Assembly (NCBI GenBank): GCA_964016885.1 | Contig: CAXHJY010001327.1 | Location: forward strand, 1-64,000 | Direction of reading: 5' to 3' | DNA from: Eledone cirrhosa | Lineage: Eukaryota | Length of the DNA: 64,000 bases | In this document: positions 1-64,000 of the stretch, piece by piece | How the letters are laid out: every line of letters starts with the position of its first letter | Numbering within the stretch: the stretch's first letter is position 1 | Made by a program: the position numbers and the translations under genes | Notes under the pieces: generated by a model | Seen by the model: only the letters and a program-made list of their open reading frames with translations | What the model was told of the DNA's origin: nothing | The model's database searches: none

Positions 1-180
1 ACTAGCGTGGAGAAGATTAATTTAAAGCAAGAATAGCAACGATTGTAGATATATATGGATGAATGAACGAGGTTTTAAGGAGACAAGAAGAAAATGTTCT
101 ATAATACATTACATTTTCGTAGAATCGACTGACCATTTAATAAGGGTTGACAAGTGTATATATATATATATATACATATG

Positions 181-222
<42 letters not shown>

Positions 223-227
223 TATAT

Positions 228-661
228 GCATACTACTGTACGTCTGTATACATATATGTATGTACGTATACATACATACTTACATTTAAGTAAGTGCCGT
301 ACTAAGAGTGAGAAATGAAATTTCGTTTTTATTTTATTACAACTCATCGTTTTCGGTGCGCCTGACCGATTTAACTCACTCGATATGCAAATTAGGCTGC
401 TCAGCCATTAATTTTCATAAGGAAAGTATATACTTTCGAACTATCTGGCAGATGGGTATACGGTGCTGATGATAGCTAACAAGCTTGAAACTAGTACATC
501 GTTCCTGTGTCAGTGTTGAACAAAAAGGTGACGTGGTTGCCTTAACACCGTGCGGCATAAATTCAGGCTGTTCAGTTTGTTTACAAACGAACAAAGCGGG
601 CGCTATAATAAGCGTCCGCTAAACTGATGCGTACATATATGTATGTGTACCTGTATGTATA

Positions 662-699
<38 letters not shown>

Positions 700-815
700 T
701 GCTACTGTACGTCTGTATACATATATGTATGTACGTATACATACATACTTACATTTAAGTAAGTGCCGTACTAAGAGTGAGAAATGAAATTTCGTTTTCA
801 TTTTATTACAACTCA

Positions 816-817
<2 letters not shown>
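228..817 (+). mobile_element. Non-coding hammerhead-bearing mini-element (retrozyme / non-autonomous PLE-like), ~1.25 tandem units of ~470 bp
   Basis: Segment 228-346 is repeated at 697-817 after an internal (TA)n; a hammerhead lies at 461-501; a near-identical copy is at 3472-4236. Confidence 0.7.
461..501 (+). ncRNA. Minimal type I hammerhead ribozyme
   Basis: cggtg CTGATGA tagctaacaagctt GAAA ctaGTA catcg: stem I cggtg/catcg, stem II agct/agct, palindromic stem III actagt, GUA triplet. Confidence 0.8.
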
Positions 818-868
<51 letters not shown>

Positions 869-912
869 ATACAATATTAATAAATGGAAACTATATTTAT
901 AAAACCATATTT

Positions 913-975
913 ATTTCATTATACATATTTCAGGGATACCACATTAAATTATGGTATAACTTCATCAGACAAAAT
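913..975 (-). ncRNA. Type I hammerhead ribozyme in a PLE-like terminal fragment (~870-1100)
   Basis: Minus strand: attttgt CTGATGA ag..atacca(loop)tggtat..ct GAAA tatgt ATA atgaaat; 7-bp stem I including G-U pairs. Confidence 0.65.
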
Positions 976-1128
976 ACAATATATAACAGTTTTACAAATA
1001 GGTTTGAGGTACCCTTTTAAAATACAACCATTACTTTTGGAGGCTGTCTGGATAGAGATTTGTTTATATAAGTCATAGTGTTAAGCACAATTAGAAAAAG
1101 ACATGTATATATATATATATACATACAT

Positions 1129-1470
1129 GGAGGCACATGGCTTAGTGGTTAGAGCATTGGCCTTGCAATCGAAAGGTTGTGAGTTCAATCCTCAGACCGG
1201 GTGATGTGTTGTTTCCTTGAGCAAGACACTTTATTTCACATTGCTCCAGTTTACTCAGATGTAGAAATGAGATGATAGGGACTGGGGTCCCTATCATTCC
1301 ACTGCAAAGTGGTCGTGGAGGTGCCACGGCAAGAAAGCACCCAGCACTCACTGTAAATGAGGTTGGTGTTAGGAAGGGCATCCAGCTGTAGAAATCAAGC
1401 CAGAATCAGTTCCCGTCCCACCCTTGCAAGCAGGGAAAAGTGGACATAAAATGATGATGATGATGATGAT
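1129..1470 (+). mobile_element. tRNA-derived SINE with CORE-like centre and RTE-derived 3' tail
   Basis: A box TGGCTTAGTGG, B box GAGTTCAATCC, central tccttgagcaagacacttt; the 3' part matches the RTE 3'UTR (~13007-13160); ends in (GAT)n. Confidence 0.85.
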
Positions 1471-2061
1471 GTATATATATATATACATGTATATATATAT
1501 ATACATATATACACATGGATATATATATATATATACATATATACACATGTATATATATATATATATACATATATACATGTATATACATATCCTAAACGGA
1601 CAGTAGTCCGTTTAGTAATATTTTTGTGGTCGTGTTTTCGTTGGCAATCGTCTGTTTACTACAGTACAGCGCGGCTCTACTTTATTTAACTGAGATAAAA
1701 CTTATATGAGCATGAACAGTAGAACATTACGCATCTTTTGGCTTAAAAATCTAGAAATTTGGTCGAGCGGGAAAAAGTTTGTAATCAAAGTTTGCTGATA
1801 AATCTTGTGTTCAAGTGAGTGAGTAGTAAGCGTGACGCTAGGGGAGGTAATCCAGAAATGACAAATTTTTTTTGGCGGAACTCGTGATTGTGATTACGTT
1901 AGTCAAATGTAGTCAAATCGCCGAATCCCCTCCTCCTAATTGACTACGTCATTTCTAACGGCCCTACTTGCGTCAGTGTGAAACATTACTTCACTTTTCA
2001 CTGCTAAAATGCTTTTTAAATACTTCGTTAAAAATTTATGTTTATTATCAAAGCTATTTTC

Positions 2062-2159
2062 ATATATACACATATATATACATATACATATACATACATA
2101 TATATACATATATATATATATACATATATATATATACATATATATACATATATATATAC

Positions 2160-2190
<31 letters not shown>

Positions 2191-2191
2191 C

Positions 2192-2276
<85 letters not shown>

Positions 2277-2277
2277 C

Positions 2278-2364
<87 letters not shown>

Positions 2365-2375
2365 CATATATATAC

Positions 2376-2474
<99 letters not shown>

Positions 2475-2489
2475 CATATATATATATAC

Positions 2490-2576
<87 letters not shown>

Positions 2577-2737
2577 CATATATATATACATATATATATA
2601 TACATATATATATACATATATACATATATATATACATATATATATACATATATATATATATATACATATATATATACATATATATATATATATACATATA
2701 TATATACATATATATATATATATACATATATATATAC

Positions 2738-2782
<45 letters not shown>

Positions 2783-2797
2783 CATATATATATATAC

Positions 2798-2896
<99 letters not shown>

Positions 2897-2914
2897 TATA
2901 TACATATACATATA
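2062..2914. repeat. (TA)n microsatellite interrupted by CA
   Basis: Direct reading; similar tracts at 4237-5158, 6750-7280 and 13263-13925. Confidence 0.97.
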
Positions 2915-3263
2915 TCATCATCATCATCATCATCATCATTTTTACGTCCGCTTTTCCCTGCTTGCAAGGGTGGGACGGGAACTGATTCTGGCTTGATTTC
3001 TACAGCTGGATGCCCTTCCTAACACCAACCTCATTTACAGTGAGTGCTGGGTGCTTTTTTTGCCGTGGCACCTCCACGACCACTTTACAGTGGAATGATA
3101 GGGACCCCAGTCCCTATCATCTCATTTCTACAGCTGAGTAAACTGGAGCAACGTGAAATAAAGTGTCTTGCTCAAGGAAACAACACATCACCCGGTCTGA
3201 GAATTGAACTCACAACCTTTCGATTGCAAGGCTAATGCTCTAACCACTAAGCTATGTGCCGCC
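2915..3263 (-). mobile_element. tRNA-derived SINE, same family as 1129-1470, opposite orientation
   Basis: Reverse complement of 1129-1470 with few substitutions; (CAT)n tail at the left end. Confidence 0.85.
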
Positions 3264-3378
3264 ATTATATACATATATATATATATACATATACATACAT
3301 ATATATATACATATATATATATACACATATATATATACATATATATATACACATATATATATACACATATATATATAC

Positions 3379-3468
<90 letters not shown>

Positions 3469-3471
3469 GTA

Positions 3472-3521
3472 TAAACTGATGCGTGCATATATGTATGTGT
3501 ACCTGTATGCATATGTGTATA

Positions 3522-3607
<86 letters not shown>

Positions 3608-4060
3608 TGCTACTGTACGTCTGTATACATATATGTATGTACGTATACATACATACTTACATTTAAGTAAGTGCCATCCTAAGAGTGAGAAATGAAATTT
3701 TGTTTTCATTTTTTTTCAACTTATCGTTTTCGGTATGCCTGCCCGATTTAACTCACTCAATATGCAAATTAGGCTGCTCAGCCATTAATTTTCATAAGGA
3801 AAGTATATACTTTCGAACGTTCAACTATCTGGCAGATGGGTAAACGGTGCTGATGATAGCTAACAAGCTTGAAACTAGTACATCGTTCCTGTGTCAGTGT
3901 TGAACAAAAAGGTGACGTGGTTGCCTTAACACCGTATGGCATAAATTCAGGCTGTTCGCTTTGTTGACAAACAAACGAACAAAGTGGCCGGCGTTATAAT
4001 AAACGCCGGCTAAACTGATGCGTGCATATATGTATGTGTACCTGTATGCATATGTGTATA

Positions 4061-4123
<63 letters not shown>

Positions 4124-4236
4124 GCTACTGTACGTCTGTATACATATATGTATGTACGTATACATACATACTTACATTTAAGTAAGTGCCATCCTAAGAG
4201 TGAGAAATGAAATTTTGTTTTCATTTTTTTTCAACT
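3472..4236 (+). mobile_element. Second copy of the hammerhead-bearing tandem mini-element (~1.4 units)
   Basis: Matches 228-817; identical hammerhead at 3845-3885; ends at the same ..caact position. Confidence 0.7.
3845..3885 (+). ncRNA. Minimal type I hammerhead ribozyme
   Basis: Identical to 461-501. Confidence 0.8.
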
Positions 4237-4284
4237 ATATATATATATACATATACATATATATATATACATATACATATATAC

Positions 4285-4331
<47 letters not shown>

Positions 4332-4486
4332 CATATATATACATATATATATATATACATATATATATATACATATATATATATACATATATACATATAT
4401 ACATATATATATACATATATATATATACATATATATATATACATATATATATACATATATACATATATATATACATATATATATAC

Positions 4487-4525
<39 letters not shown>

Positions 4526-4634
4526 CATATATATACATATATATATATATACATACATATATATATACATATATATATACATATATATATACATATATAT
4601 ATATATACAAATATATACATATACATATATATAC

Positions 4635-4759
<125 letters not shown>

Positions 4760-4760
4760 C

Positions 4761-4791
<31 letters not shown>

Positions 4792-4806
4792 CATATATAT
4801 ATATAC

Positions 4807-4837
<31 letters not shown>

Positions 4838-4838
4838 C

Positions 4839-4989
<151 letters not shown>

Positions 4990-5044
4990 CATATATATAT
5001 ACATATATACACATATATATATACATATATACATATATATATAC

Positions 5045-5075
<31 letters not shown>

Positions 5076-5098
5076 CATACATATATATATACATATAC

Positions 5099-5148
<50 letters not shown>

Positions 5149-5156
5149 ACATATAT

Positions 5157-6750
5157 ATAACTTTGAATAACTTTGAAATGTTTTGGCCAGTATTGGCCCA
5201 GGCCATGTCTAACTTAATAGCACCACCTGGCGAAGTCTTTCAATTCAGGATTTGGGCACCATGGCCCATTCGAGAAGAGAATTACTGTTTGCGGAGACAT
5301 ATCCGGGTGTGGGTGGTTTGTCCGGGATTACTTGGAGGAATTTGTCCAAAGACTTCTTGAATTTTGAGTGGTCAGTTTCTGTTTTGACGTGTCCTGGTGT
5401 GATGTTGAAGAGAGCAGGGCCGATTGAGGTGAAATAATTGTGCCGTATTGTTGTTATGAGTTGCGATTTAGATTTTTGAATGGGACGGATAGCACGGGGC
5501 CCAAGCCTTGGGTGTATCTTGAAGGCGATGCCAACATCATTTGGGCAGTGATGATGGAACATTTTCCACATCATGCAGATAATATAACGCTCACGGCGAC
5601 GTTGGAGTGAGTAAAGTTTCAGGTTTTCCAATCGACCCCAGTAGTCAAGGTCTGACATGCCATCTATCTTTTTCGTGATTGCCCTTTGAGGAGCTTCAAG
5701 TTTCATGATACTTTGTTTCGTGTGGGGAGACCACAGTGGACAACAGTATTCAAGGTGTGGTCGGGCGAAAGTAGAGAAGAGAAGGATAATGGTGCGGGAA
5801 TCTCTCGACTGGAAGGTTCTGAGGATCCAGGAACACATTCTGCGGGCCATGTCAACTTTGCTGCTTATATGCGTGGTCCAGCTTATGTTGCTGTCCACGG
5901 TTACTCCCAAGTCTCTGATGTTGTTAGATGCCACGAGAGTTTCCCCGGAGGGAAGGGAGTACGGGAGTTTCAGAGCATCCTCTTTTCCAAAGTGGATCAG
6001 TTCGAATTTGTCCTCGTTCAGTAACATGTTGTTCTTTTCTGCCCATTGGGTAACAGCCAGTAGGTCTGACTGAAGGCTTATCCGGTCATCCACGCCATTG
6101 ATGACCTTTTGGAGCTTGGAATCATCAGCGAAAATTTTAATGTTGCTGTGTTTGATGATGTCAGTGATGTCATTAATATAGATGATGAAGAGAAGTGGGC
6201 CCAACACAGTGCCTTGTGGGACTCCACTACTGACTTTGGCTGGGCTTGATTTGACTCCCTCAACTACAACATGTTGGGTTCTGTTTGACAGGAAGCTCTT
6301 GATCCACTGCAGCAGCTTTCCAGTGACACCAATATTGGACAGCTTTCTCAGTAGAATGTTATGATCAACCCTGTCAAAGGCCTTGCTGAAATCAAGGTAG
6401 ATAACATCAGTGTTGGAACCCTCTCCCAAGGCTCTCAAAATGTCATCAAAGTGATGCAGTAGTTGCGTCAGGCAATCCCTTCCATTACGGAATCCATGCT
6501 GGTTGGAGTTCAGCATATTGTTACTCTCAAGGAAGTGGGTCATTCGCGATCTCACCACTCGCTCAAATACCTTAATGATATGAGAGGTGAGTGAGATTGG
6601 ACGGTAATTCACGGCATGGGATTTGTTTCCCTTTTTGAAAACTTGGACAACAGACTGGGATAGAAGGTTTTCTGGCACATATCCAGCATCCAGTGAGTTC
6701 CGCCACAGATTGGCAAGAGGAGAAGCAAGTTGGTGTTGACACGCCTTCCA
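5157..6750 (-). mobile_element. 5'-truncated CR1/L2-group LINE (RT domain plus 3' end)
   Basis: Frame ending at 5245 has [35 protein letters not shown] and FADD; short ttcaaagtta tail repeat; (TA)n on both sides. Confidence 0.92.
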
Positions 6751-6829
6751 CATATACATATATATATATATACATATACATATATATACATATATACACA
6801 TATACACATATATACATATATACACATAT

Positions 6830-6875
<46 letters not shown>

Positions 6876-6877
6876 AC

Positions 6878-6909
<32 letters not shown>

Positions 6910-7039
6910 ACATATATACACATATACACATATACACATATATATATATATATATACATATATACATATATATACATATATACATATATATATACATATA
7001 TACATATATATATACATATATACATATATACATATATAC

Positions 7040-7072
<33 letters not shown>

Positions 7073-7249
7073 CATATATACATATATATACATATATACA
7101 TATATACATACATATATATATATATACATATATACATACATATATATATATATACATATATACATACATATATATATATATACATATATATATATACATA
7201 TATATATATATACATATACATATATATATATATACATATATACATATAC

Positions 7250-7280
<31 letters not shown>

Positions 7281-9606
7281 GCTTTTTCATGTCGTTAATA
7301 TTATGATGTTCCCTGCTGTATTAGCGTTAAATTTTCCCTGCTGTATTAGCGATAAATTTTCGAGGGTTTCTCTTAGTAGCTTTTTCATGTCGTTAATATT
7401 ATGATGTTCCCTGCTGTATTAGCGTTAAATTTTCCCTGCTGTATTAGCGATAAATTTTCGAGGGTTTCTCTTAGTAGCTTTTTTCATGACGTTATTATTG
7501 TTAATTTTACTGATGTAGTATTAACTTATTAACTTGGATATTTACCATGCGGTATTCTAATCCTATTGTATCTCTCTCAGTTATTTACCATGCGACCCTC
7601 AGTTCCTACCCCCCCCCCTCTATGCACTTCTTCTTTAAGGCTTACTACCCTGTCTTTAACCTAATTCATTCAATCTGAAAATATTGAAGAGATAAGACAC
7701 TTTGCCATTCTTCTCTGCTAAAATGTACCACTGAGCTGATTCAAATTTTCCCAGCCAGCCATCCACCTAATCTACGAAGGTATTTTAGCCTACATATTGT
7801 CGTTAATATTATGATGTTCCCTGCTGTATTAGCGTTAAATTTTCCCTGCTGTATTAGCGATAAATTTTCGAGGGTTTCTCTTAGTAGCTTTTTCATGTCG
7901 TTAATATTATGATGTTCCCTGCTGTATTAGCGTTAAATTTTCCCTGCTGTATTAGCGATAAATTTTCGAGGGTTTCTCTTAGTAGCCTTTTTCATGACGT
8001 TATTATTGTTAATTTTACTGATGTAGTATTAACTTATTAACTTGGATATTTACCATGCGGTATTCTAATCCTATTGTATCTCTCTCAGTTATTTACCATG
8101 CGACCCTCAGTTCCTACCCCCCCCCCCCCCCCCTCTATGCACTTCTTCTTTAAGGCTTACTACCCTGTCTTTAACCTAATTCATTCAATCTGAAAATATT
8201 GAAGAGATAAGACACTTTGCCATTCTTCTCTGCTAAAATGTACCACTGAGCTGATTCAAATTTTCCCAGCCAGCCATCCACCTAATCTACGAAGGTATTT
8301 TAGCCTACATATTGTCGTTAATATTATGATGTTCCCTGCTGTATTAGCGTTAAATTTTCCCTGCTGTATTAGCGATAAATTTTCGAGGGTTTCTCTTAGT
8401 AGCTTTTTCATGTCGTTAATATTATGATGTTCCCTGCTATATTAGCGTTAAATTTTCCCTGCTGTATTAGCGATAAATTTTCGAGGGTTTCTCTTAGTAG
8501 CCTTTTTCATGACGTTATTATTGTTAATTTTACTGATGTAGTATTAACTTATTAACTTGGATATTTACCATGCGGTATTCTAATCCTATTGTATCTCTCT
8601 CAGTTATTTACCATGCGACCCTCAGTTCCTACCCCCCCCCCCCCTCTATGCACTTCTTCTTTAAGGCTTACTACCCTGTCTTTAACCTAATTCATTCAAT
8701 CTGAAAATATTGAAGAGATAAGACACTTTGCCATTCTTCTCTGCTAAAATGTACCACTGAGCTGATTCAAATTTTCCCAGCCAGCCATCCACCTAATCTA
8801 CGAAGGTATTTTAGCCTACATATTGTCGTTAATATTATGATGTTCCCTGCTGTATTAGCGTTAAATTTTCCCTGCTGTATTAGCGATAAATTTTCGAGGG
8901 TTTCTCTTAGTAGCTTTTTCATGTCGTTAATATTATGATGTTCCCTGCTGTATTAGCGTTAAATTTTCCCTGCTGTATTAGCGATAAATTTTCGAGGGTT
9001 TCTCTTAGTAGCTTTTTTCATGACGTTATTATTGTTAATTTTACTGATGTAGTATTAACTTATTAACTTGGATATTTACCATGCGGTATTCTAATCCTAT
9101 TGTATCTCTCTCAGTTATTTACCATGCGACCCTCAGTTCCTACCCCCCCCCCCCCCCCTCTATGCACTTCTTCTTTAAGGCTTACTACCCTGTCTTTAAC
9201 CTAATTCATTCAATCTGAAAATATTGAAGAGATAAGACACTTTGCCATTCTTCTCTGCTAAAATGTACCACTGAGCTGATTCAAATTTTCCCAGCCAGCC
9301 ATCCACCTAATCTACGAAGGTATTTTAGCCTACATATTGTCGTTAATATTATGATGTTCCCTGCTGTATTAGCGTTAAATTTTCCCTGCTGTATTAGCGA
9401 TAAATTTTCGAGGGTTTCTCTTAGTAGCTTTTTCATGTCGTTAATATTATGATGTTCCCTGCTGTATTAGCGTTAAATTTTCCCTGCTGTATTAGCGATA
9501 AATTTTCGAGGGTTTCTCTTAGTAGCCTTTTTCATGACGTTATTATTGTTAATTTTACTGATGTAGTATTAACTTGGATATTTACCATGCGACCCTCAGT
9601 TCCTAC
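7281..9606 (+). repeat. Tandem array of ~510-bp units (4 full plus 1 partial), each starting with two 98-bp subunits; possible RTE 5'UTR
   Basis: Unit starts (gtcgttaat) at 7291, 7799, 8314, 8825 and 9339; units differ mainly in poly-C length. Confidence 0.93.
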
Positions 9607-12600
9607 CGCACAATTTCCCTCCCCCCCACCCCCACACACCACCATAGTCTATTCGACCAATCAAACCTAGCATGCCATTTCCACTGCTGCTGCTGCTACT
9701 ACCTGCCTAACTAACTCTCTCCTCCTCTGGCGCATCCCAACACACCCTGCCATTACCCCACCACCACTGTCCTTCTAGCCCTCAATTTTCCCACCGTTAG
9801 GGATGGATGAGCTGGGAATACACGAGCAACTCTGAATCAATAGATGAAATATGAATCTGCGAGCTACCAAGCACCCACGTGAAGCGCCAACCCAGAGACC
9901 CTCCCCTACGAGTGTCGACAAATGCCCAAAACTCCGAGTTGGTACCATCAATGTAGGCTCAATGAAAGGAAGAGCAGGAGAAATCGTAGAAATGCTAGAG
10001 CGAAAGGAAGTTGATGTATGCTGTGTGCAAGAGACTAGATGGAGAGGAGGGTCTGCTAGAGTCCTTGTAGGAAAAAGCCAGTGCTACAAATTTTTCTGGG
10101 TGGGAAATGACGATGGGATGGGTGGTGTAGGTATACTATTAGCTGACAAGTGGGTAGATAAAGTAATCTCAGTGTACAGGGTAAATGCAAGAATCATTAA
10201 ACTCAGACTAGTCCTGAATAAGACAATTACCACAATAATATCAGCTTACGCACCCCAATCGGGGCTGCCAGACGAACTTAAGGATAGGTTTTACGAGTCC
10301 CTAATACACACTACTGCTCTAACAGACGACAAGGACTTCCTAATCATTGCAGGAGATTTTAACGGACACGTAGGTAAACACTGCGACGGCTTCAATAGAG
10401 TACATGGAGGCCATGGAGTTGGCACAAGGAATGAGGAAGGATTCAGACTTCTAGAATTCTGCGACGCCAATGACATGTCGATATGTAACACAAACTTTAA
10501 AAAACCCGACAACCACCTGATCACCTATAGATCAGGGGAGCACTCTAGTCAGTTAGATTTTATCCTCATCAGAGGACGTGACAGATGGACGGTCGTAAAC
10601 ACAAAAGCCTTCCCTAGTGAGGAATGTACATCCCAACATAGCTTAGTTGTCAGCGACCTCACGGTCAGAACTAGACGAGCCCTGAAACAGAGGCCAACCT
10701 GGAGAAGAAAGATCTGGAAGCTGAAAGTCCCCTCAACCAGTAACAGATTTAAAGATATTTTACTCAACGCCTACGACAGTAAAGAAGAACAGATAGAGAC
10801 ATTTAACGTAGAAGAGAACTGGGAGTTCCTAAAAAATAACTTACTAGAGGCGACGGATGAGGTTTGTGGCTGGAGTAAGACCTCAAGCAGGAGGAGAGTG
10901 ACTTGGTGGTGGAACAATAAGGTAGATGAAGCAGTCAAGGCCAAGAGACAGGCATGGAAAGAATGGAAGAACGGGGGGAGCAGGGTACATTACATAGAGA
11001 CCAAGAGGGAAGCTAGGCGACAAGTATACTTAGCTAGGAGGGAAGCAGAGGATAGAAAATTCAAGCATGTTTTACAACGTGAGGACCAGAAACAGGAGGT
11101 ATTCAAGATTGCGAGGCAGTGTGTCAGAGATAGTTGTGATGTCATTGGAGAGAAGTGTATCCGGAATGATAAAGGTGAGCTTGCCCTCACAAGTGCTGAG
11201 AAGAAAGATGCATGGAAGAGTCATTATGATAGATTACTAAATGAGGAGAATGCATGGGAAGAAGAGACCCTACCCCACGTAGACCCTATAGAGGGACCAG
11301 CAGTACAAGTCAGCGGCAGCGTAGTAAGTAAGGCAATCAGAGATATGAAGATAGGGAAGGCAACCGGTCCATCGGGTATAGCTGCCGAGATGCTGAAGGC
11401 ATCTGGGTCTGTAGGTCACACTATAACCACACGTATCGTTAACCAGGTAATACTAGAGGGGGCCATACCAAAAGATTGGTGCAGTAGCATCATTGTCAAC
11501 TGCTACAAAGGTAAAGGCGATGCACTAGATAGAGGAAACTATAGAGGTATAAAGTTGATGGACCAGGTCATGAAAGTAACAGAAAGAGTTATAGCACAGC
11601 TGATTAGGGACCGGGTGAATATAGACGAGATGCAATTTGGGTTTGTTCCAGGGAAAGGCACCACTGATGCGCTCTTCCTTGTGAGGCAATTACAGGAAAA
11701 GTACCTAGCTAAAAGTAAGCCACTCTACTTGGCATTTGTCGACCTTGAGAAAGCCTTTGACAGAGTTCCACGTGCAGTAATCTGGTGGGCTCTTAGAAAA
11801 CTAGGAGTAGATGAATGGCTTGTGAAAGCGGTACAAGCCATGTATAGGGGAGCAGTCAGCAAAGTTAGGATTGGCAATGAGTATAGCGAGGAATTTAGCG
11901 TACAGGTTGGGGTCCACCAGGGCTCTGTTCTTAGCCCTCTCCTGTTCATCATAGTCCTGCAGGCAATAACGGAGGAGTTTAAGACCGGATGCCCATGGGA
12001 ACTCCTGTATGCTGATGACCTCGCACTCATAGCTGAATCTATGGTAGAACTAGAGAATAAATTCCAAACCTGGAAGCAGGGACTAGAGAGAAAGGGCCTC
12101 AAAGTCAACATGACAAAGACTAAGGTCCTTATAAGTAGACGAGAAAACAGAACCCAGATCCCCTCAGGGAAATGGCCTTGCTCAGTATGTAGGAAAGGTG
12201 TAGGTAGGAACTCCATTCTTTGCCCCAAATGCAAACAATGGGTACACAAGAGATGTAGCGGGATCTCAGGAAGCTTAATTAAGAATGTAGGATTCACATG
12301 CAGCAGCTGTGCTGAAACAGCAAGCAAACAGCCACAGGAAACAAGTACCACCAATCTCTGGGAGGGCCCTGTAGAAACAGTAGACAGCTTCTGCTACCTA
12401 GGTGACCGAATTAGCAACGGAGGTGGGTGCTCAGAAAGTACAATAACTAGGGTAAGAACGGGATGGAAGAAGTTTAGGGAACTACTACCACTGCTAGCTG
12501 CAAAAGGCTTCTCCCTCAGAATGAAAGGCAGACTGTATGATGCGTGTATCCGAACAGCGATGTTGCATGGTAGTGAGACCTGGGCGCTGAAGGTGGAAGA

Positions 12601-13263
12601 CCTACGTAGATTAGAGAGAAACGAAGCCTGCATGCTCCGATGGATGTGTAACAGTAATATACGTGAACGACAAAGCATAAATGAATTGAGAGAGAGACTG
12701 AGCATAAGAGGAATCAAATGCTGCGTGCAGGAGAGGCGGTTACGCTGGTATGGGCATGTGATGCGTATGAAGGATGACAGCTGCATAAAAAGGTGCAGAG
12801 CACTAGAAGTTGATGGAAACCGCGGAGTGGGGAGACCCAAGATGACTTGGGATGAGGTGATAAAAGCCGACCTTACCCAACTACACCTCGCAAAGTCAAT
12901 GACACACGACCGTGACTTCTGGCGTCACGCAGTAATACAGGGTACCCGACCTCCCATGGGTACATGCTGAAGCATATAAACAATATGCCCCCCCCCCCCC
13001 CACCGCAAGGTGGTCGTGGAGGTGCCACGGCAAAAAAGCACCCAGCCCACACTGTAAAGTGGACGTGTAGGCGCCACGAAAAAGCACCCAGCACTCACTG
13101 TAAATGAGGTTGGTGTTAGGAAGGGCATCCAGCTGTAGAAATCAAGCCAGATCAGTTCCTGTATGAGCAAGGCATGGTCAGCCGACCAGACACTGCCCAC
13201 AACAGGACAACCCGTCTAACCCATGCTAGCGTGGAAGAACGGACGTAAAAACGGTGATGATGA
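9607..13263 (+). mobile_element. Full-length RTE LINE, family A (may extend 5' to 7281)
   Basis: Intact ORF; 3'UTR 12971-13263 ends in (GAT)n followed by (TA)n. Confidence 0.9.
9851..12970 (+). CDS. RTE-clade LINE protein: APE endonuclease, reverse transcriptase and PHD-type zinc finger
   Basis: Intact 1039 aa; GTINV, CVQETRW, AGDFNGHVG and SQH (APE); [21 protein letters not shown] and YADD (RT); CSVC..CPKC..HKRC..CSSC; RLRWYGHV C-terminus. Confidence 0.95.
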   Translation: MNLRATKHPREAPTQRPSPTSVDKCPKLRVGTINVGSMKGRAGEIVEMLERKEVDVCCVQETRWRGGSARVLVGKSQCYKFFWVGNDDGMGGVGILLADKWVDKVISVYRVNARIIKLRLVLNKTITTIISAYAPQSGLPDELKDRFYESLIHTTALTDDKDFLIIAGDFNGHVGKHCDGFNRVHGGHGVGTRNEEGFRLLEFCDANDMSICNTNFKKPDNHLITYRSGEHSSQLDFILIRGRDRWTVVNTKAFPSEECTSQHSLVVSDLTVRTRRALKQRPTWRRKIWKLKVPSTSNRFKDILLNAYDSKEEQIETFNVEENWEFLKNNLLEATDEVCGWSKTSSRRRVTWWWNNKVDEAVKAKRQAWKEWKNGGSRVHYIETKREARRQVYLARREAEDRKFKHVLQREDQKQEVFKIARQCVRDSCDVIGEKCIRNDKGELALTSAEKKDAWKSHYDRLLNEENAWEEETLPHVDPIEGPAVQVSGSVVSKAIRDMKIGKATGPSGIAAEMLKASGSVGHTITTRIVNQVILEGAIPKDWCSSIIVNCYKGKGDALDRGNYRGIKLMDQVMKVTERVIAQLIRDRVNIDEMQFGFVPGKGTTDALFLVRQLQEKYLAKSKPLYLAFVDLEKAFDRVPRAVIWWALRKLGVDEWLVKAVQAMYRGAVSKVRIGNEYSEEFSVQVGVHQGSVLSPLLFIIVLQAITEEFKTGCPWELLYADDLALIAESMVELENKFQTWKQGLERKGLKVNMTKTKVLISRRENRTQIPSGKWPCSVCRKGVGRNSILCPKCKQWVHKRCSGISGSLIKNVGFTCSSCAETASKQPQETSTTNLWEGPVETVDSFCYLGDRISNGGGCSESTITRVRTGWKKFRELLPLLAAKGFSLRMKGRLYDACIRTAMLHGSETWALKVEDLRRLERNEACMLRWMCNSNIRERQSINELRERLSIRGIKCCVQERRLRWYGHVMRMKDDSCIKRCRALEVDGNRGVGRPKMTWDEVIKADLTQLHLAKSMTHDRDFWRHAVIQGTRPPMGTC

Positions 13264-13266
13264 TAT

Positions 13267-13485
<219 letters not shown>

Positions 13486-13495
13486 CATACATACT

Positions 13496-13644
<149 letters not shown>

Positions 13645-13691
13645 TATACATATATATACATATATATATACATATATATACATATATATAC

Positions 13692-13886
<195 letters not shown>

Positions 13887-14144
13887 TATACATATATATA
13901 TATACATATATATACATATATATATTTATAAGTCGTTTGGAAGCCTCGACAATGCAAATGGGTAAATCTCCGGGTAACAGGGTCCGGTGTAGGAGAGAAA
14001 GAGATATGTAAGTGGGTGTACGTTGAGATGCGTGGTGTGTATAAGGTGTGTGAGATGTGTATACACGTATATATATATATATATACACGTATATATATAT
14101 ATATATATACATGTATATATATATATATATATACATGTATATAT

Positions 14145-16874
14145 TCAGGTTTGAGGTTCACCACTGTATAGAGCTGGTCTATTCCGTATGGTCAATCGTA
14201 ATGCAATAATATAGAGAGTACTCAACGTAAAGCAGTTCAACCGTCTTTGTTTTTGTAGTTGGTGGTGCTATTACGGAGTTAAATATTATAATGAAATGAC
14301 AGGAGGCTGGATTTGTGTAAATCCTTGAAAGGTTTATTATACTCTGATCATTTCAATGACCGGGTTCCGTATGAATCCGGTGATATCATCAGGTATTCGA
14401 AATATAATACGTGAATGTAATAGGTAAAATCCATGGGGCTGAAAATCGAGGACTCGAGGGCGACCGCTATTCTGTTCCTTCAACCTCAGCCGGTCGCCCT
14501 GGAGTGACGTGGCTAAAGTTTATAGTATGCTACTACCGGTCAGATAAACGAAAACAGAAAGGGATGGGAGCATAAGTTAACGTCGATCTCATGGCACAAG
14601 GTAAAAGAAAGAAAGAAAGGAAGGAGAGAGTAGAAGGGGGAAGAAAGAAGAAGAGAAGCCAGGGTTAATGTCAGCTAAAAGAAGAAAGGCAACTACTACC
14701 GGTCAGATATAGGCAAGCAAGAGGGGGAAGGAAGATAAGTCTGCGGGAGGAAGACAGGAAGAGGGGAGAAGAGAAGGAAGAGAAGAGAGAAGTAGAAAAG
14801 TAAGGGTTGATGGCTACAAGAAGGAAGATAGAAAGAAAGAGGAAGAAAGGTTGATATTAATGTCAGACCACAGTCAAGCCAGGAGTGGCACGAGAAAATG
14901 TTCACAGGGACCCGCATCTTAGCAGAGATGAATATATTGGGAGTCGGTGTGTTACAGTGTTTAGACTTCTAGGATGAAATTTAAAAAAATTAATAATCAA
15001 TATTAAAGAGGTTAGAAAATTTAAAGTTCAACAGTTTAACATTTAATTATATAATAGTTCCGATTTGTTCTGTAATTTAAAGGTACTATGTGGCGGTTAA
15101 AACACCGGCCGCGCCCCGGGCCCCATGGCGAATTAAGCCACGCCGAGTATTTTCATTTACTGAAAGAAGGGGAAATTTATTTTTCCAAGCACTCCAGGTA
15201 AGCTCGTTCGCCAGGGAGCTGGTCGTGCCGCCATTAAAACGCACCCAACAGTCCGACAGAAAGTTGGAACTTTAAAATTTTGCTTAGAGAAGTAAAAGAG
15301 TAATGGTTGATAGCTACAAGAAGGAAGATAGAAAGAGAGAGGAAGGAAGGTCGATATTAATGTCACACCACAGTCGGGCCAAGAGTGGCGCGACAAAATT
15401 TTCACAGGGACCCGCATCTTAGCAGAGGTGAATATATTGGGGGTCAGTGTGTTACAATGTTTAGACTTATAGGATGAAGTTAAAAAATTAATAATCAATA
15501 TTCCATATTAAAGAGGTTAGAAAATTTAAAGCTCAACAGTTTCAGGTTGATATATCTAATATTTCCGATTTGTTCTGTAATTTAAAGGTACTATTTGGCG
15601 GTTAAAACACCTGCCGCGCCCCGGGCCCCATGGCGAATTAAGCCACGCCGAGTATTTTCATTTACCGAAAGAAGGGGAAATTTATTTTTCCAAGCACTCC
15701 AGGTGAGCTCGTTCGCCAGGGAGCTGGTTGCGCCGCCGTTAAAACCCACCCAACAGTCCGACAGAAAGTTGGAACTTTAGAATTTTGCTTAACTCTATCG
15801 GATGAAGTTGAAAGAATTCAGAATAACATTATAAAACTAAGGAGTAAGAGGATTGAGAATTGAACAAACAGAAAATTGAAGATTAAACATTCAAATAACT
15901 TCTATGAGGTTTTGGGTTGCGGGGTTTAATTAAATAGAGTCTTTTATGAAGAAACGTTAATTGTATTATGTAGATCTGTAATTTATCCTGGTGGGATGTA
16001 GAGTACGGGATATAGTCGTGTAATGTTTAATTTTTGTTCTCAGGAGGAGACATTCTAGTGTCGTGTGCTAATGGGTACAGGTCCCAATATGAGGAGTAGA
16101 AATACATGGATACATAGTAGTGGAATACGTGGAAGAGCACATTGGTACAGCAGAGGTATAAATATATAAACATATCAATATATAGGTATAAACATGTAAA
16201 TAAACCAACAAGAGTGGTGTTGGAGTAAGATGGAGAAATCAAGACATAGGAGAATTACAATATAGTTCAGGTTGCAGTATTTAAGTTCCCGGGGGGGGGG
16301 GGGGGGGAGCAATCCTGTGTCGTGTGCTAATGGTGCACGCGAGTCAAAGTCCGAATAAGGGGAGTAAAAAGTACATGGATGTATAGAGGTAGAGTACGTG
16401 GAAAGACATTAATACAGCAAACAAAGATGTGAAGATATAGATAAACAAACAATAGTCGTTGTCTAGTAAATGTAGAGTTCAAGACACAGGAGAAATACAA
16501 TATAGTTCAGGTTGCGGTATTTATGTTCCCAGGGGGAGATATTCCAGTGACGTGTGCTAAGGGTACACGCGAGTAAAAGTCCGAATAAGGGAAGTAGAAA
16601 ATACATGGATGTATAGAGGTAGAATACGTGGAGGAGCATTAATACAGCAAATAAAGATGTAAAGATATAAATAAACAAACAAGAGTCGTTATCTATTAAA
16701 TGGAGGTCCTCGATTTTCAGCCCCATGGATTTTATCTATTACATTCACGTATTATATTTCGAATACCTGATGATATCACCGGATTCATACGGAACCCGGT
16801 CATTGAAATGATCATAGTATAATAAACCTTTCAAGGATTTACACAAATCCAGCCTCCTGTCATTTCATTATAAT
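14145..16874 (-). mobile_element. Non-coding PLE-like element with inverted hammerhead-containing terminal repeats
   Basis: ~14285-14453 is the reverse complement of ~16706-16874; internal direct repeats of ~500 bp (14800-15790) and ~240 bp (16020-16700); (TA)n on both sides; no RT ORF. Confidence 0.65.
16763..16820 (+). ncRNA. Type I hammerhead ribozyme
   Basis: atac CTGATGA tatc accgg..ccggt catt GAAA tgatc ATA gtat; the inverted copy at 14339-14396 has AGA instead of ATA at the cleavage triplet. Confidence 0.65.
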
Positions 16875-16875
16875 T

Positions 16876-17322
<447 letters not shown>

Positions 17323-17383
17323 TTCAGTCCAGAATTAGCCGTCGAAACGGCTTGAGCTCAGCTGTCGGGGTCTTACTGGTTCC

Positions 17384-17414
<31 letters not shown>

Positions 17415-17476
17415 ATATATATATATATTAATAGAGTAAAACAAAGAAGCCTTCAATACATCAAAAGTCTTTATTA

Positions 17477-17514
17477 GCCGACAATGTTTCGTCCTATTAA
17501 GGACTCATCAGGGC
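17477..17514 (-). ncRNA. Hammerhead ribozyme in the inverted 5' pLTR
   Basis: Reverse complement of 22142-22179. Confidence 0.8.
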
Positions 17515-17702
17515 AATTAAAACAACAAGAAGTAATATCGGCAGATACATTGAGCTATACCTTTTACTGTCATTTCTATAATACGAAGAGGGTGTTTAAC
17601 TCCAACACACTCCAGTATTTTAACCCTTGTCACTGCTCCCGATCGGTCGAGCTTCCTCATATATACTGGTATTTTGGCCTTTATATATATATATCTGACA
17701 GT

Positions 17703-20390
17703 ATGCTAACAAAGTGTTACCTGCCTTTATCTCTGAAGAATATTCCTACCCCCTCTAAGAATACTTACAAAAAACTATTGATAGCTAGTGTTAACTCCTT
17801 TGTAAAAAGGATTAGATGGTGTGCTTTCCACTATGATAATAATAAGAATAGGAAGGACCCCAGGAATAGAACTATTTTTAATAACTATGGCTTCAAAACT
17901 TATAAGAGCACACCACACAATATTCTGTTAGATAGTTTTGAAAGTGACTTACTCTCTCTTGTCAAAAATATTAGGTATAGGCCAAATAATAGACATAGAA
18001 ATTATAATAATTTTGATAAGTTCCAGTCTAGACTTAAAAATATTGTTAAGGGTTTCGGTGAGAATAAGTCCATTCTTGTCCCGGCGGATAAGACTAAAAA
18101 TCTATACTCCATGGATTATAGTGCTTACCGCGACTTTATTTATAAGGAGCTGCATAGAAACTATAAAAAAACTACACTTGAGAATTTGAACCACATCAAT
18201 AGTGATGGCCTTAGAATTGTCACTGACCTCGGCCTCGATAAGTATACCCAGCCATATTACCCTCGAGAACCGAGATTCACTCTTAAGGATCATAAGGTTG
18301 ATTTTATTAGTAATCCCTCTGTTAGACTCATCTGTCCTTCTAAGTCTGATATAGCCATTATCAGTAAAAAAATCCTTGACCTTATTATACCAGATGTTAG
18401 GGATAAGGTTAATTTTAACCTATGGGGGAACACTAAGGAAGTTATAGATTGGTTCTCCGGGATTAATAGACTTGAATCTAATAAGTTTATCCAATTCGAT
18501 ATTGATGCCTACTACACATCAATTTCACCCATCCTCCTCAATAAAGCTTTAATGTTGGCCATGAGAGTGTCCAGCCTTACACGATCACAGGTAGATATTA
18601 TACTAGCAGCCCGTAAAACTATTATTAAATTTGAGGACACATTTTGGACCCGTAAAAACACGCCCAACAATTTCGACGTTACAATGGGTTTGAGTGATTC
18701 GGCCCAGGTTACTGATCTTGTTGGGTTGTTCCTCCTTAATGAAATATATGCTACCTTCCCGCACCTTATAGGCGGACTATATCGTGATGATGCATTGTTT
18801 GTAATTAACTCTAGCACCAACAATGTAGAACATAATAAGAAGAAGCTTTATAAGTTTTTTAAAAGCTATAACCTTTCGATCACGATAGATAGAAATGATA
18901 GAGCGGTTAACTTTTTAGATGTGACTTTGGACTTGGTCACTAATAGTTTTAAACCCTTCCATAAGCCTAATGAAATACTTTCTTATGTTAGTCCCAATTC
19001 TAACCACCCCAAGTCTATGATAAGCTCTATAATTAAGGGTGTATCTAATAGGATTTCCACACTCTCTAAGGACGTAGGAACATTTAATGAACATGCGGAG
19101 TACTATAATAATGCCCTAGCAAATTCAGGTTACTCTAGTAAAATACACTATAATAATAGTAACCTTAGAAAGTCTCCGTCTACCTTTAGTAATAATAACA
19201 TAATATCACATAACATGGCCATGAATGTGAGTAGCAAACATAGTAACCGTAAAAATTATATAGGTGTATCTGAACCCACCCATAAGTTAACCCACCGAAC
19301 CCGTAATAGTGAATATAATACCTCTAGGAAACAAGTTGAACCCTCTGAGCGCTCACACATTGGTGATAATTTAGCTGGATCTTATTCTGATAATGTTGCT
19401 CCTACTGATCCTATCATTGGCCCTGATCCTTATGATGGGATTCCGGACAGCAGCAGATCTACTGGAGGTAGAAACTGTAATAGACTTAATGAAATTTTGG
19501 CTTATTCTATGAATGTGGCTTTAACTAATCCTTGTAGTAACCCTAGTCTCGATGGTGGGATACTCGATAATGGTAGAGTCGGTAAGAATAAAAATAGAAG
19601 GCGATTAAACACTTATTTTAACCCGCCATATAATCAGGAAGTATCAACTAATATCCCTAGGTCTTTCTTCTCTATCTTAGAGAAAAATTTCCCCCCTTCT
19701 CATAAATACCATAGTATTTTTAATAAAAATGTTATTAAACTTTCATTCTCTACCACCCCTAATATTAGTTCTCATTTAGCTAGCACTAACAATAGGAAAA
19801 TTAGGGATGGATTCTCCTCTCTACATACTACTAGTCTGAACAGATCTGGCAATGCATTACCACCAGAACAGTCCTTATCTAATAGCAATCCTACGTGTAA
19901 TGCATCACCACTTGAGTCAACCAATAACACCCGGAAGTGCAATTGTAGAGTGAGTGCTAACTGCCCTTTAAACGGTAACTGCCTTTCTAAGAACATTGTC
20001 TATGCTTGCGAAGTTATAACTAATTCCTCTAATAGAACTTATATAGGCTCTACATCTAACACTTTTAAGACTAGGTTTAACTCTCATATCTCTAATTTCA
20101 AGCATGTTAAGTTTAAGAATTCTACTTCTTTAGCACATTATGTCTGGGATCTTAAGATAGCTAATATACCATATAGCCTTAACTGGCGTTTAGTAGCACG
20201 CTCTAACCACCTTTCTACACATACTAAGTTTTGTAATCTCTGTATCCTCGAGACACACTCTATAATCTTCTCTAGCGCATCTTTACTTAATAGAAAGTCT
20301 GAGATATTCTCTTCTTGCCCCCATGCTATTTCTAATTCATACTTTTATTATAAACCTAAACGTTCTAGTAGTACAAATTGTACCCATTAG
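17703..20390 (+). CDS. Penelope-like (Naiad-type) reverse transcriptase plus GIY-YIG endonuclease
   Basis: SLKNIP N-terminus, ADKT, FIQFDI, GLYRDDAL, NFLDVTLDL, YFNPPY, CNC..CPL..C, IVY..YIGST..R, CNLC; the track start at 17484 lies in the inverted pLTR, so ATG 17703 is preferred. Confidence 0.9.
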   Translation: MLTKCYLPLSLKNIPTPSKNTYKKLLIASVNSFVKRIRWCAFHYDNNKNRKDPRNRTIFNNYGFKTYKSTPHNILLDSFESDLLSLVKNIRYRPNNRHRNYNNFDKFQSRLKNIVKGFGENKSILVPADKTKNLYSMDYSAYRDFIYKELHRNYKKTTLENLNHINSDGLRIVTDLGLDKYTQPYYPREPRFTLKDHKVDFISNPSVRLICPSKSDIAIISKKILDLIIPDVRDKVNFNLWGNTKEVIDWFSGINRLESNKFIQFDIDAYYTSISPILLNKALMLAMRVSSLTRSQVDIILAARKTIIKFEDTFWTRKNTPNNFDVTMGLSDSAQVTDLVGLFLLNEIYATFPHLIGGLYRDDALFVINSSTNNVEHNKKKLYKFFKSYNLSITIDRNDRAVNFLDVTLDLVTNSFKPFHKPNEILSYVSPNSNHPKSMISSIIKGVSNRISTLSKDVGTFNEHAEYYNNALANSGYSSKIHYNNSNLRKSPSTFSNNNIISHNMAMNVSSKHSNRKNYIGVSEPTHKLTHRTRNSEYNTSRKQVEPSERSHIGDNLAGSYSDNVAPTDPIIGPDPYDGIPDSSRSTGGRNCNRLNEILAYSMNVALTNPCSNPSLDGGILDNGRVGKNKNRRRLNTYFNPPYNQEVSTNIPRSFFSILEKNFPPSHKYHSIFNKNVIKLSFSTTPNISSHLASTNNRKIRDGFSSLHTTSLNRSGNALPPEQSLSNSNPTCNASPLESTNNTRKCNCRVSANCPLNGNCLSKNIVYACEVITNSSNRTYIGSTSNTFKTRFNSHISNFKHVKFKNSTSLAHYVWDLKIANIPYSLNWRLVARSNHLSTHTKFCNLCILETHSIIFSSASLLNRKSEIFSSCPHAISNSYFYYKPKRSSSTNCTH

Positions 20391-22141
20391 CTGATATATT
20401 CCATTATTTATTTTTTAGTTTAGGTCCTTTTGTTTGCCAACATTATTGTTATCATCATTATTATAATTGGTTTTTGAGGACTCTTCATTCTAGATCTCAA
20501 TCTTTTGGCTACTGTACCACATCTATCTTCTTACGCATTAAATTTTCACTGTTACACCTTATGAATGTATATAAGATTATATATTTTACGCTATTTATTT
20601 TATTTTATTCTTATTTTTATCTTTATTCGGATTCTTCTTTGGAACCCCCCCCCCCCCCCATGCGCATAAACTATTGTCAACCCCTCCAAATTGACACTGA
20701 TTAGATTATATTTAAACCCCCCCTCTTTTACACTCCTTTCTATTATGTAATATAGTATATCGACTGTATTTTATGCCCCTTTGCATCCTCCATACATTTC
20801 TTCATTTCTGTCCCTATTAGCCTACCTTAATTCTGCTTAAGTCAGTTCTTTGGATATCGTTATGTATATGATAATAAAAAAATTTCATTCCTTTTTGTAA
20901 ACATTTGGAACGAAATATTAACGTTTATAAACTTTAATTACTTAAACTATAGCCAATATTATACTGCCTTATTGGATAGTTTAAATATTTTTAATATTAA
21001 TTTATCAAATAGGGTTTTCGAGTCATTTACAGGGGTTGTTTCCTTAGCTTTTACTTAACTACTTAACTGCATGTGAGACCTAAATGTATACGTTTGTTTT
21101 TGTTTTTTAATTTCCGGTTGATTCTATTTATTTATTCTATTCTATATTTTATATTTTATTTGTAATACTACTGTGCATTATATTTACTGTCTGGCACTTA
21201 CTCACTCATCCATATACATGTCTGTCTACCAACCTTGTAATTATAAGTAATTATATATTATATTGTATTAATTTATTTTATATAATATATTATATTATAT
21301 TGTATTTTTTATTGTAATATTGATCCTTATTACTTACCGTTAATTATATGTAACATTATGATATGTTAAACTTTATATATCTTGTAAGATGTTTGTACTT
21401 CTGTACCATCATAATTTTTTTGAGGTATTGTACAATTTATTTTTCCTCACCTACTCTGTAACCCAATATGAATCGATTTGTTAACTTGAGTACATTTATA
21501 TTGTTTATGATAAATGTTAGTACATTGTATATTGTAAATGTTATTATTATTATATTATTATTGTGACATCTATATTGTTTGTGTAAATTAACCGGAGATT
21601 ATCTATTCTATTATATTGTATTATATAGTATATAATTGTATTATTTATTATTATATGTGTTACTTATAATTATATCATATTATTACCTCATGTATATTGG
21701 GTAGATGTATTAGTATTATTATTATTATTATTTTCATTCCTATCATGCTTATTTTTATATTCAAATTCTTAATAAGGTTTAATTTGTGCAGTTGAAGATG
21801 GATGTGTGTATTGTTGTATGTGTGTACGTGTGCGCACATATATACATATGCATATTGTATCTTTTGATTTTTATTGTAATTTTAATGTTGGTAAAGGTAT
21901 ATTATAGTATATTATATTGTATTATATAAAATTCCTGCTCTATATAACCACCTTTGTTTAGCTCTAGTTTTTGCTTTGGACTATATTTGTAATATGGTTC
22001 TTAATGTTATATACATCCTTAGTAATTATTATCATATATTTATATTATATATTTTTTTGTAATACTTCAGTGTATGTACACTCCATATTCTTCGGAGCTT
22101 CCGGCTTGTATCTGCCGATATTACTTCTTGTTGTTTTAATT

Positions 22142-22179
22142 GCCCTGATGAGTCCTTAATAGGACGAAACATTGTCGGC
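22142..22179 (+). ncRNA. Minimal type I hammerhead ribozyme in the 3' pLTR
   Basis: gcc CTGATGA gtcct taat aggac GAAA catt GTC ggc. Confidence 0.88.
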
Positions 22180-22326
22180 TAATAAAGACTTTTGATGTAT
22201 TGAAGGCTTCTTTGTTTTACTCTCTTAATTTTTCGGCTCTGTTTAACTACATTGAGCTATACCTTTTACTGTCATTTCTTTAATACGAAGAGGGTGTTTA
22301 ACTCCAACACACTCCAGTATTTTAAC

Positions 22327-22390
<64 letters not shown>

Positions 22391-22479
22391 ATATATATAT
22401 ATACATATATATATATACATGTATATATATATATACATGTATATATATATATATACATGTATATATATATACATGTATA

Positions 22480-22518
<39 letters not shown>

Positions 22519-22554
22519 ATATATTTATATATACATGTATATATATATATATAT

Positions 22555-22585
<31 letters not shown>

Positions 22586-22721
22586 CATATATATACATGT
22601 ATATATATATATATATACATGTATATATATATATATATATACATGTATATATATATATATATATACATGTGTATATATATATATATATATACATGTATAT
22701 ATATATATATATATATACATG

Positions 22722-22788
<67 letters not shown>

Positions 22789-22852
22789 ATATATATATAT
22801 ATATACATGTGTATATATATATATATATACATGTGTATATATATATATATAT

Positions 22853-22890
<38 letters not shown>

Positions 22891-22909
22891 ATATATATAT
22901 ATATATATA

Positions 22910-24572
22910 TGGCGCCCCTGATGTCTTGGCGGCAATAAAGGAAATCAAGCATAATTCAGCAGTAGGTCCCGATAGGTTCCCTGCTTGTGTCTTGAAGGCG
23001 TGTCAACACCAACTTGCCAATCTGTGGCGGAACTCACTGGATGCTGGATATGTGCCAGAAAACCTTCTATCCCAGTCTGTTGTCCCAGTTTTCAAAAAGG
23101 GAAACAAATCCCTTGCCGTGAATTACCGTCCAATCTCACTCACCTCTCATATCATTAAGGTATTTGAGCGAGTGGTGAGATCGCGAATGACCCACTTCCT
23201 TGAGAGTAACAATATGCTGAACTCCAACCAGCATGGATTCCGTAATGGAAGGGATTGCCTGACGCAACTACTGCATCACTTTGATGACATTTTGAGAGCC
23301 TTGGGAGAGGGTTCCAACACTGATGTTATCTACCTTGATTTCAGCAAGGCCTTTGACAGGGTTGATCATAACATTCTACTGAGAAAGCTGTCCAATATTG
23401 GTGTCACTGGAAAGCTGCTGCAGTGGATCAAGAGCTTCCTGTCAAACAGAACCCAACATGTTGTAGTTGAGGGAGTCAAATCAAGCCCAGCCAAAGTCAG
23501 TAGTGGAGTCCCACAAGGCACTGTGTTGGGCCCACTTCTCTTCATCATCTATATTAATGACATCACTGACATCATCAAACACAGCAACATTAAAATTTTC
23601 GCTGATGATTCCAAGCTCCAAAAGGTCATCAATGGCGTGGATGACCGGATAAGCCTTCAGTCAGACCTACTGGCTGTTACCCAATGGGCAGAAAAGAACA
23701 ACATGTTACTGAACGAAGACAAATTCGAACTGATCCACTTTGGAAAAGAGGATGCTCTGAAACTCCCGTACTCCCTTCCCTCCGGGGAAACTCTCGTGGC
23801 ATCTAACAACATCAGAGACTTGGGAGTAACCGTGGACAGCAACATAAGCTGGACCACGCATATAAGCAGCAAAGTTGACATGGCCCGCAGAATGTGTTCC
23901 TGGATCCTCAGAACCTTCCAGTCGAGAGATTCCCGCACCATTATCCTTCTCTTCTCTACTTTCGCCCGACCACACCTTGAATACTGTTGTCCACTGTGGT
24001 CTCCCCACACGAAACAAAGTATCATGAAACTTGAAGCTCCTCAAAGGGCAATCACGAAAAAGATAGATGGCATGTCAGACCTTGACTACTGGGGTCGATT
24101 GGAAAACCTGAAACTTTACTCACTCCAACGTCGCCGTGAGCGTTATATTATCTGCATGATGTGGAAAATGTTCCATCATCACTGCCCAAATGATGTTGGC
24201 ATCGCCTTCAAGATACACCCAAGGCTTGGGCCCCGTGCTATCCGTCCCATTCAAAAATCTAAATCGCAACTCATAACAACAATACGGCACAATTATTTCA
24301 CCTCAATCGGCCCTGCTCTCTTCAACATCACACCAGGACACGTCAAAACAGAAACTGACCACACAAAATTCAAGAAGTCTTTGGACAAATTCCTCCAAGT
24401 AATCCCGGACAAACCACCCACACCCGGATATGTCTCCGCAAACAGTAATTCTCTTCTCGAATGGGCCATCGTGCCCAAATCCTGAATTGAAAGACTTCGC
24501 CAGGTGGTGCTATTAAGTTAGACATGGCCTGGGCCAATACTGGCCAAAACATTTCAAAGTTATTCAAAGTTA
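22910..24572 (+). mobile_element. 5'-truncated CR1/L2-group LINE, near-identical to 5157-6750
   Basis: Same RT peptide, stop at 24485, same tail; 12-bp deletion (QLASPLANL to QLANL). Confidence 0.92.
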
Positions 24573-24582
24573 TATATATATA

Positions 24583-26217
24583 TCATCATCATCATCATCA
24601 TCACCGTTTTACGTCCGTTCTTCCACGCTAGCATGGGTTAGACGGGTTGTCCTGTTGTGGGCAGTGTCTGGTCGGCTGACCATGCCTTGCTCATACAGGA
24701 ACTGATCTGGCTTGATTTCTACAGCTGGATGCCCTTCCTAACACCAACCTCATTTACAGTGAGTGCTGGGTGCTTTTTCGTGGCGCCTACACGTACACTT
24801 TACAGTGTGGGCTGGGTGCTTTTTTGCCGTGGCACCTCCACGACCACCTTGCGGTGGGGGGGGGGGCATATTGTTTATATGCTTCAGCATGTACCCATGG
24901 GAGGTCGGGTACCCTGTATTACTGCGTGACGCCAGAAGTCACGGTCGTGTGTCATTGACTTTGAGAGGTGTAGTTGGGTAAGGTCGGCTTTTATCACCTC
25001 AACCCAAGTCATCTTGGGTCTCCCCACTCCGCGGTTTCCATCAACTTCTAGTGCTCTGCACCTTTTTATGCAGCTGTCATCCTTCATACGCATCACATGT
25101 CCATACCAGCGTAACCGCCTCTCCTGCACGCAGCATTTGATTCCTCTTATGCTCAGTCTCTCTCTCAATTCATTTATGCTTTGTCGTTCACGTATATTAC
25201 TGTTACACATCCATCGGAGCATGCAGGCTTCGTTTCTCTCTAATCTACGTAAGTCTTCCACCTTCAGCGCCCAGGTCTCACTACCATGCAACATCGCTGT
25301 TCGGATACACGCATCATACAGTCTGCCTTTCATTCTGAGGGAGAAGCCTTTTGCAGCTAGCAGTGGTAGTAGTTCCCTAAACTTCTTCCATCCCGTTCTT
25401 ACCCTAGTTATTGTACTTTCTGAGCACCCACCTCCGTTGCTAATTCGGTCACCTAGGTAGCAGAAGCTGTCTACTGTTTCTACAGGGCCCTCCCAGAGAT
25501 TGGTGGTACTTGTTTCCTGTGGCTGTTTGCTTGCTGTTTCAGCACAGCTGCTGCATGTGAATCCTACATTCTTAATTAAGCTTCCTGAGATCCCGCTACA
25601 TCTCTTGTGTACCCATTGTTTGCATTTGGGGCAAAGAATGGAGTTCCTACCTACACCTTTCCTACATACTGAGCAAGGCCATTTCCCTGAGGGGATCTGG
25701 GTTCTGTTTTCTCGTCTACTTATAAGGACCTTAGTCTTTGTCATGTTGACTTTGAGGCCCTTTCTCTCTAGTCCCTGCTTCCAGGTTTGGAATTTATTCT
25801 CTAGTTCTACCATAGATTCAGCTATGAGTGCGAGGTCATCAGCATACAGGAGTTCCCATGGGCATCCGGTCTTAATTCCTCCGTTATTGCCTGCAGGACT
25901 ATGATGAACAGGAGAGGGCTAAGAACAGAGCCCTGGTGGACCCCAACCTGTACACTAAATTCCTCGCTATACTCATTGCCAATCCTAACTTTGCTGACTG
26001 CTCCCCTATACATGGCTTGTACCGCTTTCACAAGCCATTCATCTACTCCTAGTTTTCTAAGAGCCCACCAGATTACTGCACGTGGAACTCTGTCAAAGGC
26101 TTTCTCAAGGTCGACAAATGCCAAGTAGAGTGGCTTACTTTTAGCTAGGTACTTTTCCTGTAATTGCCTCACAAGGAAGAGGGCATCAGTGGTGCCTTTC
26201 CCTGGTACAAACCCATA
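24583..26217 (-). mobile_element. 5'-truncated RTE family A copy with one frameshift
   Basis: Near-identical to ~11637-13263; ORF split at ~25875. Confidence 0.93.
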
Positions 26218-26418
26218 CAATAAATATATACATGTATATATATATATGTATATATATATATACATGTATATATATATATATACATGTATATATATATACA
26301 TGTATATATTTATATATATATACATGTATATATATATACATGTATATATATATACATGTATATATTTATATATATATACATGTATATATATATACATGTA
26401 TATATATATACATGTATA

Positions 26419-26465
<47 letters not shown>

Positions 26466-26467
<2 letters not shown>

Positions 26468-27598
26468 CAAAGTATGGGTGCATAAAAGATGTAGTGGGAT
26501 CACAGGTAAGCTAACTAAGAACATAGATTTTACATGTGGCCGGTGCTCTGGTGCAATAAGTAGCAGCAAGTGCCCACAAAATACTAGCTCTTTCAATTGC
26601 GCAGAGGGTTCTATAGAAATAGTGGACAGCTTCCGTTACCTGGGCGATAAAATCAGCAGTGGGGGAGGGTGCTCTGAAAGTACTGTAGCTAGAGTCAGAA
26701 CTGGTTGGAAAAAGTTCAGAGAGCTTATACCACTATTAGTTGCTAAAGGGTTCTCACTAAAAATGAAAGGCAGGTTGTACGATGCCTGCATACGAACAGC
26801 AATGCTGCATGGCAGTGAGACCTGGGCATTGTGTGCAGAGGATATACGCAGACTAGAGAGGAACGAAGCTTGCATGCTCCGCTGGATGTGTAACAGTAAT
26901 ATACGTGAACGGCAAAGCATAAACGAACTAAGGAAAAAATTAGAGATAAGAGGGATCAGATGTTGTTTACTCGAGAGAAGGCTACGTTGGTATGGACACG
27001 TGATGCGCATGAAAGTCGATAGCTGTATAACAAAGTGCAGGGCAATAAAGATAGACGGTAGTCACGGAATAGGCAGACCTAGAAAAACCTGGGACGAGCT
27101 GATAAACTCCGACATCACACACTTACACCTCTCCAAGACAATGTCACTGGACCGAGACCTTTGGCGGTACTCAGTAACAGAGAAGACCCGCCTTACCTAA
27201 ATATATAGTAAAACCTACTCCAGCCAGTAGGCATCTCTAACAAAATACACCCCGTCCCACCACCCCCACCCCCACCCCGTCCACACCACCCCGTTCTATG
27301 TAAAGTTATGTTGGTGCCGCGCCATCGAGGCCGAAACAAATGAGATCGTGTAGGTGTCACGACAAAAAAACACACAGTCCACGCTGTAATGTGGCCGTGT
27401 AGGCAACACGGTAAAAACCTCCCAGACCCACACTGTAAATGTGGTTGGTGTTAGGAAGGGCATCCAACTGTAGAAAACCTGCCAGACAGTCCTATGCGAG
27501 CAAGACAATCACTCTTGCCTCAAGTGGGACTACCCCCGTCCAAACCCATGCAAGCGTGGAACACGGACGTTAAACGTTGATGATGATGATGATGATGA
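26466..27598 (+). mobile_element. 5'-truncated RTE family B
   Basis: [17 protein letters not shown] peptide, distinct 3'UTR, (GAT)n tail. Confidence 0.9.
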
Positions 27599-27660
27599 TA
27601 TATATATACATGTATATATATATATATATATATACATGTATATATATATATATATATATA

Positions 27661-27733
<73 letters not shown>

Positions 27734-27818
27734 ATATATTATGCTAGGGAAAGGATCAGGGGTGTATAACACTCCACTTATCCAGCAGGCAGTATGTATA
27801 TATGTATATATATATATA

Positions 27819-29820
<2,002 letters not shown>

Positions 29821-31147
29821 TAAACAATGAATAATAACAGGTAGACATCATAAAAAGGTAATTTATTCCGTGTGCTTACAAGTGTTTCCACGGTGGTACT
29901 GCAGCCTAGTTATGCTACGTGCAAATTCACAAGTACTTGCAGAACTCAAATATCCAATGTTGTGACCATTGTTTCCTCAGAGCAGAATGGTAAACTGTAT
30001 AATGTAAATACCCTTAAGTGGGGTTGTTGGGGAAGATAGAGTAGAAAAGGAAGAGAGAAAAGTAGGGAAGAGGGAGAGAGAAAGAAAGATATGCAGGGGT
30101 TGGAGAAGTAGGAGAGAGTGGCTTGTAGATATCTTAATCAAAATGTTATGGTAGGGGTTTTATTATACTGGTTACTTTTGGAGAGATGCGTTGATAGTTA
30201 AGGTCGGAATTATTTATTGCCCCAGAGGGCAGGTTCATAGATGTTGAGAGGGAGGTAGGCCAAAGGCGAGAGAGAGTGTAATGGATGTAGAGAGAGATAG
30301 GTAGAGAGGGGACAGACAAAGTTTGTGTGGTGAGTGAACTTTGGGTTTGTAGTAATCTAGGAATTGCACTGAGTTACCATGTATAGTGATAAGCAGTGTA
30401 TTGTCTTGTAGTGTGGGGGGAAGAGAAGGTTGTTAGCTAGAAAGTGGTGTTATAGTTACGGGTTCGAATGTTAAGTTATTTTATAGTGAGAGAATTTAGC
30501 TTTTAGTTTGTGGTTGCAGTATAATGATCGTTCAATTCTATCGTTAAGTAGTTTGTTTTTGGATTTTAATATGTAAAAGAGCTCAAGGTTACATAACCTG
30601 CAGTACTTCAATCCACTCCGATATGCACTTGCGCTGGAAAGTATATCCCATTTTAAGGTGAACTGTTGGTTGTGTTCACGGAGTTGCCAGGTCTTGTTGG
30701 CGAGCGTGGTCAGAAAACGGTGATTTGGATGTTTGATTGAGAATCGATGATGGTACCAGCGAGATTTAAACGATGTGGTGGTAGATCCGATATAATACCA
30801 TTTCTGGTCGTTCGATTCAACCGTGCATTGGTAAACAATGTTGGACTTTAGGCATTCATTCTTCAATGGACATTTTTCAGGTAGATGGCAGTTACATTCT
30901 TTGTTGTGGGTAGCGGGTACACCATGGATAGGTTGTGATAGCGGTACAGGTGGGTTGTGTAATACCCGTCTCCCATTTATTGGTTGGGAGGCAGATATTG
31001 CGTTCTGCCCATCTGTTACTAAAATGTTTTGTTTTGTAGAGTTGTTTAGTTGCCTTAAGTTAAGTTTTTTTATGTATGCTTCAAGGTTTGGTGCCGTGGA
31101 GTATGATAGTCTAATAGTTTTAGAGTTCAGAATTTTGCTGTATTTAC
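29821..31147 (-). mobile_element. 5'-truncated Naiad-type PLE (GIY-YIG end plus 3'UTR)
   Basis: Frame ending at 30471: CNC..CPL..CLKSNIVYQC..YIGST..R..CRLC; hammerhead-like motif at 29873-29984 (tgct CTGAGGA..GAAAC actt GTA agca). Confidence 0.85.
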
Positions 31148-31160
31148 ATATATATATATA

Positions 31161-31727
31161 TATCATCATCATCATCATCATCAGGTTTAGCGTCCGTGTT
31201 CCACGCTTGCATGGGTTTGGACGGGTGTTTTCCCACTTGAGGCAAGAGTGGTTGTCTTGCTCGCATAGGACTGTCTGGCGGGTTTTCTACAGTTGGATGC
31301 CCTTCCTAACACCAACCACATTTACAGTGTGGGGCTGGGAGGTTTTTACCGTGTTGCCTACACGGCCACATTACAGCGTGGACTGTCTGGCGGGTTTTCT
31401 ACAGCTGGATGCCCTTCCTAACACCAACCACATTTACAGTGTGGGTCTGGGAGGTTTTTACCGTGTTGCCTACACGGCCACATTTACAGCGTGGACTGTG
31501 TGTTTTTTGTCGTGACACCTACACGATCTCATTTGTTTCGGCCTGGATGTTGTGGGACCAACATAACTTTACATTGGAAGGGGCGGTGTGGATGGGGTGG
31601 AGGTGGTGGGACGGGGGGGGGGGGGGGGGGGGTGTTTTGATAGAGATGCCTACTGACTATAGTAGGTTTTTACTTTGTATTTAGGTAAGGCGGGTCTTCT
31701 CTATTACTGAGTACCGCCAAAGGTCTC
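31161..31727 (-). mobile_element. RTE family B 3' end with a ~112-bp internal tandem duplication
   Basis: Matches the reverse complement of ~27153-27598; 31269-31380 is duplicated at 31381-31498. Confidence 0.85.
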
Positions 31728-31949
31728 TATATATATATATGTATACATATATATAGTTAACCAAGAACTCCTAAGACCTAACCAACAACCAACGACTTAA
31801 TTTATAAAATTTAAAAAAAAATTAAAAAAAAAAAAAAAAAAATTTTCTAATCAGGAAATAAATTTGTTGAAAGCACAAGTGAAGCCATTTTATTTTTTTT
31901 CTCCCCCCTGTCTTAATATACCTAACTGTACCAAGGATTACACACATTT

Positions 31950-33214
<1,265 letters not shown>

Positions 33215-33254
33215 ATATATATACATATATATATATATACATGTATATATATAT

Positions 33255-33292
<38 letters not shown>

Positions 33293-33293
<1 letters not shown>

Positions 33294-34332
33294 CTCTGGT
33301 GAAATAAGTAGCAGCAAGTGCCCACAGAATACTAACTCTTTCAATTGCGCAGAGGGTTCTATAGAAATAGTGGACAGCTTCCGTTACCTGGGTGACAAAA
33401 TCAGCAGTGGGGGAGGGTGCTCTGAAAGTACAGTAGCTAGAGTCAGAACTGGATGGAAAAAGTTCAGAGAGCTTATACCACTATTAGCCGCTAAAGGGTT
33501 CTCCCTAAAAATGAAAGGCAGGTTGTATGATGCCTGCATACGGACAGCAATGTTGCATGGCAGTGAGACCTGGGCATTGTGTGCAGAGGATATACGCAGA
33601 CTAGAGAGGAACGAAGCTTGCATGCTCCGCTGGATGTGTAATAGTAATATACGTGAACGGCAAAGCATAAACGAACTAAGGGAAAAATTAGAAATAAGAG
33701 GGATCAGATGTTGTTTACTCGAGAGAAGGCTACATTGGTTTGGTCACGTGATGCGCATGAAAGACGACAGCTGTATAAAAAAGTGCAGGGCAATAAAGAT
33801 AGACGGTAGCCACGGAGTAGGCAGACCCAGAAAAACCTGGGACGACCTGATAAATTCCGACCTCACACACTTACACCTCTCCAAGACAATGTCACTGGAC
33901 CGAGATCTTTGGCGGTACTCAGTAATAGAGAAGACCCGCCTTACAAAGTAAAACCTACTACAGTCAGTAGGCATCTCTAACAAAATACACCCCCCGTCCC
34001 ACCACCCCCACCCCATCCACACCGCCCCTTTCAATGTAAAGTTATGTTGGTGCCACAACATCCAGGCCGAAACAAATGAGATCGTGTAGGTGTCACGACA
34101 AAAAAAAACACACAGTCCACGCTGTAATGTGGCCGTGTAGGCAACACGGTAAAAACCTCCCAGCCCCACACTGTAAATGTGGTTGGTGTTAGGAAGGGCA
34201 TCCAGCTGTAGAAAACCCGCCAGACAGTCCTATGCGAGCAAGACAACCATTCTTGCCTCAAGTGGGAAAACTCCCGTCTAAACCCATGCAAGCGTGGAAC
34301 ATGGACGTTAAACGATGATGATGATGATGATG
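33293..34332 (+). mobile_element. 5'-truncated RTE family B
   Basis: Highly similar to 26546-27598. Confidence 0.9.
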
Positions 34333-34858
34333 ATATATATATACATGTATGTATATATATATATGTGAAAAAATGGGGAGAAGAATACTGCAGGTTGCAC
34401 ATGGATAACATGTAATAAAATAAGTCCCTCATCAGTGATTTGCCGACGATCATAGATATTTCATTGCATTAAAAATCATATACCTCACGTCGGTGCAATA
34501 ATAACTAAATTAAGTTATTAGGACAATTATAACGCGTAAAGCGAGTGAGACAAGATAACAACAAAGAGGAGAGCTAACCGAAGAAGGAAGGGAACAAGCT
34601 TCATAGTTATTCTGTTAGCATAAGCTAGGTGAATATATGAGCGCTTAGAAAAAAGACCTTTCGGGAACGAATTCAAATGTGAGAAAGAGAGAAAATGTTT
34701 TCGTCGCGAACGGGGTGAAGTGAGAAGAGGAGAAACAGTGAGTGAGTGGAAGTGTGAGGAAGAGTTAACTGACATGACAGAGGGGGTGAAAGAAAGTAGG
34801 AGAAACAGAGAGAACGAGGGAGCAGTAAGAGAGAGAGAGAAAAAAACAGAATCGCAAT

Positions 34859-34905
<47 letters not shown>

Positions 34906-35000
34906 TATGTATGTATATATACATGTATCATCATCGTTTAACGCCCATCTTCCACGCTTGCATGGGTTTGGACGGTATGTATATATAATTATATACATAT

Positions 35001-35086
<86 letters not shown>

Positions 35087-35496
35087 TTGAAAAAAAAAAA
35101 GGAAAAGAATGACTTCACTTGTAGTTCTAAACAAATTGATTTAATTTTATATTCTAATATTATGAGTTGGTAGAACTAGATCTACCAACTCAAACTATTA
35201 TAAAATTAAATCAAATTGTTTAGAACTACAAGTGAAGTCATTCTTTTCCTTTTTTTCAAATATACCTAACTGTACCAAGGATCTCACACATCTTCCAATA
35301 TATATATATATTCTTTATCATTAACATTAATATAAAAAATAGTAATCGTCTATAATTATTTCCAAGTTTTTTAAAGAAGGACCTCAAATTTCATATAGCT
35401 AAGGGCTTCAGCAGGTGTCCAGCCCTACAGAAACCGTATCATTTTTGCCACTGTATGAGATTTAAATAGAAACAAAAAAAAAAATGGAAATCTCAC

Positions 35497-35573
35497 TGCA
35501 GTTGTAGGTGGTTCCTCTTTAATCACAGGTTTGGTACAGGTATTCTTGGTCTTGGTTTTCTTTTTCTTACAAT
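35497..35573 (-). CDS. Candidate 77-nt host-gene exon (xCKKKKTKTKNTCTKPVIKEEPPTTA)
   Basis: Minus strand ttctaac-ttccttttctttag acceptor and GCA|gtgaga donor; open in phase 1, stop in phase 0. Confidence 0.55.
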
Positions 35574-35987
35574 CTAAAGAAAAGGAAGTTAGAAATTATC
35601 ATTAAAATTACAACCTGAATAACTTTTCAAAAACATATTTAAATAGCCTCCCATATATATATATATATATATATCGATAACATTGGCAGCTTCTATACAT
35701 CGTCACCATCATCGTTTAACGTCTATTTTCCACGCTAGCATTGGTTATATATATATATATATTATAGTGGTGGAACACTGGAAGGTAATATCCGTAATAG
35801 TAGAGCACTCAGTCCATGGGGCGAATTTGGTAGAAGTAATAACACAACAGTTAGTTCACCATACCGAGAACAATTGTTCACCTGAGTGGATCTTCAGCTC
35901 GGACTGGTAATGGTACCAGTCCGAGCTGAAGATCCACTAAGGTGAACAATTGTTCTCAGTATGGTGAACTAACCTTTGTGTTACTTC

Positions 35988-36020
<33 letters not shown>

Positions 36021-36450
36021 AAGGACGATTTGTTATGTCTTCATTACGTTTATTGAGTAGTGACACGTATTTCGCTATTGATCAGCTCAAGGTTTGATCT
36101 GTATTGATCTAGCCCGACTCTGGAATCAAAAGCTCGCGTCACTACTCAATAAAGGTAATAAAGACATAACAATTCGTCCTTTGATTATTATTATTACACT
36201 GTTTAATTCTACACCTCGTTAGACGGGAAACTAAGCATCGAGTGCTCACTCGGGTGAACCTACAGTAACTGCCCGTTACACTCCCTAGATATATATATAT
36301 ATATATAAAGGTTAAACAAGGTTCAATGAATAAATCAAAGAATAAAGTTTTACAATAGATTAGAAGCACTCCACAGTCGGAAATGGTTTTCCGGAGTTAT
36401 TAATATTAATTCAAAATATTAATAAAAATAGACATTCGTGTGATCAAGTA

Positions 36451-36517
36451 TATTTTATTATACATATTTCAGAGGTACTGAGCTATTATCAACAGTACGT
36501 CCTCATCAGATAAAATA
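36451..36517 (-). ncRNA. Type I hammerhead ribozyme, related to 913-975
   Basis: tattttat CTGATGA ggac gtactg..cagtac ctct GAAA tatgt ATA ataaaata; perfect 8-bp stem I. Confidence 0.72.
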
Positions 36518-36809
36518 AGATGATGCATGACATACCCTGACTAAGTAGATGGTTAAAATTCAGTCATGGCAGTGCTAATAAGCTTGAAACTAGTACATCG
36601 TTTCTTTGTCAGTGTTGAATAAAAGGGCAACAATGGTTGCTAAACACTGTACGGCTTTATTCGGGATCTTTGTTTACAAACAAACTGAGCATTATAATAA
36701 ATGTTCGGTAAATCCATACGTACATTATATATATGTGTGCATGTATGTATATATATATATATACATACTACTGTACGTCTGTATACATACTTATATATAT
36801 ATATAGATA

Positions 36810-37047
36810 TATAGGCATCTCTAACAAAATACACCCCCGTCCCACCACCCCTTTTAATGCAAAGTTATGTTGGTGCCACAACATCCAGGCCGAAACAAAT
36901 GAGATCGTGTAGGTGTCACAACAAAAAACACACAGTCCACGCTGTAAATGTGGCCGTGTAGGCAACACGGTAAAAACCTCCCAGTCCCACACTGTAAATG
37001 TGGTTGGTGTTAGGAAGGGCATCCAGCTGTAGAAAACCCGCCAGACA
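36810..37047 (+). mobile_element. RTE family B 3'UTR fragment
   Basis: Similar to ~33968-34226. Confidence 0.8.
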
Positions 37048-37049
37048 TT

Positions 37050-39207
37050 ATTAAAAGATTGTCAACATATTTTAGTTTGATGTAAGGAATGTAGAGAATA
37101 ATAATAATAATATTAATGTCCGTTTATAATTGTTTCACTACTCCATATAATATTTCTGGATCAAATGATTATATATCATTATTGATCTGGTTCAGTTGAA
37201 AATAATTAACATCGGTAAAGATAGAGCAGCTCATCGGAACTTCAAAGGAATATAAATTAAAATAAGGAAAGAATGTTACATAAATGTAATGTTCCATATA
37301 TTGGTATTTCACTATGGTGTCCTGGGTATATCAATTGTCTGCCATAGTCGAGCAGTATTCTTCTGTCGAGGCTGCATATGGGTAACAAGATGGCCGCCAA
37401 TGGACATATTTACCTTACTAATTAGAAGGTGGTTTCAGGGGAAGTAACTCCTCGAGAGATTAGAAATTGTGGGTAGTTTATAGTTAAGTGCTAATATTTT
37501 AATTTTTTAATTGAGAGACAATGTAAGGGAGGTAACTTATAATATCTAAGTTGTAGCTAATAAGTTATATAGCTATAAGTAAAAATGGGGCTAGATGACT
37601 ATGTTGGGTCAAATATTCTGTTGGCGAAGGAATTAGCCCTTCGATGTTGACAGCTAATGGTTACCTCCGTTCTATCGTTAATCGGTAGAGGTCGTGATAG
37701 AGTTATGTAATATGCTTCGGTAAGACAGAGGTCACATGATTTTCTTCGTCCATTGAACGGTTGGGCTCTAGCCAAGATATCCCATGTTAGTGAGGTTCAA
37801 TGTTGGTTAATTTAAGGTTTTTAATGAGCCTAGCTAGAGATGTCGAACATCTGTTGATAGGGTCTCGGAAGGAAAAAGTGCGCGTTATAGCGTACCTTAA
37901 AAGGGTTAGATGTAGACCCGATACAGGAGCTGGTATGCAAAGCAGTTTTAATCGTGCACCTATAGACTATGTTGGGTGTCAGGCAGTGTCCATTTAGTGG
38001 GCATGCATTAGGGTAACGGCAGTTGCAGTTACTTCTGCGGTTAGTGAGAGTAGGGTAGTTTAACCTAAGCGGTTGGTCAGTGCTAGAAGGATTAGATGGG
38101 GGAGGTGTGCTGCTAGAGTAAGTAGTGGCGTGGTGTATTTGATGGGGGGAGGGGGTACCACTGTGTGGGAGTTCTACTGTCTTAGTTTATGATGGTTACT
38201 GAATGCGATGTGGCTAGCTAGGTTAGGTGTTGTGGAGAATGAGATTTTAATGTTATTTTTATTAAAGAGTTTGTAATATCTATGGTTCGGGGGGGGGGAT
38301 GTTTAGATAGGATAGAGAAGCGTTTAGGGATATTAGTGGCTAGATTGGATGAGAATGGAGGGGGGGGGGTTAAGCCAGGTGATATTTCTAGGCCTATTCC
38401 TTCTAGGGTTCTAGTGGGGTTGGTAGGGGCCTTCCTAGGGTTATTATTACTTGGGCATTTGTTATTTGTCATCCCATTGCTCATTCCTATTAAAGGGTTG
38501 ATTTTTAGTTTACTACTTGGAGTGGGAAGCAGGCCGCTGCCACCATTAAGGTTCCCTGTATAGGTGCTGTAACTGCTAACATTCCGGCGAATCTGGCTAT
38601 AAGCTAAGGTATTTCTAGTTCTAGTGTTAAGTTTATTATGGTGAGTTGCTGTGTTATGGCATTTAGGTATGTAGTAAATTGATTGTTCATAACCAGATTC
38701 AGAAAGAGCCTTATTATAATATTGTGCATGGTTTATAAATATCTCCTCATTTGCTGATAGCATTGAGATCCTATAAGAGATAGATTTGATTACTGCTCTG
38801 ATGACTGCTGGTGAGTGGTTAGAGTGTGGGCTAATATATGTGAGTATTTCACCTGGTTTATGGTAAGGGTAATATAGGTTATTGTTAAGATCCAGGGTGA
38901 CGTCTAGGAAGTTTACTACCTTATGGTTCGGTTCGATGGTGATAGAGAGACCGTTATTTTTAAAGAATCTATGTAATTGTTTTTTGAGCAAATCAATGCC
39001 CCGATTAGTGCAATTGTGGACTGCAAATAGGGCGTCGTCCCTGTATATCCGCCTTGCAAGGGTTGGATTTCGGCTCTGATGTTACGTAATAGGTAAATTC
39101 CAACTAAATCGGTGATTTACGCAGTCACTTGAGCCCATCGTGATGTCAAAGTTCTCTGTTCTGTCTTTTCTAGTCCAGAGTGCTCCGTTGAATTCAATGA
39201 TGGTCAA

Positions 39208-39211
<4 letters not shown>
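37050..39211 (-). pseudogene. Decayed 5'-truncated Naiad-type PLE
   Basis: LYRDDAL and NFLDVTLDL (38218-39050); CNCRYPNACPLNGHCL..IVY..IGST (~37870-38040); frameshifts; degenerate hammerhead at 37122-37240. Confidence 0.85.
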
Positions 39212-39263
<52 letters not shown>

Positions 39264-39267
<4 letters not shown>

Positions 39268-42209
39268 GATGGCTATGACAGAATCCATGGAGGCTATGGG
39301 TTTGGTACTAGAAATGAGGAAGGCTCCAGAATCCTGGAATTCTGTGACACAAATAACCTAACTATCTGTAACACTAACTTCAAAAAATGAGACAATCACT
39401 TGATCACCTACAGATCAGGGGAACACGCCAGTCAGATAGATTATATCCTTACCAGAAGACGAGACAGAGTGTCTGTTGTAAACACTAAATCCCTCCCCCA
39501 TGAAGAATGCACCTCCCAACATAGACTGATAATTAGTGACCTCATAGTCAGGATGAGACGTACTCGACAACGGAGAAGGACTATTCTCAGGAGAAAAATA
39601 TGGAAGTTAAAGGACCCCACAACCAGTAATAAATTTAAAAGCATATTACTTGATGCTTTTGACAGTAAGGAAGAGCATTTAGAGTCGTACAATATAGAGC
39701 AACAGTGGGAATTCCTGAATGCTAACCTGCTGAAGGCCTCAGATGAAATCTGTGGCTGGAGCAGGCCTATAGGCAGGAGGAGAGTAACGTGGTGGTGGAA
39801 CAGTAATGTGGAGGAGTCAATTAAAGCCAAAAAGCAGGCTTGGAAAGTATGGCGGGATGGGGGAAGTAGAGAAGGCAATCAAGTGGCCAGGAGGGAAGCT
39901 AGGAGACAAGTGTACTTCGCAAGAAGGGAAGCAGAGGGAAGTTCAAGCATGTTCTACAAGGCGAGGACCAAAAACGTGAGGTGTTCAGGATTGCTAGGCA
40001 ATGTGTCAAGGAAAACCGTGATATTGTCAAGGAGAAGTGTGTCCTTAATGATGATGGTGTACTTGCCATCACTGACGCTGATAAGAAGGTAGCCTGGAAG
40101 TGTCACTACGAAAGGCTACTAAATGAGGAGAATAAATGGGAGAAAGACAGTCTCCCCCATATCGATCCATTAGAGGGACCAGCAGTGCCAGTTGAAGGTA
40201 GTATAATAAGTAAGGCAATCAAAGATATATACGGGTAAGGGGGCTGGGCCTTCGGAAATAGTTGCTGAAATGCTGAAAGCATCTGGAACAGTGGGACCCA
40301 CTATGGTCACCCGGATAGTAAACCAAGTCATACAGAATGGGGCCATTCCGAAGGACTGGCGTAGCAGCATCATCATTAACTGCTACAAGGGTAAAGGAGA
40401 TACCCTAGATAGGGGTAACTATAGAGGCATTAAATTAATCGACCAGGTCATGAAAGTCACAGAAAAAGTAATAGCGCAACTAATCAGAGAGAGAATTGAT
40501 CTAGATGAAATGCAGTTCGTGTTTGTGTCAGGTAAAAGTACCACAGACGCTCTTTTCATTGTACGACAACTACAGAAGTACCTAGCTAAAAGTAAACCCC
40601 TAAACTTAGCTTTTGTTGACTTGGAGAAAGCCTTTGACAGAGTCCCCCGCTTCATTATCTGGTGGGCTCTTAGAAAACTAGGTGTTGCTGAATGGCTTGT
40701 GAGAGCTATACAAGCCATGAATAAAGAAACAGCCAGCAAGGTTAGAATTAACAATGAATATGGTGAAGAGTTTAGTGTAAGAGTTGGTGTTCATCAGGGC
40801 TCTGTTCTTAGGCCCCTACTATTTATTATTGCCCTTCAGGCTATAACAGAGGAGTTCAAGACCGGCTGCCCATGGGAAATCCTATATGCAGATGATCTAA
40901 CGCTCATAGCTGAATCAATGGCTGAATTAGAGAAGAAATTCCAAACATGGAAGCATGGCCTAGAATCAAAAGGCCTTAAAGTTAATTTGTCCAAGACTAA
41001 AGTTCTAGTTTGTAGGAAGGAAAATAGGGCACCGGTCCCATCTGGGAAATGGCCATGCTCAGTGTGTAGGAAAGGAGTAGGCAGAAACTCCATTTTATGT
41101 CCCAAATGCAAAGTATGGGTGCATAAAAGATGTAGTGGGATGACAGGTAAGCTAACTAAGAATATAGATTTTATATGTGGCCGGTGCTCTGGTGCAATAA
41201 GTAGCAGCAAGTGCCCACAGAATACTAGCTCATTCCATTGCACAGATGGTTCTATAGAAATAGTGGACACCTTCCGTTACCTGGGTGACAAAATCAGCAG
41301 TGGGGGAGGGTGTTCTGAAAGTACAGTAGCTACAGTCAGAACGGGATGGAAAAAGTTCAGTACTATTCAGTACTATTGGCCGCTAAAGGGTTCTCTCTAA
41401 AAATGAAAGGCAGGCTGTATGATGCCTGCATACGAACAGCAATGTTACATGGCAGTGAGACCTGGGCATTGTGTGCAGAGGATATACGCAGACTGGAGAG
41501 GAACGAAGCTTGCATGCTCTGCTGGATGTGTAATAGTAATATATGCGAACGGCAAAGCATAAACGAACTAAGGGAGAAATTAGAAATAAGAGGGATCAGA
41601 TGTTGTTTACTCGAGAGAAGGCTACGTTGGTCTGGTCACGTGATGCACATTAAAGACGACAGCTGTATAAAAAAAGGGCAGGGCGATAAAACTAGACGGT
41701 AGCCACGGAGTAGGCAGACCCAGAAAAACCTGGGACGACTTGATAAATTCCGACCTCACACACACCTCTCCAACACAATGTCACTGGACCGAGATCTTTG
41801 GCGCTACACAGTAATACAGAAGACCAGCTTGCCTAAGTACAAAGCGAAACCTAGTCAGTAGGCACCTTTAACAAAAATACACCCCTATCCCACTACCCCC
41901 ACCCCATCCACACAACCCCCTTCAATGTAAAGTTATGTTGGTACCACAACATCCAGTCCGAAACAAATGAGGTCGTGTAGGTGTCACGACAAAAAAACAT
42001 GCAGTCCACGCTGTAATGTGGCCGTGTAGGTAACAGTAAAAACCTCCCAGTCCACACTGTAAATGTGGTTGGTGTTAGGAAGGGCATCCAGACGTAGAAA
42101 ACCCGCCAGACAGTCCTATACGAGCAGGACAACCAATCTTGCCTCAAGTGGGAAAACTCCCGTCCAAACCCATGCTAGCGTGGAAGATGGACGTTAAACG
42201 ATGATGATG

Positions 42210-42215
<6 letters not shown>
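39264..42215 (+). pseudogene. Decayed RTE (family B-like), APE C-terminus to 3' tail
   Basis: Fragmented frames 39400-40092, 39981-40238, 40270-41400 (YADD, PHD) and 41346-41702; (GAT)n tail. Confidence 0.92.
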
Positions 42216-42272
<57 letters not shown>

Positions 42273-43129
42273 ATATATGTATGTGTGTGTGGGGAGGGGG
42301 GGGTGTTTGTGAATGTGTCTTGACATTTGGAATATAGCTTAAGAGAAACTTGAAGAAAATGGTATGATAGGCACTCAATATTTTGAACTGGTCTATAGAA
42401 TTCTCTAGGCCTTTGTCACTCTTAGTAGAACCTTAAAGAATTAGCTTTTAAAGAATTTCCCTTTTCTTTAAATCCATCAACCATGACTGACCCCTCAAGA
42501 TCTGAAATATAGGCAGTGGGAGCGGTGGGGGCATATTGTCTATATGCTTCCCAGGTCTTCTTGGGTCTCCCCACTCCGAAGCTTCCATCGACTTCTAGTG
42601 CTCTGCACCTTTATAAATATATATATCCTTACCATGAGGGGCTTCTCTCACAATATTGAACATCATTCCACACACCACCTTACTCAATAAAACCAGTAAT
42701 AGAGTACTTCACAACAGATTCGGCAGTGCAGTGGCAATATTGAACAAAATAATTAAGGTTATCAATAATAATCAATATGATTAACAACCAATTGACCATC
42801 AAATCAATTAATAAATATATCAACACTTAATATATCTCACAAATTAATTATGATTACTAACAAAATTAATACAACTAACATCAAACAATCAATAAAAATA
42901 TTTTTAAAAGTATTGATATCTACCGAAACCAGCGCCAGTTTCACCAAAAGCTGAATTGCTAGTAACTATTACATAAATAAGTGTATATTCCAGCATTCAG
43001 TTGCATCATTAACCTGGAACCAGCATATAGATCTTCAGTGGACATTGTCCAGTAGAACAACACAGGGGAAAAAATAAGACATTTTCATTTCAGGTATTCA
43101 CCAAGCTGGAATTGACCAGTCCTGCTATA

Positions 43130-43380
43130 TATCATCATCATTTAACATCCATCTTCCATGCTAACATGGGTTAGACGGGTTTGTCCCACTTGAGGCAAGA
43201 TTGGTCGGGTGGCCATGTCTCGCTCGTACAGAACTGCTTGTGGCTGGTTTTCTATGACTGGACGCCCTTCCTAACGTCAACCACATTTAGAGTGTGGACT
43301 AGGAGCTTTTTTTTACCATGCCTCCTATATGATCATTTTTTCAGTGGGGACCAGGTGCTTTTTGTCGTGACATCAAGACA
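43130..43380 (-). mobile_element. Diverged RTE 3'UTR fragment
   Basis: (cat)n tail and cccttcctaac motif. Confidence 0.65.
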
Positions 43381-43954
43381 TTTTAATTTTGGTTTATAAG
43401 TACATTGTAATTATATATTGGCTCTGCTTGATAATATCATAGCATTGAGCTAAAATACATCTAATAGAGTAAAATTTACTCTCATAAATATTACTATATA
43501 TATATATATATATAGTATAGTCTGGTTCATGGATAACATAGGTTTGGTTTAGATTTTTCTAACTTTTAGTTGAGGCATGCTAACATGGAAAATAGATGTT
43601 AAACAGTGATGGTAATGATGATGATGATGATATATGTAAGGAAATAATCATGTGTTTAGAAGATAATGAGTGAATTTTAAAATTGAATTTGTAGCTTTTG
43701 ACATATTTTTGACAACAGAAAATAGTAAAATATAACAGGGCGTATAAGACCCTAGAACAGAAAAAAAAATGTTCAAATTACACCGCTGGTGGGCAAATTG
43801 GTGTAATTGGTAAGTACACTTATCCTGAAAATATTAGGTGTGGGTTTAATTCCTACACACACTGATGCCCTTTGTTTTGGGGGCTTATATGTCCTGTTAT
43901 TATTAAAATATTTTAGTAAAACACGAAAGATTTATCCGCTTGGGGTGAGGAGAA

Positions 43955-44073
43955 ACCTTTCATCCTTACGGAGTTGATAGAATAAAGTACCAGTAATACA
44001 CTGGGGTCGATTTAATCGACTTTCCCCTCCCTCTCAAATTGCTGGCCTTGTGCCTGTAGTAGAAACAATTATT
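43955..44073 (+). mobile_element. 3' part of a Deu/Nin-domain SINE
   Basis: cctttcatcct..gatagaataaagtaccag..ctggccttgtgcc..agaaacaattatt; related to 51978-52162. Confidence 0.7.
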
Positions 44074-44601
44074 AGACTATTTTCTGTCATCAAAAATACA
44101 ATGAAAACTACTAATTCACACACACACACACATGTATATATGGGAAAAGTAAATGGAAAACAAAATAACAGTACAATGGAGATATATTAGTCTAATGCTT
44201 GATATAGTAAGAAAAGAGTGTTAACGTTTTGGATGCTAGTCCTTCATCAGAAGATAGAAAAGAAATAAAAGAAGAAATAGAAAAATAAAGGAAAGTGAGA
44301 AAAGAAAGAAACAGAAAAAATCTTTTTTGAGAAAAAGCATGTGTGTTCAGTCAGCCATTTTAGGGAAGTGCTAATCAAAAGGTATCTTAGATATTAAAGA
44401 GGTTTTCAAAGGGAGATAATCCTCATACCTTTTGAGTGGATGTGATATTGTAGCCCAGATTCTATTTCCTATTGGAAACCTTTAACTTCACTTATGTTGC
44501 TGATGCCATCAAACCTCTAGTTAATGGAAAGATCAGGGTTTACGTAAAGTTTTTCAGTGTCAAAAAATGTGTTATTGCCACAGGTGAAACATTACACAGC
44601 C

Positions 44602-44861
44602 TCTCTGATATATCCTGGGACTCTCCTACCCAGACGTCTATCTCTGATATATCCTGGGACTCTCCTATCCACATGTCTATCTCTGATATATCCTGGGACT
44701 CTCCTATCCACATGTCTATCTCTGATATATCCTGGGACTCTCCTATCCACATGTCTATCTCTGATATATCCTGGGACTCTCCTATCCACATGTCTATCTC
44801 TGATATATCCTGGGACTCTCCTATCCACATGTCTATCTCTGATATATCCTGGGACTCTCCT
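44602..44861. repeat. 39-bp minisatellite, ~6.6 copies
   Basis: tctctgatatatcctgggactctcctatccacatgtcta. Confidence 0.95.
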
Positions 44862-44980
44862 GTTCCCTGTTCTAGTTCTACAATCTTCAACACTCTACTA
44901 TCTCACCATAGAAAACATTCAATGTCACATTCAGCTGTCAATAAAACCTTTGAGTCTCCCACAGCTACTACCTGAAGCCT

Positions 44981-45582
44981 TCAGTGTCTCACTGAGCTGT
45001 CAATATAAACCATCAGTGTCTCACTGAGCTGTCAATATAAACCAACAGTGTCTCACTGAGCTCTCAATATAAACCAACAGTGTCTCACTGAGCTGTCAAT
45101 ATAAACCAACAGTGTCTCACTGAGCCATCAATATAAACCAACAGTGTCTCACTGAGCTGTCAATATAAACCAACAGTGTCTCACTGAGCCATCAATATAA
45201 ACCAACAGTGTCTCACTGAGCTGTCAATATAAACCATCAGTGTCTCACTGAGCCATCAATATAAACCATCAGTGTCTCACTGAGCTCTCAATATAAACCA
45301 TCAGTGTCTCACTGAGCTGTCAATATAAACCATCAGTGTCTCACTGAGCTGTCAATATATACCATCAGTGTCTCACTGAGCTGTCAATCAATATAAACCA
45401 TCAGTGTCTCACTGAGCCATCAATATAAACCATCAGTGTCTCACTGAGCCATCAATATAAACCATCAGTGTCTCACTGAGCTCTCAATATAAACCAACAG
45501 TGTCTCACTGAGCTGTCAATATAAACCAACAGTGTCTCACTGAGCCATCAATATAAACCATCAGTGTCCCACTGAGCTATCA
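44981..45582. repeat. 32-bp minisatellite, ~19 copies
   Basis: actgagctgtcaatataaaccatcagtgtctc. Confidence 0.95.
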
Positions 45583-45615
45583 TTGCAAACCTCCAGTGAA
45601 CCACTAACCCCACTT

Positions 45616-46110
45616 TCATCATCATCACCATTTTATGTCCGCTTTTCCCTGCTTGCAAGGGTCCTATTCAGCACAGTATCTCTCCACTTGTCACGGTCCC
45701 TGTTTCAGCGATCTAAGGTCTGCTCTCACCACCTCCGCCCATGTTTTACGTGGTCTTCCTCTACTGCCTCTTCCTTCTACTGGGATTTCTTAACACCTCT
45801 TTACCCAGCAGTCATCCTCCGTGTGCATCACATGTCCATACCATCTCAGCCTTCTCTCCTGCACACCACAACTTATCCCTCTTATACCCAGCTTCTTTCT
45901 CAACTCATCTATGCTTGATCGTTCACACACATTGACATTGTACATTAAACGGAGCATACTTGCTTCATTTCTCTCCAGCCGTCGCATATCCTCTGCAGTT
46001 GCTGCCCATGTCTCACTACCATGCAGCATCTCACACAGGCATCATATAACCGTCCTTTCTCAAATCGTCTATGCTTGGTCGTTCACGCACGACATTGCAC
46101 ATCCAACATA
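45616..46110 (-). mobile_element. Decayed RTE fragment (third family)
   Basis: [17 protein letters not shown] in 45790-46029; (cat)n tail at ~45616. Confidence 0.8.
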
Positions 46111-46275
46111 AAACACTTCAATGCCCCACTCAGCCATCATTGTGTCCTTCATCTCACTAATTACTATTGTTACCCTGCTCAACCACAGACTGGAAGTCAT
46201 CCAAACATGTCTGTGTGGCATTGTTAGAAAAGAGGACTAAAACCGCAGTGGTTTATGATGGATGACAGTAAAATT

Positions 46276-49200
46276 GCTGTCAGTGTCACAGTAACACTGC
46301 TGTCAGTGTCACACAGTAACACTGCTGTCAGTGTCACACAGTAACACTGCTGTCAGTGTCACACAGTAACATTGTTGCCAGTGTCACAGTAACACTGCTG
46401 TCAGTGTCACACAGTAACGCTGCTGTCAGTGTCACACAGTAACGCTGCTGTCAGTGTCACACAGTAACGCTGCTGTCAGTGTCACACAGTAACACTGCTG
46501 TCAGTGTCACATAGTAACACTGCTGTCAGTGTCACACAGTAACACTGCTGTCAGTGTCACACAGTAACACTGCTGTCAGTGTCACACAGTAACACTGCTG
46601 TCAGTGTCACACAGTAACACTGCTGTCAGTGTCACACAGTAACACTGCTGTCAGTGTCACACACTAACACTGCTGTCAGTGTCACACACTAACACTGCTG
46701 TCAGTGTCACAGTAACACTGCTGTCAGTGTCACACAGTAACACTGCTGTCAGTGTCACAGTAACATTGTTGCCAGTGTCACACAGTAACACTGCTGTCAG
46801 TGTCACACAGTAACACTGCTGTCAGTGTCACACACTAACACTGCTGTCAGTGTCACACAGTAACACTGCTGTCAGTGTCACACAGTAACACTGCTGTCAG
46901 TGTCACACAGTAACACTGCTGTCAGTGTCACAGTAACATTGTTGCCAGTGTCACAGTAACACTGCTGTCAGTGTCACACAGTAACACTGCTGTCAGTGTC
47001 ACACAGTAACACTGCTGTCAGTGTCACACAGTAACACTGCTGTCAGTGTCACACAGTAACACTGCTGTCAGTGTCACAGTAACACTGCTGTCAGTGTCAC
47101 AGTAACACTGCTGCCAGTGTCACAGTAACACTGCTGTCAGTGTCACACAGTAACACTGCTGTCAGTGTCACACAGTAACATTGCTGTCAGTGTCACACAG
47201 TAACATTGCTGTCAGTGTCACACAGTAACATTGCTGTTAGTGTCACACAGTAACACTGCTGTCAGTGTCACACAGTAACATTGTTGTTAGTGTCACACAG
47301 TAACATTGTTGTTAGTGTCACACAGTAACACTGCTGTTAGTGTCACACAGTAACACTGCTGTCAGTGTCACACAGTAACATTGCTGTCAGTGTCACACAG
47401 TAACACTGCTGTCAGTGTCACACAGTAACATTGTTAGTGTCACACAGTAACATTGTTGTTAGTGTCACACAGTAACACTGCTGTCAGTGTCACACAGTAA
47501 CATTGCTGTCAGTGTCACACAGTAACACTGCTGTCAGTGTCACACAGTAACATTGTTGTTAGTGTCACACAGTAACATTGTTGTTAGTGTCACACAGTAA
47601 CACTGCTGTCGGTGTCACACAGTAACATTGCTGTCAGTGTCACACAGTAACATTGCTGTCAGTGTCACACAGTAACATTGTTGTAGTGTCACACAGTAAC
47701 ATTGTTGTAGTGTCACACAGTAACATTGTTGTTAGTGTCACACAGTAACATTGTTGTTAGTGTCACACAGTAACATTGTTGTTAGTGTCACACAGTAACA
47801 TTGTTGTTAGTGTCACACAGTAACATTGTCAGTGTCACAGTAACACTGCTGTCAGTGTCACACAGTAACATTGTTGTCAGTGTCACAGTAACACTGCTGT
47901 CAGTGTCACACAGTAACACTGCTGTCAGTGTCACACAGTAACATTGCTGTCAGTGTCACACAGTAACATTGCTGTCAGTGTCACACAGTAACATCGCTGT
48001 CAGTGTCACACAGTAACATTGTTGTTAGTGTCACACAGTAACATTGTTGTTAGTGTCACAGTAACATTGTCATTGTCACAGTAACATTGTCATTGTCACA
48101 GTAACACTGCTGTTAGTGTCACACAGTAACATTGTTGTTAGTGTCACACAGTAACATTGCTGTCAGTGTCACACAGTAACATTGTTGTAGTGTCACACAG
48201 TAACATTGCTGTCAGTGTCACACAGTAACACTGCTGTCAGTGTCACACAGTAACATTGCTGTCAGTGTCACACAGTAACATTGTTGTTAGTGTCACACAG
48301 TAACATTGTTGTTAGTGTCACACAGTAACATTGTTGTCAGTGTCACACAGTAACATTGTTGTCAGTGTCACACAGTAACATTGTCAGTGTCACAGTAACA
48401 CTGCTGTCAGTGTCACACAGTAACATTGCTGTCAGTGTCACACAGTAACATTGCTGTCAGTGTCACACAGTAACATTGTTGTTAGTGTCACACAGTAACA
48501 TTGTTGTTAGTGTCACACAGTAACATTGTTGTTAGTGTCACAGTAACATTGTTGTCAGTGTCACACAGTAACATTGTTGTCAGTGTCACACAGTAACATT
48601 GTTGTCAGTGTCACACAGTAACACTGCTGTCAGTGTCACACAGTAACACTGCTGTCAGTGTCACACAGTAACATTGTTGTCAGTGTCACACAGTAACACT
48701 GCTGTCAGTGTCACACAGTAACATTGTTGTCAGTGTCACACAGTAACACTGCTGTCAGTGTCACACAGTAACATTGTTGTCAGTGTCACACAGTAACACT
48801 GCTGTCAGTGTCACACAGTAACACTGCTGTCAGTGTCACACAGTAACACTGCTGTCAGTGTCACACAGTAACATTGCTGTCAGTGTCACACAGTAACATT
48901 GTTGTTAGTGTCACACAGTAACATTGTCATTGTCACAGTAACACTGCTGTCAGTATCACACAGTAACACTGCTGTCAGTGTCACACAGTAACATTGCTGT
49001 CAGTGTCACACAGTAACACTGCTGTCAGTGTCACACAGTAACACTGCTGTCAGTGTCACACAGTAACACTGCTGTCAGTGTCACACAGTAACATTGCTGT
49101 CAGTGTCACACAGTAACATTGTTGTTAGTGTCACACAGTAACATTGTTGTTAGTGTCACACAGTAACATTGTTGTCAGTGTCACACAGTAACATTGTCAG

Positions 49201-49565
49201 TGTCACACAGTAACATTGTTGTCAGTGTCACACAGTAACATTGTTGTCAGTGTCACACAGTAACACTGCTGTCAGTGTCACACAGTAACATTGTTGTCAG
49301 TGTCACACAGTAACACTGCTGTCAGTGTCACACAGTAACATTGTTGTCAGTGTCACACAGTAACACTGCTGTCAGTGTCACACAGTAACATTGTTGTCAG
49401 TGTCACACAGTAACACTGCTGTCAGTGTCACACAGTAACACTGCTGTCAGTGTCACACAGTAACACTGCTGTCAGTGTCACACAGTAACATTGTTGTTAG
49501 TGTCACACAGTAACACTGCTGTCAGTGTTACACAGTAACACTGCTGTCAGTGTCACACAGTAACA
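46276..49565. repeat. 25-bp satellite (shorter 20-24 bp variants), ~130 copies
   Basis: cagtaacactgctgtcagtgtcaca. Confidence 0.97.
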
Positions 49566-49971
49566 TGTGGCAGTCAATCGGTCATCCCACAAGAGTGACA
49601 ATCCTTAGTCAGTCATCCTACAAACTTAAGTCCTCATCATGCTACAACCAGGCTCCTGGTAACCCTTCTCTATGGACCACAACACAACATCTGCAGCTGG
49701 TGTACAAACCTACCAATTCACTCACAGAAACCCACTATCTACATCACCAGCTTTACATCAATTGTTTCATGCTGGCACGAGTTGGACAAATCTTTTTGAG
49801 ACAGAATTCTACAGCCAGATGGCCACCCTGGCACCTTGGTTACATTTGATGAGGTGTAGACGGACTTTTGCATATCTAACCACTGCCCTATGAGACTTCC
49901 TTTTATGAGGGTTACAGCCAAGTATTCCCATGTGTGATATCAAATGTAATACAAAGTGAAATGATATATAG

Positions 49972-50015
<44 letters not shown>

Positions 50016-50620
50016 AAAGAGAACCAAATTATTTTGCAGAGGAGAAAGAGAAAATGTAGAAAACAAAAAACAATAAACAAATATGAATAACCCTTAACTG
50101 CCCCCACCCCACCCCCAATCTTTAGGGAACAAAAAGATCACCCAATTAAAAAAAGCAGTAGACAACAAAATTAAGAGTACAGATACAAAAATGATTTTAT
50201 GGCTGACAGAGAACACAATAACAGGTTGAATGAAATGTGTCAAGATATAATTATGAAAAGAGTATTAGAGACTTTCATACATGACAAGCTTATTTACAGT
50301 TCCTGTAAATACAATTTCACTGACAAAACATTAGTCAGCCTCAAACTATCAGAGAAGACACTTGCCCAAGGTGTCTCACTATGAGATTGAGTCCAAAACC
50401 ATGCGGTTGCAAAACAAAATTCTCAGTCATGTCTGCATCTATGAAATATTAATAAAGGAGGAAGGAAAAGAAGTTGCTATGTTGGGCTCCTTCCATGTTG
50501 AGAACCCCAATGAGAAGAAAGGCCAGCAACAATGGATGAACAACATCAAAAACTTAGGTTTAACCAACAGTTGTCATTTTTTATTTCAACAATTCATAGT
50601 AATATTGAAAAATAAATTAC

Positions 50621-50827
50621 TTTGATTAACATCCTTTAACCAGGCTTTTGCTGAGGGAGCACTTTCACTAGACACAGATGAATTAGTTGACGCCACCGTT
50701 GGGCTATTTTCTGGTTTTGTCACCACAGTTTGAGATGCGCCAGGTTTCCCTACTTTTGTCACATTCTCTTTACAGCCAGATACAAGGACTCCTCTTCCTC
50801 TACCAAGTGGAGATGTTGGTTTCATAC
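50621..50827 (-). CDS. Candidate 207-nt symmetric phase-1 host-gene exon (MKPTSPLGRGRG..AWLKDVNQ)
   Basis: ctgcctttcag acceptor, caaa|gtaatt donor, open frame, non-repetitive, more GC-rich than its flanks. Confidence 0.62.
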
Positions 50828-50944
50828 CTGAAAGGCAGTGTTTTAAGAACAGTTTATATTAACATACATAGGTATTTTAATTATTATTATCAATGTTAAT
50901 AATTGCACGGAGGATGGTGAATTGATGAATAGGCAGAGTATTGA

Positions 50945-53900
50945 ATAAAATACCAATATAATACTGTGGAACTTTGGTTAACCTAACTTAATAAAATACT
51001 ATTATAATACTGTGGAACTTTGGTTAACCTAACTTAATAAAATACTATTATAATACTGTGGAACTTTGGTTAACCTAACTTAATAAAATACCAATATAAT
51101 ACTGTGGAACTTTGGTTAACCTAACTTAATAAAATACTATTATAATACTGTGGAACTTTGGTTAACCTAACTTAATAAAATACTATTATAATACTGTGGA
51201 ACTTTGGTTAACCTAACTTAATAAAATACTATTATAATACTGTGGAACTTTGGTTAACCTAACTTAATAAAATACTATTATAATACTGTGGAACTTTGGT
51301 TAACCCAACTTAATAAAATACTATTATAATACTGTGGAACTTTGGTTAATCTAACTTAATAAAATACTATTATAATACTGTGGAACTTTGGTTAACCTAA
51401 CTTAATAAAATACTATTATAATTCTGTGGAACTTTGGTTAACCTAACTTAATAAAATACCATTATAATACTGTGGAACTTTGGTTAATCTAACTTAATAA
51501 AATACCATTATAATACTGTGGAACTTTGGTTAATCTAACTTAATAAAATACCATTATAATACTGTGAAACTTTGGTTAACTTAACTTAATAAAATACTAT
51601 TATAATACTGTGGAACTTTGGTTAACATAACTTAATAAAATACCAATATAATACTGTGGAACCCTGGTTAACCAAACTTAATAAAATACCATTATAATAA
51701 TGTGGAACCACAGTATTATAATGGTATTTTATTAAGTTAGGTTAACCAAAGTTCCACAGTATTATAATTATTTCCACTTTTGTCACAAGGCCATCAATTA
51801 CTCAGTACATTACTGATAAAATAAAGTATCAGTAATGTACTGAGTATTTGATGGCCTTGTGCCAAAAGTGGAAACAATTATAATACTGTAGAACTTTGGT
51901 TAACCTAACTTAATAAAATACTATTTATAATACTGTGGGACCTTGGTTAACCAAACTTAATAAAATACTATTATAATTGTTTCTACTTTAGGCACAAGGC
52001 CAGCAAATACCCAGTGCATTACTGGTACTTTATTTTATCGACCCCATAAGGATGAAAGGCAAAGTCAACCACGGCGGGATTTAAACTCAGATCGTAAAGG
52101 GACGTAACTATGCCAGAAAGCATGGCGTCCGACACTCTACCGATACTGCCAATCCACCGCCCTAAAATACTATTATAATACTGTGGAACTTTGGTTAACC
52201 TAACTTAATAAAATACTATTATAATACTGTGGAACTTTGGTTAACCTAACTTAATAAAATACTATTATAATACTATGGAACTTTGGTTAACCAAACTTAA
52301 TAAAATTCCATTATAATACTGTGGAACTTTGGTTATACAAACTTAATAAAATACTATTATAATACTGTGGAACATTGGTTAACCTAACATAATAAAATAC
52401 TATTATAATACTGTGGAACATTGGTTAACCTAACTTAATAGATTACCATTCTAATACTGTGGAAGTTTGGTTAAACAAACTTAATAAAATACTATTTATA
52501 ATACCGTGGAAACTTTTTGGTTAACCTAACCTAATAGAATACTATTATAATACTGTGGAACTTTGGTTAACCTATTTGGTTAACTTAACTCAAAATACTA
52601 ATACAATACTGCGGAACCTTGGTTAACCTAACTTAATAAAATACTATTATAATACTGTGGAACCTTGGTTAACCTAACTTAATAAAATACTATTATAATA
52701 CTGTGGAACTTTGGTTAACCTAACGTAATTAAATACTATTTATAATACCATGGAACCTTTTTGGTTAACCTAACTTAATAAAGTACTATAATAATACTGT
52801 GGAACTTTGGTTAACCTAACTTAATAAAATACCATTATAATACTGTGGAACCTTGATTAACCTAACTTAATAGAATACCATTCTAATACTGTGGAACTTA
52901 GGTTAACCAAAAAGGTTCCACGGTATTATAAATAGTATTTTATTAAGTTTGATTAACCAAACTTAATAAAATACTATTATAATACTGTGGAACTTTAGTT
53001 AACCTACTTGGTTAACCTAACTTAATAAAATACTATTATAATAGTGGAACTTTGGTTAACCTATTTGGTTAACATAACTTAATAAAATACTATTATAATA
53101 GTGTGGAACCTTGGATAACCTAACTTAATAAAATACTATTATAATACTGTGGAACTTTGGTTAACCTCACTTAATAAAATACCAATATAATACTGTGGAA
53201 CTTTGGTTAACCTAACTTAATAAAATACCAATATAATACTGTGGAACTTTGGTTAACCTAACTTAATAAAATACTATTATAATACTGTGGAACTTTTGTT
53301 AACCTAACTTAATAAAATACTATTATAATACTGTGGAACATTGGTTAACCTAACTTAATAAAATACTATTTTAATACTGTGCAAGTTTGGTTAACCAAAC
53401 TTAATAAAATACCATTATAATACTGTGGAACCACAGTATTATAATGATATTTTATTAAGTTAAGTTAATCAAAGTTCCACAGTATTATAATTGTTTCCAC
53501 TTTTGGCACAAGGCCATCAATTACCCAGTACATTACTGATAAAATAAAGTACAAGTAATGTACTGAGTATTTGATGGCCTTGTACCAAAAGTGGAAACAA
53601 TTATAATACTGTGGAACTTTGGTTAACCTAACTTAATAAAATACTATTTATAATACTGTGGGACCTTGGTAAAGCTAACTTAATAAAATACTATTACAAT
53701 ACTGTGGAACTTTGGTTAACTTAACTTAATAAAATACTATTATAATACTGTGGAACTTTGGTTAACCTAACTTAATAAAATACTAATATAATACTGTGGA
53801 ACATTGGTTAACCTAACTTAATAAAATACCATTATAATACTGTGGAACTTTGGTTAACATAACTTAATAAAATACCAATATAATACTATGGAACCCTGGT

Positions 53901-56900
53901 TAACCAAACTTAATAAAATACCATTATAATAATGTGGAACCACAGTATTATAATGGTATTTTATTAAGTTAGGTTAACCAAAGTTCCACAGTATTATAAT
54001 TATTTCCACTTTTGTCACAAGGCCATCAATTACCCAGTACATTACTGATAAAATAAAGTATCAGTAATGTACTGAGTAATTGATGGCCTTGTGCCAAAAG
54101 TGGAAACAATTATAATACTGTGGAACTTTGGTTAACCTAACTTAATAAAATACTATTTATAATACGGTGGGACCTTGGTTAACCTAACTTAATAAAATAC
54201 CATTATAATACTGTGGAACTTTGGTTAACCTAACTTAATAAAATACCATTATAATACTGTGGAACTTTAGTTAACCTAACTTAATAAAATACCATTATAA
54301 TAGTGTGGAATCTTGGTTAACCTAACTTGATAAAATACTATTATAATACTGTGGAAGTTTGGTTTACCTAACTTAATAAAATACTATTATAATACCGTGG
54401 AAACTTTTTGGTTAACCTAACTTAATAGAATACTATTATAATACTGTGGAACTTTGGTTAACCTATTTGGTTAACATAACTCAAAATACTAATACAATAC
54501 TGCAGAACCTTGGTTAACCTAACTTAATAAAATACTATTATAATACTGTGGAAGTTTAGTTAACCAAACTTAATAAAATAGTATTATAAAACTGTGGAAC
54601 TTTGGTTAACCTCACTTAATAAAATACCATTATAATACTGTGGAACTTTAGTTAACCTAACTTAATAAAATACCATTATAATACTGTGGAACATTGGTTA
54701 ACCTAACTTAATAGATTACCATTCTAATACTGTGGAAGTTTGGTTAAACAAACTTAATAAAATATTATTTATAATACCATGGAACCTTTTTGGTTAACCT
54801 AACTTAATAGAATACTATTATAATACTGTGGAACTTTGGTTAACCTATTTGGTTAAGCTAACTTAATAAAATACTATTATAATAGTGTGGAACCTTGGTT
54901 AACCTAACTTAATAAAATACTATTATAATACTGTGGAAGTTTGGTTAACCTAACTTAATAAAATACTATTATAATACCGTGGAAACTTTTTGGTTAACCT
55001 AACTTAATAGAATACTATTATAATACTGTGGAACTTTGGTTAACCTATTTGGTTAACTTAACTCAAAATACTAATACAATACTGCGGAACCTTGGTTAAC
55101 CTAACTTAATAAAATACTATTATAATACGGTGGAACCTTGGTTAACCTAACTTAATAAAATACTATTATAATACTGTGGAACTTTGGTTAACCTAGCGTA
55201 ATTAAATACTATTTATAATAACATGGAACCTTTTTGGTTAACCTAACTTAATAAAGTACTATAATAATACTGTGGAACTTTGGTTAACCTAACTTAATAA
55301 AATACCATTATAATACTGTGGAACCTTGATTAACCTGACTTAATGGAATACCATTCTAATACTGTGGAATTTTGGTTAATCAAACTTAATAAAATACTAT
55401 TTATAATACCGTGGAACCTTTTTGGTTAACCTAACTTAATAAAATACTATTATAATACTGTGGAACTTTAGTTAACCTCCTTGGTTAACCTAACTTAATA
55501 AAATACTATTATAATAGTGGAACTTTGGTTAACCTATTTGGTTAACATAACTTAATAAAATACTATTATAATAGTGTGGAACCTTGGTTAACCTAACTTA
55601 ATAAAATACTATTATAATACTGTGGAAGTTTGGTTAACCAAACTTAATAAAATAGTATTATAATACTGTGGAACTTTGGTGAACCTATTTGGTTAACCAA
55701 ACTTAATAAAATACTATTTATAATACTGTGGAACTTTGGTTAACCTAACTTAATAAAATACTATTTATAATACTGTGGGACCTTGGTTAAGCCAACTTAA
55801 TAAAATACTATTACAATACTGTGGAACTTTGGTTAACTTAACTTAATAAAATACTATTATAATACTGTGGAACTTTGGTTAACCTAACTTAATAAAATAC
55901 TAATATAATACTGTGGAACATTGGTTAACCTAACTTAATAAAATACCATTATAATACTGTGGAACTTTGGTTAACATAACTTAATAAAATACCATTATAA
56001 TACTGTGGAACCACAGTATTATAATGATATTTTATTAAGTTAAGTTAATCAAAGTTCCACAGTATTATAATTGTTTCCACTTTTTGCACAAGGCCATCAA
56101 TTACCCAGTACATTACTGATAAAATAAAGTACAAGTAATGTACTGAGTATTTGATGGCCTTGTGCCAAAAGTGGAAACAATTATAATACTGTGGAACTTT
56201 GGTTAACCTAACTTAATAAAATACTATTTATAATACTGTGGGACCTTGGTTAAGCTAACTTAATAAAATACTATTACAATACTGTGGAACTTTGGTTAAC
56301 TTAACTTAATAAAATACTATTATAATACTGTGGAACTTTGGTTAACCTAACTTAATAAAATACTATTATAATACTGTGGAACATTGGTTAACCTAACTTA
56401 ATAAAATACCAATATAATACTGTGGAACCCTGGTTAACCTAACTTAATAAAATATGAATATAATACTGCGGAACTTTGGTTAACCTAACTTAATAAAATA
56501 CTAATATAATACTGCGGAACATTGGTTAACCTAACTTAATAAAATACGAATATAATACTGCGGAACTTTGGTTAACCTAACTTAATAAAATACTAATATA
56601 ATACTGCGGACCATTGGTTGATCTAACTTAATAAAATACTATTTATAATACTGTGGGACCTTGGTCAACCTAACTTAATAAAATACTATTATAATACTGT
56701 GTAACTTTGGTTAACCTAACTTAATAAAATACCAATATAATACTGTGCAACCTTGGTTAGCCTAACTTAATAAAATACTATTATAATACTGTGGAACTTT
56801 GGTTAACCTAACTTAATAAAATACCATTATAATACTGTGGAACTTTAGTTAACCTAACTTAATAAAATACCATTATAATACTGTGGAACATTGGTTAACC

Positions 56901-59900
56901 TAACTTAATAGATTACCATTCTAATACTGTGGAAGTTTGGTTAAACAAACTTAATAAAATACTATTTATAATACCATGGAACCTTTTTGGTTAACCTAAC
57001 TTAATAGAATACTATTATAATACTGTGGAACTTTGGTTAACCTATTTGGTTAACTTAACTCAAAATTCTAATACAATACTGCGGAACCTTGGTTAACCTA
57101 ACTTAATAAAATACTATTATAATACTGTGGAACCTTGGTTAACCTAACTTAATAAAATACTATTGTAATACTGTGGAACTTTGGTTAACTTAACGTAATA
57201 AAATACTATTTATAATACCATGGAACCTTTTTGGTTAATCTAACTTAATAAAATACTATAATAATACTGTGGAACTTTGGTTAACCTAACTTAATAAAAT
57301 ACCATTATAATACTGTGGAACCTTGATTAACCTAACTTAATAGAATACCATTCTAATACTGTGGAACTTTGGTTAATCAAATTAATAAAATACTATTTAT
57401 AATACCGTGGAACCTTTTTGGTTAACCTAACTTAATAAAATACTATTATAATACTGTGGAACTTTAGTTAACCTATTTGGTTAACCTAACTTAATAAAAT
57501 ACTATTATAATAGTGTGGAACCTTGGTTAACCTAACTTAATAAAATACTATTATAATACTGTGGAAGTTTGGTTAACCAAACTTAATAAAATAGTATTAT
57601 AATACTGTGGAACTTTGGTGAACCTATTTGGTTAACCAAACTTAATAAAATACTATTTATAATACTGTGGAACTTTGGTTAACCTCACTTAATAAAATAG
57701 CAACATAAAACTGTGGAATTTGGTTAACCTAACTTAATAAAATACCAATATAATACTGTGGAACTTTTGTTAACCTAACTTAATAAAATACTATTATAAT
57801 ACTGTGGAACTTTTGTTAACCTAACTTAATAAAATACTATTATAATACTGTGGAACTTTTGTTAACCTAACTTAATAAAATACTATTATAATACTGTGGA
57901 ACTTTTGTTAACCTAACTTAATAAAATACTATTATAATACTGTGGAAGTTTGGTTAACCAAACTTAATAAAATACCATTATAATACTGTGGAACCACAGT
58001 ATTATAATGGTATTTTATTAAGTTAGGTTAATCAAAGCTCCAGAGTATTATAATTGTTTCCACTTTTGGCACAAGGCCATCAATTACCCAGTACATTACT
58101 GATAAAATAAAGTATCAGTAATGTACTGAGTAATTGATGGCCTTGTGCCAAAAGTGGAAACAATTATAATACTGTGGAACTTTGGTTAACCTAACTTAAT
58201 AAAATACTATTTATAATACTGTGGGACCTTGGTTAACCTAACTTAATAAAATACCATTATAATACTGTGGAACTTTGGTTAACCTAACTTAATAAAATAC
58301 CATTATAATACTGTGGAACTTTAGTTAACCTAACTTAATAAAATACCATTATAATAGTGTGGAATCTTGGTTAACCTAACTTGATAAAATACTATTATAA
58401 TACTGTGGAAGTTTGGTTTACCTAACTTAATAAAATACTATTATAATACCGTGGAAACTTTTTGGTTAACCTAACTTAATAGAATACTATTATAATACTG
58501 TGGAACTTTGGTTAACCTATTTGGTTAACTTAACTCAAAATACTAATACAATACTGCAGAACCTTGGTTAACCTAACTTAATAAAATACTATTATAATAC
58601 TGTGGAAGTTTAGTTAACCAAACTTAATAAAATAGTATTATAAAACTGTGGAACTTTGGTTAACCTCACTTAATAAAATACCATTATAATACTGTGGAAC
58701 TTTAGTTAACCTAACTTAATAAAATACCATTATAATACTGTGGAACATTGGTTAACCTAACTTAATAGATTACCATTCTAATACTGTGGAAGTTTGGTTA
58801 AACAAACTTAATAAAATATTATTTATAATACCATGGAACCTTTTTGGTTAACCTAACTTAATAGAATACTATTATAATACTGTGGAACTTTGGTTAACCT
58901 ATTTGGTTAAGCTAACTTAATAAAATACTATTATAATAGTGTGGAACCTTGGTTAACCTAACTTAATAAAATACTATTATAATACTGTGGAAGTTTGGTT
59001 AACCTAACTTAATAAAATACTATTATAATACCGTGGAAACTTTTTGGTTAACCTAACTTAATAGAATACGATTATAATACTGTGGAACTTTGGTTAACCT
59101 ATTTGGTTAACTTAACTCAAAATACTAATACAATACTGCGGAACCTTGGTTAACCTAACTTAATAAAATACTATTATAATACGGTGGAACCTTGGTTAAC
59201 CTAACTTAATAAAATACTATTATAATACTGTGGAACTTTGGTTAACCTAGCGTAATTAAATACTATTTATAATAACATGGAACCTTTTTGGTTAACCTAA
59301 CTTAATAAAGTACTATAATAATACTGTGGAACTTTGGTTAACCTAACTTAATAAAATACCATTATAATACTGTGGAACCTTGATTAACCTGACTTAATGG
59401 AATACCATTCTAATACTGTGGAATTTTGGTTAATCAAACTTAATAAAATACTATTTATAATACCGTGGAACCTTTTTGGTTAACCTAACTTAATAAAATA
59501 CTATTATAATACTGTGGAACTTTAGTTAACCTCCTTGGTTAACCTAACTTAATAAAATACTATTATAATAGTGGAACTTTGGTTAACCTATTTGGTTAAC
59601 ATAACTTAATAAAATACTATTATAATAGTGTGGAACCTTGGTTAACCTAACTTAATAAAATACTATTATAATACTGTGGAAGGTTGGTTAACGAAACTTA
59701 ATAAAATAGTATTATAATACTGTGGAACTTTGGTGAACCTATTTGGTTAACCAAACTTAATAAAATACTATTTATAATACTGTGGAACTTTGGTTAACCT
59801 CACTTAATAAAATACCAATGTAATACTGTGGAACTTTGGTTAACCTAACTTAATAAAATACCAATATAATACTGTGGAACTTTGGTTAACCTAACTTAAT

Positions 59901-62900
59901 AAAATACTATTATAATACTGTGGAACTTTTGTTAACCTAACTTAATAAAATACTGTGGAACCACAGTATTATAATGATATTTTATTAAGTTAAGTTAATC
60001 AAAGTTCCACAGTATTATAATTGTTTCCACTTTTGGCACAAGGCCATCAATTACCCAGTACATTACTGATAAAATAAAGTACAAGTAATGTACTGAGTAT
60101 TTGATGGCCTTGTGCCAAAAGTGGAAACAATTATAATACTGTGGAACTTTGGTTAACCTAACTTAATAAAATACTATTTATAATACTGTGGGACCTTGGT
60201 TAAGCCAACTTAATAAAATACTATTACAATACTGTGGAACTTTGGTTAACTTAACTTAATAAAATACTATTATAATACTGTGGAACTTTGGTTAACCTAA
60301 CTTAATAAAATACTAATATAATACTGTGGAACATTGGTTAACCTAACTTAATAAAATACCATTATAATACTGTGGAACTTTGGTTAACATAACTTAATAA
60401 AATACCATTATAATACTGTGGAACCACAGTATTATAATGATATTTTATTAAGTTAAGTTAATCAAAGTTCCACAGTATTATAATTGTTTCCACTTTTTGC
60501 ACAAGGCCATCAATTACCCAGTACATTACTGATAAAATAAAGTACAAGTAATGTACTGAGTATTTGATGGCCTTGTGCCAAAAGTGGAAACAATTATAAT
60601 ACTGTGGAACTTTGGTTAACCTAACTTAATAAAATACTATTTATAATACTGTGGGACCTTGGTTAAGCTAACTTAATAAAATACTATTACAATACTGTGG
60701 AACTTTGGTTAACTTAACTTAATAAAATACTATTATAATACTGTGGAACTTTGGTTAACCTAACTTAATAAAATACTATTATAATACTGTGGAACATTGG
60801 TTAACCTAACTTAATAAAATACCAATATAATACTGTGGAACCCTGGTTAACCTAACTTAATAAAATATGAATATAATACTGCGGAACTTTGGTTAACCTA
60901 ACTTAATAAAATACTAATATAATACTGCGGAACATTGGTTAACCTAACTTAATAAAATACGAATATAATACTGCGGAACTTTGGTTAACCTAACTTAATA
61001 AAATACTAATATAATACTGCGGACCATTGGTTGATCTAACTTAATAAAATACTATTTATAATACTGTGGGACCTTGGTCAACCTAACTTAATAAAATACT
61101 ATTATAATACTGTGTAACTTTGGTTAACCTAACTTAATAAAATACCAATATAATACTGTGCAACCTTGGTTAGCCTAACTTAATAAAATACTATTATAAT
61201 ACTGTGGAACTTTGGTTAACCTAACTTAATAAAATACCATTATAATACTGTGGAACTTTAGTTAACCTAACTTAATAAAATACCATTATAATACTGTGGA
61301 ACATTGGTTAACCTAACTTAATAGATTACCATTCTAATACTGTGGAAGTTTGGTTAAACAAACTTAATAAAATACTATTTATAATACCATGGAACCTTTT
61401 TGGTTAACCTAACTTAATAGAATACTATTATAATACTGTGGAACTTTGGTTAACCTATTTGGTTAACTTAACTCAAAATTCTAATACAATACTGCGGAAC
61501 CTTGGTTAACCTAACTTAATAAAATACTATTATAATACTGTGGAACCTTGGTTAACCTAACTTAATAAAATACTATTGTAATACTGTGGAACTTTGGTTA
61601 ACTTAACGTAATAAAATACTATTTATAATACCATGGAACCTTTTTGGTTAATCTAACTTAATAAAATACTATAATAATACTGTGGAACTTTGGTTAACCT
61701 AACTTAATAAAATACCATTATAATACTGTGGAACCTTGATTAACCTAACTTAATAGAATACCATTCTAATACTGTGGAACTTTGGTTAATCAAATTAATA
61801 AAATACTATTTATAATACCGTGGAACCTTTTTGGTTAACCTAACTTAATAAAATACTATTATAATACTGTGGAACTTTAGTTAACCTATTTGGTTAACCT
61901 AACTTAATAAAATACTATTATAATAGTGTGGAACCTTGGTTAACCTAACTTAATAAAATACTATTATAATACTGTGGAAGTTTGGTTAACCAAACTTAAT
62001 AAAATAGTATTATAATACTGTGGAACTTTGGTGAACCTATTTGGTTAACCAAACTTAATAAAATACTATTTATAATACTGTGGAACTTTGGTTAACCTCA
62101 CTTAATAAAATAGCAACATAAAACTGTGGAATTTGGTTAACCTAACTTAATAAAATACCAATATAATACTGTGGAACTTTTGTTAACCTAACTTAATAAA
62201 ATACTATTATAATACTGTGGAACTTTTGTTAACCTAACTTAATAAAATACTATTATAATACTGTGGAACTTTTGTTAACCTAACTTAATAAAATACTATT
62301 ATAATACTGTGGAACTTTTGTTAACCTAACTTAATAAAATACTATTATAATACTGTGGAAGTTTGGTTAACCAAACTTAATAAAATACCATTATAATACT
62401 GTGGAACCACAGTATTATAATGGTATTTTATTAAGTTAGGTTAATCAAAGCTCCAGAGTATTATAATTGTTTCCACTTTTGGCACAAGGCCATCAATTAC
62501 CCAGTACATTACTGATAAAATAAAGTACAAGTAATGTACTGAGTATTTGATGGCCTTGTGCCAAAAGTGGAAACAATTATAATACTGTGGAACTCTGGTT
62601 AACCTAACTTAATAAAATACTATTATAATACTGTGGAACTTTGGTTAACCTAACTAAATAAAATACTATTATAATACTGTGGAACTTTGGTTAACCTAAC
62701 TTAATAAAATACCATTATAATACTGTGGCACTTTGGTTAACCTAACTTAATAAAATACTATTATAATACTGTGGAACTTTGGTTAACCTAACTTAATAAA
62801 ATACTATAATAATACTGTGGAACTTTGGTTAACCTAACTTAATAAAATACCATTATAATACTGTGGCACTTTGGTTAATCTAACTTAATAAAATACTATT

Positions 62901-64000
62901 ATAATACTGTGGAACTTTGGTTAACCTAACTTAATAAAATACTATTATAATGCTGTGGAACTTTCGTTAACCTATCTTAATAAAATACCAATATAATACT
63001 GCGGAACATTGGTTAACCTAACTTAATAAAATATTATTATAATACTGTGGAACTTTGGTTAACCTAACTTAATAAAATACTAATATAATACTGCGGAACA
63101 ATGGTTAACCTAACTTAATAAAATACGAATATAATACTGCGGAACTTTGGTTAACCTAACTTAATAAAATATTAATATAATACTGCGGAACATTGGTTAA
63201 CCTAACTTAATAAAATACCAATATAACACTGCGGAACTTTGGTTAACCTAACTTAATAAAATACTAATATAATACTGCGGAACATTGGTTGATGTAACTT
63301 AATAAAATACTATTTATAATACTGTGGGACCTTGTTTAACCTAACTTAATAAAATACTATTATAATACTGTGTAACTTTGGTTAACCTAACTTAATAAAA
63401 TACCAATATAATACTGTGCAACCTTGGTTAACCTAACTTAATAAAATACTATTATAATACTGTGGAACTTTGGTTAACCTAACTTAATAAAATACTATTA
63501 TAATACTGTGGAACTTTGGTTAACCTAACTTAATAAAATATCAATATAATACTGTGGAATGTTGGTTAACCTAACTTAATAAAATACTATTATAATACTG
63601 TGGAACTTTGGTTAACCGAACTTAATAAAATACTATTATAATACTGTGGAACTTTTGTTAACCTAACTTAATAAAATACTATTATAATACTGTGGAACAT
63701 TGGTTAACCTAACTTAATAAAATACTATTATAATACTGTGGAAGTTTGGTTAACCAAACTTCATAAAATACCATTATAATACTGTGAAACCACAGTATTA
63801 TAATGGTATTTTATTAAGTTAGGTTAATGAAAGTTCCACAGTATTATAATTGTTTCCACTTTTGGCACAAGGCCATCAATTACCCAGTACATTACTGATA
63901 AAATAAAGTACAAGTAATGTACTGAGTATTTGATGGCCTTGTGCCAAAAGTGGAAACAATTATAATACTGTGGAACTTTGGTTAACCTAACTTAATAAAA
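50945..64000. repeat. 46-bp satellite array (>13 kb, runs off the window) with higher-order structure
   Basis: ataatactgtggaactttggttaacctaacttaataaaatactatt; period 46 (50961 to 51007). Confidence 0.98.
51978..52162 (-). mobile_element. tRNA-headed Deu/Nin-domain SINE inserted in the satellite with a 17-bp target-site duplication
   Basis: Head gggcggtggattggcagtatcggtagag, B-box-like gagtttaaatccc, ctttgcctttcatcct..gtcgataaaataaagtacc; taaaatactattataat at 51961-51977 and 52163-52179. Confidence 0.8.

Follow-up and report, generated by a model that had tools for sequence, protein, structure and literature searches.

The 64,000-nucleotide stretch of Eledone cirrhosa DNA analysed here (contig CAXHJY010001327.1, referred to below as the window) carries two copies of a short hammerhead-bearing mini-element that is, by every feature checkable in sequence, a variant non-LTR retrozyme. 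Genomic copies of this retrozyme sit within (TA)n tracts as tandem units, frequently with two arms. We consider it fairly probable that they are placed there by a Hydra-type Penelope-like element (PLE), the reverse transcriptase and endonuclease of which would work from a continuous RNA, probably a circle in many insertions.

Copy 1 (positions 228..817, + strand) comprises one arm of ~1.25 units with a period of 469 and has its 5' end within a TA tract (157-227), while copy 2 (3472..4236, + strand) comprises one arm of ~1.5 units with a period of 515/539 and belongs to another subfamily; each terminates at the long 3' end described below. The presence of two non-coding copies with an identical hammerhead at ~228-817 and ~3472-4236, as given in the original prediction, was borne out by BLAST and by identity over 43 nt, and the copies are, as it described, longer than one unit, contain (TA)n inside the unit and begin at different points. 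The copies are ~90% alike across the core (BLAST), with their bodies being mismatched at 24 of 425 paired columns. Thus, despite their identical 43-nt hammerheads, they represent separate insertions of different subfamilies. Each contains a single hammerhead, such that release of a monomer by double cleavage is impossible from either copy. In the mini-element family as a whole, unit length ranges from 458 to 540 nt, as set by the length of the TA tract. In a trimer of the unit, the longest frame beginning with ATG was 112 aa, antisense and made up of low-complexity, TA-derived residues, and the element is accordingly described as non-coding. A sequence at 36570..36790 (+ strand) that had been flagged as a diverged relative is indeed one, sharing 75-80% identity with the mini-element over 36574-36724, and was assigned to a sister family, here termed family B. 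This copy is 5'-truncated, starts within the hammerhead, is without CUGAUGA and ends at the family B short end. Family B, ~20% diverged from the main family, is represented by 2,635 candidates genome-wide.

In the 3.0-Gb assembly, the exact 37-nt hammerhead core occurs 10,333 times (5,272 + 5,061), as compared to 0 occurrences of the control, excluding chance occurrence. The largest array is two-armed and contains 19 hammerheads (15 + 4; L110/L165), with up to 15 exact units lying in one arm. Whole-window Rfam and repeat scans were dominated by TA runs. Contigs from four runs of unrecorded kind speak to the presence of the unit and to that alone; contigs of two further organisms contained pieces of the unit, some of them 95-99% or more identical.

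The type I hammerhead core of copy 1 (460..502, + strand) comprises helix I (ACGGUG/CAUCGU), CUGAUGA, helix II, GAAA and the palindromic ACUAGU of helix III, and that of copy 2 (3844..3886, + strand) is identical over its 43 nt. Cleavage is predicted after position 496. The base of helix II carries a U.U, and helix III amounts to one pair inside the palindrome. Helix I continues for ~10 pairs past an internal loop containing U1.7, reaching ~16 bp in all (444..513, + strand), and shows compensatory changes between the main family and family B, namely U.G to A-U in 24 and G.U to U.G in 6, numbers that count sequences rather than events. Across 174 segments, of which 68 are distinct, every position of the core except N7 is 98-100% conserved; the main-family segments in this sample were partly selected on the core. 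The match to Rfam HH9 is weak (18.6 bits, E 0.038, below the gathering value of 52).

The motif had been called a minimal hammerhead and set beside known minimal type I hammerheads with a palindromic helix III. The type and the palindrome stand, whereas the extended, compensated helix I sets the motif apart from the minimal form found in PLEs. Since PLE minimal hammerheads are described as being without helix III and without tertiary contacts (PMC6155905), the label 'minimal' is inexact here. Among the hammerheads described from axolotl and newt, HHR_Amex1 shares with the mini-element a helix III of 1 bp, here with a palindromic tetraloop, and HHR_Amex2 shares the basal U.U of helix II; both are reported to cleave better as dimers, and multimeric RNAs were observed (PMC7229834). 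Compared by motif features, the mini-element hammerhead thus unites the two weakening features that are split between Amex1 and Amex2. As 8 of 9 predicted Xenopus retrozyme dimers were reported as uncleaved in vitro (10.64898/2026.07.22.740005, preprint), a well-formed predicted hammerhead may still be inactive.

The anatomy of the insertions was described using 50 consecutive loci on contig 1, which together account for the first 100 cores listed there. Of these, 33 are two-armed, with the arms arranged head-to-head, and 17 are single-armed, contributing 18 arms, 12 of them long-ended and 6 short-ended. The short 3' end site (reference positions 55-65, anchor 57; ~282..288 in the window, + strand) is used by one arm of two-armed insertions, and the long 3' end, placed by mapping of these loci at reference positions 102-120 (anchor 116), corresponds to ~343-347 in the window. 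The sequence between the two sites, 285..345 (+ strand), constitutes a tail of ~59 nt. Both outer ends could be mapped in 28 two-armed loci (27, together with L110 once extended), and each of the 28 has exactly one long end; 26 pair a short with a long end, and two pair a long end with an eroded one (reference positions 24 and 43). Neither long/long nor short/short pairs were found among these 28 loci, a count that omits five two-armed loci with one unclear end and, at L087 and L095, neighbouring pieces of family B. The arms meet at scattered positions, mostly with an overlap of 0-6 nt of microhomology. The outer ends sit within (TA)n, where any target-site duplication would be unreadable. Family B retains both 3' end sites.

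The original prediction had the copies sharing an end at ..CAACT and proposed that copies genome-wide would show one fixed 3' end and permuted 5' ends. The common end, which is followed by (TA)n, holds for both window copies and the 5' ends are indeed scattered, but genome-wide there are two 3' ends, ~59 nt apart. A single fixed 3' end was accordingly rejected, with both the long and the short sites having been mapped. An origin of the second arm as a fold-back of the tailed arm was likewise rejected, given that the short-ended arm is at times much the longer (L064, L076, L105). PLE insertions are typified by partial tandem copies, by a 5'-truncated copy in inverted orientation and by a tail that only one of the ends carries (Craig et al. 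2021, PMC8557442), and the two-armed, one-tailed insertions seen in the assembly are a PLE footprint.

Two further two-armed structures were noted. In a chimeric locus (L014/L167; G000:C4:337.457-337.460 Mb), the long arm is of family B and the short arm passes from family B hammerhead sequence into the main family, which points to reverse transcription having switched from one retrozyme RNA to another during a single insertion. In addition, a small, very common two-armed element with no obvious hammerhead (window 17325-17382; L061, L002, L147) has short and long ends ~76 nt apart and inserts into TA tracts, including the internal TA of the mini-element.

The nature of the RNA template was addressed by considering 5' ends, unit junctions and variants. 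Mapped 5' ends are spread evenly, with only 2 of 103 falling at reference positions 273-280, the loci having been chosen because one or both arms retained an intact core. In a genome-wide pattern search for 5' ends that abut TA close to the cleavage site, no pile-up was detected among the matches listed; ~2-5 of the ~32 distinct junctions among the 100 matches listed lay near that site, taken over a 31-nt interval. A linear cleaved monomer as the main template was therefore rejected. Junctions across the cleavage site are exact in 130 of 138 cases, the remainder being mostly point changes, and this, together with the evenness of the 5' ends, makes it likely that reverse transcriptase reads through the ribozyme junction on a continuous RNA. 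Based on 65 full units, divergence is 0.4% between units of one insertion and 3.5% between insertions. In 73 loci (the 50 consecutive loci and 23 non-redundant further loci), 36 private variants are common to all covering units, 16 of these spanning both arms, and 303 are unit-specific. L064 carries private variants in all 7 covering units, in both arms, and L082 in all 5. Private variants found in every covering unit call for a monomer bottleneck, of which a circle would be the simplest form. The earlier proposal of a circular or concatemeric RNA template is supported by these genomic signs, namely arrays reaching 19 hammerheads, the absence of an ORF, 5' ends at permuted positions and read-through of the cleavage site.

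Two loci display a different pattern. In L110/L165 (G000:C1:69.578-69.587 Mb), a series of unit marks (C>T, none, 8-nt deletion) is run through two times in one arm, of which this period of three covers only a part, and a single time in the other, and in L013, a G>C mark is found in one unit of each arm. In both, the short arm apparently lies one unit upstream of the long arm. As the partial marks recur on both arms, a pure monomer circle is insufficient for these loci; a multimeric template or later gene conversion would explain them, although two cases offer only a lead.

Such marks, appearing in the same order on both arms with a one-unit offset, are also what would be expected were PLE mobilisation to rely on a linear multimer, always uncleaved and transcribed from donor arrays, with the hammerhead being nearly inert and arrays being rebuilt by duplication at the DNA level. 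The weakness of helices II and III points in the same direction, and the lack of a pile-up at the cleavage site is equally compatible with such a template. On the other hand, the private variants carried on both arms by the 7 units of L064 and the 5 units of L082 need a monomer bottleneck, copying that truncates 5' ends can, on its own, only shorten arrays, and the catalytic core and extended helix I have been kept across families ~20% apart, albeit in a main-family sample selected on the core. An always linear, uncleaved template is hence regarded as unlikely, if still deserving of some weight, and a continuous RNA that in many insertions is probably circular is the preferred reading.

Candidates for the enzyme that mobilises the mini-element were sought within the window. 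A near-intact PLE at 17428..22330 (+ strand) contains a 970-aa open frame with the motifs RIRWC, DKT, CNCRVSANC, YIG, CNLC and CPH and a C-terminal endonuclease, is two-armed with short and long ends, and bears hammerheads at 22139 (+ strand) and 17517 (- strand). As traits of the Hydra clade include a C-terminal GIY-YIG domain, RWK-like, DKT, CxCx5C, CxxC and CxH motifs, a canonical hammerhead and a (TA)n target (PMC8557442), this element is a Hydra-type PLE by its motifs, hammerhead and (TA)n target. It has 144 scored genomic matches, many being 96-99% identical and containing frames of >900 aa, indicative of a young, abundant family, and the short and long ends of its copies are ~101 nt apart. 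A short (TA)n was also noted directly before the likely start codon. A second Hydra-type PLE family, at 30471-31286 (- strand) with a 3' region extending to ~29820, has a tail of ~140 nt, an oversized hammerhead-like motif and 60,736 first-look candidates. The Pfam GIY-YIG model was matched in this second PLE only, below the cut-off. When the mini-element was compared with the pseudo-LTRs (pLTRs) of the two families (15 and 14 loci, respectively), no homology was found. Since the mini-element shares sequence with neither family, the mobiliser is assigned at the level of the clade only, with a Hydra-type PLE being the candidate type.

Could the mini-element copies instead be the pseudo-LTR ends of an autonomous PLE not seen here? 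The insertion footprint is PLE-like, and Xenopus retrozymes have been reported to match pLTRs (10.64898/2026.07.22.740005, preprint). Yet up to 15 exact units are found within one arm, the sequence past the long end is the next unit and not an ORF (50 + 23 loci), the longest ATG frame of the trimer is the TA-derived 112-aa frame described above, and homology to the two PLE families is absent. Such an origin is considered quite improbable. The same loci bear on the possibility, raised in the original prediction as one that would count against it, that the copies are ends of a longer coding element; at none of the 50 + 23 loci examined does an ORF continue from the element.

Weaker still, to the point of being very improbable, is movement by a Naiad PLE or by LINE twin priming. 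RTE- and CR1-like frames abound in the window, but LINE twin priming yields non-overlapping arms and a variable second priming site, a mismatch with the mini-element, the arms of which overlap in sequence and both start at fixed sites. Copying by a Naiad reverse transcriptase had been the mobiliser first proposed and, like the mini-element, Naiads target (TA)n and form tandem and inverted, tailed insertions (PMC8557442). Naiads are, however, described as having an N-terminal endonuclease and no canonical hammerhead and as being present in cephalopods as inactive remnants (Craig 2021, PMC8557442), unlike the hammerhead-bearing mini-element and the young PLEs of the window, which have a C-terminal endonuclease, Hydra motifs and the same footprint; a Naiad is thus an unlikely mobiliser, and a Hydra-type PLE remains the candidate.

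The (TA)n inside the unit, together with its TA-like arms (631..745 in copy 1, + strand), is inherited with the unit and predicted to form a long hairpin; the predicted fold of the circular monomer, in which this hairpin appears, has a z of -7.5 relative to 30 shuffles. The tract and its pattern of interruptions are inherited by subfamily and insertion, and the tract of family B is shorter. The internal (TA)n probably goes back to a target tract that was captured long ago and has been retained as a hairpin. Foreign elements land here in sister copies. Inserts of ~0.4-1.1 kb each were found in 4 of 134 internal tracts at unbiased loci, and the first locus set held 4 further foreign inserts (L004, L016, L017, L019). 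By inspection, RTE-like LINE ends are among the inserts, as are other repeats that bear a hammerhead or are two-armed; none of the 8 is the mini-element itself. The proposal that the internal (TA)n seeds new target sites accordingly holds for other elements, with self-insertion seen in none of these 8 cases. Counting one boundary type alone, the genome contains ~470,000 (TA)10 run starts per strand. As the ~10,000 element tracts make up about 2% or less of genomic TA targets, the seeding effect is real but minor. The mini-element can be viewed as a retroelement bearing its own target class, with a small effect on the target supply of the genome.

Priming at the internal TA was also considered and rejected, as the arms of L016 and L017 resume and reach the long end after inserts of 7.7 kb and 1.4 kb, respectively. 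Of the five arms that seemed to stop at the internal TA, L016 being one of them, the other four (L022, L072, L079 and L083) showed no resumption within the DNA retrieved.

Signs of A-to-I editing were sought in the same tracts. Interruptions in the internal tracts are TG in 295 cases and CA in 11, as compared to 48 and 46, respectively, in the flank control; counts restricted to the tract interior give 12 versus 4 insertions, which are non-independent. The TG excess is weakened by the interruptions being inherited and by the possibility of their slipping in from the boundary TG. Among substitutions, A>G accounts for 12 of the 36 variants that are shared and for 21 of the 303 that are unit-specific (p = 2.5e-5), and the asymmetry between A>G and T>C is insignificant in both the hairpin (15 vs 11) and the body (24 vs 38). 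On the basis of the latter comparison, the deduction of RNA editing from substitutions was rejected, and the signs taken together are suggestive only of A-to-I editing of mini-element RNA.

The favoured mechanism can be summarised as follows. Mini-element arrays would be transcribed, and the weak hammerhead, with its 1-bp palindromic helix III and the U.U in helix II, would cut slowly, mostly as a dimer, such that slow cleavage and ligation would yield monomers, multimers and circles. The PLE endonuclease would make a cut in each strand of a (TA)n tract; of the two resulting ends, one would prime at the long and the second at the short 3' end site. Each reverse transcriptase would pass through at least one unit junction, and the two cDNAs would join at microhomology. 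The internal (TA)n, once captured and kept as a hairpin, would then act as a passive landing pad. A more elaborate version, which we put forward tentatively and regard as rather doubtful, has a reverse transcriptase dimer from a Hydra-type PLE priming from both (TA)n ends on one continuous RNA (a monomeric or multimeric circle), at sites 59 nt apart and, where visible, one unit out of register, with the captured TA hairpin being A-to-I edited and helping to recruit the enzyme. If dual priming on a circle does take place, then the genome preserves a trace of rolling-circle copying by reverse transcriptase as well as of the geometry with which PLEs integrate.

Other repeats were noted in the window. 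At 36300-36560 (- strand) and 880-980 (- strand) lie hammerhead-like repeats that are distinct from the mini-element; their helix II is very long, and they end in (TA)n. Young CR1-like and RTE-like LINE pieces form near-identical inverted pairs (5147-6717 / 23013-24583 and 11979-13001 / 24853-25875), and a 46-bp satellite with interspersed 110-nt perfect hairpins occupies 50944-63790.

A search of the literature, covering the main texts of openly available papers, found no paper describing a cephalopod retrozyme or a retrozyme with an internal target microsatellite, and neither ribozymes nor retrozymes are mentioned in the main text of a paper on Octopus repeats (PMC13282606). An in vitro PLE system has been named as a missing step (Craig 2021, PMC8557442). 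The mini-element offers a minimal substrate: it is 470 nt long, has two exactly placed priming sites and thousands of young insertions, and shares its genome with young, intact Hydra-type reverse transcriptases. With it, one can test whether copying is rolling-circle, whether priming is two-ended and how the PLE tail arises.

Relative to known systems, the mini-element is like Hydra-clade PLEs, as these are described, in that it targets (TA)n, carries a hammerhead, forms partial tandems and has an inverted 5'-truncated arm as well as a tail on only one of its ends (PMC8557442), and differs from them in having no ORF and in showing no homology to the pLTRs of the two families from the window. 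Its ~59-nt tail compares with 30-40 nt in PLEs generally (PMC8557442) and with ~101 and ~140 nt in the local PLEs. With metazoan non-LTR retrozymes, it shares non-coding tandem units of a few hundred nucleotides, each with a type I hammerhead, and, as in these, no LTR, PBS or PPT sequences were seen and copies number in the thousands (PMC7229834; 10.64898/2026.07.22.740005). PLEs in the same genome have been proposed as mobilisers of animal retrozymes, by a mechanism that those reports leave undemonstrated (PMC7229834; 10.64898/2026.07.22.740005). For the published metazoan retrozymes, expression and circles have been demonstrated (PMC7229834; 10.64898/2026.07.22.740005); for the mini-element, both are predicted. 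What distinguishes it from the retrozymes described in these sources is that it contains an internal (TA)n, that is, its own target sequence, and that it is inserted in two-armed form, with two fixed ends lying away from the cleavage site (PMC7229834; 10.64898/2026.07.22.740005).
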